From the IMG/VR virus record IMGVR_UViG_3300025889_000163, positions 1 through 53,175 of that record: a DNA stretch of 53,175 nucleotides; one strand, written 5' to 3'. The DNA comes from a virus. Lineage: Duplodnaviria > Caudoviricetes. The notes below the pieces were generated by a model, which did no database searches, was not told the DNA's origin, and saw nothing but the letters and a program-made list of their open reading frames with translations. The first letter of the stretch is position 1, and each line of letters begins with the position of its first letter. The translations under genes were made by a program, and so were the position numbers. This document shows, piece after piece, positions 1 through 53,175 of this stretch.

Positions 1-42
1 AAGTTCCAAAGAAATCAATCAACAAACTGAAAGGAACAGGAC

Positions 43-726
43 TTGTTTAAACATGATCCGATTGACCTTGGATATGATGATTTAGTATCAGAAACCAAGC
101 AAACAGGTAGAAAATACAACACGCCTGATGGCAATGCATATCCATCAATCACAACTGTTTTATCAATACTCAGCGAAGAAGGCATCGCTGAGTGGAGAGC
201 GAGAGTAGGAGATGAAGAAGCTAACAAAATATCTGTCCGTGCTAGTAGAAGAGGTACTGCGGTTCATAGTGTGGTCGAAAAGTATTTGGATAATGATCCC
301 AATTACATGGATGGTTATACACCTGATATCTTTGATTCTTTTCGGACGATTCGCGGAGTTTTAGATGAAAGCATTGGTACAATTTATGGGCAAGAACTTC
401 CGCTCTATTCTGACCATCTACGCGTTGCTGGGCGTGTCGATTGTGTTGCTGAATTTGACGGAAAGATATCAATCATTGACTTCAAAACCAGTCGAAAAGC
501 AAAACAGCCAAAGTACATCGAGTCCTACTACTGTCAAGAAGCAGCATATGCCATTATGTGGGAAGAGCGTACCGGAATGCCTATCACCCAACTGATAACG
601 ATTGTTGCTGTAGACGATATGCATTACTCAGGACCAGGATGTCAGGTATTTGTTGAAAAAAGAGACAAATGGGTACCAAAATTAAGAGACACCATCAATA
701 AATACTACACCAGATTGGAGGCATAA
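43..726 (+). CDS. PD-(D/E)xK exonuclease (Cas4/MGME1-like, conserved in marine T4-like phages)
   Basis: YPSITTVL, RGTAVH, AGRVDCVAEFDGKISIIDFKTS and QEAAYA motifs; TTG start. Confidence 0.85.
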   Translation: MFKHDPIDLGYDDLVSETKQTGRKYNTPDGNAYPSITTVLSILSEEGIAEWRARVGDEEANKISVRASRRGTAVHSVVEKYLDNDPNYMDGYTPDIFDSFRTIRGVLDESIGTIYGQELPLYSDHLRVAGRVDCVAEFDGKISIIDFKTSRKAKQPKYIESYYCQEAAYAIMWEERTGMPITQLITIVAVDDMHYSGPGCQVFVEKRDKWVPKLRDTINKYYTRLEA

Positions 727-1304
727 TGTCCGAGATTATTCGAGCAGCAACAAAGAAATTACACGAAGATCTTGAACTTCAATCATTCAATCAGAAGATG
801 TTTCGCAGCGAGCAAACACGAGATGAGCGACAGGCATATCTCTCGGTACAATATGAAATATTCTCATGTCTTGACATACATGTACCTGCTGAGTTGCGTC
901 GTCTTCCATACATCTGTTATGATCTAGATCGATTGGGCGGCAGAATGAATGTACCACCTGCTGCTCTGGGATATGCAACTCATTTAGAGACTATTTGCGA
1001 GGACAAGCGTCCACACATTTATCTCAACTACATGGGACTGATGTTTGGTGGACAGATTATGAAGCGCAGATATCCAAACTTTCCGATGCAGATTTATGAG
1101 TTTGAAGACCTGCAAGCGGGAAAGCGATATATACGAGAAGAAGTCTGCGAGGATACAGATAATTTCATATTAGAGGTCAAATATGGATTCCGTTGGCAGA
1201 TTGAAATAGCAAAAGAATTAGGAATGTATTTTGAAGTTAAAGACAGAATTGAAGCATATCTCGATGAGAATGCACGAAATGATAAGGAACTTTCCGGAGT
1301 CTGA
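726..1304 (+). CDS. hemO: Heme oxygenase (HemO/Ho1-like)
   Basis: N-terminal ATKKLHEDLE (proximal His) and distal helix HIYLNYMGLMFGGQI; directly upstream of a bilin reductase. Confidence 0.88.
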   Translation: MSEIIRAATKKLHEDLELQSFNQKMFRSEQTRDERQAYLSVQYEIFSCLDIHVPAELRRLPYICYDLDRLGGRMNVPPAALGYATHLETICEDKRPHIYLNYMGLMFGGQIMKRRYPNFPMQIYEFEDLQAGKRYIREEVCEDTDNFILEVKYGFRWQIEIAKELGMYFEVKDRIEAYLDENARNDKELSGV

Positions 1305-1866
1305 GTTTATTCCGACCAGTGGTTACAACTGGGAGAATTATCGTTACACCTCACCAAAATTTAGACAAGCACACGTTGAGGTGTTCAATCATGACGCACT
1401 CACTGTACTGCATGTTGTTGTACTTCCACACGTAGAATATCCCACACCCATATTTGGATTTGATGTTGTAGGATCAACGAAAACGAACACTGTTTCTGGT
1501 CTATTTCTTGATTGGTCACCCACTCTGATTGATAAATCCTGGCATGACACATCACATCACGAGCAGAATAGAATACTTCCACCCTGGGCATACATATTTT
1601 CCAACTCGTTTATTGCGCAAAGACCAACAGAATATACTAATCTGCTCACCTTTGCACTCCTATCATTTGATCGATATTTGCGTGAATTAAGATCTGCAGT
1701 GCCTGTTACAAGCAAATTTGACCGACAATACATTATTGACAAGCAGGATAATTACTGCATTGAACAAGCAGCAAACCCACGAACACACGCTGCATTGACT
1801 GCTCATCTATCTTCAGCAGAGCATGCAACGCATTTTATGTCAAATATACTATTTCCGAGACCATGA
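1231..1866 (+). CDS. Ferredoxin-dependent bilin reductase (PcyA/PcyX family)
   Basis: FRQAHVE...VLHVVVLP...PIFGFDVV...FLDWSP and QAANPRT match the FDBR core; His61-Asp78 spacing equals PcyA His88-Asp105; start uncertain (overlaps hemO). Confidence 0.87.
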   Translation: MKLKTELKHISMRMHEMIRNFPESEFIPTSGYNWENYRYTSPKFRQAHVEVFNHDALTVLHVVVLPHVEYPTPIFGFDVVGSTKTNTVSGLFLDWSPTLIDKSWHDTSHHEQNRILPPWAYIFSNSFIAQRPTEYTNLLTFALLSFDRYLRELRSAVPVTSKFDRQYIIDKQDNYCIEQAANPRTHAALTAHLSSAEHATHFMSNILFPRP

Positions 1867-2471
1867 TATCACTAAATTCACCGAGACCATACGATAATCT
1901 CTACTTCAAACGTCTGACTGTAGATCCCACAATCCTCTCTGACGCGCAATCTTACTGGGAACCGTACTTACCTCTCCCCACACCTGCACTTATTCGATCA
2001 ACACGCATTGCTCCTATTCCTATTCCTTCACTCGTAAACTACCTAGAAACTCATTGCATTGAAATATCACACTATGGTCTATTCTCATTTGGTAATAACT
2101 GGACTACACATTCAGTTCCTCTCGCACACATAGACCACAAACTTGCTAATCTATCTCTTGTACTGCCAATTTCTAATTGTAATTCCTCAACACCAACGAA
2201 TCTGTATTCCTTCACTACAGAACACCAAGTCTCTGCACCATTAAATGCATCACTAAACAAAATAGCAGACAATCCCATTCTATTTGATGCATCTAAACTA
2301 ACACTACATTCTTCCTATATTCTAGACACAATGTATCTGCTTAATATATCCCAAATACATAGAGTGGAGAACTATACGAATGAACCTACAGTGAGAATGG
2401 TACTAAGACTAGCAACTAAGAATAATATAGAATGGTCTGAAGACTGGAGTGTATGGGATCGATTATCGTAA
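1863..2471 (+). CDS. Putative 2OG-Fe(II)/cupin-fold oxygenase
   Basis: AHID ... LLNISQIHRVEN ... RMVLRL pattern (HxD...H...R); ATGA-coupled to the bilin reductase. Confidence 0.55.
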   Translation: MISLNSPRPYDNLYFKRLTVDPTILSDAQSYWEPYLPLPTPALIRSTRIAPIPIPSLVNYLETHCIEISHYGLFSFGNNWTTHSVPLAHIDHKLANLSLVLPISNCNSSTPTNLYSFTTEHQVSAPLNASLNKIADNPILFDASKLTLHSSYILDTMYLLNISQIHRVENYTNEPTVRMVLRLATKNNIEWSEDWSVWDRLS

Positions 2472-2527
2472 AGCGATATATCGTACAGTAATTTACAGTA
2501 AAATTTTAAATAGGAGCGAGAGAGAGA

Positions 2528-2935
2528 ATGAAAAGATATGCATGGATGGCAGGTGGTTGGATTTGTCTCGTATTTGCGTGGATTGGCGTGGTGACACCTG
2601 GCATTCCCTTTAGTCATTTCGTACTCGGAGCAGCATTTTGTTTCGCTAAATCTTCACCTCGTATGCACAATTATCTGATGAATCACCGTGTGTTTGGTCC
2701 GTTTATCACCAATTGGAATCAGAAGCGTGTCTTTCCTACTAGGGCAAAGTATCTAATGGCAATCATGATGTTATCATCACTGATTATAATGTACTTCACT
2801 GTGCCTATTAAGGGAGTAATCTATACTGGAATCACCATGGTGCTCGTATGTATTTGGGGATGGAGATATCCTGGATCACCTGAGGAATATGATCGAAGAG
2901 TGGCCAATGGAGAGCGTATCGCATGGATCAAGTAA
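2528..2935 (+). CDS. ybaN: YbaN/DUF454 family inner-membrane protein
   Basis: GVVTPGIPFSHFVLGAAFCFAKSSPRMHNYLMNHRVFGPFITNW...PTRAK family signature; AGGAG upstream. Confidence 0.88.
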   Translation: MKRYAWMAGGWICLVFAWIGVVTPGIPFSHFVLGAAFCFAKSSPRMHNYLMNHRVFGPFITNWNQKRVFPTRAKYLMAIMMLSSLIIMYFTVPIKGVIYTGITMVLVCIWGWRYPGSPEEYDRRVANGERIAWIK

Positions 2936-3246
2936 CTCGACCAATTGTATCATTCGTCATGTTATTCATATTTGGATTAGCATGGTTCCCCGCACGATTG
3001 GTATCTAATAAGAACAACTGTTGGTTTTGGTCATTTGAGCAGCGTATTCGTCATGGTGGGCATTTGAAATTTTATCCCAGTAAGACATGGCATGGGTATC
3101 ATATAACCTGGGTGGATGATCATGGCACTGAGTGGGAGTATCGTTTGACAGCATTAGATGATCCCTCATGGAGATCCCCTTGGTGGTACATCCCACTGTT
3201 CTTTGATGGGCGAGTACAGAAAAAGGTAAGCAAATCAAAGACTTAG
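2923..3246 (+). CDS. Hypothetical protein with N-terminal hydrophobic segment
   Basis: 107-aa ORF, GGAG RBS, overlaps the ybaN end; Trp-rich. Confidence 0.6.
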   Translation: MDQVTRPIVSFVMLFIFGLAWFPARLVSNKNNCWFWSFEQRIRHGGHLKFYPSKTWHGYHITWVDDHGTEWEYRLTALDDPSWRSPWWYIPLFFDGRVQKKVSKSKT

Positions 3247-3281
3247 CATAGATTTTCTTTTCCCTCACTGTATGGTATAAT
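3233..3281 (+). promoter_or_regulatory. Early promoter P1: IHF box plus extended -10
   Basis: AATCAAAGACTTA (WATCAANNNNTTR) at 3233-3245; TGGTATAAT with -10 at 3276-3281. Confidence 0.8.
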
Positions 3282-3308
3282 AGCATCATGATTAAGGAGA
3301 AAAGAGAT

Positions 3309-3587
3309 ATGTTAAGAAACGGTGATCTGATCAAAGCATATGAGTTCGAACCAATTCCTGGTCGTGACGATAAGTATGTCATAGGTGCCATTGATCGTAT
3401 CGAAGAATTTGCCTATGTCATCAAAGGCGAAACTATCATCAAGGATACGGCATTCGATACTGCTCGTATGAAAGAGGGTGTTGAGATTCGTGTTCCCTTC
3501 CGTACCATGTTTGATTACGAAGGTCGTGTGACTGCACTCAGTGAGGATCACGTGTTCACTGAAGCATATTATGAAGAGTTTGCATAA
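3309..3587 (+). CDS. Hypothetical early protein
   Basis: ATG at 3309 after TAAGGAGA RBS, downstream of P1; in frame with track ORF 3288..3587. Confidence 0.75.
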   Translation: MLRNGDLIKAYEFEPIPGRDDKYVIGAIDRIEEFAYVIKGETIIKDTAFDTARMKEGVEIRVPFRTMFDYEGRVTALSEDHVFTEAYYEEFA

Positions 3588-3606
3588 CATAACATAACTC
3601 CTGTTG

Positions 3607-3646
3607 CCCCCATGACGCTTCCGTATGCGTCCTCTGGGGGTTTTTT
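3607..3646 (+). terminator. Rho-independent terminator
   Basis: CCCCC..GACGC / GCGTC..GGGGG stem followed by T6. Confidence 0.75.
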
Positions 3647-3651
3647 AATGC

Positions 3652-3781
3652 TATGGTATGGTAATGGAGGGACCCGATTATAATTGAAGTAGGAGTCCCG
3701 TTTCCTCGAGCTTTACTTAGAGTCCCGTTCCCCCTTTTCTACAATCCCACACCATAATTCACTGGGGGGACCCGAATATAA
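3652..3781. repeat. Non-coding element with direct and inverted GGGACYC repeats
   Basis: GGGACCCGAWTATAA at 3669 and 3767; GAGTCCCGTT at 3693 and 3720; TATGGTATGG (3652) nearly complementary to CCACACCATA (3747). Confidence 0.7.
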
Positions 3782-3799
3782 AAATTTTTTTTCCTGCAA

Positions 3800-3848
3800 A
3801 AACAAGCACTTGTACGAGATTTTATTTGTCCCCACTGTATGGTATAAT
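3800..3848 (+). promoter_or_regulatory. Early promoter P2: IHF-like box plus extended -10
   Basis: AAACAAGCACTTG at 3800-3812 (1 mismatch); CACTGTATGGTATAAT identical to P1, -10 at 3843-3848. Confidence 0.8.
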
Positions 3849-3874
3849 ATCAGCACATGAATGGAGAGTATATA

Positions 3875-4033
3875 ATGGATTTCGAAAAAGGTTATAATGA
3901 TGCTAAGTTGGACCTATCTGAAGGTTGGGTTGAAACCACTGATCCTGTTAGGGTGCGTGCTATATTAATTGGAATGATGAACCCTTCTGAGTCCTATATT
4001 GAAGGTTATCTAAAAGGTCTGGAAAATCAATAA
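3875..4033 (+). CDS. Small hypothetical early protein (52 aa), not in the ORF track
   Basis: GGAGAG RBS; MDFEKGYNDAKLDLSEGW...SESYIEGYLKGLENQ; resembles 4286..4465. Confidence 0.75.
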   Translation: MDFEKGYNDAKLDLSEGWVETTDPVRVRAILIGMMNPSESYIEGYLKGLENQ

Positions 4034-4073
4034 GTTAGGGTAGGTTTCTTTTTCAGTGTGTGTATGGTATAAT
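4025..4073 (+). promoter_or_regulatory. Early promoter P3: IHF box plus extended -10
   Basis: AATCAATAAGTTA at 4025-4037; TGTATGGTATAAT with -10 at 4068-4073. Confidence 0.8.
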
Positions 4074-4101
4074 AACAGCATAAATCATAGAGAGTTAAAT
4101 A

Positions 4102-4284
4102 GTGAAAAAAGCAAGTACTGAGATTGAAAAGCAAGTGGCAGAATTCTTGGCAAAAGGTGGTAAGGTAACAGTGGTAGCACCCAAGAAGTTACGCAGAATT
4201 GGATTCACCGCACAGGGTGGTTCACCTAAGAGAAGAATCGAAGACCGCTGGAATCAGGGTTTTGATGGTAAAGCAATCAACTAA
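4102..4284 (+). CDS. Small basic hypothetical early protein
   Basis: GTG start after GAGAG; VAEFLAKGGKVT motif typical of small phage proteins. Confidence 0.7.
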   Translation: MKKASTEIEKQVAEFLAKGGKVTVVAPKKLRRIGFTAQGGSPKRRIEDRWNQGFDGKAIN

Positions 4285-4285
4285 T

Positions 4286-4465
4286 ATGGACGTTGGATAT
4301 TACCAAGCAAAGAAAGACTTTGATTCAGGCAAATGGGATCTATCCATGTCTAATGAAGAGATTCTGAGTTTGCTTGGTGGTAATGTCTCAGAAGAATTCT
4401 TGGAAGCATATCGTACTGGCATTGAGCGTGTGAGGAATTTGGATTATTATCTGGGAATTCAATAA
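4286..4465 (+). CDS. Small hypothetical early protein (59 aa)
   Basis: ATG 1 nt after the upstream stop, in frame with track ORF 4199..4465; resembles 3875..4033. Confidence 0.7.
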   Translation: MDVGYYQAKKDFDSGKWDLSMSNEEILSLLGGNVSEEFLEAYRTGIERVRNLDYYLGIQ

Positions 4466-4505
4466 CTTACGATAGATTGCTTTTTCGTTAGAATTCAGTT
4501 AGAAT
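4457..4505 (+). promoter_or_regulatory. Early promoter P4: IHF-like box, TTGCTT -35, TAGAAT -10
   Basis: ATTCAATAACTTA at 4457-4469; TAGAAT at 4500-4505; same spacing as P1-P3. Confidence 0.75.
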
Positions 4506-4534
4506 AAAGGCATAGAAGTTAAGGAGAGTGATAT

Positions 4535-4696
4535 ATGCAGTATTCAAGGAATCAAGTTGGTGGGGTTTATAAGCGTCCGGCGACGCTGCGCGGCGAAAGC
4601 GATGAACTCATGGCAATCATTGGTGGTGCAGTGGGTTTGCTAGGAATCTTCTTGTTCATGGCAGCGTTGGCAATCTTACCATGGTGGGTACTATGA
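4535..4696 (+). CDS. Small membrane protein (53 aa), not in the ORF track
   Basis: TAAGGAGAG RBS; C-terminal hydrophobic helix MAIIGGAVGLLGIFLFMAALAILPWWVL; ATGA overlap with the next gene. Confidence 0.75.
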   Translation: MQYSRNQVGGVYKRPATLRGESDELMAIIGGAVGLLGIFLFMAALAILPWWVL

Positions 4697-4932
4697 AGGA
4701 GAAAGAACTTAGGAGGTTGATGATTCGTTATCTCGATTTTCTCCTATTGGAAGAGCATACTTTGATGAAAAGCACGCTTGATAAGTACAAGTTCAGATTA
4801 GAACTTGGCGAAAAATTAACGTCCAAAGAGTTCACAGTACTCGTCAAGTTTTTGGATCGTGATAGTCAAATGACCAAGCGTGAACTTCGCAAGTATTTTG
4901 ATCTCATTATCGAGAAGAAAGAGGTAGCATAA
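4693..4932 (+). CDS. Hypothetical protein
   Basis: Translationally coupled on both sides (ATGA, TAATG). Confidence 0.7.
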   Translation: MKEKELRRLMIRYLDFLLLEEHTLMKSTLDKYKFRLELGEKLTSKEFTVLVKFLDRDSQMTKRELRKYFDLIIEKKEVA

Positions 4933-5369
4933 TGCAAATCACCAACGAAACTCACACGATGCACATCGTGAATCATCTTAAAGATACATGTGCGAATCAT
5001 GACTGGTACTTTCAGATGGCGAATGGCGATGCCTATTATGCAGGTCTTCGTGTTGCTAGCGAGATCAACTACCTCAAGAATGTATTAATTGCACGTGGGT
5101 ATAAGCAGCAAGTAGAGACTTTGATTGCTAACTATCGTCCTAAGATGCCTGTTCTTGAAGAGTTGTTGAAACCTGTTCCCAGAACGATGCCTAATCCTAA
5201 GTCTTATCCCCGAGCGGAACTGAACATTCTGTGTGATTGGAGACTGCATGATTATTCTGAGGATAGTTCTTTCGTGAATCGTTTAATGGAACTTGGATAT
5301 TCTGAAGAACGTGCTGTCGAATTGATGGCAGAGTATGAAGTTGATTACGAAGCATGGAGGAAAGGTTAA
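4932..5369 (+). CDS. Hypothetical protein
   Basis: GAGG RBS; NHDWYFQM..GDAY..G motif seen in small phage proteins. Confidence 0.7.
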   Translation: MQITNETHTMHIVNHLKDTCANHDWYFQMANGDAYYAGLRVASEINYLKNVLIARGYKQQVETLIANYRPKMPVLEELLKPVPRTMPNPKSYPRAELNILCDWRLHDYSEDSSFVNRLMELGYSEERAVELMAEYEVDYEAWRKG

Positions 5370-5533
5370 TGGAAGATATGTACTACGAAGAGATTCGTTT
5401 GTCTCGTTCGTTTGCTCGTGAGTTTGAGAAGTATCGATGGTCTTTTACCAGCGAAACTTATCGTGATCTCGTTGCTGCGTACAATGAATTGAAACGTCAT
5501 TACGAGATTGAAATCGAAGAAGGAGTTCAGTAA
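5369..5533 (+). CDS. Small hypothetical protein (54 aa), not in the ORF track
   Basis: TAATG overlap, GGAGG upstream; MEDMYYEEIRLSRSFAREFE...EIEEGVQ. Confidence 0.7.
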   Translation: MEDMYYEEIRLSRSFAREFEKYRWSFTSETYRDLVAAYNELKRHYEIEIEEGVQ

Positions 5534-5546
5534 TTCAGTTTGGTAA

Positions 5547-5629
5547 GACGATCTATATACTCTCTCCTTAACAAATTAGGATCGTCAGATACAGCGCGGG
5601 GAGTTTCTAGTAGGTGGGGCGACTGTATC
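5547..5629 (+). ncRNA. Putative two-hairpin small RNA with an anti-Shine-Dalgarno loop
   Basis: GACGATCT/GGATCGTC stem enclosing TATACTCTCTCCTTAAC; second stem GATACAG-CGC/GCG-A-CTGTATC; directly upstream of the tRNAs. Confidence 0.55.
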
Positions 5630-5634
5630 AACTT

Positions 5635-5720
5635 GGAGGTGTAGGAAAATTGGTAACCCCATCGGACTGTAAATCCGACGCCGAATGGCATTGTTAGTTC
5701 AAGTCTAACCGCCTCCACCA
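5635..5720 (+). tRNA. tRNA-Tyr(GTA)
   Basis: Acceptor GGAGGTG/CGCCTCC, anticodon arm TCGGA-CTGTAAA-TCCGA, long variable arm, TTCAAGT T-loop, encoded CCA. Confidence 0.95.
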
Positions 5721-5724
5721 ATTT

Positions 5725-5801
5725 CGGGGCATAGCGCAGTCTGGTAGCGCATCTGCTTTGGGAGCAGAGGGTCGGGAGTTCGAATCTCTCTGCCCCGACC
5801 A
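5725..5801 (+). tRNA. tRNA-Pro(TGG)
   Basis: CGGGGCA/TGCCCCG acceptor, TCTGC-TTTGGGA-GCAGA anticodon arm, GTTCGAATC, encoded CCA. Confidence 0.97.
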
Positions 5802-5815
5802 ACTTCGGAGATTGT

Positions 5816-6481
5816 ATGAAAGTAGCAGTTTTATTAGCAGGACATCATTATCAAATTACCAAAGTCATTGGTAAGGGTCTGCGAGAAAAAAACATTCGAA
5901 TATCGTCTCGTAATGGAACGCATTTTGATACTGGAAATTTACACGATAAAATTCCTCACGACGCTGATATTTACCTTTCAACTCACCCTTCTCCCGTATT
6001 GCCTGAGTACATAAATCGATTTCATTCTGTTGTTGGAACAGTTGTGGTTCCTGATGACGTTAGTCAAAGAGGTACAATTGCTGCAGGATTGCGGCAAATA
6101 GACCCAGAAAAATATGATGTAATTGTTGTCACTCGTCCTGATCTATGGGTAGAGTGTGATTGGCCAGAAATAAACGAAACGGATGTCACATTCTTACATT
6201 GGGAACTTGCAGACGGCGTAAGAGAAATGTGGTTTAAGAAGAAAACTATACGTGGGGTTGCTGATATTTTTTGGTCTTTCCCAACTAAATATCATTCGAA
6301 GATCATGAAACATCTTGAGAAAACCTCTCCGGAAGAAATGCAACCACAATATTTGCATCATCTCCCTGTACAGTTACCAGATCTTCCATACAATGCTTAT
6401 TATGATGAGTTTGCTCCTTCGGGTACAAAATATATGATCATAATAAGACTCAAGGCAGTCAGCATATTACAGTGGTCATAA
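5816..6481 (+). CDS. Hypothetical protein, possible nucleotide-sugar transferase-like fold
   Basis: MKVAVLLAGH start and YDVIVVTRPDL motif seen in viral glycan-related proteins; GGAG RBS. Confidence 0.45.
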   Translation: MKVAVLLAGHHYQITKVIGKGLREKNIRISSRNGTHFDTGNLHDKIPHDADIYLSTHPSPVLPEYINRFHSVVGTVVVPDDVSQRGTIAAGLRQIDPEKYDVIVVTRPDLWVECDWPEINETDVTFLHWELADGVREMWFKKKTIRGVADIFWSFPTKYHSKIMKHLEKTSPEEMQPQYLHHLPVQLPDLPYNAYYDEFAPSGTKYMIIIRLKAVSILQWS

Positions 6482-7221
6482 CTATGTCATTAGAAAAAAT
6501 CTATTTAAACGATGTTGTACTTGGTAAATCCAACAAATGGTCTCCCTATTTTTCGGCATACCAGAAACATCTGGAGAAATATCTTAATCGCGACTGGGTG
6601 ACTGTTTTAGAAATTGGAGTCCAAGGAGGTGGGAGTCTAGAACTTTGGAAAAAATATTTTGGTAAAAACAGTACAATAATTGGATTAGACATTTTTAAGC
6701 ATGAACTTGTAGATAAAGTAGAGCAGTTAGGTGGAATTGATTTTTTTATTGGTCGTCAACAAAATACAGAAGACCTGGACAAAATCCTTGACAAATATCC
6801 TGAAATTGATATTGTTATTGATGATGGATCCCATATATCATACCAACAAAAAATAACATTTGATTATTTGTTCCCAAAAATAAAAGATACCGCAACATAT
6901 ATTGTTGAAGATCTTCATACTTCTTTTTGGCCAGATCATAATGGACATACTGAGAAAGGAAACGAAGAACACAGTTTCTTTAATTATGCTTTAAGTTTAA
7001 CTAAAGAAATGCAAAGATTGAAAAACAAAAAATTGTGGAATTTTCACATGACTCGTCTTTCAGACAAACAATTGGAACAAGATTTCTACAATGATGCAAT
7101 AGAGAGACCAAATTATTGGCAAAGTAATCTTGACAGCATTTCTTTTTATGAAAGTATGATCGCCTTTGAAAAGAAACCAAGGTCTATGATTTTAAATATG
7201 ATGATAGGACACATGAGATGA
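6472..7221 (+). CDS. Class I SAM-dependent (sugar O-)methyltransferase
   Basis: VLEIGVQGGGSLELWKKYF, IDIVIDDGSH, YIVEDLHTS; start may be ATG 6484. Confidence 0.85.
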   Translation: MVITMSLEKIYLNDVVLGKSNKWSPYFSAYQKHLEKYLNRDWVTVLEIGVQGGGSLELWKKYFGKNSTIIGLDIFKHELVDKVEQLGGIDFFIGRQQNTEDLDKILDKYPEIDIVIDDGSHISYQQKITFDYLFPKIKDTATYIVEDLHTSFWPDHNGHTEKGNEEHSFFNYALSLTKEMQRLKNKKLWNFHMTRLSDKQLEQDFYNDAIERPNYWQSNLDSISFYESMIAFEKKPRSMILNMMIGHMR

Positions 7222-7343
7222 TAGAAATTCTAGGGGTTTCTTTCTTTCTACTTGTAGGCATCTGTGGTTGCATATATGGTCTAAATCCATCGGATAAATA
7301 TACGCTGTACAAACAGTCCGATGGAGAAAATGACGATGTATGA
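7218..7343 (+). CDS. Small membrane peptide (41 aa), not in the ORF track
   Basis: ATGA overlap with the methyltransferase; MIEILGVSFFLLVGICGCIYGLNP... Confidence 0.4.
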   Translation: MIEILGVSFFLLVGICGCIYGLNPSDKYTLYKQSDGENDDV

Positions 7344-7773
7344 ATATAGGTGCAAAATTAAAAAAGTTGTCGACGGAGATACTGTCGACGTTGACATTGA
7401 TCTTGGTTTTGATGTTGTTCTTACCGATCAGCGTATTCGCCTTTACGGTATTGATACTCCTGAGTCACGTACTAGAGATGAAGTGGAAAAGAAGTACGGA
7501 CTCATTGCAAAAGAATATCTCAAGTCCAAACTTGGAAAAGAAGGAACCCTAAAAACTCATAAAGATGCAACTGGTAAGTTTGGTCGCATCCTTGGTGAGT
7601 TTATCGTATATGACGAAGATAAAGATGCATGGCGTTCTGTGAACACTATGATGATTGAGAAACATATGGCAGTAGAATATTATGGGCAAAGCAAAGAAGA
7701 CATCCAAGAGCAGCACCTCAAAAACAGGGAACTCATCGACGAAAGATACCTCTCTGACATTGAAGTGCACTAA
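7321..7773 (+). CDS. Thermonuclease (SNase-like)
   Basis: VVDGDTVD, RIRLYGIDTPES, GKFGRILG; true start may be slightly downstream (MTMYEY). Confidence 0.9.
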   Translation: MEKMTMYEYRCKIKKVVDGDTVDVDIDLGFDVVLTDQRIRLYGIDTPESRTRDEVEKKYGLIAKEYLKSKLGKEGTLKTHKDATGKFGRILGEFIVYDEDKDAWRSVNTMMIEKHMAVEYYGQSKEDIQEQHLKNRELIDERYLSDIEVH

Positions 7774-7894
7774 AAAAGGAAACTTTGTTCTCGAGCATAA
7801 TGGGAATAAATGGCGATATCCTCGTGACAAATACCCAGAAGCATATAAACATATGATGTCTTTGTTTCGTCCAGCGTCAGGTGACCCTAAATGA
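7682..7894 (+). CDS. Hypothetical basic protein
   Basis: Fills the gap to the next gene with an ATGA junction, but overlaps the nuclease by 92 nt. Confidence 0.4.
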   Translation: MGKAKKTSKSSTSKTGNSSTKDTSLTLKCTKKGNFVLEHNGNKWRYPRDKYPEAYKHMMSLFRPASGDPK

Positions 7895-8733
7895 ACCTGG
7901 TATTTCAATATCAAATGAGCGATCCGTCAGTTGACGATCGTAGCAATCTTGATGGATTGCCTCGTCACGAATTTTATAATAAAGTAAAAGACATAAGTTC
8001 AAGATCATTCCAGCAATATGCTAAAGATATTGGAGCAGAGTATTATTTTACTGATCAAGATTATTTTCCAGAATCTTCTGTTAAACACTACTTGAAATTC
8101 TTTTACAATATTGCTGGTCTTTGGATGGATCCCTTCTTTGATTCTTATGAAAATGTTTTGTATGTCGACACTGATATTGTTTGCAATACAAAAGAAAATA
8201 TATTTGATCAACATACTGGAGAAATAAGTGGTGTGTTGGAAAGCGATATTAAAGATGACAGGGGAAAATATCCATATGCTGCATGGGATATTAAACAAAG
8301 TTCTTTTCAGACTTTAGTTTCTGCCTATGAAGCAAACGAAGTATCCATTGAGGATGCAATGGTTTTGCCGCCAAATAATCCATCTCGAGTTCTTTGTTAT
8401 AATACTGGTGTTCTCGTTTGGTCGAAAGATGCCAGAGTAAAAGCTAGAGAAAAATGGGATCACTGGGAACGATGGTTTAATAATGGGATTGAATTAAAGT
8501 TACCAGCCTGGGCAAACAATGATCAATTTTATATAAGCGCACAGTGCGTTAAACATGATATGGATATGAACTTCCTTGATCAAACATGGAATGACAGTCC
8601 ACATTATGCTAATCCAGAACAATTGCTAGAAAGTAATTTCTTACATTATTCTGGCGGAGAACTCAAAAAACAAATGTTAAGAAGGTATGAACAAGGATGG
8701 TTCCCAACAATTAAACCTGAGGATAAAACATGA
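7891..8733 (+). CDS. GT-A fold glycosyltransferase (GT8-like)
   Basis: VLYVDTD (DxD), YNTGVLV, NNDQ, TWN, FLHYSG. Confidence 0.8.
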   Translation: MNLVFQYQMSDPSVDDRSNLDGLPRHEFYNKVKDISSRSFQQYAKDIGAEYYFTDQDYFPESSVKHYLKFFYNIAGLWMDPFFDSYENVLYVDTDIVCNTKENIFDQHTGEISGVLESDIKDDRGKYPYAAWDIKQSSFQTLVSAYEANEVSIEDAMVLPPNNPSRVLCYNTGVLVWSKDARVKAREKWDHWERWFNNGIELKLPAWANNDQFYISAQCVKHDMDMNFLDQTWNDSPHYANPEQLLESNFLHYSGGELKKQMLRRYEQGWFPTIKPEDKT

Positions 8734-8921
8734 GCAATGTAGTTAGTTTTTGTGACTATCGTCAACGCAGATTAGAACAGATTCAAGAAAATGAGTGGGA
8801 TTTATTGGATGAAGTTTTGATGAACTTAGGCGACACTGCCACTGTAACCTTGACATTGTCCGACGAAAACGGTAACATAATCTGGTCTAGTAATGGAGAA
8901 TTTGATGATAACCCGAAGTGA
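8730..8921 (+). CDS. Hypothetical protein
   Basis: GAGGA RBS, ATGA overlap; MSNVVSF.DYR start. Confidence 0.65.
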   Translation: MSNVVSFCDYRQRRLEQIQENEWDLLDEVLMNLGDTATVTLTLSDENGNIIWSSNGEFDDNPK

Positions 8922-9102
8922 TTTTAATGAAAATGCGTTCGATCTATTGATTCGCAACGCATTGATTGAACAACTGGAAGATTTCGTAGATACTATGAAC
9001 GTTGATAGTATTCGTGATACTACCTTGGTTGAAGCATTTAAACGTGTAATTGCATACAACAGTGTGCCCGGAACTTATGAGGATGGACAATATGACATGT
9101 GA
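8893..9102 (+). CDS. Hypothetical protein
   Basis: Acidic 69-aa ORF in the operon; AFKRVIAYNSVP motif. Confidence 0.6.
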   Translation: MENLMITRSDFNENAFDLLIRNALIEQLEDFVDTMNVDSIRDTTLVEAFKRVIAYNSVPGTYEDGQYDM

Positions 9103-9775
9103 AGTGAGTCTTGTAGGCATGACAATGCCCAGCGCAACCACTGGTTGTCATTCTGCTAACGAATTGATTGCCTATGCTGCTCGGGTGAGCAACCCCAGTA
9201 ACCAGAACAATGAGAAGACTGCACCAAAGTTGTTACGTTATCTTATTAAAGAAGGTCACTGGTCTCCATTCGAGATGGTTTCAGTCACAATGGAAATTAA
9301 AACAACCCGAGATATCTCTAGGCAAATCCTAAGGCATCGGTCGTTCTCATTCCAAGAGTTTTCTCAGCGTTATGCGGTAAGCGAAGGGTTTGTAACTACG
9401 CGAGAAGCACGTAAACAGCATCCTACGAATCGACAGTTGTCAATGGTAGATGAAGACCCAAGCAAGCAAAAGAAAGCACAAGAAGTCTTTAACGAAATGC
9501 AAGCAGAGGTTGCCAAGGTTGCTAAAGACTACTATGAGATGGCGCTGAATAATGGCATTGCTAAAGAACAAGCACGTGCACTGCTTCCTGAGGGTCTCAC
9601 TGAGACTACTTTGTATATGGCAGGGACGTTACGCTCCTGGGTGCATTATTGCGAACTGAGGCGAGCACACGGAACTCAGGCAGAGCATATTGAGGTTGCC
9701 GACAAGTGTTGGGAAATCCTTGGGGTTCATTTCCCTGATGTAGTTAAAGCAGTGGAGATGCTAAATGAACATTGA
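9092..9775 (+). CDS. thyX: Flavin-dependent thymidylate synthase ThyX
   Basis: GHWSPFE, RQILRHRSFSFQEFSQRY, AKEQARALLP, GTLRSWVHY, TQAEH; ATG 9092 in frame with track ORF 9050..9775. Confidence 0.96.
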   Translation: MTCEVSLVGMTMPSATTGCHSANELIAYAARVSNPSNQNNEKTAPKLLRYLIKEGHWSPFEMVSVTMEIKTTRDISRQILRHRSFSFQEFSQRYAVSEGFVTTREARKQHPTNRQLSMVDEDPSKQKKAQEVFNEMQAEVAKVAKDYYEMALNNGIAKEQARALLPEGLTETTLYMAGTLRSWVHYCELRRAHGTQAEHIEVADKCWEILGVHFPDVVKAVEMLNEH

Positions 9776-10172
9776 GATTGGTAAGACCTATCGCATGATG
9801 AACGCTTATAAGAAAAGCGTCATTGAGATCGAGTACAAGAAAAAGGGAAAGAAGCAAGCAGTAATCGAAACCTGCTGGCGCAGTGGTTCCTGGAATGTAA
9901 CGCCGATGAATGAAGACGAAATTAAATATCTTCAGGATGGATTGAACGGCGAGTCGATCGAGATCTATGAATTCCAAGAACTAGAGTTCCTGGAGACTTG
10001 GGACGGTTGTTCTGAAGACTGGGAATTCTACAACATTGACGATGAATCAGAGCAGGAGGAAATTCAAGAAGGTTGGTGGGAAGATGGACACATGTGGTTT
10101 GACGATAACGGTTGGGAAGAATTAGATCCCGAAGTAATCATTCATAATGGTATTCTCTTAGAGGAAGTATAA
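9765..10172 (+). CDS. Acidic hypothetical protein
   Basis: GGAG RBS; Trp/Asp/Glu-rich (ETWDGCSEDW). Confidence 0.7.
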   Translation: MNIEIGKTYRMMNAYKKSVIEIEYKKKGKKQAVIETCWRSGSWNVTPMNEDEIKYLQDGLNGESIEIYEFQELEFLETWDGCSEDWEFYNIDDESEQEEIQEGWWEDGHMWFDDNGWEELDPEVIIHNGILLEEV

Positions 10173-10327
10173 TGAAAGTTGGTGATAAACTTAATGGTGG
10201 TACAATCGTAGAGGTTTTTGAAGACGAAAGCGGATATGCTGTTTCTCGTAAAAACAAAAAAGAGGAAAATTATCCTCACCACAAAACTGAATATGTAACT
10301 TTTGTAAGGAAAACTAATGAACGGTAA
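10172..10327 (+). CDS. Small hypothetical protein (51 aa), not in the ORF track
   Basis: TAATG overlap, GAGGA RBS; MKVGDKLNGGTIVEVFEDES... Confidence 0.6.
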   Translation: MKVGDKLNGGTIVEVFEDESGYAVSRKNKKEENYPHHKTEYVTFVRKTNER

Positions 10328-10577
10328 GAAAGCAAAACTTCTTCGGAAAGTAGGTAAGTTTGATAATATCTCTAAGAAATTGTATAATAGTCTTTCTTGG
10401 CACAATAAAACAATTCTTGGTATGCTGTACAATCATCTTATTGAGAAACACAAAGATTCGCCGGAAAATCTTCCAAAAAAACCTGATCCTCGTTATCGTG
10501 TGCAAAATGAAGATGGTTCTAATAGAAAGTACCGTAGAACTCAAATGTCTCTATTAAGAAGATCTAAGATCTCGTAA
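10317..10577 (+). CDS. Basic hypothetical protein
   Basis: AAGGA RBS; MNGKKAKLLRK start. Confidence 0.65.
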   Translation: MNGKKAKLLRKVGKFDNISKKLYNSLSWHNKTILGMLYNHLIEKHKDSPENLPKKPDPRYRVQNEDGSNRKYRRTQMSLLRRSKIS

Positions 10578-10583
10578 GAAAAA

Positions 10584-11318
10584 ATGAAATTTAAAAACGG
10601 TTGGTATCTAATAGAAGAAGAAACCGATATGGGGTATGATCTTTGGAACACCACCCAACCCTGGCAAGATGGACTAATGTTTAAAACCATGTCATATTGC
10701 AATCATATGAGAACTGCAATAGACATTGGGTGCGCTTATGGTGCAACAACATTACCTCTTGCCAAAAATTTCAATCATGTTCATAGTTTTGATATGAACA
10801 AAACTCTCTCTGAATGTTTTGTAAAAAACACTTCTGGTTTTAATAACATAACGCATTATGTAACTGGTCTTACGGATAAAGATGAAAAACGAACAGCGTT
10901 TTTTGCTAAGTGGAGTGGATATTCCACCTTACGAGAAAACCAATTTGAAACATTAAAGACTAATCTAGGAGGATATAAAGAAGAAGTTTCATGTACTTTT
11001 CTAGATAAATTTCAAATTGAAGATGTAGATCTTTTAAAAATTGATGCTGAAGGCGAAGAACTCTCTATTCTGCGAGGGGCAAGATATACTATAGGCAAAT
11101 ACAAACCAGTTGTCGTCCTAGAAAATGGTAAAAACAAGAGAGAACAAGAGTTTATATCTGCATTACATGATATAATTGGATATATTCCTGTTGAGAATTG
11201 GAGATACGATACCATTTTTATTCATCCAAATCTTCTAAAAAAGAAACGAAAAAATAATTTGACATCCTTTTTATTAAACCGTAAACTATATACAGAAAAT
11301 TTGATGGAAATAAAATGA
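10584..11318 (+). CDS. FkbM family methyltransferase
   Basis: AIDIGCAYG, VDLLKIDAEGEELSILRGARYTIGKYKPVVVLE. Confidence 0.9.
   Translation: MKFKNGWYLIEEETDMGYDLWNTTQPWQDGLMFKTMSYCNHMRTAIDIGCAYGATTLPLAKNFNHVHSFDMNKTLSECFVKNTSGFNNITHYVTGLTDKDEKRTAFFAKWSGYSTLRENQFETLKTNLGGYKEEVSCTFLDKFQIEDVDLLKIDAEGEELSILRGARYTIGKYKPVVVLENGKNKREQEFISALHDIIGYIPVENWRYDTIFIHPNLLKKKRKNNLTSFLLNRKLYTENLMEIK
11259..11287 (+). promoter_or_regulatory. sigma70-type promoter
   Basis: TTGACA-17 nt-TAAACT upstream of 11315. Confidence 0.7.
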
Positions 11319-11911
11319 ACGTATTTTTCTTATCAGAAGAACCAGAAAAATGTGCAATAGAACATGTTGACAAACATGTTGTTAAAATGAATGTCGAATA
11401 TGCTCAACTACTTTCTACCGCACATCGCGTTTTAGATGGAACCTATTGGGAAGGCAGATCTACTACAGGTAGAAAAGTCTCAAGATTCTTCCTTGAAGAA
11501 GGTGAACTAAATCAAAAGCTTTACTTAGCAGCTCATATAAACCATCCTTCTGCTAAATGGGTTAGAAAATCTAAAGCAAACTATGATTGGTTATACAAAC
11601 TTTGGATGTCGCTCGGTAGAGAATTCACATATAGATATGGGAAGATGCATAAATCAATACAAGATTTGCAAATATATCTAATTGATGCACCAGCGAATAT
11701 TTCTGATGGACCTTTTACAGAACCACCTCCAGCAATGACTCAATTCCCCGAATGCATTGTTCCAGGCGATTCTATCAAATCATACAGAAATTATTATTGG
11801 ACAGCAAAAAAAGATTTTGCTGTTTGGACAAAACGAGATAAACCTACATGGTGGCAAGATTATGAACGGAAAGGGCAGCAAGAGGCGTCCAATGGAAATA
11901 TCCCAGTCTGA
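11315..11911 (+). CDS. Pyrimidine-dimer DNA glycosylase/DenV-related protein
   Basis: MNVFFL...HVDKHVVKM..EYAQLLSTAH, HINHPSAKWVR, EFTYRYGKMH, SYRNYY. Confidence 0.75.
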   Translation: MNVFFLSEEPEKCAIEHVDKHVVKMNVEYAQLLSTAHRVLDGTYWEGRSTTGRKVSRFFLEEGELNQKLYLAAHINHPSAKWVRKSKANYDWLYKLWMSLGREFTYRYGKMHKSIQDLQIYLIDAPANISDGPFTEPPPAMTQFPECIVPGDSIKSYRNYYWTAKKDFAVWTKRDKPTWWQDYERKGQQEASNGNIPV

Positions 11912-12170
11912 ATTCGATATTCAATGGGATCTTATATTCGGAGGTAAAAATATGAAACACGAACATCAACGAGGAATTATCACAGAAGAACTTTCTCGAT
12001 ATTTTTCTGCTGACGGTAGACGTGAAGGCGTTGTAGTGAAAAGCGAAAAGGGGTTTATGGTAGAACTGTACGAAAATAAAAAATATATCAAAACAGTAGA
12101 TGTTACTAATCATAGTGAACAGTATGCAGAAGACACTGCAGAAAATTGGACGCTTGGAGTATTGAATTGA
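11862..12170 (+). CDS. Hypothetical protein (possible internal start at 11952)
   Basis: MNGKGSKRRP...WDLIFGGK peptide in frame with a second ATG that has its own GGAGGT RBS; ends YAEDTAENWTLG. Confidence 0.6.
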   Translation: MNGKGSKRRPMEISQSEFDIQWDLIFGGKNMKHEHQRGIITEELSRYFSADGRREGVVVKSEKGFMVELYENKKYIKTVDVTNHSEQYAEDTAENWTLGVLN

Positions 12171-12943
12171 AAATTGTAGTTGCTGGTTATGGTCCAGTTG
12201 GACAGGCAGTTGTAGAGGCAACGATACAACATCCAGGCGAAATTGATTATTTTATTGATGATCATGCGAAAGGATATGAAGTTGATCCGGTACTTCTTGA
12301 CACACCAGATGGCGTAGTAGTTTGTGTTGCGACACCTATGAGAAAGGATGGTACATGTAATACCGATCATGTCAAAGAAGTCTTTCAAAAATACGGAGAT
12401 ACAAAGTATTTGATTAAATCGGCAGTAGATCCTGTTTGGTTGAGTCAATACGCCAAAGCATTCAAAGGCAGTTATACTTACTCACCCGAGTTTCTGCGAG
12501 GCAGTCATGCGCATGGTGATCCAACTCAAGAATTTCTTAACCAAACATTTGCTATTTACGGTGGTGATGATTGTCGTTGGTGGGACGAATTTTTTCGAGC
12601 GTGTTTGCCTAATTTGAAAGACGTTAAATACGGGACACTAGAACAAGCAGCGTTTGCTAAATACGTTGAGAATTGTTTTCTAGCGACCAAAGTTACTTTC
12701 TTTAACGAGATGTATAGAATATATCATAGTCTTGGGTTTGAAGGATTTGACCAGATGGTTGATCTTGCGTGTATGGATGCAAGGATTGGTAGGTCTCACA
12801 CTCAGGTTCCCGGACCAGATGGTAAGTTTGGATATGGCGGACATTGTCTTCCTAAAGACATTTCTGCGTTGAGAAATCTTGCGAAAGAAAGTCCTCTATT
12901 GGACGCAGTTGTAGATATCAACGACGAGTTAAGAAATGCCTAA
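12167..12943 (+). CDS. ugd: UDP-glucose/GDP-mannose dehydrogenase family protein (short form)
   Basis: VAGYGPVG Rossmann motif, VCVATP, YSPEFLRG, AKYVENCFLATKVTFFNE, GYGGHCLPKD; lacks the C-terminal domain; TTG start. Confidence 0.88.
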   Translation: MKIVVAGYGPVGQAVVEATIQHPGEIDYFIDDHAKGYEVDPVLLDTPDGVVVCVATPMRKDGTCNTDHVKEVFQKYGDTKYLIKSAVDPVWLSQYAKAFKGSYTYSPEFLRGSHAHGDPTQEFLNQTFAIYGGDDCRWWDEFFRACLPNLKDVKYGTLEQAAFAKYVENCFLATKVTFFNEMYRIYHSLGFEGFDQMVDLACMDARIGRSHTQVPGPDGKFGYGGHCLPKDISALRNLAKESPLLDAVVDINDELRNA

Positions 12944-13661
12944 AAAGAAAAAAGGCACTTTTATCCCTAAGAAAAAGAAGACCCTTGTCCCAGAACCTAA
13001 TTGGGACAAGTTGAAACTTGCTAATACCGAAGAAGAAAAACTTGCTGCTTTTGTTGCTTGTGAAGAATTTGTACACCACGAAATAACAGATAGAGAATAT
13101 CTTCATTGGTTAAAAAAATGGTTGCGAGAATATTCTGGTTGGGATGTACGTGAAGCAGTTGAGATAATACCAGACGTGTATCTAATTTCTTTTGGTAAAC
13201 ATGGTTGGAAAGCAGTTAGACTTGGTTTTATACCAGAAAAGATTTATAATAGTCTTAGAAAAAATCTCTTTCCTTTGTTGATGCGGGCAGAAGAATTAAA
13301 ACGTAAAAATACTCCTGACCCTGCAATACACGAATCAGTTTCAAATAGAGAACCGGACTATTTTCTACATCCAGATAAAGTCAAAGGTTGGATTGATACT
13401 TGGAAAGCATATCTTCAAAACTCTAAACATGATGCTGAGTCGAACGATATAAACATAAGAATTCGTTATCAAACTGCTTTAACATATGTCGCAAATATGC
13501 AAAACTATCTAAGAACTGGGATTTGGAATGATAGTCGTTTTGGCGAGAAACGAGAAAGTAAAATTATGTGGGTTGTTAAATCTCTTGCTTATGATAATGA
13601 AGGTAACGTAAAAAGAACAAAGGGATTTTACTATCCAGACATACAAGGAATATGGGAATGA
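12936..13661 (+). CDS. Hypothetical protein
   Basis: 241-aa ORF coupled to gp33; C-terminal NMQNYLRTGIW...FGE motif. Confidence 0.7.
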   Translation: MPKKKKGTFIPKKKKTLVPEPNWDKLKLANTEEEKLAAFVACEEFVHHEITDREYLHWLKKWLREYSGWDVREAVEIIPDVYLISFGKHGWKAVRLGFIPEKIYNSLRKNLFPLLMRAEELKRKNTPDPAIHESVSNREPDYFLHPDKVKGWIDTWKAYLQNSKHDAESNDINIRIRYQTALTYVANMQNYLRTGIWNDSRFGEKRESKIMWVVKSLAYDNEGNVKRTKGFYYPDIQGIWE

Positions 13662-13894
13662 ATTTAGACGGAATTATGATAACTAAAAAGAAATTTTCTA
13701 TGCTGGTAGAGAAAGAAGTTCTTACTAAAAAGCTCTCATATATTGATGCTATTGTTCACCTTTGCGAACAATTAAATCTTGAGATTGAAGACATCAAGAA
13801 ATTTATTTCTCAATCAATCGAACTACATTTGGAAGAAGAAGCAAAACAATTAAACTTTATTCCAAAGTCAAACAAATTACCACTTGACATCTAA
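13652..13894 (+). CDS. gp33: Late transcription co-activator gp33
   Basis: KKKFSMLVE...SYIDAIVHLCE...EAKQLNFIPK..KLP; upstream of gp32. Confidence 0.88.
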   Translation: MGMNLDGIMITKKKFSMLVEKEVLTKKLSYIDAIVHLCEQLNLEIEDIKKFISQSIELHLEEEAKQLNFIPKSNKLPLDI

Positions 13895-13912
13895 AAAGAA
13901 TTTATGTACTAT
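13884..13912 (+). promoter_or_regulatory. sigma70-type promoter for gene 32
   Basis: TTGACA-17 nt-TACTAT. Confidence 0.75.
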
Positions 13913-13983
13913 ATACTTCTATATGATGAATTTTGTGGATAATAAAACATACTAAACATACAATGTAATACGAGGTAATACTT

Positions 13984-14862
13984 ATGTCTTTTGCAACACT
14001 AAAGCGCGATCGCGCAAACTCAATCGCTAAACTTGTCGCAGCGGCAGGTGACGGCGAACAGAAAGTCCAAAAATCCTACGCAGATGAGCGTCAATGGAAA
14101 CCTACTGTCGACAAGGCAGGAAATGGTTATGCCGTACTACGTTTTCTTCCTGCGGCAGAAGGTAATGAACTCCCATGGGTTCGTTATTGGGATCATGGAT
14201 TTAAAGGACCAACTGGTCAATGGTACATCGAAAAGTCATTGACTTCTATTGGTCAACAGGATCCCGTTTCAGAATCAAACTCCAAACTTTGGAACTCTGG
14301 TAATGAACGTGATAAAGAAATTGCTCGTGAGCGCAAGCGTCGATTGCATTATGTAGCAAATGTTCTGGTTGAATCAGATCCTGCTAATCCCGAAAATGAA
14401 GGCAAAGTAATGCTATTCACTTTCGGTAAAAAAATCTTCGACAAAATTATGGATGTTATGCAACCACAATTTGCTGACGAAGATCCAATCAATCCTTTTG
14501 ACTTTTGGGAAGGTGCTTCATTTAAACTGAAGATCCGCAACGTAGAAGGATATCGTAATTACGATAAGTCCGAGTTCTCTTCTCCTTCTGTTTTATCAGA
14601 AGATGATTCTGAACTGGAAAGTATTTACGAATCTCTACATAACCTCAACGAGTTTACTGATCCAGAGAACTATAAGTCGTATGCTGAATTACAAGCACGA
14701 TTATTGATGGTTCTTGGCGAAGCAAATAATCAAGGTTATCATCCTGAACTTGAGCAGATGGAAGAACCTGTTGTTGCTAAAGCAGCACCAGCACCAGAAA
14801 TTTCTGGCGACGATGAAGACGATGCAATGTCGTATTTTGCTAAATTAGCAGAAGAGGACTAA
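13984..14862 (+). CDS. gp32: Single-stranded DNA-binding protein gp32 (Zn-free type)
   Basis: DERQWKPTVDKAGNGYAVLRFLP, FGKKIFDKI, NPFDFWEGASFKLKIR, YRNYDKSEF, acidic tail ending SYFAKLAEED. Confidence 0.97.
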   Translation: MSFATLKRDRANSIAKLVAAAGDGEQKVQKSYADERQWKPTVDKAGNGYAVLRFLPAAEGNELPWVRYWDHGFKGPTGQWYIEKSLTSIGQQDPVSESNSKLWNSGNERDKEIARERKRRLHYVANVLVESDPANPENEGKVMLFTFGKKIFDKIMDVMQPQFADEDPINPFDFWEGASFKLKIRNVEGYRNYDKSEFSSPSVLSEDDSELESIYESLHNLNEFTDPENYKSYAELQARLLMVLGEANNQGYHPELEQMEEPVVAKAAPAPEISGDDEDDAMSYFAKLAEED

Positions 14863-15081
14863 ATGGCTAAAACTGTATTGACCAACTTTAGGTTAGACGA
14901 AGAAACGCACCGAAAATTTAGAATTTGGTGCATAGAAAACGGAACAACTGCAGCAGATCATTTACGAAAGATGATTGACGATACTTTAGCAGGGAAAACC
15001 TATGCGAAAGCAGAAGAAAAACGTGCTATTGATAAAAAGAAAGCAGATCTAAATGCCTGGTTGGAAAATGAGTGGAATTAA
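14863..15081 (+). CDS. Ribbon-helix-helix (Arc/CopG/ParG-like) DNA-binding protein
   Basis: TNFRLDEETHRKFRIWCIENGTTAADHLRKMIDDTL. Confidence 0.7.
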   Translation: MAKTVLTNFRLDEETHRKFRIWCIENGTTAADHLRKMIDDTLAGKTYAKAEEKRAIDKKKADLNAWLENEWN

Positions 15082-15170
15082 ACGCGTGGGTTGATCACCT
15101 TGGGTATCCTGCTAGACAGGAGTGCTGTGGCGCGTTGTAACAAGCACTTAAAATCACCAAAACAATTACT

Positions 15171-15194
15171 AAGGGGACTTCGGTCCCCTTTTTT
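15171..15194. terminator. Rho-independent terminator between convergent transcription units
   Basis: AAGGGGAC-TTCG-GTCCCCTT followed by a T run; C(UUCG)G tetraloop typical of T4-like phages. Confidence 0.92.
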
Positions 15195-16497
15195 ATACTA
15201 GACTCGGAACAAGAGAACTGGATAAATCGTCTAATCCAGTTCCAACTTGTTGCCTTGTAGGATTAATTGATATCGGTGCTTCAGAAGTCCCTCCAGAACT
15301 AACTGTAGTCGGTGCAACGACGTTTACACCTCCTCCCCCAGACGCTGCTAACATAGCAGGAGCACCGACCGTTGTGTTGTACACCATATTGTCTGATGAG
15401 GATAATGCAGCGCTCGTCGCAGGAGCGGGAGTTGATCCCAGTCTTATTTGAGATGCATCACGAAGATTAGCACTAGAAGGAATGCCTTGTTTTAGACTTT
15501 TCATACTAGGAGTAGGAACTTGATTTTCGTCAGCAAATGTTAGTTTTTGTTGCATTTGTTTCCAGACTTCACCATAAATCCATTCCATTCGGTTTTGCAC
15601 TTCAGCGGGTCCAATAACTAATGAATCTCCTTCTGGTGTTGATCCAAAAACAGACATATAAGAATCTCTTGCTATAGTCGCAACAGTTGCAGGAATTGCT
15701 GTAGCAGCGCCACCAACTCCAGAAACAACTTCCAAGCCAGCACCTGTGAGATCGCCTTGTTTTAATTTTTCAAACGCAAAATAAAATCCTGCAGCAGCAC
15801 CTGCGACAGGAATTGATTTTGCGGCAACTTTAGCGAGAAGATCAGATGTTAATATTTGACCGATTGCCTTTGTTGCTTTTGTTGTCCATGCTGCTTCTTT
15901 TAATACTTCGGGAACTGCTGGTTTTGTAAATGCTGTTCCGCTTTTAGTAACGAGGCGAGATTTCTGTTCAGGAATCGCTTCTTGTACTACTTTCGGGGCA
16001 GTACTAATTTTCTCTGATGCTTTTTGAAGTGCGATTCGCCCTGCATTTACTCCTTTAGATCCAACAATTACTGCAGCTCTAACTGTACCAGCATTGATGG
16101 CAGCATCTGTCGCTCCGGGAAGAACTTTAGATTGCAGATCAGATATTTGTTGTGGAGTCATTGTGGACAAAGGGTCTGGTGTAGCAACTCCGGGTCTAAG
16201 CAGTTTTGCCAAAGTTAAAGCAGTCGCTAGACTTGCCGCTGCCCCTGCTAAAAGTTTAGCAAGTCCTCCGAGCATTTTAAACGCAGAAAAAGCATCATCT
16301 TCCTTCTTAGACTTGTTAAAAATATTAGTAATTGAAGGACGATCTTCTCTTTCGCGTTTTTTCTCGCGCATAGCTTCGAGCATTGCAAGTTTGTTTTCTT
16401 GCTCGTTTCGAAGAAACGCTTTGAAATCTTCTCTTAATTTTTTGATTTCTTGGGTAGTTTCGTCTTGCCCTTGATTTAGATCGTCTATAGTTGCCAT
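15193..16497 (-). CDS. Putative tape measure/baseplate hub (gp29-like)
   Basis: Follows gp26-gp51; coiled-coil N-terminus, Ala/Gly-rich, KSIPVAGAAAG...GDLTGAGLE segment. Confidence 0.55.
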   Translation of the reverse strand: MATIDDLNQGQDETTQEIKKLREDFKAFLRNEQENKLAMLEAMREKKREREDRPSITNIFNKSKKEDDAFSAFKMLGGLAKLLAGAAASLATALTLAKLLRPGVATPDPLSTMTPQQISDLQSKVLPGATDAAINAGTVRAAVIVGSKGVNAGRIALQKASEKISTAPKVVQEAIPEQKSRLVTKSGTAFTKPAVPEVLKEAAWTTKATKAIGQILTSDLLAKVAAKSIPVAGAAAGFYFAFEKLKQGDLTGAGLEVVSGVGGAATAIPATVATIARDSYMSVFGSTPEGDSLVIGPAEVQNRMEWIYGEVWKQMQQKLTFADENQVPTPSMKSLKQGIPSSANLRDASQIRLGSTPAPATSAALSSSDNMVYNTTVGAPAMLAASGGGGVNVVAPTTVSSGGTSEAPISINPTRQQVGTGLDDLSSSLVPSLV

Positions 16498-16682
16498 TAC
16501 TTACCTTGCATTTGTTCTAGTTTTTGTTTACGTTCTTCAACGTGTTGTATTAACAAAGAAATAAATGCCTCTCTCTCCCAAGGTAACATATTTTCAATTT
16601 CTGTTAGCGAATATTTGTGATTTTCCATCATTAAAAAATTCATTCGATAATATTCGACTAACGTATTATGAGAGAGGCACAC
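16497..16682 (-). CDS. gp51: Baseplate hub assembly protein gp51
   Basis: LVEYYRMNFLMMENHKYSLTEIENMLPWERE. Confidence 0.88.
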   Translation of the reverse strand: MCLSHNTLVEYYRMNFLMMENHKYSLTEIENMLPWEREAFISLLIQHVEERKQKLEQMQGK

Positions 16683-17374
16683 TAAAAAAAATTATGAACG
16701 CCTTCTAATATTTGGTTGTTTTCTTCTCCGCATTTTTGGCAAACAAAATGCATTTCGTGTTTTAATGTAGGAAGATCTTGAATTTCTTGTATGATTTTTC
16801 TGTATTGATCAGAAGTTAAACCGCCAACAAACCCTTCTATTTCTTCCCTCGGTTCATCTACCAATGTTGTCCTTTCTTCTTTACTACAAACTGCTTCAAT
16901 ACAAGCAGAAACCCAACTAATCGGATCAAGGGTTCCGTCTTCTTCATAATGCAAATCTACATAAGAAGGATATTTCAATTCTACGCTATACTCGTCTGTC
17001 AGTTTAACTTTCTTTTTAAACTTCGGAGCATCAATAGAAAGTTCGCTCAAATTAACAACATAGTCATTCATATCAGAGCAACTCGAACATGCTACCTGAA
17101 ACTCCGCAGTTTCTCCTACAGACTTAGATCGTATTTGAGTAAACATATAGTCCACATCAAACGTTGTTAGTTCTCTGGGGTTTATATTCTCCTCTAAACA
17201 AGTACAAACAAGATCTACGATAGAATCAATCCCATTTTTAATATCCTGGGACTCACTAAACATCATAAGCACTTTTTCTTCTCTAACAAGATACGGTCTA
17301 TATCTGACCTTCTTTTTAGAAGAAGGAATTGTCATTGTATATTTTGGTACATCATTTAATCGCGGCAACGCCAT
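16682..17374 (-). CDS. gp26: Baseplate hub subunit/chaperone gp26
   Basis: MALPRL..PKY, YRPYLVREEKVL, IRSKSVGE, two CxxC pairs, ends LEGVHNFF. Confidence 0.9.
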   Translation of the reverse strand: MALPRLNDVPKYTMTIPSSKKKVRYRPYLVREEKVLMMFSESQDIKNGIDSIVDLVCTCLEENINPRELTTFDVDYMFTQIRSKSVGETAEFQVACSSCSDMNDYVVNLSELSIDAPKFKKKVKLTDEYSVELKYPSYVDLHYEEDGTLDPISWVSACIEAVCSKEERTTLVDEPREEIEGFVGGLTSDQYRKIIQEIQDLPTLKHEMHFVCQKCGEENNQILEGVHNFF

Positions 17375-17385
17375 AATTTACTCCA

Positions 17386-18210
17386 TTAAATTTTGTCTAA
17401 AAGTTTTCTCGCTTTTGATTTAATTGTATCTTCTACTTTATCTCTAAGTTGTCCGATGCCTCTTTCAATTTCGTTTCGTATTCTAGAAATAGGGTTATTG
17501 TCATCTAATGCTGCGCCTGACCAGTTTCTAAACGTGAATTGTACACTGTACATTTCTAATGTGTTGCCTTGATCGTCGCTTAATTGCTCTGCGTTTATCA
17601 TCGAAGGATATGCTTCATATAAAGTACACACATAAGAAGCATTGCCGTCTATACTAAATCCGGCATTAATCCCATCAACTCCAATATTTAAAGCAAACAA
17701 ATTATTACTGAAATTTAATCCACCAATATTTCGTAAAGAGTTCTTAACAAAATTTGGAAGAGGTAAGTCAAACTTTTTAGAATATAAAGATAATTCAAAA
17801 TTTTTCTTTAGCTGATGAATCTTTATAGTTTTTGCATAGTCATTGTAAAATCCAACAACTTGTTGTTCGTCGTAATTCCTACTACCGTCAGCACCAGGCA
17901 CAATTAAATTTTGCCATGTTTCAAAGTAACGTCTTACTGAAGCATTGTTTAAAACCAAGAATCGCATGCTTATCGAGTCGGTCAAATGACCATATGCAAC
18001 CTTTCTTTGTGCGCCCCAATGCAATCTATCTACTGTGGTAATTTGTCTTGAAGGTAATTCAACTTCTTTGCAAAGCAAACCCATTTCTTTAGTAGAAACG
18101 TCAGAGATTCCTCCTGGTAATTCTACATAGAATAAATTTGGTTGAGCGATACCACCGCCAGCGGAAATCTGTCCACTTAATTCTGTGATTGAGGCAGGTT
18201 TAAACGCCAT
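17386..18210 (-). CDS. gp54: Tail-tube initiator/tube-like protein (gp54/gp19 fold)
   Basis: GGIAQPNLFYVEL, LCKEVELPSRQI, FETWQNLI, FYNDYA, LYEAYP, VQFTFRNW; start at 18210 preferred to 18330. Confidence 0.75.
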   Translation of the reverse strand: MAFKPASITELSGQISAGGGIAQPNLFYVELPGGISDVSTKEMGLLCKEVELPSRQITTVDRLHWGAQRKVAYGHLTDSISMRFLVLNNASVRRYFETWQNLIVPGADGSRNYDEQQVVGFYNDYAKTIKIHQLKKNFELSLYSKKFDLPLPNFVKNSLRNIGGLNFSNNLFALNIGVDGINAGFSIDGNASYVCTLYEAYPSMINAEQLSDDQGNTLEMYSVQFTFRNWSGAALDDNNPISRIRNEIERGIGQLRDKVEDTIKSKARKLLDKI

Positions 18211-18793
18211 TGATTGTTCTCCTAGAGTCTGCCCAGACTTCAGATTGATCAGCTTTTGACCATTGTGCCGTTGGAAGAAACGCAGCGATTTCCCATTCTG
18301 GTGCGGGGACTCTTGCCATATCTCCTTCAATATGTGCTGTAAGATAATGCTTAAAACAAGGTTTAAAGTATTTCATTTTAGCTGCTTTTTTCATATATTG
18401 ATATGAAACACCAAATTTGGTAGATTCGTCCCAACGGTTGTTGTTGGTTATGTCCATTAATCCGTCTAAAAATTTTGCTCTTAATGTCAAAGGGAGATAG
18501 TGTAGATTTAATCCATGAAAACCGCCAGGAGCAGGTTGTACTGCAATCACTAAAGGGAAATTATCCCAATATGGCAATTTGGATTTCAGTTTCGGGTCGT
18601 AGAAAAACATATACATTCCGCCGACAGCAGATTTGTTAGTTCTAGACAGTTCGCCTTCTCTCATTAATGCTCTTCTGTTTACAGATTGCATAGACTGCAA
18701 TTTTCTACGAAACCATTCGCGTGATTGTCTCGTACGCGGAGTTATCCCCGCGCGAAATGCTTCTTGCTCTATAGTTTGAAAAAGGTTGCTCAT
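18200..18793 (-). CDS. gp2: DNA end protector protein gp2
   Basis: MFFYDPKLKSKLPYWDNFPL, GLNLHYLP, KPCFKHYL, WEIAAFLPT. Confidence 0.93.
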   Translation of the reverse strand: MSNLFQTIEQEAFRAGITPRTRQSREWFRRKLQSMQSVNRRALMREGELSRTNKSAVGGMYMFFYDPKLKSKLPYWDNFPLVIAVQPAPGGFHGLNLHYLPLTLRAKFLDGLMDITNNNRWDESTKFGVSYQYMKKAAKMKYFKPCFKHYLTAHIEGDMARVPAPEWEIAAFLPTAQWSKADQSEVWADSRRTINGV

Positions 18794-18798
18794 GAATG

Positions 18799-18806
18799 TA
18801 TTTATA
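18799..18806 (-). promoter_or_regulatory. T4-type late promoter
   Basis: TATAAATA on the minus strand just upstream of gp2. Confidence 0.8.
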
Positions 18807-19416
18807 TTGTATGGGAAGAATCGACGAGATTTATTATTAAAGTGCTTCTTGCAGAGTTTCCGTCTGCTTTAAAGTCGTGCCAGGTGTTTTCGTTCCTAGA
18901 AAATATTAGACACCTGTTATGTTTCCAAACAACAGACTCGTCTGGGTTTTCGTTAGATCTATCGTTGTATAGATTAGTCCCGTTGTTTTTTTCTCCAAGA
19001 TAAGTTACTGTGCTCAATATTTTCCAAGGAATATCATTATGTTTTTCGTAATGAAATGTTTTTCCTATCTTAGACAATTGCAAAGAAATGCCGTCTACTG
19101 TTTTTATTTTTCCTGGATTTAAAATATGCAATAAATTTTTTAGTATCTCTGTTTTATCGTTCATAATCTCCGTAAACACGTGTGTTAAACCTAAAAAATC
19201 TTCTTTAGGTTCAAATTTTTTAATATCTGGTGTTTTTTTATTTTTATCAAACGAGAGTAATGTAAACCCCTTTGTTTCTTTTGTTTTTCTGTCGAAAACC
19301 ATCTTTTTGGTGTACATTTGTTGATCTGTAAGTTCAATTTGATCTAAAAATTGCAAACAATAATCTGCGTGTTCTTTTTTTAAAAAATCATCTAATACAG
19401 CGTAATTCCAACTCAT
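18802..19416 (-). CDS. 2OG-Fe(II) oxygenase
   Basis: KHNDIPWKILSTVTYL (HxD), GTNLY, WKHNRCLIF...TWHDF...RSTL. Confidence 0.8.
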   Translation of the reverse strand: MSWNYAVLDDFLKKEHADYCLQFLDQIELTDQQMYTKKMVFDRKTKETKGFTLLSFDKNKKTPDIKKFEPKEDFLGLTHVFTEIMNDKTEILKNLLHILNPGKIKTVDGISLQLSKIGKTFHYEKHNDIPWKILSTVTYLGEKNNGTNLYNDRSNENPDESVVWKHNRCLIFSRNENTWHDFKADGNSARSTLIINLVDSSHTI

Positions 19417-19886
19417 GTTTTTTTCCTTGAATACGGTTTCAATGGTTTTGTTGATTTGGGTTTTATTCCGAATCGATCAAGTTCGTTTTCAGTCCAAATT
19501 TCAAAAGTCCAGTCCATTTTTTTGCAGTATTTTGACGCTGCATTCCATTTATTTTGATTTTTTACAAAAGTATATGCTTCATTTATAAATCTTTTAGTTC
19601 TTTTTCCCTGAGGAGGTTTAGTTTCTTTGAGAGGTTTAACTTCTATCAAAGAAGTTTTGCCCGAAGACCAAGTAACCTTAAAATCTGGAAAATATCGGTG
19701 ATACTTTTGGTCTGCTTCATAAAAATACGTTATTATGACTTCTTCACTAGACCATTGCTTAACTGATTCGTTTGTATCGAAAAACATCATACAATATTTT
19801 TCCCACAATGACCTATAGAAGACCCTTGTGTGATCCCCTTTGTATTTTGAAACATTTTTAATTCTGTATTTTCCAGAATATGCCAT
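19413..19886 (-). CDS. gp4: Head completion nuclease gp4
   Basis: MAYSGKY..KN..KYKGD, YRSLWE, WSSEE, HRYFPDF, IEVKP, NQNKWNAA, FEIWTE. Confidence 0.93.
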   Translation of the reverse strand: MAYSGKYRIKNVSKYKGDHTRVFYRSLWEKYCMMFFDTNESVKQWSSEEVIITYFYEADQKYHRYFPDFKVTWSSGKTSLIEVKPLKETKPPQGKRTKRFINEAYTFVKNQNKWNAASKYCKKMDWTFEIWTENELDRFGIKPKSTKPLKPYSRKKT

Positions 19887-19919
19887 ATAAATAACAAGTA
19901 CAATAAATTTTTATTTATT
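19886..19919. promoter_or_regulatory. Overlapping divergent late promoters
   Basis: TATAAATA (+, 19886-19893) for gp48 and AATAAATA (-, 19912-19919) for gp4. Confidence 0.7.
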
Positions 19920-19929
19920 AGGAAGAAAT

Positions 19930-21165
19930 ATGGCATTCGCAGACCCAGGTTCGGAAGAAAAAGTAGTTTCCAATCCAACTACTATTACAGAAGCGCCAAC
20001 TTTAGCAGAATACAAACAAATAACAAACACAAGGGATTTTGGATCTGAAAGGTATTATTATCCTCTCGAGTTAGGCGGCAATGAAATATCTTTTCCTGGA
20101 ATTATCCGTTTCTCCGCTAGAGAAATAGAACGTGTTGAATTAAGTAGTTTTTTTGGAGAAACTTTTGAGGCAGTAAGTCAAGCCACTACGGGTTATATGA
20201 ACTGGCTTGAAGGAAACTATGAAGGAACGGCTGAATCGATTACTGAATTCTTAAAAGTTCTCGGAATCGAGCTAACCGAAGACGAAAAAAAGAGAATAAA
20301 TCCTCCATCAGACGTTAGTGGTGAAAATCTCGAAGATAAAGTTGCAGCTGCTAGTGCTGCAGCAGAAATAGTGATGGAAAAAATAAAAGAAGCTGGATCT
20401 AAAGCAATTGACGATTTTCTTAACGGAGAACTTGATAAACGTTCGATAGTTATTGAAAATTTGTTGTCTGGAGGGAGGATAGTCGGAAGTGTTTCTTTGC
20501 CTCTTCCTCAAGATATTCGAATTTCAGATATTATGAATTATAGTGGTGCATCACTAGGAATGATTGGTGGATTTGCAGAATCTGGAATTACAAGTCCTGT
20601 TGGAGCGACAACAAACACTTTAAGAGCAATTGGTTCAGCGACAGGAGCAGTTTTTAGCGAAACAAAACAAAGTAAAGAAATATCTTCTCTAATTTTAAGC
20701 GGAATTAAGCAAATACCTCTACTTGGTGGACAACTAGGAGATGCAGCAAGTTCTGCCGCAAGAATAAGTACAAACCCCAACATCAGAAATTTATTTGACA
20801 ACGTACAATTACGAAATTTCACATTTACTTTTAAATTGGTACCAACTAGCGAAAGAGAAGCGAGAGAAATAGAAAATATTGTAAAATTCTTTCGAGTTAA
20901 CATGTATCCCGAGACAGTAAGCGTTGGCGACATTCCTGTTGGGTACATATATCCAAACGTCTTTGACATTTCTATGTTGTTTAGAAATAAAAATCTGCCG
21001 CACAAATTATTACCTTGTTATTTGAGATCATTTAACACTGCATACAATCCTACGGGTTACGGTATGCTAAGAGGCGGATATTTTTCTGAAACTGAAATTT
21101 CTCTAGATTTTCAAGAAGTAATCACGTTGGATCGTGCTAAAATTGCATTAGAAGGTGGATACTAA
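19930..21165 (+). CDS. gp48: Baseplate tail-tube cap gp48
   Basis: NPNIRNLFDNVQLRNFTFTFKLVP..EREAREIENIVKFFR..MYPE, SLDFQE. Confidence 0.85.
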   Translation: MAFADPGSEEKVVSNPTTITEAPTLAEYKQITNTRDFGSERYYYPLELGGNEISFPGIIRFSAREIERVELSSFFGETFEAVSQATTGYMNWLEGNYEGTAESITEFLKVLGIELTEDEKKRINPPSDVSGENLEDKVAAASAAAEIVMEKIKEAGSKAIDDFLNGELDKRSIVIENLLSGGRIVGSVSLPLPQDIRISDIMNYSGASLGMIGGFAESGITSPVGATTNTLRAIGSATGAVFSETKQSKEISSLILSGIKQIPLLGGQLGDAASSAARISTNPNIRNLFDNVQLRNFTFTFKLVPTSEREAREIENIVKFFRVNMYPETVSVGDIPVGYIYPNVFDISMLFRNKNLPHKLLPCYLRSFNTAYNPTGYGMLRGGYFSETEISLDFQEVITLDRAKIALEGGY

Positions 21166-21929
21166 TGGCAAATTATTTTAAAAATTTTCCAGTCATAGGA
21201 TATCAGTTCGGAGACAGCTCTGAAGTAGCAATGTTTCACAAATTGTCTTCTTATGCTGATTTGATTGACAGAGTTCAAGATAATATTACAACATATTCCT
21301 ATTATGAAATACAAGATTTTGATCGCCCAGATAGTTTGTCTTACAAATTGTACGGGACCACAGAATACTATTGGACGTTCTTTTTGATGAATGATAATCT
21401 GAGAGAACAAGGTTGGCCAATGACAAGTCAAGATCTATACGAATTTTCTGATGTTGCATACCCATATTGGGCAGCAGATTTTATAGTGACAAACTTAGAT
21501 ACATTAGATTCTGCTGTTTCTCTTGTTTCAACTGTTTCTCAGTTATATCCTGCTGGAACAGAAATAAAAATTGTTGATAGTTTGGCTGCTGAAATAGATG
21601 GTACAATAATTAGTAAGAATTTAGAAACAGGCGAATTAATTGTTAATGCGCCAAATGCGACACTCGATAAAAATTATGACTTTATAAAATATGCAGATGG
21701 AAGCAATGAAATAAAAATTACTGATTTAGTCAAACAAAAAAATGGTACACATCATTTTATTGACACAGATGAAAACATAATAGGTGTTTGTGATTTTGGA
21801 ACTAAAATTCCAATAACTAATGAAGAAAATTTAATTAATGTCAATAATTCGTTAAAACAAATAAAGGTTATAAAACAAGATTTTGTATCAAAAATTTCTG
21901 CAGAATTTAATCGATTTATTAGAGGATAG
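21165..21929 (+). CDS. gp53: Baseplate wedge subunit gp53
   Basis: YFKNFP, DRPDSLSYKLYG..EYYWTFFLMND, WPM, ITNEE...N..LKQIKVIK. Confidence 0.9.
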   Translation: MANYFKNFPVIGYQFGDSSEVAMFHKLSSYADLIDRVQDNITTYSYYEIQDFDRPDSLSYKLYGTTEYYWTFFLMNDNLREQGWPMTSQDLYEFSDVAYPYWAADFIVTNLDTLDSAVSLVSTVSQLYPAGTEIKIVDSLAAEIDGTIISKNLETGELIVNAPNATLDKNYDFIKYADGSNEIKITDLVKQKNGTHHFIDTDENIIGVCDFGTKIPITNEENLINVNNSLKQIKVIKQDFVSKISAEFNRFIRG

Positions 21930-21931
21930 TC

Positions 21932-23269
21932 ATGCTAGCAAGTACATATGCGCTATCTGAAGTGCTGTTATTTTCTTCAGGGACAACTGAAAGTGCAGCA
22001 ATAAATGTTACGCCAAACATAATTGAAGCATCTTTTTATGAAGAAATAAACAAGCCGTATGTGCACGCATCATTAGTTCTTGTAGACGATTTTAATTTTA
22101 GGGGAATGGCTGCTGGTCAAGGAACTGAATTCTTTAAAATTTCAATTAGTGATCTAGAAAACAATAAGGTGATATCTGAAAAATATTATGCTGTTGCAAG
22201 CATAGATGCTAGTTTAGAGTTAACTGACAGATCAGACGCAATATTAATTAATCTTGTTGAAGAACATGTTTTTGTTAGTCAATCAAACAAAATTAGCAGA
22301 TCATATACAGGAACACTTGACACAATCGTTGAAAGAATTGTTTCATCAGAATTAGGACTTCAATTACATAGATATTTGTTTGAAGAAACTGCCCAAGGCA
22401 GTCGAAAAATTGTTGTTCCTTATATGACGCCTCTAGATGCAGCAAATTGGGTGAAACAAAGAGCAACTTCTAAATCAGGATTTCCATATCACTTATATTC
22501 TAGTTTGTTTGGTAAAAATGCATTAAGAATGACTAACTTAGAAGCAGTTATGAAATCGCAACCAATAAACGTAAATTTTCCTCTTAATTATACAAAAGCA
22601 TCGAGCGATTCGTTTAATGACCCATTAAAAAAGTCAAGAACCATCAAAAAATTTAAAGAAATGAAAACCGACCCAACATTGAGTCTTTTAGAAAGAGGCG
22701 GGTTTGGATCTTCATACACTGCGATAAATTTAGATAATGGAATAGCGGAAAAAACTCATTTTTCCGGAAGAAACATTTTAGATCAGTTTGTTGTAGATAA
22801 TTTGATACAATCTAAATATATGCTTGGGTCAATTGACCCTTATTTAACATTTAACGATAAATTAGCGGATCAGTACGAATCTCCTACAGTTTATCAGGTT
22901 AGTTTAGGAAAAACTTATTCTGAATCTTTGAATTATCACGAAGATAATGAAAAATTGAAAATGAAGGGCGAAATTGTTAAATTGATACTTAGCAGAAACC
23001 CAATGGACGTTCTAGTTGATTCTTTTATGTTTTTTATGACAAGAATGTCTGTTGCTAATAAAATCAGGATGATTTTCTTAAATAATGATCTTGGTCAACC
23101 AACTACAGACCTTTCTAGGATGATAGACAAAAGGAGATCAGGAGATTATCTGCTTACTGCTGTTAGACACGATATGAGTCAGACCGAAACAAATACTTCG
23201 TTTTCAGCAATAAAAATAGACGATCTTCCGGCAAATAAACCTATAATTCCTGAATCGGCAATAGAATGA
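21932..23269 (+). CDS. Putative baseplate hub protein (gp27-like)
   Basis: Position between gp53 and gp5; FYEEINKPY, IVVPYMTPLDAANWV, RSGDYLLTAVRH. Confidence 0.6.
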   Translation: MLASTYALSEVLLFSSGTTESAAINVTPNIIEASFYEEINKPYVHASLVLVDDFNFRGMAAGQGTEFFKISISDLENNKVISEKYYAVASIDASLELTDRSDAILINLVEEHVFVSQSNKISRSYTGTLDTIVERIVSSELGLQLHRYLFEETAQGSRKIVVPYMTPLDAANWVKQRATSKSGFPYHLYSSLFGKNALRMTNLEAVMKSQPINVNFPLNYTKASSDSFNDPLKKSRTIKKFKEMKTDPTLSLLERGGFGSSYTAINLDNGIAEKTHFSGRNILDQFVVDNLIQSKYMLGSIDPYLTFNDKLADQYESPTVYQVSLGKTYSESLNYHEDNEKLKMKGEIVKLILSRNPMDVLVDSFMFFMTRMSVANKIRMIFLNNDLGQPTTDLSRMIDKRRSGDYLLTAVRHDMSQTETNTSFSAIKIDDLPANKPIIPESAIE

Positions 23270-24126
23270 AACAGATAAGAAGAAAAATTTTACAACAAGA
23301 ATTTTATGGCGATGATACTCGTTGGTTCGTTGGTGTCGTTGTTAATTCTGTTCCTCCTGACGGGTTGGAAGGTAAAGTTAAAGTTAGAATTTATGGTGTT
23401 CACAATGAACAAACAAATTTCGTTCCTGAATCCGATTTACCTTGGGCATCAGTGTTAATTCCTTCAACTGAAGGTGGTGTTTCTGGAATTGGAAAAATTC
23501 CGCAACTTTTACCTGGCGCTCAAGTTTTTGGTGTTTTTGTTGATGGAGTATCTTCTCAATCACCATTAATTTTAGGTTCAATTCCTAGGGACGAATACCC
23601 ATCGAATACTCAAAAAAATATTATATATTCTTCTGAGGAAAATTATTTTATTAACCAAACGACACTTACTAATGCTGTCTCATTTGAAATGAAAGATAAT
23701 TTTGAGATAAAATCTACAAATCAATTACGAAGACATCAAGGAATGAAATTTTTTATTGACAATGGATATTCTTTAGTACATGCAGCAGCGATTGTAGGGA
23801 ATTTAGAAAAAGCATCCAATTATTTGTTATATGAAGCAAATTCAGAAAAATGGGGAATTGCTAAATGGGATAAATTGCGAATTGCCAATTTGCAATTATT
23901 TTGTAATTCGTTACAACCACCAGAAAATTATATTTCGTATTCTGCCCAATTAAAATTTGTTCTGTATGAATTACGGAATGAATATTCAAAAGCAAATCGA
24001 AAAATGTTACAAAAAATTAAAGTCGATGATGCTGCTGATGTTATTTCAGAATATTATATTGGCAACATAAATCTTAACGCAAAATTAAATGCGCAAAATG
24101 CATATGATGAGGTTATCGCATTATGA
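23266..24126 (+). CDS. gp5: gp5 N-terminal OB-fold fused to a phage-tail-lysozyme-like domain
   Basis: WFVGVV, GKVKVRIYGVH, DLPWA, VFGVFVDG..SQSPLILGSI; then AAAIVGNL...GIAKW...AQLKFVLYEL. Confidence 0.8.
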   Translation: MKQIRRKILQQEFYGDDTRWFVGVVVNSVPPDGLEGKVKVRIYGVHNEQTNFVPESDLPWASVLIPSTEGGVSGIGKIPQLLPGAQVFGVFVDGVSSQSPLILGSIPRDEYPSNTQKNIIYSSEENYFINQTTLTNAVSFEMKDNFEIKSTNQLRRHQGMKFFIDNGYSLVHAAAIVGNLEKASNYLLYEANSEKWGIAKWDKLRIANLQLFCNSLQPPENYISYSAQLKFVLYELRNEYSKANRKMLQKIKVDDAADVISEYYIGNINLNAKLNAQNAYDEVIAL

Positions 24127-25967
24127 GCACAGAAAAAGTAAAAAGCGAATTACAATCAACAGCTCAAAGTCAATATAATGCGGTAACAGATAAAGCAGAG
24201 CAAGTAGAGCAGCAAGCAAAAGATTTAGCAGAAACTGCTTTAGCAGCAACTCCAGCTGGACAAGTTCTTGGAGGAATAGAGTCTCTTACGTCTCAATTTG
24301 ATGATGTAAAAAACCTTATACAGAATACTGATGTTGCTGGTATGCTCAGCGGCGAAACTAGTGCTTTAGATAAAATTAAAAATGTTATTGCCTCAGTAAC
24401 TTTGCTTAATGCTTTGAGCACTAAAACCGATAATACTATAAAAATTACGTGGGGAACTGCTCCCAATGGAGAGACTAGTTTACCCGACTCAATTGGAATT
24501 GAACCTGATGATGGTGAGCAAAACTTAGAATCTATTCTTAATAGAATAACCGGAATGGGAGAAGAAGATCCGGCAGATCTTAAGAAATTTTTGTTAAAAG
24601 GATCTATTTCAGGATTAAAAGGTGCAGTAGATAAAATTCAAGGAACAATTAGTGCTAAAGGTTCTGCTTTAGACATTGCTAATGCTGCAAATAGTTTTAT
24701 AGACGATCAAATTTCAAATTTACAAGAAGCAAAAGCTAGTGCGACAAATTATACTAATGTGTTAGATCTCAATGGTGACGATATTTACGTTCAAGTATTA
24801 TCTACTGGACAAAACCTTGGAGCAGGCAACGAATCCAAGTCACCATCTGGTGATTATGATGCTAGAATTGCAGAATTAAATTCTTTAAAAACAGATGTAA
24901 CGACCGTTTTTAGTGAAGATCAACAAGCAACTATTAACCAAGAAGGATTTGAAAAAGAAATTCAGGAATTGTCTGATTTTAAAGAGTCGCAAGACCTTTT
25001 AAACTCATTACAAAATGCTTCTGCCAATCAGTCAGAACTTACAGCAAGAGCTGAAGAATATAGAAGAGTAATTTCGACAAAACTCGCAAATAATTCTCCT
25101 CGAGGTGTTTTGGAAGGACTTAACATTAAACTCGCCTCTGAAATTATAAACAACATTAAAAAAATTGCTCCGACAATTCCAGATACAGAATTAAATGAAG
25201 TAATAGATTTGTCTCAGGGAGACGTACAAGATTTTTCTAGGGCAGTTATTATTGTCTCGAAATATTCTGAAGAAAGTTATGATATAATATATTCTACATT
25301 AAAATCGGTAGATAGCAGTATAACAACTGCAAGCAAACCAGAAATATCTGAGATTGTATTTTCTGATCCATACATTGTTGGACAATCTAAAAAAGATTTT
25401 TCTTACATTTCTTCAGTCGAAGAACTTGAAGCAGAATTTAAAGTTATGGAGCGAGAAGTTTCTGAAATGGTTGTGCATTGGACAGAAACATATACTAATA
25501 AAAACATAGGTTCTGAAGAAATTGAAGAATACCATAAAAACCTTGGAATGAATCAAATAGGTTATCATTTAATCATTAGAAGAGACGGTTCAATTCAAAG
25601 AGGTAGACCTTTGGGCGAGGAGGGCGAACATACTGTGGGAAGAAATAAATACACCATAGGAGTAGTATTTGTTGGTGGATTAAACTGTTCTTCCGGAACT
25701 CTAAATCCAGAAAATTTTGTATCAGCAAAATCACTAACCAGAAGTCAATTAAACAGTTTTGATTATATTTGTTCTGCTTTTTACAAAAAAATACCAAATG
25801 GGCAAATTGTCGGACACAAAGATATTGATCCTATAGAAAAAGATCCTGGATTTGATGTTATTTCATACGTCGAAGCAAAATTCTTAAAGGGATCTGTCTA
25901 CAAAGATCCTTCAAAAGAAGGACCATATTCAATTTCTGAGTTGAATAAAAAGAGAAATTTACGATGA
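24123..25967 (+). CDS. Virion-associated N-acetylmuramoyl-L-alanine amidase (T7 lysozyme-like C-terminus) on a long helical stalk
   Basis: VVHWT, IGYHLIIRRDGSIQRGRP, GEH..GRNKYTIGVVFVGG, VGHKDID...DPGFDV. Confidence 0.85.
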   Translation: MSTEKVKSELQSTAQSQYNAVTDKAEQVEQQAKDLAETALAATPAGQVLGGIESLTSQFDDVKNLIQNTDVAGMLSGETSALDKIKNVIASVTLLNALSTKTDNTIKITWGTAPNGETSLPDSIGIEPDDGEQNLESILNRITGMGEEDPADLKKFLLKGSISGLKGAVDKIQGTISAKGSALDIANAANSFIDDQISNLQEAKASATNYTNVLDLNGDDIYVQVLSTGQNLGAGNESKSPSGDYDARIAELNSLKTDVTTVFSEDQQATINQEGFEKEIQELSDFKESQDLLNSLQNASANQSELTARAEEYRRVISTKLANNSPRGVLEGLNIKLASEIINNIKKIAPTIPDTELNEVIDLSQGDVQDFSRAVIIVSKYSEESYDIIYSTLKSVDSSITTASKPEISEIVFSDPYIVGQSKKDFSYISSVEELEAEFKVMEREVSEMVVHWTETYTNKNIGSEEIEEYHKNLGMNQIGYHLIIRRDGSIQRGRPLGEEGEHTVGRNKYTIGVVFVGGLNCSSGTLNPENFVSAKSLTRSQLNSFDYICSAFYKKIPNGQIVGHKDIDPIEKDPGFDVISYVEAKFLKGSVYKDPSKEGPYSISELNKKRNLR

Positions 25968-27496
25968 CAAATAAAAAAGATTCGTTTAAACAAAGAACGC
26001 TGGATTTTTTTGGTTTAGAAGAAACTCGTGGTGTTCCTCAGGACGGGTTTTCAGATGCCTCCGGAGAATATCCTAAAAGAGATTATTTCTATGGACCAGG
26101 GATCTCTAAAACTGCCAGAGGAGAAAATATAAACGAACTTTGGCATTCTGGTGGAGATTTTGGGGTTGATGCTTCAGTTGCTGATCAAATTCCTTCTCAG
26201 TATCCATACAACCAGGTTCAAGAAACGCAATCTGGACATAGCATAGAAATAGACGATACACCTGGCGGAGAACGAATTTTAATTAAACACAGAACTGGTT
26301 CAGGCATAGAACTTCGTGCTGACGGCAGTTTAGTTTTCTCTACCAAAAATAAAAAAGTTTCTCTTACTGGTGGCGATGATGTTGTTATTGTTGAGGGACA
26401 AGCAGATCTTGTTTATAAAGGTAATTTAAACCTAAGAGTTGATGGCGATTTTAACTTAGACGTTGGCGGTAATTGGAACATAAATGTTGCTGGTGATAAA
26501 TTCGAAGAAGTAAAAGGAAGAAATAATTTTATTGTTGACAGAGACCAACAACAAACTATTCGCGGATCTCGAGATACTCGAATTGGATTTGTTGATAACA
26601 TGACTATTGGTGATCAACAAATTATTAACACTCTAAACGATGTTCGTTATTTTGTTAATGGTAAATTTGACATTGCTTCTTCTGATACAATGAGGATATC
26701 TTCTGAAAGAAAAATAACAGTAGCTACCGAAAAATTTGGAGTTACAGCAGAAAACTTGTCTATGATAGGAAAAAAAGGTTCTATCGGCGGTGATGATATT
26801 GAATATTATGGATCTATTTTTAAAGGAACTAAAGGTGGACATTTTGGAAGCAGTAATGCAAACTTTTATGGTAAGTTAATTGGAAGTGCGCAACAAGCAG
26901 ATTATGCTATCAAATCGGGTGCCTCTGGTCATGCAGTTAAAGCTGATTGGGCATCTGTTTCTACTTATAGTACATCCTCTGTAAATGCAGGAAATTCGGA
27001 TTTATCGGGAATTACTTCGGCGCTCATTGCAGCACAAATTGCTGCATTAGGATTTAATGGACTTCTTGGTCCAGTTGTACCAGAAATTAAAGTTCCATAT
27101 CCGACTCCAGTTCAACCCGAAAATCCTAAGTCTTATCCTCCATTAGGATTATTTGTTGATTTGGTATTACAAACAACTGGCGCAGGAATTTATAAACTAG
27201 ATTTTGCTGAAGATTATAACGATACCATTCGTTTGATTGACGATTATAAAGGAGCATTTATTAAAAATCCAAACATACATGAAGTCAGATCTAAACTTCG
27301 TGACGAACAGTGGAGAAACAATGGGGAATTGATTGATAAATTAATCTCTGAATCCAGACTGTCAAAAAGTTGGACAAGAACAAATCCGCCAAATATTGGT
27401 AGAACAGCAAATAAAAACGGAACTATAAGGTTCGGTGAAACTCTGATTGGAAATAATCCGTCAGATAATAGAAGCAAGAGGTTTAAGACTAAATGA
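25964..27496 (+). CDS. gp5: gp5 C-terminal portion (beta-helix central spike)
   Basis: YPYNQVQETQSGHSIEIDDTPGGERI..KHRTGS followed by VxG-type repeats (VEGQADL, YKGNLNL, VDGDFNL, VGGNWNI). Confidence 0.85.
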   Translation: MTNKKDSFKQRTLDFFGLEETRGVPQDGFSDASGEYPKRDYFYGPGISKTARGENINELWHSGGDFGVDASVADQIPSQYPYNQVQETQSGHSIEIDDTPGGERILIKHRTGSGIELRADGSLVFSTKNKKVSLTGGDDVVIVEGQADLVYKGNLNLRVDGDFNLDVGGNWNINVAGDKFEEVKGRNNFIVDRDQQQTIRGSRDTRIGFVDNMTIGDQQIINTLNDVRYFVNGKFDIASSDTMRISSERKITVATEKFGVTAENLSMIGKKGSIGGDDIEYYGSIFKGTKGGHFGSSNANFYGKLIGSAQQADYAIKSGASGHAVKADWASVSTYSTSSVNAGNSDLSGITSALIAAQIAALGFNGLLGPVVPEIKVPYPTPVQPENPKSYPPLGLFVDLVLQTTGAGIYKLDFAEDYNDTIRLIDDYKGAFIKNPNIHEVRSKLRDEQWRNNGELIDKLISESRLSKSWTRTNPPNIGRTANKNGTIRFGETLIGNNPSDNRSKRFKTK

Positions 27497-28281
27497 TTAT
27501 TCCCGTAGATCCAAATTATAATCCTAATCTTCAGATAGTTATTTCTTCAGCAACTAAATTAGCACCAGGAATTACTTGTGCTAAATTTTTAGGATCGAGA
27601 GGATCAGGCACTCAATTTGAAAAACTTTATAATGAAGATTTTACTGGAGAAGCAGATAGAAGGCAGATCGCTAGAAATTTATATGTTCATGCGCAAGCAA
27701 TGAGATCAATTGTTGATGTTCCTGCGTTTCGTTATCATAGATTGATTGTTTCTGAAGGTATTTATGAACCAACTCCACAATTTGAGTATTCCGTCGGCGA
27801 TACTACAAAAAAAGTCACCAGATCTTTATCATATGAAGAACAACAAGCACTAGCAGTACAACTTGCTGATCCTGAACAATATGACGCTGTAATTGCTCAA
27901 CTTGAGTCTGAAACCAAAACAATTGAAGTTAAAAACACTTTGATTGCTGAATATGTTGGTGAAAAACCAACAGGTATAAACGCATTAAAACGAACTGGAC
28001 AAGCAATCGTTTACCAATTAATAAATCGTGATGGTGTCACAGATGAAAGTAAAACTTTTGATCTTGCTGTGTATTGGAAAGATTACATTGATTATGATAA
28101 AATTATTTTAGATTATGATACCTATGACATAAGTGGTAGATTAACTTCTCAGATTGTATTACAAATTCCTGAAATTCCGCATTCATATGAAGTTTCGTTT
28201 GCGAGACAAGTTGAGACCAGGTTTAATGGTGAATTACAATCTAAAGCAGATTTAGTAGAAATCCTTCCTCGAGACGTATAA
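27493..28281 (+). CDS. Hypothetical baseplate-associated protein
   Basis: Coupled to gp5C, precedes gp25; YDKIILDY recalls a degenerate peptidase M15 fold. Confidence 0.5.
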   Translation: MIIPVDPNYNPNLQIVISSATKLAPGITCAKFLGSRGSGTQFEKLYNEDFTGEADRRQIARNLYVHAQAMRSIVDVPAFRYHRLIVSEGIYEPTPQFEYSVGDTTKKVTRSLSYEEQQALAVQLADPEQYDAVIAQLESETKTIEVKNTLIAEYVGEKPTGINALKRTGQAIVYQLINRDGVTDESKTFDLAVYWKDYIDYDKIILDYDTYDISGRLTSQIVLQIPEIPHSYEVSFARQVETRFNGELQSKADLVEILPRDV

Positions 28282-28284
28282 ATA
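28277..28284 (+). promoter_or_regulatory. T4-type late promoter
   Basis: TATAAATA upstream of gp25. Confidence 0.8.
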
Positions 28285-28302
28285 ACAAAAGAGGATTTCT
28301 AA

Positions 28303-28743
28303 ATGGCAAAAATATTATCTGCACAAGATGGAAACTTATCCAGTAGCATAAAAGTAGCTGTTGGAAACATCTATAAAGACATAGATCTTTCTATGGCAAT
28401 TTTTGAAGATACTGGTGATGTGTATAAAAAGAATGATGCTGCAGCTGTTAGGCAATCTGTCAGCAACATTCTTCAATGCGGAGCATTTGACAAACCGTTT
28501 GCTCCAGATTTTGGGGCAGGATTGCAGGCATTACTTTTTGATTTGACTGTAGGAAATTCCGATTTTGAAATAAGAGAAAGGATTACTCGAGTTTTGACCA
28601 AATATGAACCGAGAGCGATTCTTAAATCAGTAAAAGTTGAAACAAATGAAGATAATTATTCTGTTAATGTTCGAGTTGAATTTGGTGTTAGAAACTTTGC
28701 TAGAACCGAAGTAATAGATACAACCATTTCTGGACTAAGATAA
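28303..28743 (+). CDS. gp25: Baseplate wedge subunit gp25
   Basis: YKDIDLS, AVRQSVSNIL, KPFAPDFGAGL..LLF, KYEPRA. Confidence 0.93.
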   Translation: MAKILSAQDGNLSSSIKVAVGNIYKDIDLSMAIFEDTGDVYKKNDAAAVRQSVSNILQCGAFDKPFAPDFGAGLQALLFDLTVGNSDFEIRERITRVLTKYEPRAILKSVKVETNEDNYSVNVRVEFGVRNFARTEVIDTTISGLR

Positions 28744-30552
28744 ATGGCAAAAACAATTATTAAATCGACTGGATTAGATTTTAATTCTATTAAAAATAAT
28801 CTAAAAATCGCATTAAATCAAACATCAGAATTTTCTGACTATAATTTTGAAGGTTCTGGTTTATCTTCTTTGCTTGATGTTCTTGCATACAATACACATT
28901 ATAACGGATTAATTGCTAATTATGCGTTAAACGAATCTTTTTTAAGTACAGCACAACTTAGGTCTTCTGTCGTTGGTTTGGCAGAAACTGTTGGATATAT
29001 TCCTGGTTCAAAAAAATCTTCTGTTGCTGTGGTAGAATTAAAAGTTACTGACGCAACCTCTCCTGTTGAAATAGTTATGCCTGCAGGATTTGGATTTTCT
29101 TGCTTAGTTGAAAACAAAGCATATACGTTTAAAACACGAGAAGTATTAACTGCTTCTTTGTCCGATGCTGTCGGAACTGTCTATACGTTTAAAGACACTT
29201 TGGGCAATACAAAAATTAAATTATATGAAGGATCAACAAGAACTAAAATTTTTATTGCAGGAAATTCTTCAGAAGAAGATACTTATGTAATTCAAGATTC
29301 TTCTTTAGATTTAGATTCAGTTACGATACGAGTGTATGATACTCCTTCTTCTTCGGAATATGTAACATACACTAGCATATACAACGCAACATCAATCAAT
29401 TCTACCTCTACTATTTATGTTCTAAAAGAAGCACCAAATGGCAATTTTGAACTCACTTTTGGTAATGGAACTAATTTGGGTAGAGCACCTTCCCCAGGAA
29501 GTAAAATAGAGGTTGAGTATTTTTCAACTTCAGGACCTTCTGCAAATGGCGGTAGGGTTTTTCTTCCTTCATCAACCCTTAACGGATTGACTGTCAACGT
29601 TACTACTCTGGCTCAGTCTGCCGGAGGATTAAACAAAGAAGGAATAGAGTCAATAAGAAAAAATGCTCCATTTCTTTATGCCGCGCAAAATCGTATGGTT
29701 ACTGCTGAAGATTATGCTGCTATTGCGCAAAGAAATTATTCAGGATATATTCAAGAGGTTAAAGCGTGGGGAGGGGAAGACAATATTCCTGCAAAATTTG
29801 GAACTGTCTATCTGTCAATAGATTTTTTTGATAACGTATCAAATGTTGAAAAAAATATAGTCAAAGAAGGAATTAAGACATTAGCAAAAGATATCTCAGT
29901 TGCTTCTTTTAATGTCGAATATACAGACCCGACATTAACATATATTCAAACTAATGTGTTTTTTCAATGGAATCCTAAATTAACTTCTTTACAAGAGTCC
30001 CAGGTTGAGACTAATGTTAAGAATTATCTTGTATCATATTTTAATGCTAATTTGGGCACGTTTGACAAATCGTTTAGAAGGTCAAAAATGCTTACGGGCA
30101 TAGATAATGTAGATCCTTCAATTTTGTCAAGTCAAGCAGCAATTTTAATTCACCAAAGATTTGTTCCTGACGTTTCAGTTATAAAAGATTATGTATTAGA
30201 ATTCCCAACCCAAATTAAAGAATCCCTTGTTGGCAGTGGAGATATAGTTACTTCAACAGTGTTTACTTATGACGGAGATGAATGTAAGATTGTTAATCGT
30301 GAAGGATATTCTACTCTTAATATTATTAGTAACAATACTGGAAAAATCGTAAAAGAAAACATGGGTAGTTATAACACACAAACAGGTGTTTTGACATTAG
30401 TTGGATTTCAACCGTCTTCTTTCCAAGGCGACTATATTGCAATAACAGTAGTTCCTTCTGATGAATCAGCAATTTCTCCTCAAAGAAGCAACATCTTGGT
30501 ATTTGATTCTGGAAGATCAACTTATCGAGCAGTAATCACAAATACGTTATAA
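28744..30552 (+). CDS. gp6: Baseplate wedge subunit gp6
   Basis: LDFNSIKNNL, FSDYNFEGSGLSSLLDVLAYNTHY, NESFLSTAQLRSSV, QNRMVTAEDY, WGGEDN. Confidence 0.95.
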   Translation: MAKTIIKSTGLDFNSIKNNLKIALNQTSEFSDYNFEGSGLSSLLDVLAYNTHYNGLIANYALNESFLSTAQLRSSVVGLAETVGYIPGSKKSSVAVVELKVTDATSPVEIVMPAGFGFSCLVENKAYTFKTREVLTASLSDAVGTVYTFKDTLGNTKIKLYEGSTRTKIFIAGNSSEEDTYVIQDSSLDLDSVTIRVYDTPSSSEYVTYTSIYNATSINSTSTIYVLKEAPNGNFELTFGNGTNLGRAPSPGSKIEVEYFSTSGPSANGGRVFLPSSTLNGLTVNVTTLAQSAGGLNKEGIESIRKNAPFLYAAQNRMVTAEDYAAIAQRNYSGYIQEVKAWGGEDNIPAKFGTVYLSIDFFDNVSNVEKNIVKEGIKTLAKDISVASFNVEYTDPTLTYIQTNVFFQWNPKLTSLQESQVETNVKNYLVSYFNANLGTFDKSFRRSKMLTGIDNVDPSILSSQAAILIHQRFVPDVSVIKDYVLEFPTQIKESLVGSGDIVTSTVFTYDGDECKIVNREGYSTLNIISNNTGKIVKENMGSYNTQTGVLTLVGFQPSSFQGDYIAITVVPSDESAISPQRSNILVFDSGRSTYRAVITNTL

Positions 30553-30555
30553 ATA
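30548..30555 (+). promoter_or_regulatory. T4-type late promoter
   Basis: TATAAATA overlapping the gp6 stop. Confidence 0.8.
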
Positions 30556-30578
30556 GGTGAATATCTAAGAGAGAAAAT

Positions 30579-31958
30579 ATGAGCAATATATCCCGTCAGT
30601 TTTCGCAGCATATGTTTCGATACCTTGATAGCGACACTAGTGTCGTTGGTGGAAATCGTTACTTCATTGCGTTAGGAAAAAGCGAAGATTGGACGACAAC
30701 CTCTGTTCCAGAACCTGATAATTCTTTAAAAGGGCAAAAAGATTTTAGAAATAGAATGCAGTCCTTAAAAAGGGTTACAGATACTTCTTTTGTTGTGCCC
30801 AAAGTAGATTGGGTATATGGAACAAGATATAATCCCTGGAATGATACAGACGAAAATCTAGAAAATTTTTATGTTGTAAACCAATATGACGAGGTTTTTG
30901 TTTGCATTTATAACCTCGTAAGTCCGTTAGGAACCTATGCACAATCTATTGTTGAACCGACTGCTGCTGATCAAGCATTAGTTCATCCGCATAATCCTGC
31001 CAGATCATATAAAACTGCTGACGGTTATATCTGGAGATTCTTATATAAAATTAGTCCTTTAGCAAAAGCAAGATATCAAACTTCTGCTTGGATACCTGTA
31101 AAAACTATTAGATCAGATACGCCATTTGTTCCAGAAGAAATACAGCAAAAAGCATTGCAAGATAGTGCTATAAACGGAGAAATCATTGGCGTTCAAGTAT
31201 TGTCTAGAGGAGATGGTTATTCCTCTCCGCCAACGATTACACCGTCTCCTTTAAGTTCTCTATCTTCTTTTACGGGATTTATAACTTCTTCAGTTAATGG
31301 ACAAGTGTTTGACGTTACCCTTGATTCTAATGGATCTGGACTTATTCTTCATGATTCTTCTCAAGGTCAGTTTACCGTTAAATCTACAGGAAACTGCGTT
31401 CTGAGAGCAATTCAAGCACCCTTTGGTGGATTAAATGCTGATCCAGTTGTAACTTTAAAAAGTAAACATATGATGTTTCGCGCAGATATACAAGGAAACG
31501 AACCAAGCGGCGGTCAAGATGCAATTGAAACGTTAGCGAATTACAAACAGTTTGGTTTGTTGTTGAATCCTCTGAACTATAATAGTACAACAAGATTTTC
31601 TGGAAATGCGGGAACTGCTTCCAGGTCATTTACTCTTTCAAGTGTTGGCAGTATTCTTGAGGATGACAAGATAACTCAAGGTGCTACTGCAGAAGCATTA
31701 GTTTCTTATGTTGATGCTGGAGGGAAAATACACTATTATCAATCAGATTCAACTGGATATGAACCGTTTACTACCGGATCAATAACATATCAAACTAATT
31801 TATCTACTACAATTACAGCAATAAATAATCCTGATATTGATGTACAGAGCGGAAAATTGTTAAGCGTTCAAAACGTACAAAATTTACCAGGAAACACTAG
31901 AAGTACAAGTCAAACCGATGATGTAAGAATCATCATTAATATACAAGATTGCGAGTAA
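30579..31958 (+). CDS. gp8: Baseplate wedge subunit gp8
   Basis: YFIALGKSEDW, VVPKVDWVYGTRY, FYVVN...VFVCIYN, DGYIWRFLY, WIPV, RSTSQTDDVRIII. Confidence 0.88.
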   Translation: MSNISRQFSQHMFRYLDSDTSVVGGNRYFIALGKSEDWTTTSVPEPDNSLKGQKDFRNRMQSLKRVTDTSFVVPKVDWVYGTRYNPWNDTDENLENFYVVNQYDEVFVCIYNLVSPLGTYAQSIVEPTAADQALVHPHNPARSYKTADGYIWRFLYKISPLAKARYQTSAWIPVKTIRSDTPFVPEEIQQKALQDSAINGEIIGVQVLSRGDGYSSPPTITPSPLSSLSSFTGFITSSVNGQVFDVTLDSNGSGLILHDSSQGQFTVKSTGNCVLRAIQAPFGGLNADPVVTLKSKHMMFRADIQGNEPSGGQDAIETLANYKQFGLLLNPLNYNSTTRFSGNAGTASRSFTLSSVGSILEDDKITQGATAEALVSYVDAGGKIHYYQSDSTGYEPFTTGSITYQTNLSTTITAINNPDIDVQSGKLLSVQNVQNLPGNTRSTSQTDDVRIIINIQDCE

Positions 31959-31962
31959 ACAC

Positions 31963-34900
31963 ATGGCAACAGATCTAACCCAAGCAACACTGTCATCTAC
32001 TTACAAAGACGACTGGACAGAATCAGATAACTATCATCGAATTCTGTTTAATAGCGGACGTGCTTTGCAAGCAAGAGAATTAACGCAGGTTCAGACAATA
32101 ATCCAAGAAGAAATGGCAAGATTTGGAGGGCACGTATTTAAAGAAGGTGCTGCCGTTTCTCTTGGTGGCAATCACATTACAGCATTATATAATTTTGTTC
32201 GGGTTAATTCTGCTGATCTTTCTGGTGTTGCAGTTGGGGATGTTTATCAGGGGCAAACCAGCGGAGTTAAAGCAACTGTATTAGAAGTTCTTGATGCTGA
32301 TAATACTCTTTACATTGCATATATTGATGGCGATGGATCTTTAAATAAAACTTTTGATGTAAGCGAAAATATTATCGCTATTGTTGGAACTGGAGGAAAC
32401 TTTGTAACTGTAGGAACGAATGCTACAGGTTCTGGTGTTAAATTTACCGTCGGCGAAGGTGATTTTTTTGTTGCTGGTCATTTTGTACATGCGCAACAAC
32501 AATCATTAATCCTAGAGAAATATTCAAACACTGTTGATGCTGTTGTTGGATTTAAAGTTGAAGAGAAAATTATCACTGTAAACGATGACGAAGATTTATA
32601 TGATAATGCAGGAGATGTAGTCAATACTGCTAGTCCTGGCGCGGACCGACTTCAAATTAATCTAACTTTGATTGAGAAAAGTGATACTGTTTCTCAAGAT
32701 ATGTTTGTTTTTATTGCTAGGATCGAGAACGGCGAAATTGTAGAAGAAGTTAGTTTAGACAACTCTTATAACGAACTAGAAGAGCAATTAGCACAAAGAA
32801 CTAGAGAAGAATCCGGAAACTATATTGTTTCACCTTTTAATATCTCTTACCAAGAACATGATGCAGATGCATCAAAATTAGAATTACATGTTGATGGTGG
32901 ATTGGCATATGTTAATGGCCACCGAGCAAGCACTGCCACAACTGTTTTGTTAGTACCAAAACCGCAAGATGTTGAACCAGTAACTGATGAATCTATCGGT
33001 ATTGCATATGGTAACTATTTCCAAATACAATATGATGCAACATTGAATCTTACTGATGGCGAAACTATGTTTTTCAATGCTGGAAGTTATCAACATATTC
33101 CAGTAAACATTTATATTGGAAACGATCAAAGAGGAACATGTATTCTTAGAGCAATTCAGCGCGATCTTTCTGACAGTACTCTTGCTCGCGCGTATGTCTA
33201 CAAAGTTGAAATGGATGCAGATTATTCTGTTTCTGCAGCAACTTCTTTAAGAACCGGAAACATTAATATTGCTATTGCTGGAACTAGTGGATTACTTGAT
33301 ACACGAATAAACGGATCATTGTTTAAATTTCCTTTAACAAGACCAAAACTTGTTGATGGTGGAACAATTACTAGAACGTGTATTCGTTCGGTTAGAATTA
33401 ATTCTGACGGCACAGGAGTTGCACAATTAGCAAATATCACTCCCGACGATTATGTTGATTGGGGACAGTGGATTATTTGGAACGATACGTCTAATACACT
33501 TGAAACTGGGTGGAGTTATAATCCTGCCACATATGAAATTAGTGGATTGACTGTCAGCCAATCTCATGTACTTTTATATTTTGTTCAAGAATCAAGTACA
33601 AACACTAAGTCGCGTCCAAAATCGTTGACGCAAACAACTGTTACTAGCGGATTGACAACTGTAGGAGAATTTAAATATCTCCCGTTGGGTCAATATGACA
33701 TTTATGAGATAGATTCTGTCCGATTAGGTACGAGCGCTGGTGAACCAGCAGATGCTGTATTCAGATTAGATAACGGACAAAGGGATAATTATTACACCGA
33801 AGGAAGATTAATTCTAAATGACGGGTACACTTGGACTGGTAATGTTTATACCAAGTTTAAATATTTTGCTAGAAACAGTGTTACTTCAGACGATGCTTTC
33901 TATAGTGTTTCTTCTTACAGCGGTCAAATTGATTATAAAGATATTCCGACGCACAAACTTTCTGATGGAACATTAATCAATCTACGCGATTATTTAGATT
34001 TTCGTCCAGATGTTCCTTTGGCTAGCAATACGCCAACCAACGAATTTGGTCAACCAAGAATCGGTTCTAATGTAAGTTTTAATACAGAATATTATTTGCC
34101 AAGAGCAGATAAAATTTTAGTTGACGAAAATGGTGGTGTTTCAGTTCTGTTGGGTCAGCAAGCGCAAGATCCACAATACAAAAAGACTCCAGACAATTCT
34201 TTAGATTTGTATAATGTGTTAATGAATGCAAATACTTTAGATGCAACAGATCTTAAAATTTCTCCAGTTGAGCATAAAAGATATACGATGGCAGATATTG
34301 CCAAACTTGAAGCAAAACTAGACGCACTCGCAGAATCTACAAGTTTAAGTTTATTAGAGCTTGATGCTAAGATTGATTCGTTGCATGATTCTGATGGGAA
34401 TGTCAGAGAAGAAGTAGGTATTATTGTAGATGATGGATCAGATCAAAATTTATCTGATACAAACAGTTCAGATTATTGTGCTTCAGTTGACCCAGATTCT
34501 CAACTCTTTCGTCCGTGTTTTGATGAGAACAACATAAGATTGATTTATGTAGAGAATGACCTGACTGATGCATTTACTACTGCAAACTCTTCTAAGAATG
34601 TTGTGTTAAAGGGCGATAATGTTTATTTGGATTATGAAGAATCCTCTTGGATCACACAAACAGATGCGTCAGAAGCAGTTAAAGTAAATCCATATGGTAT
34701 GGTTGACAACGTTGGTTGTATGGAACTTTCTCCATCAAGCGACGAATGGAAAGCTGGATGGAATGGGTTAAGATTGCTAGGAAATTCAAATCGCCTTGAC
34801 GTTAAATGGGCTTGGTTGTGGAATAGCTGGCAATGGAACTGGATTGGAAGATTGCAGGATGGCGTATTCGTTGATCCTGATCTAGATCTTTATGAAAGGG

Positions 34901-37359
34901 GATACGGTGTTTATGGAAGGGGCGGATTGTTCTCAAACATAAAGTATCTTTCTGATATGGGGTTATATCCAAGAAAGATTAGAGGCGCATATGTCAACAG
35001 AATAATGGCATCAGCAACTTTACGCAGAATTATTGGTAATCGTGTTGTTGATGCTGCGCTTCTTCCCTGGATTCGCTCTAGAAAAATTTATTTTAAGATT
35101 ATGGGTTTAAAACCCAACACTCTTCACAAAGCATATTTTGATGGAGTTGACGTTACTAATTTCTGTAGGACAGAAACATTTTTGAGATATGCTGCCACAA
35201 CTAATGATGATGGCAATTTGTATACTAATGTTACTGTAACAGACGGACATCCTCAAGGCGCTCTTCCTCTTACATCAAACGATAAAGGGGAATTATCTGG
35301 TTCTTTCTTTATCCCAAGTACAAGACCAAGATACGTTGTTGGACCATATGGTGTTACGACAGGAGAAATTGTTGCTGATGGTTCATTAAGGTTCCGAGCA
35401 GGGATTAAAGAATTTAAAGTCTTGGATATAGCAGAAAATAACTGGAGTGCAGCAGGTAGTAAAGCAGCAGCATATTATTCTGTTCAAGGTGCCATGCCGA
35501 TTAAACAGCAAACAATTTTGTCGACAAGGTTGTTTTGGAAAGTCCATCCATATGATTATTCTAGGGGACCAAACGTTTGGAATTATCATCAAATTCGTGA
35601 TGAAGTTGATAATGTTCCAGCAGGATATGTGCAATATCTGGAACCTCATGAACAGGGACTTTGGGGAGCTGCTACTACAGCTGTTTCGCCAGGATCATAC
35701 AGCGGAGAAATGGGAAATATTATTTACGACTATGTGAATGTTAATCAATTATTGTATTCGGGTGTAAATGTATTACCTTCATATTATCCGCAAAAACCTC
35801 TTGCACAATCGTTTTTTGTAGATAATCCGTTCGGCGTTATACTAACAAATATTAAATTATATTTTAAAACAAGACCTGATCCTAACGAAAAACCACTTCC
35901 GGTCAGTGTGCAAATTCGACCAATGAAAGGAAATGTTCCAGACTCCTTAGAAATTGTTCCCGGATCTTGTTCTTTTGTTAATGCAGCAGATGTTAATGTT
36001 TCTAGCGATGCAAGTTTAGCAACTACATTTGAATTTGAAGAACCCGTATTTTTGAATCCATATACAAAATATGCAATATGTGTTCAGTCACAATCTACGG
36101 AATATGAAGTGTTTACTGCTACATTTAATCAATATATTGTTGGCGGCGGCGGTAGAAAAGTGACTAAGAGTCATTTAGGTGATATGTTCTTCCCGCAAAC
36201 GGGATATGCATACAAACCAGCAGTCGGCAGAGATTTGACATATCAAATTACCAGAGCAAAATTCTCGCCAAAAGATGCTAATGGAAATAGAAATTCTGGT
36301 GTTGCTGGCGGACATAATGGAAGTTTGATTCTAAGAAACGCAGAAATTCCTGATAGATTGCTCGGGCAAAATCCATTAAGCGTAACTCAAGGGTCTTCTA
36401 CAGTTTATGTTAAACATCCTTGTCATGGTTTGAATATTGGTGATTATGTTACTATATCTGGGGCAGTTGCTACTGGTGGGATCAATGCAGTAAATCTCAA
36501 TTTAACCAACACGCTTGTTACTAATGCAGACGTTCATGGATTTACTTACACTGCTGGAAGTTCAGCAACTTCAACTACTTTGGGCGGAGGTTCTTCTATA
36601 ATTACCTCTAGAAATATCCAATATGATGTTATAATGCCTTACATTGAAACTGCTGTCCCAGCATTAACTTCTGTAGATTTTAGTGCTAAATTAATCAAAG
36701 GGAAATCTTTTGGTAATACAGAATCTTACAGTAAGTATGACGAGGACCAAACGTTCACAAGAGTTAATCCGTTTGTAAATACTTCTTTTGACGAACCAAG
36801 ACTTCTGGCAAATAGATATCAAGAAACACAATCTATTTCTAGTCACAGATCAGCATACTTTAAAGTTGATTTGAAGAGTGCAAACAATTATGTTTCTCCA
36901 ATTGTTGACTTGCAGCGTTCTTCTTTAATTTTAGTCACAAACTGTATTGACGATTCAGATGGACGTTCTCTTGTAGGTAACAGCGAACTTTCACCATACG
37001 GTGGCGCTTCACCATCAAGGCATATAGTTACGCCTGTTTCAACAGCAATTCCTGCTGTAGGATTCTCGGCAAAAGTTAAATATATATGTCCAGCATATTC
37101 AGATTTTAGTGTTTATGGTAGGACATCGAATGCTGGTGAGAATATTGCTGACCAACCATGGTTTTTAATTGAACCGCAACAACCTTTGCAGAAAGGATAT
37201 TATGGTTCTGGTTGGAAAGAGGCTGAATTTTTAGCTGGTGGATTGGGCGGAACTTTAGATGCGTTTACTCAAGCGCAACTAAAATTTGTTATGCACACTT
37301 CAAACACGGTTTGGGTGCCTTTGATAAAAGATTTGAAATGGAAATTCCTAGCAACTTAA
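31963..37359 (+). CDS. Large virion structural protein (DUF4815/VrlC-like)
   Basis: YHRILFNSGRALQARELTQVQTI, PGADRLQI, RTREESGNY, LDNGQRDNYY, DYLDFRP, KRYTMADI, PLAQSF. Confidence 0.85.
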   Translation: MATDLTQATLSSTYKDDWTESDNYHRILFNSGRALQARELTQVQTIIQEEMARFGGHVFKEGAAVSLGGNHITALYNFVRVNSADLSGVAVGDVYQGQTSGVKATVLEVLDADNTLYIAYIDGDGSLNKTFDVSENIIAIVGTGGNFVTVGTNATGSGVKFTVGEGDFFVAGHFVHAQQQSLILEKYSNTVDAVVGFKVEEKIITVNDDEDLYDNAGDVVNTASPGADRLQINLTLIEKSDTVSQDMFVFIARIENGEIVEEVSLDNSYNELEEQLAQRTREESGNYIVSPFNISYQEHDADASKLELHVDGGLAYVNGHRASTATTVLLVPKPQDVEPVTDESIGIAYGNYFQIQYDATLNLTDGETMFFNAGSYQHIPVNIYIGNDQRGTCILRAIQRDLSDSTLARAYVYKVEMDADYSVSAATSLRTGNINIAIAGTSGLLDTRINGSLFKFPLTRPKLVDGGTITRTCIRSVRINSDGTGVAQLANITPDDYVDWGQWIIWNDTSNTLETGWSYNPATYEISGLTVSQSHVLLYFVQESSTNTKSRPKSLTQTTVTSGLTTVGEFKYLPLGQYDIYEIDSVRLGTSAGEPADAVFRLDNGQRDNYYTEGRLILNDGYTWTGNVYTKFKYFARNSVTSDDAFYSVSSYSGQIDYKDIPTHKLSDGTLINLRDYLDFRPDVPLASNTPTNEFGQPRIGSNVSFNTEYYLPRADKILVDENGGVSVLLGQQAQDPQYKKTPDNSLDLYNVLMNANTLDATDLKISPVEHKRYTMADIAKLEAKLDALAESTSLSLLELDAKIDSLHDSDGNVREEVGIIVDDGSDQNLSDTNSSDYCASVDPDSQLFRPCFDENNIRLIYVENDLTDAFTTANSSKNVVLKGDNVYLDYEESSWITQTDASEAVKVNPYGMVDNVGCMELSPSSDEWKAGWNGLRLLGNSNRLDVKWAWLWNSWQWNWIGRLQDGVFVDPDLDLYERGYGVYGRGGLFSNIKYLSDMGLYPRKIRGAYVNRIMASATLRRIIGNRVVDAALLPWIRSRKIYFKIMGLKPNTLHKAYFDGVDVTNFCRTETFLRYAATTNDDGNLYTNVTVTDGHPQGALPLTSNDKGELSGSFFIPSTRPRYVVGPYGVTTGEIVADGSLRFRAGIKEFKVLDIAENNWSAAGSKAAAYYSVQGAMPIKQQTILSTRLFWKVHPYDYSRGPNVWNYHQIRDEVDNVPAGYVQYLEPHEQGLWGAATTAVSPGSYSGEMGNIIYDYVNVNQLLYSGVNVLPSYYPQKPLAQSFFVDNPFGVILTNIKLYFKTRPDPNEKPLPVSVQIRPMKGNVPDSLEIVPGSCSFVNAADVNVSSDASLATTFEFEEPVFLNPYTKYAICVQSQSTEYEVFTATFNQYIVGGGGRKVTKSHLGDMFFPQTGYAYKPAVGRDLTYQITRAKFSPKDANGNRNSGVAGGHNGSLILRNAEIPDRLLGQNPLSVTQGSSTVYVKHPCHGLNIGDYVTISGAVATGGINAVNLNLTNTLVTNADVHGFTYTAGSSATSTTLGGGSSIITSRNIQYDVIMPYIETAVPALTSVDFSAKLIKGKSFGNTESYSKYDEDQTFTRVNPFVNTSFDEPRLLANRYQETQSISSHRSAYFKVDLKSANNYVSPIVDLQRSSLILVTNCIDDSDGRSLVGNSELSPYGGASPSRHIVTPVSTAIPAVGFSAKVKYICPAYSDFSVYGRTSNAGENIADQPWFLIEPQQPLQKGYYGSGWKEAEFLAGGLGGTLDAFTQAQLKFVMHTSNTVWVPLIKDLKWKFLAT

Positions 37360-37562
37360 TTCCAGTAGAAGGGTATCCTAACCTCTATCGTGATAAAGAA
37401 ACTGGCATGTTAGTCAGTACTGATTATGCACGCATAGAACAAGCAAAAAGAAGAAAGGCGCAAAGAGCAAAAGAAAAAGAAAATTTTACTGCTCTTGAAA
37501 ATAAGGTAGATTCTTTAGAATCTAAACTTGATACTATTCTTAGACTGTTGGAGAATAAATGA
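37338..37562 (+). CDS. Conserved small phage protein
   Basis: IPVEGYPNLYRDKETG plus C-terminal coiled coil; commonly follows DUF4815 genes. Confidence 0.75.
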   Translation: MEIPSNLIPVEGYPNLYRDKETGMLVSTDYARIEQAKRRKAQRAKEKENFTALENKVDSLESKLDTILRLLENK

Positions 37563-38362
37563 TGTATAATGGTAATCTTTTTTCATATAGATTAACTAAT
37601 CCTGATGACACTGATCTTCTTGCTGCAACATTTACTAACAAAGATTTATATCCGGGTACGACTTCTACCTCAGCTGACGGTCTCACAATTATGTCTGAGG
37701 ATTATATTTCTCAGATAAAAAACTCTCTATTAAGACCAGATGCTATTCCTGTTACTGGAATAACATCTAGGATTTCTGATGGGACAAAACTCTGTGTATG
37801 CAACTATACTTACCTCAAAATAGCATTGCATAACTTTGAATACCTTGATATGACTCCAGAAAACATTGGAAATTATTTATTATGGCCAAACGAGTTTGCG
37901 GTTTTTCCTGATCAGAGAGGACAAAAATTAAGATGGGAATTAAACTTTTTCTTAGGAAATTTCTATAGATGGCATCTTCCTAAAGATATAGGCATAAATG
38001 TTATTGGAAGAATAAATTATGCTCCCCAAGGTATGCATGATGTAACTATGTCTTCTGCTACCGTAGAACAACATGCTTCTATGGGGCACATTGATGACGA
38101 TCTTTCTTATTTGCCTTCAACCGAAAATTTTAAAACTCTGTTTCGCGAAGAAGCAGGACCTAATGGACTTTTTCCTGCTAACTCAAAAATACAAATTGAA
38201 ACAGCACCAATGGTTCTAGATTGGCATAATGATGTTGGAATAAATGAAGATGGAAAGTATTACTACATTCCTGATCCAACAGTTTCTTTATATAATATGA
38301 TTGTAGCAGTTTCAAGTAAATCTCCGGGAACGTTATCACATCTACAGCAAAAATTTGTTTAA
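37559..38362 (+). CDS. Hypothetical protein
   Basis: 267-aa ORF, GGAG RBS, ATGA-coupled; no family recognised. Confidence 0.65.
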   Translation: MMYNGNLFSYRLTNPDDTDLLAATFTNKDLYPGTTSTSADGLTIMSEDYISQIKNSLLRPDAIPVTGITSRISDGTKLCVCNYTYLKIALHNFEYLDMTPENIGNYLLWPNEFAVFPDQRGQKLRWELNFFLGNFYRWHLPKDIGINVIGRINYAPQGMHDVTMSSATVEQHASMGHIDDDLSYLPSTENFKTLFREEAGPNGLFPANSKIQIETAPMVLDWHNDVGINEDGKYYYIPDPTVSLYNMIVAVSSKSPGTLSHLQQKFV

Positions 38363-38370
38363 CAAAAACA

Positions 38371-38378
38371 TATAAATA
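38371..38378 (+). promoter_or_regulatory. T4-type late promoter
   Basis: TATAAATA upstream of the giant ORF. Confidence 0.8.
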
Positions 38379-38399
38379 GTGAAGTACATTTAAGGTTGA

Positions 38400-41300
38400 A
38401 TGATGTCTTCACGTCCATTAAAACAATTCGGTTCTGGTAATTTACGAGAATTAACTCTCACAGACGAAGCATATCTTGCCTACAGAACAGGGATTCAACT
38501 TGGTCAATTTGCCACTGATGATGTGGGCGCTTTGTCCACAAATAATTCGTACACGTTGGTTGGCGAATATGTCGATACATATTATTCGTCCACAGGACCA
38601 ATTAATACCAGAACATATGCATTAACTGCTACAGCATATGCCCAATTAGATACAGGTTCAAGCGTTTGGACTCTTGATTGGGAAACTACCCCTGCTCAAA
38701 TACCAGCAACTTTGCAAGTTGGTGACATAATTGAACTTACAATGGGAATTGAGGCAACTGTTGATTTTCCGAATGACGAAATTGAGTCTGCTGATTTAAC
38801 ACCATCTTGGACTCTAGACGGGGTATCTCAATCGGGTTTAAGAGTTGTTGATATTACTGTTACTTCTGAAGCAGGACATAATCATTCTGTTACTGCTAGG
38901 TCTGTCTTTTGGAGTCTTAGTTTAGACACTGGGTTATACCAAGCAAAATGGACTTTAGAAGTACAACAGGAAGGAACTTTGGTATTGACTGGATTGGCAC
39001 GAGTCGCTGACCAAGGAAACAGTCCACCCCAACTCTTAGACACCGCTTCCTTTGGATCTTCAACTGTCGGCAATAATATTGGTGTTATTGAAGTCAGTGG
39101 TAATGCTACATTAAATGAATCAGTAGATTTGGGTAACGTTGAAGTTGGGTCTGTATTACATGTAATTGTAAATGGCGATCAACCAACTTACTATAATTCG
39201 CCTTTATCTGGCGGAAGTGGATATACAATAACCCCCGAAACCTGGATCGGACCAGAATTTTATGTTACTATAACTGCAACAGGGGCGAATTATATATTTT
39301 TTGCTGATTCTCAAGGAGACGATTTTTTCCAGCTTAGTTGGACAGGAATTTCTAGTACAAGCAGCGGTGCTACTCTAAACGCTAACCCAACTCGTTTGTA
39401 TCAAAATTTGTCAGGTGTTGCTTCTCAAAGATCTGAACCTAATTGGCGCGGATTTGTTAAATGGGATGGTTCAATACAAAATCCTGGCGTCAAGGAAATG
39501 AATGATACAGAACTTGATGTTCTTATTCTTCGCCTCCTTAAAGCAGTTATGAAAAATGAATATCCTGGCGTTTTTAGACTAGCAGCAACTTCGCCAGGTT
39601 CTGATTGGACTCCATTTTTATCCAACATATTTACTGATACCAGATCTGACGGATACAGTCAAAATTATTCAATTTACATAAGAACTGTAGGGACAGCGCC
39701 AACAAAAATAAATCCGATGATTGTTGAGCGCGATAATAACAATGTTTTTGCTGGATTAAAGGCTGCTAATGATAGTATAATGTCAGTAACCCTTGGTCAA
39801 AGGGCAAAAGAAGTGATCAAGAGTTCAGGAATTGGAACCTATCAGTTACGTTCTTCAATTCAAGGTCCGCCAACCGAAGATGGTGTTTGGGTTCCTAGAG
39901 GTGTTGCTATAGACACTAGAAACGAAGGCGAATATGGTGGGGAAGAAGCAGCATATATTAAAGAATACACTGGAGATTATTCTAAAGATTATAGTCATAT
40001 TTCAACTGAAGCATTTACTGGAGATTACAATAAAACTTTTACGGGTGATTATACTACCGATTATTCTTTTGACTATGCTAGAACTTCGCAACAAGATTTT
40101 ACTATAATTTCCGCTGAAGATTTTACTGGTGATTATCTTGGTGACTATTCTCGTTTAAGTGAAACTGATTACACCCATGTTTCTTTAGAAGATTTTAGTG
40201 GCGATTATCTGAACGAATTTACGGGTGATTATACTGCAGATTATTCCCAAGATTATGCTAGAACTTCACAAGAAGATTTTACTCATGTTTCTGCTGAAGG
40301 ATTTGCTGGTGAATATGTTAAAAATTATTTGAGACAATCTATAGCTGATTTTACTCATGTTTCATCAGAAGAATATACTGGCGATTATATTGGCGATTAC
40401 ACTCATATAAGCGATGTAAATTACCAGCGTGTTTCCCTTGAAAATTTTACTGGCGATTATACTGGCGACTATTCTAAAAACTTCCAGCGTGACAGCAGCA
40501 TCGATTATCAAAGAGTAAGTACAGAAACATTTACTGGGGACTACACTACAGAGTATTCATTTGACTACACCAGACAAAGCGATGTAGATTATACTCATAT
40601 TTCAGCAGAAGATTTTACTGGTGATTATACTAATAACTATACAAGAAATTATCTCAGACAAAGCGATATAAATTATTCTCACCTTTCTAATCAAGTATTT
40701 ACTGGCAATTATACTGGCGACTACACAGTCGATTATACTCATTTAAGTGATGTAATCTATAATCGCATTTCTGCCGAAAATTTTACTGGTGATTATACTG
40801 GCGATTATACAGTTAATTATGCTAGAGATACTCCAATAAATTATCAGCGAGTTTCTGCAGAAAATTTTACGGGCGATTATAGTGGTGATTATACAAAAAA
40901 TTATGCACGCCAAAGCGCAGTTGGATATTCTCGCACTTCTGCAGAATCATTTAGTGGTGATTATAGCAAAGAATATACTCTTGCATATTTAAGGCAAAGT
41001 GACATTGATTATACTCGTCAATCTACAGAAGCATTTACTGGCGATTACACTACAGATTATGTTTTTGATTATACCCATTTAAGTGATGTTGTATATACTC
41101 GCCAATCTACAGAAGCATTTACTGGTAATTATGTTGGAGATTATGTTTTTGATTTTACGCATTTAAGTGATGTTGATTACACTCGTCAATCAACAGCACA
41201 ATTTACTGGAGATTATACTGCGAATTATTCAAAAAATTATGTCAGGCAAAGCGATGTAAATTATACTCATCTTTCTACTCAAGATTTTGCAGGTGAATAT

Positions 41301-44300
41301 ACTGGCGACTACACAGTTAATTATGCTCGTACAAGTGCTGTCAATTATGCGAGACAAGAGACTGAAACATTTACTGGCGATTATACTCCTAATTACAGTA
41401 AAGATTTTAGTCATTTAAGTGATATAGAATATAGTAGAACTTCAACTGAACAATTTACTGGAGACTATACTCCTAATTACAGTAAAGATTTTAGTCATTT
41501 AAGTGATATAGAATATAGTAGAACTTCTGCACAGCAGTTTACTGGCGATTATACTCCTAATTATAGTAAAGATTTTAGTCATTTAAGTGATGTAGAATAT
41601 AGTAGAACTTCTGCACAGCAGTTTACTGGCGATTATACTCCTAATTATAGTAAAGATTTTAGTCATTTAAGCGCCATAGATTATAACAGAACTTCAACTG
41701 AACAATTTACTGGAGACTATACTCCTAATTACAGTAAAGATTTTAGTCATTTAAGCAACATAGATTATAGTAGAACTTCACTACAACAATTTACTGGTAA
41801 TTATACTCCTGATTATCTCAAAAATTATATACGTTCAAGCAATGTTGATTACACTCGCCAATCAACAGCAAATTTTACTGGAGATTATTCTCTTGAATAT
41901 CTTAAGAATTATGCTAGACTAAGCAATGTAAACTATGCTAGGGCGCCAGATGTAGAATATAGTAGAGATGTAACTCCAACAGAAATTGATATTTCTTTAA
42001 GCATCCCTGCGGGTAGTTTTGAAAGTTTAGGAAATCTAGCAAACGGAACTATAATAAATGTAGACGTAGACTCATTCTATGGAGGCATTTATCTTAATCA
42101 ACCGCTCACCAACCAGGGCAATTCTACAATTGATGCATATTATTTGAATCCATATACAATCACGGTAGGATCTGGTTACGCCCTATTCTATTGGAGCGAT
42201 AGTAATCCTGGCGATTTTGCTGCTATAGAATTTACTGGTGTTCAAGGTGGCGAACAATCGGCTTTTACTAGAACTTCTGCGCAGACATTTACTGGTAACT
42301 ATACTCGTACTTCTGGATTTAATTTTCTAGGAGATTTTACAGTTAATTATGCTAGAGATGATTTAAACAATTTTACTGGTAACTATACTGCTAATTATTC
42401 TAAAAACTTTCAAAGAGCGCCGTTGACCAACTATATTAGAGCCAGTGTAACCACATATACTGGTAACTATACTGCTAATTATTCTAAAAACTTTGCTAGA
42501 GCAAATGAAGTTAATTATGCTAGAGATGATTTAAACAACTTTACTGGTGAATATACTGCGAATTATTCTAAAAACTTTGCTAGAGCGACTCTAGTTAATT
42601 ATGCTAGAAACAATATAGTCATATATAGTGGTGAATATACTGCTAATTATACTAAAAACTTTGCTAGAGCGAATCAAGTTAATTATGCTAGAGATGATTT
42701 AAACAACTTTACTGGTGAATATACTGCTAATTATACTAAAAACTTTGCTAGAGCAAATCAAGTTAATTATATTAGAAATGATTTAAACCAATTTACTGGT
42801 AATTATACTCCGGATTATATTAAAAACTTTGGTAGAGCGACTCAAGTTAATTATGCCAGGACCAGCGGTGTTTATTATGCAGGAGATTTTACCAAGAACT
42901 ACAGCAGGGTAGATTCTTACATTGGGGTTGAAACTTTTAATGCGACAAGTTCTCCGTGGGCGGTGCTTGGGTCCGATACTACAACTACTATTGATGGCGC
43001 TGAACAAAGAGATATTATAAACGTAACTTTACCTGCTTTGTCTCCAGCAACTACATCTACGCAAGGAGCTCATACTGGAACGATCTCTGTTGTTAAAAAT
43101 GCTGGTGAGACTAGTTATAGGGTCACCATTGGAGCAGGTCACACAGGAACCTGGCGAGCATTGTTTTCGTGTTCTTATGCACAGGGCAAGTCGATTATAA
43201 CTCGATTATCGGCAGTTGGTGGGTCAGTTATTGCAGGTGACTATGCTGGCGATTTTTCTAGAACAACGTTGTTTTCGAAAAACTTTACCAGAAGCAATCT
43301 AGTCAATTTTGCTGGAGATTATACCAAAAACTTTGCTGGCGATTATACTAAAGAATTTACTCGTGTTCCTACATTTAATAGGATATCAGGAGTATTCTAT
43401 GCTGGAGATTTTACTAAGAACTTTGCTGGCGATTTTAGTAAAGATTACACTCGTGTTCCAACGTTCAATAGGGTTTCTGGTGTTCAATATGCTGGGGATT
43501 TTACTAAAAACTTTGCTGGCGATTTTAGTAAAGATTACACTCGTGTTCCTACATTTAATAGGATATCATTAATATTCTATGAAGGCAATTTTTCTAAGAA
43601 CTTTGCTGGTGATTTCACTATAGATTATACTCGTGTTCCAACGTTCAATAGGGTTTCTGGTGTTCAATATGCTGGTGATTTTACTAAAAACTTTGCTGGT
43701 GATTACACTATAGATTATACTCGTGTTCCTACATTTAATAGACAATCCAATATAGTCTATATTGGAAACTATTCTAAGAACTTTGCTGGTGATTACACTA
43801 TAGATTACACTCGTGTTCCAACGTTCAATAGGGTTTCTGGTGTTCAATATGCTGGTGATTATAGTAAGAATTTTCAACGTCAGGATACACCGCAATATAC
43901 TGGAAACTATTCAAGACAAATTACGCTTCAATATACTGGAGATTATGTAGTAGTTTATGTTGGCGCATACATTAAAAACTTTGCTGGTGATTATACTAAA
44001 GGATTTATAGGTGATTATACTGTAGATTATCTGCAAAATTATGCTAGAACAGATGCAGAGCAGTTTACTGGTAATTATCCTGATGGATTTACAGGTGATT
44101 ATACTAAAGAATATACTCGTGTTCCAACGTTCAATAGGGTTTCTGGGGAAAACTTTACTGGAACTTATCCGGATACTTTCACTGGCGATTATACTATAGA
44201 CTATACTCGCGCTACAAATTATGCTAGGATATCCGCAGAGCAGTTTACTGGAACTTATCCAGATCAGTTTACTGGCGATTATACTATAGACTATACTCGC

Positions 44301-46916
44301 GCTACAAATTATGCTAGAATTTCGACTGAACAGTTTACTGGAACTTATCCGGACACTTTCACTGGTGATTATACCATAGATTATACTCGCGCCACAAATT
44401 ATGCTAGAATTTCAACTGAACAGTTTACTGGAACTTATCCAGATACTTTCACTGGCGATTATACCATAGATTATACTCGCGCTACAAATTATGCTAGGAT
44501 ATCCGCAGAGCAGTTTACTGGAACTTATCCAGATACTTTCACTGGCGATTATACCATAGATTATACTCGCGCTACAAATTATTCTCATCTTTCTGATCAA
44601 GTATTTTCTGGAGATTATACTAAAAACTTTACTGGCAATTATACTAAAGACTATACTCGTACATATTCAAGAATAGACAACGAAGAATTTACTGGAGATT
44701 ATACAAAAACGTTTGCTGGTGATTACACTACAAATTATGAGTTTAATTATGCACGTGTTTCTGGACAGCAATTTACTGGTAATTATCCAGACACTTTTAC
44801 TGGTGATTATGCTAAAGAATATACTTTAGATTATACTCATCTTTCTAATCAAGTATTTACTGGTAATTATCCAGACACTTTTACTGGCGATTTTGCTGCA
44901 GAATATGCGTTTGATTATTCTCATCTTTCTAATCAAGTATTTACTGGTAATTACCCAGATACTTATTCCGGCGATTATATTGGTGATTATATTTTTAATT
45001 ATACTCGCTCTTCTGGCGAAAGTTTTACTGGTGTTTATCCAGACACATTTAGCGGAGATTATTCTACAGATTATGTTTTTAATTATGCTAGAACTTCAAC
45101 TGAGCAATTTTCTGGAGATTACACTAAGCAGTTTACTGGAGATTATACTAAAGATTACACTCGTGTTTATTCTAGAACTTCAACTCAGCAATTTTCTGGA
45201 GAGTACACTAAAACATTTACTGGCGATTATAACAAAGACTACACTCGTTCATATGTAAGAAACTCAACAGAAACGTTTACTGGAGATTACACTAAAACAT
45301 ACAGCGGTAATTATACTGGAGATTATAGTAAAGACTATTCTAACATTTCTACGCAAGATTTTACTGGTAATTATTTGAGAGCATATTCTGGCGATTATAC
45401 TGCAGATTATGCCCAAGATTACAGTCATCTTTCAGATCAGGTTTTTACTGGAGACTACAATAAGCAGTTTACTGGTGATTACACTACAAATTATGAGTTT
45501 GATTATGCACGTGTTTCGGGAGAAAATTTTAGCGGAGACTACACTAAAACATTTACTGGCGATTATCTTGGAGATTATACTCATCTTTCTGTTGTAGATT
45601 ATACGGGCGATTATTCTAATTTGTTTACTGGTGATTATGAGAGAGGATATACTCGAAATGTCACTGGAACTTTTACTGGAGATTACAGCAATCAGTTTAG
45701 TGGTGATTATACTACAAATTATGAGTTTGATTATGCACGTGTTTCGGAACAAGAATTTTCTAGAGTTTCAGGAGAGCAATTCACTGGTAATTATATTAAC
45801 GAATATTCTGGCGATTATACTGGCGATTATACACACATTTCTACAGAAGATTTTACTGGTGATTACACTAATTTGTTTACTGGTGATTACACTGCAGAAT
45901 ATTCCTATGATTACACTAGAGAGAGCGATGTAATTTATACTCATGTTTCAGATCAAGAATTTACTGGAGATTATTCCAAAGATTTTAGTAGAGTGGATCA
46001 AAATCTTTATATTTCTGAATATGTAAACTCAGGAGTTGGTACAGGAGTTGTTTACATAGAAACTTATACGCTCTATTGTAAAATTGATGATGCTCAAGAT
46101 AACGGAAACAACGTAGAGTTTAATGTGTGGGATTCTGCTCAACTGGCAATACAAAATGCTCCTCACGCTTATAGAGAAGATGGATATATAGAGTTTAGGG
46201 TAGGAACTACAACTCATTCGGTTGTTTATCTTGAAATTGATCATGTCACAACATCGAATGCAGATTTTACAACGAATGTTAGTAGCAGAATTCCTATAAC
46301 AGTAACGACTAACGAAGGATTTACTGGTCAAATACAGTTTAACGAAGATAATCTAACTGAAGGACCTGAAACTTTTTATGCAAGACTATACGATTCTTCT
46401 ACTGGCGGGACTGAGATAGCAACTGCTATTCTTGTAACTATACTAGATACTTCTTTAGATGCTCCAGATTATCCTGATGCAATTCTTACTGCGACGAATT
46501 TCGTAAAAGTTCTTGCAGATACGCCTTACACCGGAAACATACAATGCGGAATGAGATTTGAAACAAACGGCGATCTGGTTTGTGTTGGAGATGGAGATGC
46601 GTTGAGAATTTCCCCAACATCGTCAACTCCTGTAGACAACTGGTTACGAGAAATAGATAAAGCAAATGGAATTGGTGCAAATTATGAAATTAGCGTTACG
46701 CAAATTTCAGGAACTATTACTGGAACTACATCCGGATTCGTTACTTTAGGAACACAGAGAACAGTTTATGGACAAAGTATTCCTCACACCCAAGAAGATT
46801 TTGTAACTGACATATGCAATATTAAGATAAGAAAAGTTGGTGCTGGCGCAGTTTATGATGTTGATCAAAATGTTGAATTTGTTGTCAGTACTATTAGTGG
46901 AATTGGAAACGCTTGA
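38400..46916 (+). CDS. Giant repetitive virion fibre/adhesin-like protein (2838 aa)
   Basis: Late promoter; about 2000 aa of (F/Y)xG(D/N/E)Y and YxRxS/YxHxS repeats with 4-residue aromatic periodicity; inserted globular domains; Calx-beta-like domain near the C-terminus (EDNLTEGPETFYARL...VTILDTS). Confidence 0.8.
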   Translation: MMSSRPLKQFGSGNLRELTLTDEAYLAYRTGIQLGQFATDDVGALSTNNSYTLVGEYVDTYYSSTGPINTRTYALTATAYAQLDTGSSVWTLDWETTPAQIPATLQVGDIIELTMGIEATVDFPNDEIESADLTPSWTLDGVSQSGLRVVDITVTSEAGHNHSVTARSVFWSLSLDTGLYQAKWTLEVQQEGTLVLTGLARVADQGNSPPQLLDTASFGSSTVGNNIGVIEVSGNATLNESVDLGNVEVGSVLHVIVNGDQPTYYNSPLSGGSGYTITPETWIGPEFYVTITATGANYIFFADSQGDDFFQLSWTGISSTSSGATLNANPTRLYQNLSGVASQRSEPNWRGFVKWDGSIQNPGVKEMNDTELDVLILRLLKAVMKNEYPGVFRLAATSPGSDWTPFLSNIFTDTRSDGYSQNYSIYIRTVGTAPTKINPMIVERDNNNVFAGLKAANDSIMSVTLGQRAKEVIKSSGIGTYQLRSSIQGPPTEDGVWVPRGVAIDTRNEGEYGGEEAAYIKEYTGDYSKDYSHISTEAFTGDYNKTFTGDYTTDYSFDYARTSQQDFTIISAEDFTGDYLGDYSRLSETDYTHVSLEDFSGDYLNEFTGDYTADYSQDYARTSQEDFTHVSAEGFAGEYVKNYLRQSIADFTHVSSEEYTGDYIGDYTHISDVNYQRVSLENFTGDYTGDYSKNFQRDSSIDYQRVSTETFTGDYTTEYSFDYTRQSDVDYTHISAEDFTGDYTNNYTRNYLRQSDINYSHLSNQVFTGNYTGDYTVDYTHLSDVIYNRISAENFTGDYTGDYTVNYARDTPINYQRVSAENFTGDYSGDYTKNYARQSAVGYSRTSAESFSGDYSKEYTLAYLRQSDIDYTRQSTEAFTGDYTTDYVFDYTHLSDVVYTRQSTEAFTGNYVGDYVFDFTHLSDVDYTRQSTAQFTGDYTANYSKNYVRQSDVNYTHLSTQDFAGEYTGDYTVNYARTSAVNYARQETETFTGDYTPNYSKDFSHLSDIEYSRTSTEQFTGDYTPNYSKDFSHLSDIEYSRTSAQQFTGDYTPNYSKDFSHLSDVEYSRTSAQQFTGDYTPNYSKDFSHLSAIDYNRTSTEQFTGDYTPNYSKDFSHLSNIDYSRTSLQQFTGNYTPDYLKNYIRSSNVDYTRQSTANFTGDYSLEYLKNYARLSNVNYARAPDVEYSRDVTPTEIDISLSIPAGSFESLGNLANGTIINVDVDSFYGGIYLNQPLTNQGNSTIDAYYLNPYTITVGSGYALFYWSDSNPGDFAAIEFTGVQGGEQSAFTRTSAQTFTGNYTRTSGFNFLGDFTVNYARDDLNNFTGNYTANYSKNFQRAPLTNYIRASVTTYTGNYTANYSKNFARANEVNYARDDLNNFTGEYTANYSKNFARATLVNYARNNIVIYSGEYTANYTKNFARANQVNYARDDLNNFTGEYTANYTKNFARANQVNYIRNDLNQFTGNYTPDYIKNFGRATQVNYARTSGVYYAGDFTKNYSRVDSYIGVETFNATSSPWAVLGSDTTTTIDGAEQRDIINVTLPALSPATTSTQGAHTGTISVVKNAGETSYRVTIGAGHTGTWRALFSCSYAQGKSIITRLSAVGGSVIAGDYAGDFSRTTLFSKNFTRSNLVNFAGDYTKNFAGDYTKEFTRVPTFNRISGVFYAGDFTKNFAGDFSKDYTRVPTFNRVSGVQYAGDFTKNFAGDFSKDYTRVPTFNRISLIFYEGNFSKNFAGDFTIDYTRVPTFNRVSGVQYAGDFTKNFAGDYTIDYTRVPTFNRQSNIVYIGNYSKNFAGDYTIDYTRVPTFNRVSGVQYAGDYSKNFQRQDTPQYTGNYSRQITLQYTGDYVVVYVGAYIKNFAGDYTKGFIGDYTVDYLQNYARTDAEQFTGNYPDGFTGDYTKEYTRVPTFNRVSGENFTGTYPDTFTGDYTIDYTRATNYARISAEQFTGTYPDQFTGDYTIDYTRATNYARISTEQFTGTYPDTFTGDYTIDYTRATNYARISTEQFTGTYPDTFTGDYTIDYTRATNYARISAEQFTGTYPDTFTGDYTIDYTRATNYSHLSDQVFSGDYTKNFTGNYTKDYTRTYSRIDNEEFTGDYTKTFAGDYTTNYEFNYARVSGQQFTGNYPDTFTGDYAKEYTLDYTHLSNQVFTGNYPDTFTGDFAAEYAFDYSHLSNQVFTGNYPDTYSGDYIGDYIFNYTRSSGESFTGVYPDTFSGDYSTDYVFNYARTSTEQFSGDYTKQFTGDYTKDYTRVYSRTSTQQFSGEYTKTFTGDYNKDYTRSYVRNSTETFTGDYTKTYSGNYTGDYSKDYSNISTQDFTGNYLRAYSGDYTADYAQDYSHLSDQVFTGDYNKQFTGDYTTNYEFDYARVSGENFSGDYTKTFTGDYLGDYTHLSVVDYTGDYSNLFTGDYERGYTRNVTGTFTGDYSNQFSGDYTTNYEFDYARVSEQEFSRVSGEQFTGNYINEYSGDYTGDYTHISTEDFTGDYTNLFTGDYTAEYSYDYTRESDVIYTHVSDQEFTGDYSKDFSRVDQNLYISEYVNSGVGTGVVYIETYTLYCKIDDAQDNGNNVEFNVWDSAQLAIQNAPHAYREDGYIEFRVGTTTHSVVYLEIDHVTTSNADFTTNVSSRIPITVTTNEGFTGQIQFNEDNLTEGPETFYARLYDSSTGGTEIATAILVTILDTSLDAPDYPDAILTATNFVKVLADTPYTGNIQCGMRFETNGDLVCVGDGDALRISPTSSTPVDNWLREIDKANGIGANYEISVTQISGTITGTTSGFVTLGTQRTVYGQSIPHTQEDFVTDICNIKIRKVGAGAVYDVDQNVEFVVSTISGIGNA
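41370..41789 (+). repeat. 5 x 84-nt coding tandem repeat
   Basis: FTGDYTPNYSKDFSHLSDIEYSRTSTEQ x5. Confidence 0.92.
42372..42875 (+). repeat. 6 x 84-nt coding tandem repeat
   Basis: FTGEYTANYSKNFARANQVNYARDDLNN-type x6. Confidence 0.9.
43308..43847 (+). repeat. 6 x 90-nt coding tandem repeat
   Basis: YAGDFTKNFAGDYTIDYTRVPTFNRVSGVQ-type x6. Confidence 0.9.
44154..44603 (+). repeat. 5 x 90-nt coding tandem repeat
   Basis: FTGTYPDTFTGDYTIDYTRATNYARISAEQ x5. Confidence 0.92.
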
Positions 46917-46941
46917 TATTTTAAACTACATAGAATATAAT
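46913..46941 (+). promoter_or_regulatory. sigma70-type promoter inside the late cluster
   Basis: TTGATA-17 nt-TATAAT upstream of 46969. Confidence 0.65.
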
Positions 46942-46968
46942 ATAATTTCTTAGTGAAGGTAAACCTAT

Positions 46969-47418
46969 ATGAAAAGCTATTATATGGACCACGCATTTTG
47001 GCGTTCTCCAGACAGAAAATCGGCAACCGCCATTCTTATAACTGAACATGATGATGGTAAAAAAACAAGTCGTCAAGTTGATCTTGATGAAATTCTTCCA
47101 AACGGAAACAGATGTCCAATGTTTCAAGATCTAGTCAATCAGTTAGGGATTGATTTAATCGACAAGAATACTGAAGAAAGAAGAATTAGAAAAGAAGCAG
47201 AGACTCAGAAAGATAAAATTATTTCGCAACAAAGAGAAAAATCTGCAAAATTTGAAGAATTATTCACTTTAAAGATAAAAGCATTTGACATTGAAGAAGT
47301 TAGAAACAGCAAAAACAAAACTTTAAGAGCAAAACTTCGTCGTGCTAAAAATGAAGTTGAGCTCAATGCATATGTAACGCTGTTGATTATGGAAGCATTA
47401 AATAATGGCGAAGAGTAA
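46969..47418 (+). CDS. Hypothetical protein
   Basis: 149 aa; EELFTLKIKAFDIEEVRNSKNKTLRAKLRRAK helical C-terminus; first gene of a three-gene cassette. Confidence 0.7.
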   Translation: MKSYYMDHAFWRSPDRKSATAILITEHDDGKKTSRQVDLDEILPNGNRCPMFQDLVNQLGIDLIDKNTEERRIRKEAETQKDKIISQQREKSAKFEELFTLKIKAFDIEEVRNSKNKTLRAKLRRAKNEVELNAYVTLLIMEALNNGEE

Positions 47419-48145
47419 AGGATATCTTGTTGTAGCTTCAGGAACAAGGTTTTACTATGTTTCCGCATTAAATTGCATTTCTTCTATTAAAGATTTTTAT
47501 CCTGAAGCAAATTGTACGTTAGTAACCGAAGAGCGTTTTATTGATGATGGCGCTCACATTGCAGATAATATTATCTATTGTAATGATCACAGAAGAGCTA
47601 AAATATGGGGAATGACGCAAACACCATATGACCAAACGTTCTATATTGATGCTGATTGCGAAATAATGCATGAAGATATAGCAACAGTTTTTGATAAGTT
47701 TGACGGAAATGACGTTTTATACACTTATCTACCGGAAGAAAGATCATATTGTTATGCAGAATTACATTTTCCTGGCGGAAAATTTGAATACTGCGGAGGA
47801 ACTTGTCTATATGACACAACAAATCCTCTAGTTAAAGATTATATGAAAGATTGGTATGAACTAACAGTAGAGCAATATGCTGGACGTTGGTGGCCAACTA
47901 AAGAAAATGGTGAACCTGATTATTATAACTATCCAGAAACTTTGTCTAGATGGGATCAATTTTCTTTGTGGTGGTTAATAAACAAAGATGAAAAATACTG
48001 TAATGGAAAACTGAAAGTTGGACGTTTAGACGGAACCGAAGATGCTAGATGGAATAGATTTTCAAAATATGTTGAGAATCATTGCGAAGGCGAACCAGTA
48101 GTTTGGCATTTTTCTGCTGCTCCAATTAAAAAAACTGATTTCTGA
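47405..48145 (+). CDS. GT-A fold glycosyltransferase
   Basis: KGYLVVAS, SIKDFYP, AKIWGMTQTPYDQTFYIDAD (DxD), WDQFSLW, RWN, VWHFS. Confidence 0.8.
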   Translation: MAKSKGYLVVASGTRFYYVSALNCISSIKDFYPEANCTLVTEERFIDDGAHIADNIIYCNDHRRAKIWGMTQTPYDQTFYIDADCEIMHEDIATVFDKFDGNDVLYTYLPEERSYCYAELHFPGGKFEYCGGTCLYDTTNPLVKDYMKDWYELTVEQYAGRWWPTKENGEPDYYNYPETLSRWDQFSLWWLINKDEKYCNGKLKVGRLDGTEDARWNRFSKYVENHCEGEPVVWHFSAAPIKKTDF

Positions 48146-48819
48146 TGCAAAATATAGAAATAAAAAACCCCGAATTTAAAAAACTTCTAAGCGAGTGCGA
48201 ATGGTTTGCTACAGATTCGTTTGCTAGAGATCATGTGCACATGGTTGGTAGTAATTTCTCAAGAGAACAAGCTCTTGATTATGTTAGTCATGATTATATG
48301 CAGAAAATCATTGATTATTCTGTAAGTCATGATGGTTATCCTGATACTATGAAAGGATATTCATTCAACACTTCTAGAGTTAAGTATAAAGGGAATGATT
48401 TAAGAGCGCACAATCATATAACAAAAAAACACGATTATCTAATAGATAAATTTAAAGAAAATTATTCTGTTAGAAACAACGCATTGTTTACTCTATATCC
48501 TCCTGGAGGGTTTATTTCCTGGCACAATAATGCTAATGCTTCAGCATATAATATAATTCTTACCTGGTCGGAAAATGGCAACGGATATTTTGAATATTTT
48601 GATATGAATACCAAAAAAGTTGTTAGACTACAAGATAAACCAGGATGGCAATGTAAATGTAGTTACTTTGGAGACTATTCTGATCCAAAAACAGAACTTG
48701 TATATCATGCAGCATACACTGATTGTTATCGAATGACTATCTCGTTTACCTTCGATCGAACAGTATCTTCTCAACTAATACAGTCAATGTTTATTGAAGA
48801 AATTCAGTCTGAAGAATAA
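48145..48819 (+). CDS. 2OG-Fe(II)/cupin-fold oxygenase-like protein
   Basis: LYPPGGFISWHNN ... YHAAYTDCYRMTISF (H...H...RxT pattern, HxN instead of HxD). Confidence 0.65.
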   Translation: MQNIEIKNPEFKKLLSECEWFATDSFARDHVHMVGSNFSREQALDYVSHDYMQKIIDYSVSHDGYPDTMKGYSFNTSRVKYKGNDLRAHNHITKKHDYLIDKFKENYSVRNNALFTLYPPGGFISWHNNANASAYNIILTWSENGNGYFEYFDMNTKKVVRLQDKPGWQCKCSYFGDYSDPKTELVYHAAYTDCYRMTISFTFDRTVSSQLIQSMFIEEIQSEE

Positions 48820-48827
48820 TCATTTCT

Positions 48828-48835
48828 TATAAATA
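48828..48835 (+). promoter_or_regulatory. T4-type late promoter
   Basis: TATAAATA upstream of 48867. Confidence 0.8.
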
Positions 48836-48866
48836 AAGTCATAAGTATTTTTCATGGACAGTACTC

Positions 48867-49265
48867 ATGGCGCATTACGAAGATCTAACCATAGATCAGG
48901 GTTCAGACGTAGCAATAGAACTTCATCTAATCAATCAAGATAAAAGTAAGAAAAATTTAAACAATTATTCTGTTAATGCTTGGTTGAAACCTAATTATGC
49001 AGCAGATTCTACTGAATCAATTCGATTTACTTCTATCATTTCAGATCCTGATAGCGACGGAATTATCAATCTTTCGCTAACCAATTTACAAACTTCAGCA
49101 TTAAGCACCAAAAAACGTTATGTTTATGATGTCGAAATTTCTTACATCAGCGAATCTGATGGTTCGGGAAATTTGACACACATCGTGGAAAGAATACTTG
49201 AAGGAATGGTTAACGTCACTCCTTCCGTCACAAAACAAGTTTTACCACCGACGGTTACTCCATAA
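48867..49265 (+). CDS. Conserved virion structural/adaptor protein
   Basis: DLTIDQGSD...GIINLSLT..QTSAL...RYVYDVEI...RILEG.V.VTPSVT pattern of marine T4-like phages. Confidence 0.75.
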   Translation: MAHYEDLTIDQGSDVAIELHLINQDKSKKNLNNYSVNAWLKPNYAADSTESIRFTSIISDPDSDGIINLSLTNLQTSALSTKKRYVYDVEISYISESDGSGNLTHIVERILEGMVNVTPSVTKQVLPPTVTP

Positions 49266-49492
49266 TGGCATATAAAGTTAAAGTTGTTAATAACAAAACG
49301 ATAATCGATAAGATTGTTGTTGGCGTACCAATTGGAAGCATTATCGAGTCAAAGGGAGATATTACCGATTTGGCTGGGGTTGATGTTACGCAAAGAAAAC
49401 ATGGCAGTATATTGGTTTATGATGCAGACAGGCAAGTGTGGGCTGCACAAAGTTTAGCAGAAAGACAGATAGTTGATGGGGGTTGGTACTAA
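49265..49492 (+). CDS. Small fibre-adaptor-like protein
   Basis: ITDLAGVD...GSILVYD....WAA and C-terminal IVDGGWY. Confidence 0.65.
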   Translation: MAYKVKVVNNKTIIDKIVVGVPIGSIIESKGDITDLAGVDVTQRKHGSILVYDADRQVWAAQSLAERQIVDGGWY

Positions 49493-50484
49493 TGGCACAT
49501 ACATCTCACGATTCTGCTCATAGTGAAATTCTTATACGTCGTTCTAATTTAACTGGAAGACCAGTTGAAGAAGGAACAGGTTATTCATTACTCCGTGTTG
49601 GAGAAATGGCATATTCAAACTTGCCCGACCCAGATGATGATGGGTTTGGTAATGGTGGTGATCGACTTTATATTGGAGTTGGTACTAACAATATATTAAC
49701 TAACCAAATTGATGGAAACGGTGATTCATACAATAGAATTTTTTCTTCTGTTATAGCAACTATCGGTGGTAAATATTTTACCGATATGATGAACCATCAG
49801 AGAGGAATAGTTAATCCTGCTTCTGCTCTTCTCGTTGACGATAATAAAAAACTAAACGAACTCCTTGTCGATTATCTTTATTTTGACAAGGATTCTGTAT
49901 CTACCGAAGAAACTAATGATCTTACGTTGCGAGGCGGAACTGGTCAAATTAATCTAATCGGCAGCATACTTGTTACTGGAAATTCGCAATTAGATTATAA
50001 TTTGAATGTTGATGGAATTACTAGTCTAGATTCAACTACGATTGATGGAACTCTTTATGTAACAGATTCGACTACCATTGACAGAAGATTAACAGTTGGC
50101 GAAAATTTAATTGTCAATAACAGATTAACTGTTGGAGATTCTGCTACAATAGGTAAAGATCTAGTCGTTAATGGAATATCTTACCTAGATTCAACTACCA
50201 TTGATGGCGACTTGTTTGTTACTGGTAATTTTACAGTCGACGGAACTCAGACTATTATCAATTCAACTATCCTAACTGTTGATGATAAAAGAATCGTTAT
50301 TGCTGATGGGGTCTTAGACTCAGCATCCGCAAACAATTCTGGTATTGGCGTTGGAGATTCAACAAACGAAATTGCATATATCAATTATAAGTATAATTCC
50401 GGAGATGCCAGGTGGGAGTTTAGACCTAAAATTTATGCACAGAATGTAGAGTTTGAAGTTATTGATTGTGGTGTATACGCCTAA
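49492..50484 (+). CDS. Tail-fibre-like structural protein with beta-helix repeats
   Basis: ILIRRS...GEMAYS...GGDRLYIG, IGGKYFTD, LDSTTIDG repeats, GNFTVDGTQTIINST; TAATG coupling. Confidence 0.75.
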   Translation: MAHTSHDSAHSEILIRRSNLTGRPVEEGTGYSLLRVGEMAYSNLPDPDDDGFGNGGDRLYIGVGTNNILTNQIDGNGDSYNRIFSSVIATIGGKYFTDMMNHQRGIVNPASALLVDDNKKLNELLVDYLYFDKDSVSTEETNDLTLRGGTGQINLIGSILVTGNSQLDYNLNVDGITSLDSTTIDGTLYVTDSTTIDRRLTVGENLIVNNRLTVGDSATIGKDLVVNGISYLDSTTIDGDLFVTGNFTVDGTQTIINSTILTVDDKRIVIADGVLDSASANNSGIGVGDSTNEIAYINYKYNSGDARWEFRPKIYAQNVEFEVIDCGVYA

Positions 50485-50487
50485 ATA
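50480..50487 (+). promoter_or_regulatory. Probable late promoter variant
   Basis: CCTAAATA upstream of ATG 50515. Confidence 0.5.
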
Positions 50488-50514
50488 GAAACATAGCATA
50501 GAGTTATTTTAAAT

Positions 50515-53175
50515 ATGGCAACAAGAAAACAAATACTTTTACCTCGTAGCGATATTCCTGGACGTGCTCCTACGCTTAATGAGATAGAGTTTGGCGAAAT
50601 TGCCATCAACACTCATGATGGTAAAGCATACATCAAGAAAGAAGCGAACGGCGAAGTTACCATACAAGCGATCGGTGATGATGCTGTAGAAAATGTCTAT
50701 TATGTATCTAAGTCTGGGCAATATGGAAATGATGGACGTTCTCTTCTAAACTCTTTTAAAACCTTAGATTCTGCTGTTTCTGTTGTTTATGCTAAACAGT
50801 CTTTCAAATTTGATAAAACTCTTTGCGAACGTGATCTTAATGTTCTTATGGACGGAGTCCGTTTCGATATGGCGCTTGGTACAAACTGGAACCAGGTGTA
50901 TGGTGGTATTGCATATCGAAGAGGAAATTCCGCTAAAGTAACCAACGAACAGTTAGCAGCAACTCGTCAAGCAATCAATGAAGAAAGGATTGGCGTTATT
51001 TCTGTTCCCGAAGTTGGTTCTGATGTTACTGCAAAATCTAGGGCAAACAGATACTTTGAAGAAGTAGTTGACATTCTGGTCAACGGAGAGTCGGTAGCTG
51101 ATGAATTAGTTTTTCCAGCCCCAATTACTGTTGTTGGAACAGACCAAGAAACTGCAGCAAATCTTTTGCAAGCAAATAAGAGTTTTATTCAAGAAGAAAT
51201 TGTTAGGTACATTAATTCAACAGAACTAACATCCTTTGATGTACAAAAATGTCAACGTGATGTTGGTTTAATAATTGATGCGATAAAACGAGATTTGCTT
51301 GTAGGGACTAATTTTTGGTCAGTTACAGCAGCTAATGCGTATCTTCGTGAAGAATCTGCATACGTTTTAACTGGTCAAATGGATGCTACGATTGCAGCAG
51401 TTACCGAGCTTAGAAACAAAATAATTAATGATGTTGGTAATCCAGGAAATAAAATAACGGATTCATTCCAATATATTTTAGATGTTCTTGGAGGGATTGT
51501 CACATCTCCATTTATTAATGATCCTGCTGGAACAATAACGTATCCTGTTACAGCAGGAACTTATTCGGGGGAGACAAATCCGAATCGTGCCAACCAGAGA
51601 GATGCAATTGTATCAGCAAGAGCAACTTTAATAGCAGATACTTCATCTTTCGTTCAAACGAATTATCCTGGGTTATATGACGATTTAGTAAACAACAATA
51701 CATTATCTCTTTGCGAAAGAGATACTGGATTTATTATTGATGGGTTAATTGCTGATTTGACATATGGTGGTAATACTGCTTCAAGGCAATCTGCTTTAGC
51801 ATATTATTCTGGAGGAGTATTACAATTAGGTCTTGCAGAAGCAATCCCAACGGTTGCTGCATTTACAGACCTTGCTACCAGAATTAAGGCATTACCTGAC
51901 GTCACTGAAGATTCTAGAGTAGATGAGTTAATTCAATACATAACTGATTATATCACTAATCCCAGTGGGATTAACGAAGAAGAAATTAATAGTAATATTG
52001 GTACATATCCTAATTTAACAGAATATGACCTAATTCAAGGCAATAAGGTACAATTACAACTTTATACTGTAGATTTTGTAAAAGAAACTAATCCGGTTAC
52101 TAATTTCAATCAAGATAAATGTTATCGCGACACAGGTTATATCATTGATGCTATTCTTGTAGATTTGTATAACGGAACTGATTACAATTCAATCATTGCT
52201 GGTATTGCATATCAAAGGGGTAATGCATCAAGCAATAAAGTTCAAAATGATCAACTCACTTATACAATTCAAGCGATTGAATATCTTGGAAACTTAATTG
52301 GTAATGAGATTAGTGCTTCCGGCAGATCTTTTGTGCAACAAAGAATTACGCAAATCACTCAGTTAATTCAAGAGACCTCCATTTATGGTTATGAAGACGG
52401 AGATCCGATAGATTTTAGTGGAGAAGCAATTAATTTTAGTGCTAGAAATGCAGCAAATGCGCTTCAAGCAAATCGTAGAGCAATTCAACGCAGATTAATT
52501 ACGTGGATTCAAGAAAATTATGACACCCTTGAATATAATCAAGATAAATGCGAACGAGACGTTGGATTTTTAGTAGATGCTGTAACTCATGATATTCTAT
52601 ATGGTGGTGGATTTGCTATGAGAGTTGCTGCCAGATCATATTGGGTGGGAACAGATCTTCATGGTCCTGATGGAAATTTAGATGGCGACGCAGATGTTTG
52701 GGAATTCCAGTTAGGAAATGGAGAAAGAATAGCAACTATTGATGCATATAATGAATTAAAAAATATAATGAAATTATATGTAACAACTCCAACAGAACAA
52801 GGAAGAATTGATACTTTACTAGATGTATTGGTTGATCCGGTTTCTGGATCTCTCTCGCAAAACATTGCCGATACAACAAAGGGAGAAACTTTCCAATCTT
52901 CGGATTTTACGGATTATTTTTTCGTAGATGATACTGATGTAATTCAATCACGAAAAACATATTATCAGGAACTAACTGTCATATACTCTAATGACATTTT
53001 CCCAACCTATTCATACAATCAAACTAAGTGTAGAAGAGATGTAGGATATATCGTTGATGGGTTAACATATGATATGATGTATGGGGGAAATTCTGCAACT
53101 ACTATTAATGCTAATGCATATTTTTCTGTAAAAGGAAATGGATACCTTGACCTTGTAGGGCAAATGAAATCGAAG
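50515..53175 (+). CDS. Large virion protein with tandem phycobiliprotein-like CxRD repeats (partial, runs off the window)
   Basis: Hand-translated: open for 887 codons; fibre-type N-terminus (RSDIPGRAP...GEIAINTHDGK; YYVSKSG..GNDG); six C-x-R-D...D..xG repeats. Confidence 0.85.
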   Translation, partial: MATRKQILLPRSDIPGRAPTLNEIEFGEIAINTHDGKAYIKKEANGEVTIQAIGDDAVENVYYVSKSGQYGNDGRSLLNSFKTLDSAVSVVYAKQSFKFDKTLCERDLNVLMDGVRFDMALGTNWNQVYGGIAYRRGNSAKVTNEQLAATRQAINEERIGVISVPEVGSDVTAKSRANRYFEEVVDILVNGESVADELVFPAPITVVGTDQETAANLLQANKSFIQEEIVRYINSTELTSFDVQKCQRDVGLIIDAIKRDLLVGTNFWSVTAANAYLREESAYVLTGQMDATIAAVTELRNKIINDVGNPGNKITDSFQYILDVLGGIVTSPFINDPAGTITYPVTAGTYSGETNPNRANQRDAIVSARATLIADTSSFVQTNYPGLYDDLVNNNTLSLCERDTGFIIDGLIADLTYGGNTASRQSALAYYSGGVLQLGLAEAIPTVAAFTDLATRIKALPDVTEDSRVDELIQYITDYITNPSGINEEEINSNIGTYPNLTEYDLIQGNKVQLQLYTVDFVKETNPVTNFNQDKCYRDTGYIIDAILVDLYNGTDYNSIIAGIAYQRGNASSNKVQNDQLTYTIQAIEYLGNLIGNEISASGRSFVQQRITQITQLIQETSIYGYEDGDPIDFSGEAINFSARNAANALQANRRAIQRRLITWIQENYDTLEYNQDKCERDVGFLVDAVTHDILYGGGFAMRVAARSYWVGTDLHGPDGNLDGDADVWEFQLGNGERIATIDAYNELKNIMKLYVTTPTEQGRIDTLLDVLVDPVSGSLSQNIADTTKGETFQSSDFTDYFFVDDTDVIQSRKTYYQELTVIYSNDIFPTYSYNQTKCRRDVGYIVDGLTYDMMYGGNSATTINANAYFSVKGNGYLDLVGQMKSK

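Follow-up and report, generated by a model that had tools for sequence, protein, structure and literature searches.

The stretch of DNA that was analysed, referred to here as the window, is a virus record of 53,175 bases with a completeness of 31% (CheckV) and a G+C content of 36%. The T4-type proteins encoded in it are a single-strand DNA-binding protein, baseplate wedge and hub proteins and a tail tube cap. The baseplate wedge protein shares at most 37% identity with that of any cultured phage, and its nearest counterparts are those of Phage C48C1, Pelagibacter phage HTVC008M and Methylophilales phage Melnitz. Sequence nearly identical to window positions 4400-6500 occurs in freshwater, estuary and oyster metagenomes, and 22 of the 22 runs listed for it are DNA. 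The first 15 kb of the window carry small plus-strand genes that follow repeated promoter cassettes with an extended -10 box, a layout which resembles the hyperplastic early regions of T4-type phages as these are described in the accessible parts of two reports (PMC2839356, PMC4122927). The features of this region that are considered below are the following.

3232-3288, 3799-3855 and 4024-4080, plus strand: early promoter cassette of family D1 with the extended -10 box TGTATGGTATAAT, three copies (repeat analysis)
3292-3300, plus strand: leader TTAAGGAGA, 8 nt before ATG 3309
3864-3874, plus strand: leader GAGAGTATATA, directly before ATG 3875
4518-4528, plus strand: leader motif GTTAAGGAGAG of the gene for a 53-aa protein, the best predicted partner of the H1 loop
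4535-4696, plus strand: gene for the 53-aa protein (translation, tblastn)
5539-5631, plus strand: the whole element, about 95 bases with two hairpins (sequence, folding, covariance model)
5539-5546, plus strand: single-stranded 5' tail TTTGGTAA, in which TTGGTAA is invariant in all four distinct copies (alignments)
5547-5586, plus strand: hairpin H1, with an 8-bp stem and a 24-nt loop at 5555-5578 (RNA folding)
5588-5629, plus strand: hairpin H2, with a stem of 7 + 3 bp formed by 5588-5597 and 5619-5629, A5622 being bulged (folding, RNAalifold)
5635-5720, plus strand: tRNA-Tyr (GTA), 5 nt past H2 (ARAGORN; Rfam tRNA, 52.5 bits)
5725-5801, plus strand: tRNA-Pro (TGG) (ARAGORN; Rfam tRNA)

Some further features of the window were recorded alongside these. 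The 60-aa early protein encoded at 4102-4284 matches the RNA-polymerase-binding domain of SutA (PF20661, E 3.4e-08, 33.1 bits with a cut-off of 29.3); it may dock on the host RNA polymerase, and its orthologue in L023, one of the relatives described below, is 54% identical. Within the stretch 3596-3860, a GC-rich hairpin at about 3606-3646 is followed by a T run, and GGGGGACCCGAWTATAA-like repeats of family D20 (3665-3683 and 3763-3781) lie between this hairpin and the promoter cassette at 3799. This order of terminator and promoter is like that of PeSL cassettes, which are considered in the closing comparison. The leader of the gene at 18200-18793 (window 18794-18823, minus strand) contains TATAAATA, which we take to be the T4 late-promoter motif. 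The protein encoded downstream of the tRNAs (5816-6481) has no relative in viral contigs.

The two hairpins of the element lie one base apart (5586 and 5588). The arms of H1, GACGATCT (5547-5554) and GGATCGTC (5579-5586), form seven Watson-Crick pairs and one U-G pair, with a folding energy of -8.1 kcal/mol. The 19-mer TATATACTCTCTCCTTAAC, which is unique within the window, occupies 5554-5572, and its pyrimidine core CTCTCTCCTTAAC (5560-5572) falls within the H1 loop. The interior of H2 (5598-5618) is G-rich and differs in length among copies, and AACTTGG follows H2 directly in the window. The stem with a pyrimidine loop and the second stem with a G-rich interior, to which an earlier note on this DNA had drawn attention, are all present in the sequence. 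Its claim that the H1 loop is presented unpaired agrees with the modelling, as the loop is predicted to be single-stranded in all folds, and its remark that the loop is not itself a ribosome-binding site also stands, because the minus strand has no ATG, GTG or TTG within the spacing window after the Shine-Dalgarno (SD)-like motif. The proposed off-state, in which the H1 loop would pair with the G-rich part of H2, was not borne out, as 233, 412 and 386 of 500 shuffled loops pair equally well.

Folding energy by itself is unremarkable for the element: over its full length z is -0.67 and -1.07, and the separate hairpins reach -2.55 (H1) and -1.73 (H2). The argument for structure is based on covariation among relatives. 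Of the 39 promoter-like sites predicted in window 1-12000, not one falls within 5534-5634 on the plus strand, and the element contains none of the five terminator-like sites. ARAGORN and the Rfam tRNA model did not call the element as a tRNA and reported only 5635-5720 and 5725-5801. Two other readings of the sequence were rejected. A coding reading is excluded, since indels of 4 nt and 15 nt shift the conserved blocks into different frames; no SD or ATG precedes the element, through which the window and the relative L015 each have one open frame. A promoter reading was set aside as the other alleles lack the TATACT of the window loop and initiation at that point would destroy H1.

Relatives were recovered by means of the gene at 4932-5369, which yielded 5 loci from viral contigs and 12 from metagenome contigs. 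Downstream of its homologues the gene order varies in nearly all of the 17 loci, and L015 is the only one with a homologue of the element (87% identity over 63 nt). L016 belongs to the same sequence type as L015, and its contig stops just short of the expected site of the element. The copy in L023 was found by pattern scans. The covariance model R1, built from the three copies in the window, L015 and L023, then led to a fourth, diverged copy in the 146-kb relative G003 (36672-36775, 69.9 bits, E ~1e-13), and this copy is identical in two further contigs, which makes three G003-type contigs in total. Altogether, the element was found in six records, representing three alleles and four genome types of one uncultured aquatic T4-like clade. 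Between the window and L015 or L023, the conserved blocks contain no substitutions, while the linkers are rewritten and the neighbouring genes are 60-77% identical. The element of the window or L023 is 68-71% identical to that of G003, where the neighbouring 3309 gene shows 55% identity, and the tRNA-Tyr of the window is 70-72% identical to the tRNA-Tyr of L023 and G003. Contigs of the runs X2 (5110-5731) and X4 (5133-5657) show no differences to the window and hold no informative variation of the element. One contig of the run X3 joins 5260 to 5629; it represents a relative without 5261-5628, i.e., without a 59-aa gene and the element, in which the junction with tRNA-Tyr is kept.

Searches at greater distance gave the following results. 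The exact 19-mer had no match in viral contigs. Among cultured phages, the window element had no match and the L023 element had only three short matches at E = 4, and none of 10 pattern hits in bacterial and archaeal genomes passed R1 at E up to 1. L024, found with a stem-anchored pattern, and L040, found with a wider one, turned out to be chance matches in unrelated coding DNA. The Rfam search suggested earlier as a check returned no family for any copy examined: with cmscan and Rfam 15 (E up to 10 or 5) on window 3000-8000, L015, L010, L017 and L023, only tRNAs reached thresholds, and nothing overlapped window 5539-5631, L015 1861-1964, L010 900-1003 or L023 8801-8904. No descriptions of such an element were found in the open-access literature. 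Judging from these sequence comparisons, the element is a new structured phage RNA motif of an uncultured T4-like clade.

The four copies agree closely in their pairing. All 72 of 72 stem cells are paired, in 18 pairs that make up two helices. Compensatory double changes occur in 4 of the 18 pairs, three in H1 and one in H2 (C-G to U-A), a count drawn from three alleles only and in which the three H1 changes lie side by side and may have been produced by a single hairpin-templated event. In the H1 of G003, GACGATCT/GGATCGTC is replaced by GATAGTCT/GGACTATC, with three pairs altered on both sides. Shuffled partners equalled four double changes in 2 of 500 trials when the model-fitted alignment was used and in none of 500 when the alignment was made by MAFFT, blind to structure. 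Slid registers gave only 14-38% pairing, and RNAalifold returned the identical 18 pairs. The H1 loop measures 20, 22 or 24 nt and the H2 interior 21, 34 or 36 nt, with the arms fixed. Because the lengths of loop and interior vary while the stems stay the same, a hairpin fits better than a DNA/protein operator of fixed spacing. The covariance analysis called for by the earlier note has yielded two conserved helices with compensatory changes, and on this comparative evidence the two hairpins are real and conserved.

The position of the element is also largely conserved. The first tRNA begins 5 nt after H2 in the window (Tyr), 8 nt after it in L023 (Tyr) and about 42 nt after it in the three G003-type contigs (Thr). 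The earlier description of the element as lying just 5' of a tRNA thus holds for five of the six element-bearing records and fails for L015, where a protein gene and no tRNA is found downstream. In L017-L019, tRNA-Tyr occurs without the element. The element directly follows a stop codon in the window, L015 and L023, and all the genes neighbouring it lie on one strand with it. As it lies 5' of a tRNA in five of six records, an RNase P cut at the 5' end of the tRNA is likely and would define its 3' end, as expected from the known action of RNase P. Such a release would not be essential, since the L015 copy has no downstream tRNA. The element is best described as a module which heads the tRNA island and is able to survive without a tRNA.

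Other non-coding features were noticed around the tRNAs of the relatives. A second conserved non-coding stretch of about 110 nt, with the core CTCTGATAGYGGGTGAGG, is found just after tRNA-Tyr or tRNA-Asn (L017 1443-1565, L010 1200-1320, and also L018, L019, L027, L029 and L037-L039). Two of its alleles share 77% identity. Rfam gave no match for this stretch, the window does not contain it, and it may represent a further RNA gene of the tRNA island. Directly 5' of tRNA-Pro, L003 (2176-2216) and likewise L004 and L005, which belong to the relatives G002/G003/G004, carry a 7-bp hairpin with a 24-nt AT-rich loop, the sequence of which is unrelated to the element. In G003, the stretch before the element (36611-36671; L027 1440-1500) holds two GGGG...CCCC hairpins and a TATAAT box. 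This box is situated about 7 nt before the TTGGTAA tail, with no good -35 seen, and the sequence suggests that the G003-type allele may have its own promoter.

The pyrimidine tract of the H1 loop contains UCUCC in all alleles, and CTCTCTCCTTAAC is common to the window, L015 and L023. The earlier note had described this loop as antisense to the leaders of three early genes, named P4, P2 and P1, and all of the exact complements were found: 11/11 for P4 (GTTAAGGAGAG, 7 nt before ATG 4535), 11/11 for P2 and 9/9 for P1. In the window, the duplex with the 4535 leader reaches -20.6 kcal/mol, compared with -14.2 for the next best of 67 leaders. Shuffled loops did as well as this 11-nt complement in 2 of 300 cases, and in 22 of 400 when the 9-nt anti-SD core was kept fixed. 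The L015 loop has a 13-nt complement (-18.6 and -18.9 kcal/mol, next best -8.7), which was matched by 2 of 400 shuffled loops and by 12 of 400 with the core fixed. For the L023 loop, with a 15-nt complement (-26.0 kcal/mol, next best -15.7), the corresponding counts were 0 of 400 and 12 of 400. In each of these three genomes, the best partner among their own leaders is the leader of the orthologue of the 4535 gene. In L015, the cassette of the target leader also heads the orthologue of the 3309 gene; two identical promoter-leader cassettes, GAGAATATACTCATAGTTAAGGAGAACG, are found there at 210-225 and 571-586, heading two successive early genes. A second-best exact leader complement of at least 11 nt was seen for 3 of 15,186 25-mers sampled from both strands, with trivial antisense-of-leader cases counted.

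The other two proposed targets fared differently. The match to P2 (GAGAGTATATA) is exact, but it depends on the TATATA of the loop, which is absent in all other copies, and its duplex energy (-14.2) is not unusual, being equalled by 55 of 300 shuffles with CTCC fixed. The 3875 gene has no orthologue in any locus examined or in G003, and this gene and the TATATA segment that complements its leader occur together in the window only. The match to P1 (TTAAGGAGA) is likewise exact, but it is a generic strong SD/anti-SD pairing: its 9-mer is a clade-wide early leader motif, present also in leaders of L019 and L020, both of which are without the element.

That the complementarity is kept in relatives is true of three of the four genome types, in which it exceeds that of shuffled loops, but the G003 type has no target that is better than chance. 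The G003 loop TTCTTGTTCTCCTCTCAACTTA keeps UCUCC, and in two comparisons with 300 shuffled loops, 188 and 231 of these equalled its best leader duplex (-17.2, at 139458). The duplex with the leader of the operon containing the 33-aa orthologue reaches -8.7, which is weaker than what the loops of the other genomes give at that site. Co-evolution of loop and leader was looked for and found no support. The window loop pairs with the L023 leader over 13 nt and the L023 loop with the window leader over 12 nt, so that own and cross pairings are equally long, and complementarity is conserved without covariation. In L011, the 4535 orthologue stands behind a different leader, and no element was found in the 6.4 kb examined.

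The 53-aa protein has an uncharged, hydrophobic C-terminal segment of 29 residues, and its gene is putatively a small membrane-protein early gene. It has no Pfam or PHROG match and belongs to a small unnamed family of 7 clusters. In each of the four genome types, an orthologue of this gene precedes the element by 0.9-1.2 kb. In G003 the orthologue is near the element although the orthologues of 4932 and 5369 are about 100 kb away. In the window and L023, the stretch from the leader of this gene to the element holds no terminator-like site, and the only one in L015 lies inside the target gene itself.

The structure, conservation and position of the element, and its complementarity in three of the four genome types, are directly supported by these results. 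Its transcription, its processing, pairing in vivo and an effect on translation are what we infer. The best single mechanism, which the sequence leads us to favour only tentatively, is that the anti-SD loop of H1 may pair with early leaders and lower their translation. According to this proposal, 5539-5631 would be a conserved two-hairpin non-coding RNA module which would be transcribed from the plus strand with the early genes and form the 5' boundary of the phage tRNA cluster. An unpaired, anti-SD-like tract with a UCUCC core would be exposed in the large H1 loop, and this tract would base-pair with the purine-rich ribosome-binding leaders of early mRNAs. The strongest predicted partner is the very short leader of the gene for the 53-aa, hydrophobic-tailed protein, about 1 kb upstream on the same strand, and pairing would reduce the translation of this gene. 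Such pairing could take place in cis, within a single polycistronic RNA as soon as RNA polymerase has passed the element, or in trans, after the module has been excised. In the latter case, RNase P would generate the 3' end by cutting at the 5' end of the tRNA, and the 5' end would arise from a cut or a start near the conserved UUGGUAA tail. The anti-SD reading is weakened by the possibility that loop and leader are related by descent, via a leader cassette copied in inverted orientation.

A more specific version, which we consider unlikely, is that of a translation timer, in which the loop, transcribed about 1 kb later than the promoter-proximal leader of the small membrane-protein gene, would fold back on this leader in the same early transcript. 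The gene would be shut off when the polymerase reaches the tRNA cluster and, after release by RNase P, the RNA would act in trans at tRNA-like abundance. If this were true, it would provide a self-limiting pulse of a possibly toxic early protein that is wired into tRNA processing. In a bolder form of the timer, the loop would mimic the anti-SD tail of 16S rRNA and titrate strong SD sequences generally.

Pairing with leaders is not the only function that such a structure could have. It is possible, though we think it less probable than the anti-SD role, that the element is a module for RNA processing or stability. The hairpins would then be the structured end of the upstream early mRNA after the RNase P cut, where they would stop 3' exonucleases or direct the cleavages by which mRNA and tRNAs are separated, and the loop would be read by a protein or be incidental, with no pairing to leaders. 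The location of the element right after a stop codon in the window, L015 and L023 and 5, 8 or about 42 nt upstream of the first tRNA in five of six records fits this explanation, as do the compensatory changes in the stems and the G003 allele with its lack of a specific target. However, the explanation leaves the invariant UCUCC tract, the invariant 5' tail and the conserved flanks of the G-rich H2 interior without a reason, and it does not account for the fact that the loop matches one orthologous leader better than chance in three genome types. Moreover, L015 retains the element without any tRNA, and H1, with its -8.1 kcal/mol, would be a poor barrier to exonucleases.

The generic, anti-SD-like UCUCC is the sole feature common to the loops of all alleles, which would also suit a stand-alone phage non-coding RNA with another partner, either a mimic of the 16S anti-SD that soaks up host SDs or a decoy for an RNA-binding protein. 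This RNA would be housed in the tRNA island, a kind of RNA gene island, merely to share expression and processing. Expression at the tRNA level would supply the abundance that titration demands, and the T4 tRNA cluster, according to its annotation, also keeps the small stable RNAs rnaC and rnaD. Nevertheless, we regard this as another unlikely reading, because the complementarity that extends beyond the SD core in three genome types would be left unexplained and R1 finds nothing in the tRNA region of T4 (best E 1.2).

Less likely again is a co-transcriptional antitermination signal, either boxA/nut-like (NusB/NusE) or put-like (acting directly on RNA polymerase), by which the polymerase would be kept elongating from the translated early genes into the untranslated tRNA cluster. 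The element does precede untranslated RNA genes in five of six records, and two hairpins one base apart presumably recall the put RNAs of HK022. Against this, tRNA genes are short and structured and hence poor targets for Rho, and it is a protein gene that lies downstream in L015. The window loop TCTCCTTAACA agrees with the boxA consensus GYTCTTTAANA at 9 of 11 positions (mismatches at consensus positions 1 and 5), but only 8 of 11 agree in L015 and L023 and the G003 loop has no ungapped alignment, and all of these comparisons refer to a consensus that is gamma-proteobacterial in the accessible part of its source (PMC5725501) and may not be that of the host.

It is very unlikely that the element has no RNA function and is a fossil inverted leader cassette, a PeSL-like scar left by recombination or a site acting at the level of DNA, for instance a protein operator: its minus strand reads as a leader (SD and spacer) minus the start codon, it sits in a gene-shuffling zone with repeated promoter cassettes, and hairpin-templated repair can preserve the complementarity of inverted repeats without selection on RNA, but the conserved blocks remain free of substitutions in the window, L015 and L023 despite rewritten linkers and neighbouring genes at 60-77% identity, compensatory changes occur in two separate helices, the distance between the arms differs by 4 and 15 nt among copies, contrary to what a site for a DNA-binding dimer would require, and 5534-5634 is without a promoter-like or terminator-like site.

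To our knowledge, very few regulatory RNAs of lytic phages have been characterised, and we know of none tied to the 5' edge of a tRNA cluster. The element offers covariation support together with a clear candidate pairing site and a clear candidate target. If its anti-SD role is true, T4-like phages would make a translational regulator of their own early genes via tRNA processing; if it is false, the element would still represent a new family of structured RNAs at phage tRNA islands, from which a family search could start. A functional by-product of tRNA precursor processing is reportedly provided by the external transcribed spacer of an E. coli tRNA operon, which is said to act by base pairing as a sponge for sRNAs. 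That example is a 3' spacer of a bacterial operon aimed at sRNAs, whereas the element is a phage 5' leader with two hairpins and a loop predicted to be aimed at SD sequences. A putative likeness to type I toxin-antitoxin systems with a trans-encoded antisense RNA lies in the gene for a small protein with a hydrophobic tail, the ribosome-binding site of which is complementary to a nearby candidate small RNA. However, the element is co-oriented with this gene and about 0.9-1.2 kb downstream of it, neither overlapping nor divergent, and the pairing is absent in the G003 allele.

Among phage elements, rnaC and rnaD of T4 (species 1 and 2) are comparable as stable non-coding RNAs that a T4-type phage encodes within its tRNA cluster, annotated without a function (NC_000866). 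They follow the last tRNA (tRNA-Arg) and measure 139 and 119 nt, whereas the element precedes the first tRNA. A search of T4 68500-74500 with R1 and the filters off gave 14 matches, all with E of at least 1.2. PeSL cassettes, in the accessible parts of their descriptions, are short conserved intergenic motifs of hyperplastic early regions, located beside shuffled ORFans and composed of a strong sigma-70-like promoter and a GGGG...CCCC terminator stem-loop (PMC2839356, PMC4122927). Cassettes of the PeSL type are present in the window at 3232-4080. The element itself is not a PeSL, since it has neither a promoter-like nor a terminator-like site.

A further point of comparison is the C4 antisense RNA of the P1/P7 immI region. 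In the accessible part of its description, C4 shares orientation and transcription unit with its targets and is excised from a longer transcript with the aid of RNase P, after which the loops of its hairpins base-pair to the target mRNA and thereby occlude a ribosome-binding site (PMC5320573). The element resembles C4 in setting an RNA loop against the ribosome-binding site of a gene in the same orientation, which in the present case is a pairing predicted from sequence. The C4 of that account has three stem-loops (P1-P3) with the loops a' and b', whereas folding with RNAfold, RNAalifold and covariation give two helices for the element. C4 is also placed there upstream of its targets, with RNase P making its 5' end, whereas the element is found about 1 kb downstream of its best target and would owe its 3' end to RNase P. 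The complementarity of C4 to ribosome-binding sites has a counterpart in the window, L015 and L023 (11, 13 and 15 nt) and is absent in the G003 type, and the Rfam C4 model matches no copy of the element examined. By analogy, our best guess is that the element, if it has an anti-SD role, works like C4 and is not a member of the C4 family.

Follow-up and report, generated by a model that had tools for sequence, protein, structure and literature searches.

A giant fibre-like protein of a T4-like aquatic phage with mirror-ordered repeat arms and a predicted clasp between its ends

Results

Genomic context and layout of the ORF

The window analysed here is a stretch of 53,175 nucleotides from a metagenomic virus record (IMGVR_UViG_3300025889_000163), and the whole region of interest within it is held by a single ORF:

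38400..46916, + strand, giant fibre ORF, 2838 aa

The ORF is set in a T4-like baseplate and fibre gene module of the phage contig, with gp5-, gp6-, gp8-, gp25-, gp53- and gp48/54-like genes upstream and a fibre-assembly-like ORF and a fibre-like ("short tail fiber"-like) ORF downstream, a location in the tail/baseplate module that is expected of a conventional tail fibre. Megablast of the ORF against the phage collection gave no match, the exact protein sequence is absent from the protein collection searched, and the whole protein retrieved no fibre family from Pfam or the PHROGs, its sole hit being 20 residues to phrog_26816 (unknown function). The parts of the encoded protein are listed below, with repeat units counted from the predicted clasp between its two ends that is described further on:

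38400..38624, + strand, head repeat R1 (aa 1-75), family-conserved and homologous to R2 and R3 (hhalign on family slices)
38625..39359, + strand, variable head insertion of small beta domains (aa ~76-320), missing in most family members
39432..39929, + strand, head repeat R2 (aa ~345-432), then R3 together with the exit strand (aa ~437-510)
39966..40445, + strand, N arm, proximal irregular units (aa 523-682; lengths 16, 36, 24, 36, 24, 24)
40446..41369, + strand, N arm, 11 regular 28-aa units (aa 683-990)
41370..41789, + strand, outer N array (aa 991-1130) of five 28-aa units, numbers 18-22 counting from the clasp
41958..42287, + strand, insert domain in the N arm (aa 1187-1296), a non-repeat stretch
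42288..42911, + strand, inner N array, 28-aa units (aa 1297-1504)
42912..43229, + strand, centre domain (aa 1505-1610), proposed apex, non-repeat, between the inner arrays
43308..43847, + strand, inner C array, 6 x 30 aa (aa 1637-1816)
43848..44063, + strand, C-arm stretch of irregular units (aa 1817-1888), numbers 24-26 counting from the clasp
44064..44603, + strand, outer C array, 6 x 30 aa (aa 1889-2068), its 5 near-identical copies (1919-2068) being numbers 18-22 counting from the clasp
44604..45527, + strand, C arm, 11 regular 28-aa units (aa 2069-2376)
45528..46043, + strand, C arm, proximal irregular units (aa 2377-2548; lengths 24, 24, 36, 24, 36, 28)
46032..46097, + strand, cap strand (aa 2545-2566) with the invariant ETYTLY (2554-2559)
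46098..46913, + strand, extra C-terminal domains (aa 2567-2838), common only to the family proteins P0003 and P0004

Repeat arrays and their assembly

The repeat region is continuous (aa ~523-2548), with a basic period of 4 residues and about 32 units before the centre and about 33 after it; the arrays are only its most recent parts. The initial annotation had described four nested arrays around a non-repeat centre, and Tandem Repeats Finder recovered all four in place: outer N at 41369-41815 (period 84, 5.3 copies, 89% matches), inner N at 42341-42856 (period 84, 6.1 copies, 79%, with a better fit of 84% at period 168 and 3.1 copies), inner C at 43310-43874 (period 90, 6.3 copies, 75%, or period 180, 3.1 copies, 87%) and outer C at 44154-44582 (period 90, 4.8 copies, 91%). 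The copy numbers of 5, 6, 6 and 5 that the initial annotation assigned stand for the near-identical units of the outer arrays, five in each (82-95% DNA identity unit by unit in the N arm, 80-97% in the C arm), and for the six units of the inner C array, which show alternating identities. However, the outer C array has a sixth unit at 66-70%, and the inner N array is looser, having a tight core of four units that are 81-93% alike flanked by two edge units at only 62-76%, so that "6" is one among several defensible counts.

As described initially, the units of the two sides differ in make-up: those on the N side carry one xGxY and two R/H-x-S segments and those on the C side two xGxY and one R-x-S, and over the whole arms the counts are 43 xGxY and 50 R/H-x-S/T (N) and 66 xGxY and 33 R/H-x-S/T (C). 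The deviant copies thought to mirror each other are indeed present at mirrored unit junctions (..NNIVI followed by YSGEY and ..ASVTT by YTGNY in the N arm; ..SLIF by YEGNF and ..SNIV by YIGNY in the C arm), but both inner arrays have a two-unit super-period, and matching parity alone would therefore arise about 1 time in 2 by chance.

The copy numbers in the four arrays rest on one metagenome assembly. Among the pieces listed for the best-holding run of independent Logan contigs none spans any of the four arrays: a 26.9-kb contig ends at 41411, a 26.4-kb contig begins at 45718 and the listed pieces between them avoid the arrays, while the Logan read depth over the arrays is a sum over pieces fitting several places and cannot count copies. 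Part of what we describe could thus be an artefact of assembly, with the copy number wrong in at least one near-identical array and the 5/6/6/5 pattern unreliable. The metagenomic origin of the record, the breaks of the Logan contigs at all four arrays and the similar array totals (447-565 nt), such as a short-read resolution limit could produce, would all fit this explanation, which we nevertheless regard as rather unlikely: the units differ by 3-20%, enough for many assemblers, the mirror order seen at the protein level cannot come from an assembly artefact, and the unit-length mirror and the 488/488 equality reported in the next section lie outside the arrays and hence do not depend on their copy numbers.

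Mirror register of the two arms

Counted from the clasp, both arms run through units of 36, 24, 36, 24 and 24 aa, then eleven of 28 aa, and then the two 5-copy arrays. The boundaries at 539, 575, 599, 635, 659 and 683 in the N arm map onto 2521, 2485, 2461, 2425, 2401 and 2377 in the C arm by i+j=3060. Residue 991, the first of the N array, and residue 2068, the last of the C array, each lie 488 residues from the contact pair 503/2556, and 991 + 2068 = 3059, which is the clasp register. Within the irregular zone the best of 300 registers was 3056/3057 in three of five windows, and in the other two this register came second to its own +60 image.

When the 17 proximal C-arm units were shuffled, 0 of 5000 orders reached the observed complement score of 116 (mean 30, maximum 109), and with shuffling limited to the irregular zone the observed score was reached once in 5000. 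The genealogies of the units are likewise correlated between the arms: a Mantel test over units 2-24 gave r 0.70 (reached by 0/5000 permutations), and r was 0.50 without the arrays (0/5000), 0.30 for the eleven 28-aa units only (84/5000) and -0.05 in a control with the C order reversed. The mirror pattern exceeds chance once the register is anchored at the shaft ends, and the earlier suggestion that the two arms co-vary is supported by the exact unit-length mirror and the correlated genealogies. The pairing of aromatic residues over glycine that accompanied this suggestion was not adopted: as a contact directly across the strands it is strongest in registers displaced by 3 residues from the one that the unit boundaries set.

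Past the outer arrays the arms drift, with 28-aa units opposite 30-aa units and a 110-aa domain in one arm only, and by the centre they differ in length by about 54 residues. This insert domain (1187-1296) lies by unit count opposite the irregular C-arm stretch 1817-1888 and resembles head residues 230-324 (blastp, 25% identity over 96 aa, E 9e-6 in a tiny database).

A family with conserved ends

In all, 252 proteins (clusters at 50% identity) match aa 1-520 at E<=1e-3, 76 of them at <=1e-30, with the match covering query residues 1-70 and 320-510 only. These proteins range from 318 to 3347 aa, and only the ~250-aa N-terminal head and the C-terminal ETYTLY strand are conserved across them; invariant columns are confined to these parts and include in the head G479, P491, G495, W497, G501 and T506. 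The pattern E[TS]Y[TS][LIV][YF] was found in 94 of the 153 family proteins examined, mostly starting exactly 10 aa from the C-terminus, and most family members end 10 aa after the start of the motif. The family is unannotated and, going by these matches, may be widespread in aquatic phages. It has no counterpart in Pfam, PHROG or PDB by sequence searches: Pfam gave no family above threshold for P0080, P0073, P0067 or window aa 1-520, and phmmer of the whole protein and of the family profile against all PDB chains returned no fibre and no match to a solved chain. With aa 1-517 as query, tblastn found Phage C48C1 as its only match and a scan of viral contigs yielded no confirmed relative; the ESM Atlas queried with aa 1-560 gave no usable match. 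A description of the family was not found in the literature on cyanophage tail fibres, the gp37 needle, fold-back fibres and C48C1, which does not prove its absence.

Outside the conserved ends the members differ widely. The extra C-terminal domains (aa 2567-2838) have no Pfam or PHROG match, tblastn with the C-terminal domain found no match, and no homologs of the centre domain were detected among the long or short proteins searched, so that the window's own arrays are without close relatives for comparison. The short members P0080 (476 aa, of which 216 form the shaft) and P0073 (616 aa) have a non-repeat mid-shaft loop of about 36-43 aa; by a crude measure, only 27 of 77 members have their longest non-repeat stretch in the central part of the shaft (0.4-0.6). 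The Phage C48C1 homolog has a beads-on-a-string look, with at least six non-repeat stretches.

The head and a predicted clasp

Profile comparison by hhalign reveals that the head is an internal triplication (probabilities: R2-R3 96.3%, E 2e-9; R1-R3 87.8%; R1-R2 77.3%). It thereby has three homologous segments in one chain, the arrangement from which, as PMC2881412 describes, the MABP-type beta-prism derives its internal 3-fold symmetry, and this triplication hints at a single-chain protein. The solved folds nearest to the head model are MABP-type beta-prisms at Z 5.1-7.1 by VIA-align, all below 8 and hence in a range that the tool classes as common: 8b6v_A (Z 7.1, rmsd 3.8, 120 aligned), 2qp2_A (Z 6.7, rmsd 3.6, 116 aligned), 3tow_A (Z 5.6, rmsd 3.8, 113 aligned) and 6sb1_A (Z 5.1, rmsd 5.7, 120 aligned). 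Foldseek of the head model against PDB and BFVD gave nothing at E<=1e-3. T4 gp11 (Z 2.7, 48 aligned) and a Klebsiella phage baseplate chain (Z 2.5) were set aside as fold matches too weak to use.

A complex predicted between window aa 1-550 and aa 2505-2690 reached an ipSAE of 0.89, the best of three controls scoring 0.00; this mark is reached by 58 of 80 solved complexes and by 2 of 110 mismatched pairs, counts that apply only approximately to a prediction made with our own alignment. For the partner chain that alignment has only 3 rows; the runs share at least 45% of contacts and the pLDDT of the partner is at least 63. In the predicted interface residues 2545-2566 contact 57-62, 381-394, 411-425 and 477-510, so that the cap strand constitutes the entire confident partner interface with the head, and its docking site adjoins the exit of the shaft from the head (aa 493-510). 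No complex similar to this clasp was found among solved structures. An AF2 model of the short relative P0080 (30-row alignment) gave a head with pLDDT >90 (pTM 0.60) and strands at 240-266 and 446-474, with pLDDT 94-97 for 461-476 and a confidence that declines symmetrically away from 240 and 474. We therefore predict from these models that the C-terminal ETYTLY strand docks onto the N-terminal head.

This bears directly on the reading of the protein as a conventional fibre, that is, an N-terminally attached parallel homotrimer with a trimeric repeat shaft bearing bead-like inserted domains and with residues 2567-2838 as its distal receptor-binding tip, the mirror order being a by-product of tandem duplication and the predicted clasp being wrong. 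Tail fibres are typically trimeric, as stated in PMC12143355, the gene does sit among baseplate and fibre genes, the non-repeat stretches of the Phage C48C1 homolog would suit such a fibre, and AF2 shows only local structure in the inner arms. Yet in place of a variable distal receptor-binding C-terminus the family has an invariant ETYTLY that is predicted to be head-bound, and conservation of 10 C-terminal residues in proteins whose middle is hypervariable reverses the usual pattern of a variable C-terminal tip. The modelled clasp (0.89 against 0.00 in controls, and cap pLDDT of 94-97 in AF2) likewise argues against a trimeric fibre, three homologous head segments are already present in one chain, and direct duplication cannot give a reversed unit order. 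Taken with the size-matched mirrored indels of three homolog pairs presented below, these observations make a conventional fibre quite unlikely in our estimate.

Matched indels and family-wide tests

The initial annotation had proposed that indels should be matched in both arms of relatives, and three pairs display this. Between P0080 and P0073 the difference is +66 aa in each of the two arms. P0070 compared with P0091 shows +16, -5 and +40 in one arm and +42, -6 and +16 in the other. Between P0003 and P0004, at mirrored positions, +28 faces +18+10, -36 faces -40 and +10 faces +10, and their cumulative profiles are equal at 5 of 7 steps to 350 aa, the exceptions being d=150 and d=200, where they differ by 10 and 14 aa. 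The matched indels are limited to the proximal ~350 aa of each arm, and against random gap placement mirrored indels at p<=0.05 occur in only 6 of 48 homolog pairs; in the well-aligned pair P0088/P0066 (62% identity) the indels are not mirrored (p 0.47). This proximal restriction, along with the unequal arms around the central domain in the two nearest homologs (818/315 and 853/323 aa), does not bear out the claim that the central domain always forms the tip.

Across the family, the mirror complement of segment types was best in the offset window predicted from the clasp in 20 of 78 members (4.6 expected), and in 15 of 78 after removal of the first 60 aa; when the C half was reversed as a control, the number was 5 of 78. 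The signal is absent in most members, 58 of the 78 not being ranked first, and with two segment labels P0003 and P0004 rank 8 and 6 of 17. An earlier mirror statistic (mean r -0.125 mirrored, +0.008 direct, n=76) was discarded as confounded, because shafts tend to begin Arg/Ser-rich and finish Gly/aromatic-rich. The length of the first Arg/Ser block is weakly related to that of the last Gly/aromatic block (Spearman 0.23-0.32), and the best offsets for charge complementarity are scattered across the family in a comparison of low power.

Structure of the arms

Single-sequence AF2 of aa 1297-1830 left the inner arms unpaired and folded them into local hairpins or solenoid-like coils (mean pLDDT 60, pTM 0.39): the inner N array as alternating strands of 9-10 and 13-15 aa (pLDDT 64-76), the inner C array as three short strands per unit (pLDDT peaks 86-88) and the centre domain at pLDDT 25-39. 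Fold matches of the arm model are weak and all to beta-solenoids (PL6 lyases, ice-binding proteins, curli CsgA), and Foldseek of this model against PDB and BFVD gave nothing at E<=1e-3. The flat two-stranded ribbon of ~300 nm envisaged at first is not borne out by this local folding, itself of modest confidence, and the shaft might either extend as a ribbon to ~300 nm at most or form a much shorter cross-beta or solenoid ladder of some 15-30 nm.

Such models also suit a protein in which only the clasp is real: the shaft would be a huge insertion in a head hairpin, and its arms local beta-solenoids or meanders that need no mutual contact and form a short rod at about 0.5-1 nm per unit. The hairpins and coils of the aa 1297-1830 model, whose 30-aa units reach pLDDT 88, and the weak solenoid matches agree with this, as does the fact that 28-aa and 30-aa units cannot hold residue register. 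Independent arms, however, would not need the same order of unit lengths, would have no need for mirrored sub-unit indels like -5/-6 and +16/+16, and would not be expected to have correlated unit genealogies, and we accordingly judge this arrangement unlikely.

Another alternative is antiparallel pairing between chains, in which at least two copies would be arranged head to tail, so that the N arm of each pairs with another copy's C arm and every cap docks on the head of the neighbouring copy. Mirror symmetry and matched indels fit pairing within a chain or antiparallel pairing between chains equally, and the complex prediction did use two separate chains; but AF2 closes the hairpin inside one chain of P0080, the mid-shaft non-repeat loop of P0080 and P0073 suits a turn, and attachment heads at both ends of a fibre would presumably fit a baseplate poorly, which renders this the least probable of the arrangements considered.

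Discussion

A proposed fold-back fibre

In our view the product of the ORF is probably a fold-back fibre, associated with the baseplate of a T4-like aquatic phage. Computation has established the starting points, namely the conservation of both ends, the mirrored order of the units, the correlation of their genealogies and, in relatives, indels that match; together with the predicted clasp these support the initial idea of a chain that runs out and back. Some 250 conserved N-terminal residues would form a pseudo-threefold, beta-prism-like head of three homologous alpha/beta segments, which the chain would leave at aa ~493-510 to run outward through ~32 repeat units. The centre domain (aa 1505-1610) would then serve as the distal, host-facing tip, after which the chain would return through ~33 units and the ETYTLY strand (aa 2545-2566) would re-insert in the head beside the exit strand. 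The two arms may be in contact along their whole length, paired unit for unit, with Gly/aromatic-rich '[FY]xG[DN]' stretches facing Arg/His-x-Ser/Thr of the other arm; a length change in one arm would in that case need a counterpart at the mirrored site in its partner. The extra C-terminal domains (2567-2838) would lie at the base and not at the tip, and the fibre would be monomeric.

Relation to known systems

The tip of T4 gp37 offers a close parallel. As set out in PMC6957217, the gp37 chain goes to the tip and returns, so that the collar domain D10 is made from two distant segments (residues 811-881 and 1010-1026) around the needle domain D11 (882-1009), and glycine of one strand packs on phenylalanine of another (G921-F970). 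The window protein would share the out-and-return chain and the two-segment proximal domain, which are supported here by prediction and mirror covariation. The gp37 needle consists of six antiparallel strands. Its arms have ~64 residues each as against ~1000 here, and gp37 is a homotrimer with histidine-bound iron, whereas the window shaft (aa 511-2545) has 0 HxH and 23 HxS; the window protein has a single-chain triplicated head and would fold back over its whole length, while in gp37 only a terminal module does so. No sequence relation to gp37 was detected (PDB chains by phmmer and family profile; Pfam).

In SMC, Rad50 and MukB proteins the N- and C-terminal segments form one head, antiparallel arms lead to a mid-gene apex and the lengths of the arms must match, a logic that by analogy may also underlie the matched indels in the family of the window protein. 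The arms of those proteins are alpha-helical coiled coils and their ATPase head acts on DNA; the window protein differs in that its modelled shaft has strands only, its head has no ATPase signature (no Pfam hit) and its setting is a phage baseplate. The MABP-type (type I) beta-prisms, such as the C-terminal domain of Photorhabdus plu1415 and MVB12B, share the triplication of the window head, but here each segment of the model contains helices and one hairpin would be extended by ~2000 residues. The T4-type trimeric fibres (gp12, gp34-gp37), like the fibres related to them in aquatic myophages, occupy the same place by baseplate wedge genes and are, like the window protein, very long and repetitive with small inserted domains; in contrast to them, the window protein is variable in the middle and has a conserved C-terminal strand that is predicted to return to the N-terminal domain. 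The AF2 models give the window protein one hairpin or one three-strand coil per 28-30-aa unit, a strand pattern that, at modest confidence, would suit a single-chain beta-solenoid rod such as those of curli CsgA, ice-binding proteins and autotransporter passengers, but solenoids offer no reason for a mirrored unit order or for matched indels in two distant halves.

Implications

The family may, with a likelihood that we put somewhat short of even, represent an undescribed class of fibre, widespread in aquatic phages: a single chain whose shaft is the drawn-out hairpin of a pseudo-threefold beta-prism head, with both termini together at the baseplate, a host-binding tip encoded mid-gene and a length tuned by paired mirrored duplications, in effect a beta-strand counterpart of the SMC arms. 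A fold-back built this way would be an unusual fibre architecture, and a single chain with its own pseudo-threefold head would be a new mode of attachment to a baseplate that otherwise uses trimers. In tailed phages the search for host-range determinants usually centres on the C-terminal end of the fibre gene; if the family folds back, the specificity determinant would lie mid-gene and both conserved ends would be structural, which would change the annotation and reading of such genes in metagenomes, where 252 clusters without a Pfam, PHROG or PDB counterpart amount to a large blind spot. The family would further provide a natural covariation experiment, in which length could change only by two coordinated events about 1000 codons apart, and the +66/+66 relatives show that coordinated changes of length do happen.

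Architecture of the fibre protein and its repeat arrays

The finding lies wholly within a giant fibre ORF, whose product is laid out as follows:

Window 38400..46916, + strand: giant fibre ORF, 2838 aa
aa 1-~515: non-repeat N-terminus
aa ~523-2548: repeat region with a 4-residue base period and an aromatic in each fourth place, units mostly of 28 or 30 aa
aa 1187-1296: first non-repeat insert in the repeat region
aa 1505-1610: second non-repeat insert, the proposed apex
aa 2549-2838: non-repeat C-terminus

The initial annotation described four arrays, two on the N side (outer 5x28 aa, inner 6x28 aa) and two on the C side (inner 6x30 aa, outer 5x30 aa), and their presence, periods and copy numbers are borne out by Tandem Repeats Finder and by unit-by-unit identity, except that in the inner N-side array only four units form a tight core. 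As also described there, N-side units differ from C-side units in composition, and the odd junctions are placed in mirrored positions. In the best-matching run, independent Logan contigs are interrupted at each of the four arrays (a 26.9-kb contig stops at 41411 and a 26.4-kb contig begins at 45718), and among the pieces listed between these two positions none covers any array; hence, the array copy numbers stand on the original assembly alone. The first insert (window 41958-42287) is similar to a sub-domain within the head insertion (aa 230-324, window 39087-39371; blastp 25% identity over 96 aa), and judging from this sequence likeness one small domain seems to be reused along the protein.

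A family with two conserved ends

Searching a 1.84-billion-protein library with aa 1-520 recovered 252 clusters at E<=1e-3, the match covering query residues 1-70 and 320-510, while the stretch between them is an insertion peculiar to the window protein and a few others. Pfam, PHROGs and PDB gave no meaningful match for this family, the sole weak ones being one sub-threshold Pfam and 20 residues to phrog_26816 (a PHROG of unknown function), and we found no description of it in the literature searched. Family proteins range from 318 to 3347 aa in total length. Two alignments, of 30 and 40 members, have invariant columns only in the N-terminal head and in the ETYTLY motif of a C-terminal strand, the cap; an ETYTLY-like motif occurs in 94 of the 153 proteins examined and mostly begins exactly 10 residues from the C-terminus ('ETYTLYVRIA'). 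The intervening shaft is hypervariable, yet always rich in period-4 aromatic repeats. Unlike the usual phage fibre, which shows the reverse pattern, it is here the C-terminal strand that is conserved and the middle that varies. The window protein and its nearest homologs, P0003 and P0004 (identities of 43% and 38% across aa 1-520), are atypical in having 282-422 extra residues beyond the motif; P0005 and P0007 also extend beyond the cap, by about 25 residues, and a second ETYTLY-like match far upstream in P0009 looks like chance. The syntenic homolog of Phage C48C1 (OQ984149.1, L001:11674-21717; 3347 aa) ends exactly at its ETYTLYVRVA cap and contains at least six non-repeat stretches, together with an exact ~74-aa tandem duplication, noted by eye in the translation, which may be genuine or may stem from assembly.

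When slices of the family alignment were compared as profiles, the head resolved into three homologous segments (R2-R3 96.3%, E 2e-9; R1-R3 87.8%; R1-R2 77.3%). An AF2 model of P0080, a 476-aa member, computed with a 30-row alignment (pTM 0.60), has a head with pLDDT above 90 and a last stretch of 16 residues with pLDDT 94-97. Two long strands, one leaving the head at 240-266 and the other ending in the cap at 446-474, lose confidence symmetrically away from residues 240 and 474 towards a low-confidence middle that has no defined fold in the model. The solved folds nearest to this model, at middling scores, are MABP-type beta-prisms (Z scores: 8b6v_A 7.1, 2qp2_A 6.7, 3tow_A 5.6, 6sb1_A 5.1), for which an internal three-fold symmetry built from three homologous segments has been described (PMC2881412), likewise the number of segments in the present head. 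A chain with its own three-fold head would not need to trimerise.

When aa 1-550 and aa 2505-2690 of the window protein were modelled as a complex, the ipSAE score was 0.89, versus 0.00 for the best of 3 controls. Of 80 solved complexes in a benchmark 58 reach this mark, as do 2 of 110 mismatched pairs; these counts are only approximate here because our own alignment was used for the prediction. At least 45% of contacts agreed between runs, partner pLDDT was at least 63, and the confident interface on the partner was exactly the cap, 2545-2566. The cap is predicted to contact the head at 57-62, 381-394, 411-425, 477-487 and 493-510, thereby touching equivalent 'xxDT' strands in all three segments (57-62, 411-419, 493-510). 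The lowest-error pairs between the cap and the exit strand, where the shaft leaves the head, are 497 with 2559-2562, 500-501 with 2558 and 503 with 2556, with i+j of about 3056-3059; pairs with strand 477-487 have lower sums (e.g. 483 with 2558). Searches of PDB chains found no solved complex resembling the head-cap pair, and it is therefore unlikely that the prediction passed from the model's memory. The complex model supports rather than demonstrates binding of the cap to the head, a predicted docking that we term the clasp.

Mirror symmetry of the two arms

Counted outward from the clasp, unit lengths are identical in the proposed outbound (N) and returning (C) arms (36, 24, 36, 24, 24), and i+j=3060 holds for all six pairs of boundaries:

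N-arm unit boundaries: aa 539, 575, 599, 635, 659, 683
C-arm unit boundaries, backwards from the cap: aa 2521, 2485, 2461, 2425, 2401, 2377

These irregular units are followed in each arm by eleven 28-aa units and then by the near-identical arrays: the start of the N array at 991 and the end of the C array at 2068 (sum 3059) each lie 488 residues from the contact pair 503/2556, and both outer arrays comprise units 18-22. Past N unit 24 comes the 110-aa insert domain, facing an irregular stretch of the C arm (units 24-26), beyond which the inner arrays occupy N units 26-31 and C units 27-32, with about 32 units in the N arm and 33 in the C arm overall. As the C arm, read N-to-C, is the reverse of the N arm, it is not the product of direct duplication.

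Sliding 84-aa windows across the irregular zone placed register 3056/3057 (the constant i+j of facing residues) best of 300 in three of five cases and second in the other two, behind only its own +60 image. When the 17 proximal C-arm units were shuffled, none of 5000 arrangements reached the observed complement score of 116 (mean 30, sd 22, max 109); shuffling in the irregular zone alone reached the observed score once in 5000. Register 3057 brings 51 opposite-charge against 9 like-charge facings over aa 520-990, the best of seven possible unit phases. We further compared the DNA-identity matrix of N-arm units with that of their mirror partners (5000 permutations), obtaining r 0.70 for units 2-24 and 0.50 without the arrays, neither reached by any permutation, and r 0.30 for the eleven 28-aa units alone (reached by 84); a control with reversed C order gave r -0.05. 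Such correlated matrices imply that the arms have a common duplication history at mirrored places, matching what follows from the earlier proposal that changes in length require paired duplications. The pattern initially described is real, and stronger than could be seen at first.

Across the family, using '[FY]xG[DN]' tetrads and R/K/H-x-S/T triplets as the two segment labels, the mirror complement peaked within the offset window predicted from the clasp in 20 of 78 members (4.6 expected), in 15 of 78 on removal of the first 60 residues and in 5 of 78 with the C half reversed. Matched indels in relatives, a check proposed in the initial annotation, were found in the best-aligned pairs and more weakly in a systematic run, where 6 of 48 pairs (>=50% identity) did better than randomly placed gaps at p<=0.05; p values for the five pairs with identity >=0.62 were 0.018, 0.056, 0.466, 0.000 and 0.04. 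Compared with P0080, P0073 is longer by 66 aa in each arm, and P0091 differs from P0070 by +16, -5, +40 in one arm and +42, -6, +16 in the other. In P0003/P0004, +28 at 600 lies opposite +18 and +10 at 1714 and 1730, -36 at 702 opposite -40 at 1612, and +10 at 804 opposite +10 at 1504; the cumulative profiles coincide at five of seven steps to 350 residues from the clasp, are 10 and 14 aa apart at d=150 and 200, and diverge beyond 350. Pairing in these two proteins seems limited to the proximal ~350 residues per arm. Their 'central domain' lies off mid-shaft (arms of 818/315 and 853/323 aa), so the apex is not always a discrete central domain.

Geometry of the shaft and comparison with known fibres

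Among the possible readings of these data, an out-and-back topology whose arms co-vary has the best support and is, we think, probably correct. Single-sequence AF2 of the inner arms (aa 1297-1830; mean pLDDT 60) went against pairing from arm to arm: strands paired locally, those of the 28-aa units being 9-10 and 13-15 aa long and each 30-aa unit having three short ones, and the weak fold matches were beta-solenoids. The mirror data are compatible with several geometries. An extended two-stranded ribbon, up to ~300 nm long as initially proposed, would fit, as would two stacked ladders or a two-start solenoid with each N unit on its C partner, of some 15-30 nm; an extended ribbon spans about 0.33 nm per residue, and the per-residue and per-unit lengths are textbook values. 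Matched indels smaller than a unit (-5/-6, +16/+16) favour pairing at the level of residues, and 28-aa units paired with 30-aa ones argue for slack. Antiparallel pairing between chains is a possible alternative, likewise compatible with the mirror symmetry. For the out-and-back topology, the nearest known counterpart is the tip of T4 gp37, in which residues 811-881 and 1010-1026 form the D10 collar around the D11 needle (882-1009), folding back over ~64 residues per arm in a trimer with iron sites (PMC6957217). The predicted fold-back in the window fibre is ~1000 residues per arm. Unlike the iron-site context of gp37, its shaft lacks the HxH motif, and comparison of the fibre with PDB chains found no sequence relationship to gp37. 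SMC proteins have antiparallel arms; by analogy the fibre arms would follow a similar logic, with strands.

Genomic setting and habitat

The window is a 53-kb metagenomic virus record, in which baseplate genes of T4 type (for hub, tube and wedge proteins, with gp25-, gp6- and gp8-like genes) lie 5' of the fibre ORF, and small ORFs, a fibre-assembly protein homolog and a fibre-like ORF lie 3' of it:

Window 31963-37359: DUF4815 / phrog_358 protein, 1798 aa, just upstream of the fibre ORF
Window 48867-49265: 132-aa ORF matching the L-shaped tail fibre assembly family
Window 50515-53175, open at the window end: second large fibre-like ORF, matching 'short tail fiber' and 'tail fiber' PHROGs

In a gp6 comparison, Phage C48C1 (Kyanoviridae), Pelagibacter phage HTVC008M and Methylophilales phage Melnitz come out as the nearest named phages, ahead of Synechococcus myophages; C48C1 has a comparable large ORF in the position of the DUF4815 / phrog_358 protein. 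A gp5-like cell-puncturing protein is apparently split over three ORFs (window 23266-27496):

ORF 1: N-terminal hub/lysozyme-family part, phrog_430
ORF 2: 614 aa, Amidase_2 domain
ORF 3: 510 aa, gp5 C-terminal beta-helix repeats

Runs containing the stretch are labelled as freshwater or estuary metagenomes. Gene pieces at least 99% identical to window 39900-46100 occur in contigs from such runs of several studies (at most 361 nt among the matches listed for the three runs other than the best-matching one), and the phage population therefore seems widespread. Tyrosine makes up 12.0% of the fibre shaft versus 4.9% in 16 other + strand ORFs, and the fibre ORF uses 228 TAT and 49 TAC codons. The phage encodes tRNA-Tyr (GTA) and tRNA-Pro (TGG) at window 5635-5720 and 5725-5801, and the former may serve translation of the fibre gene.
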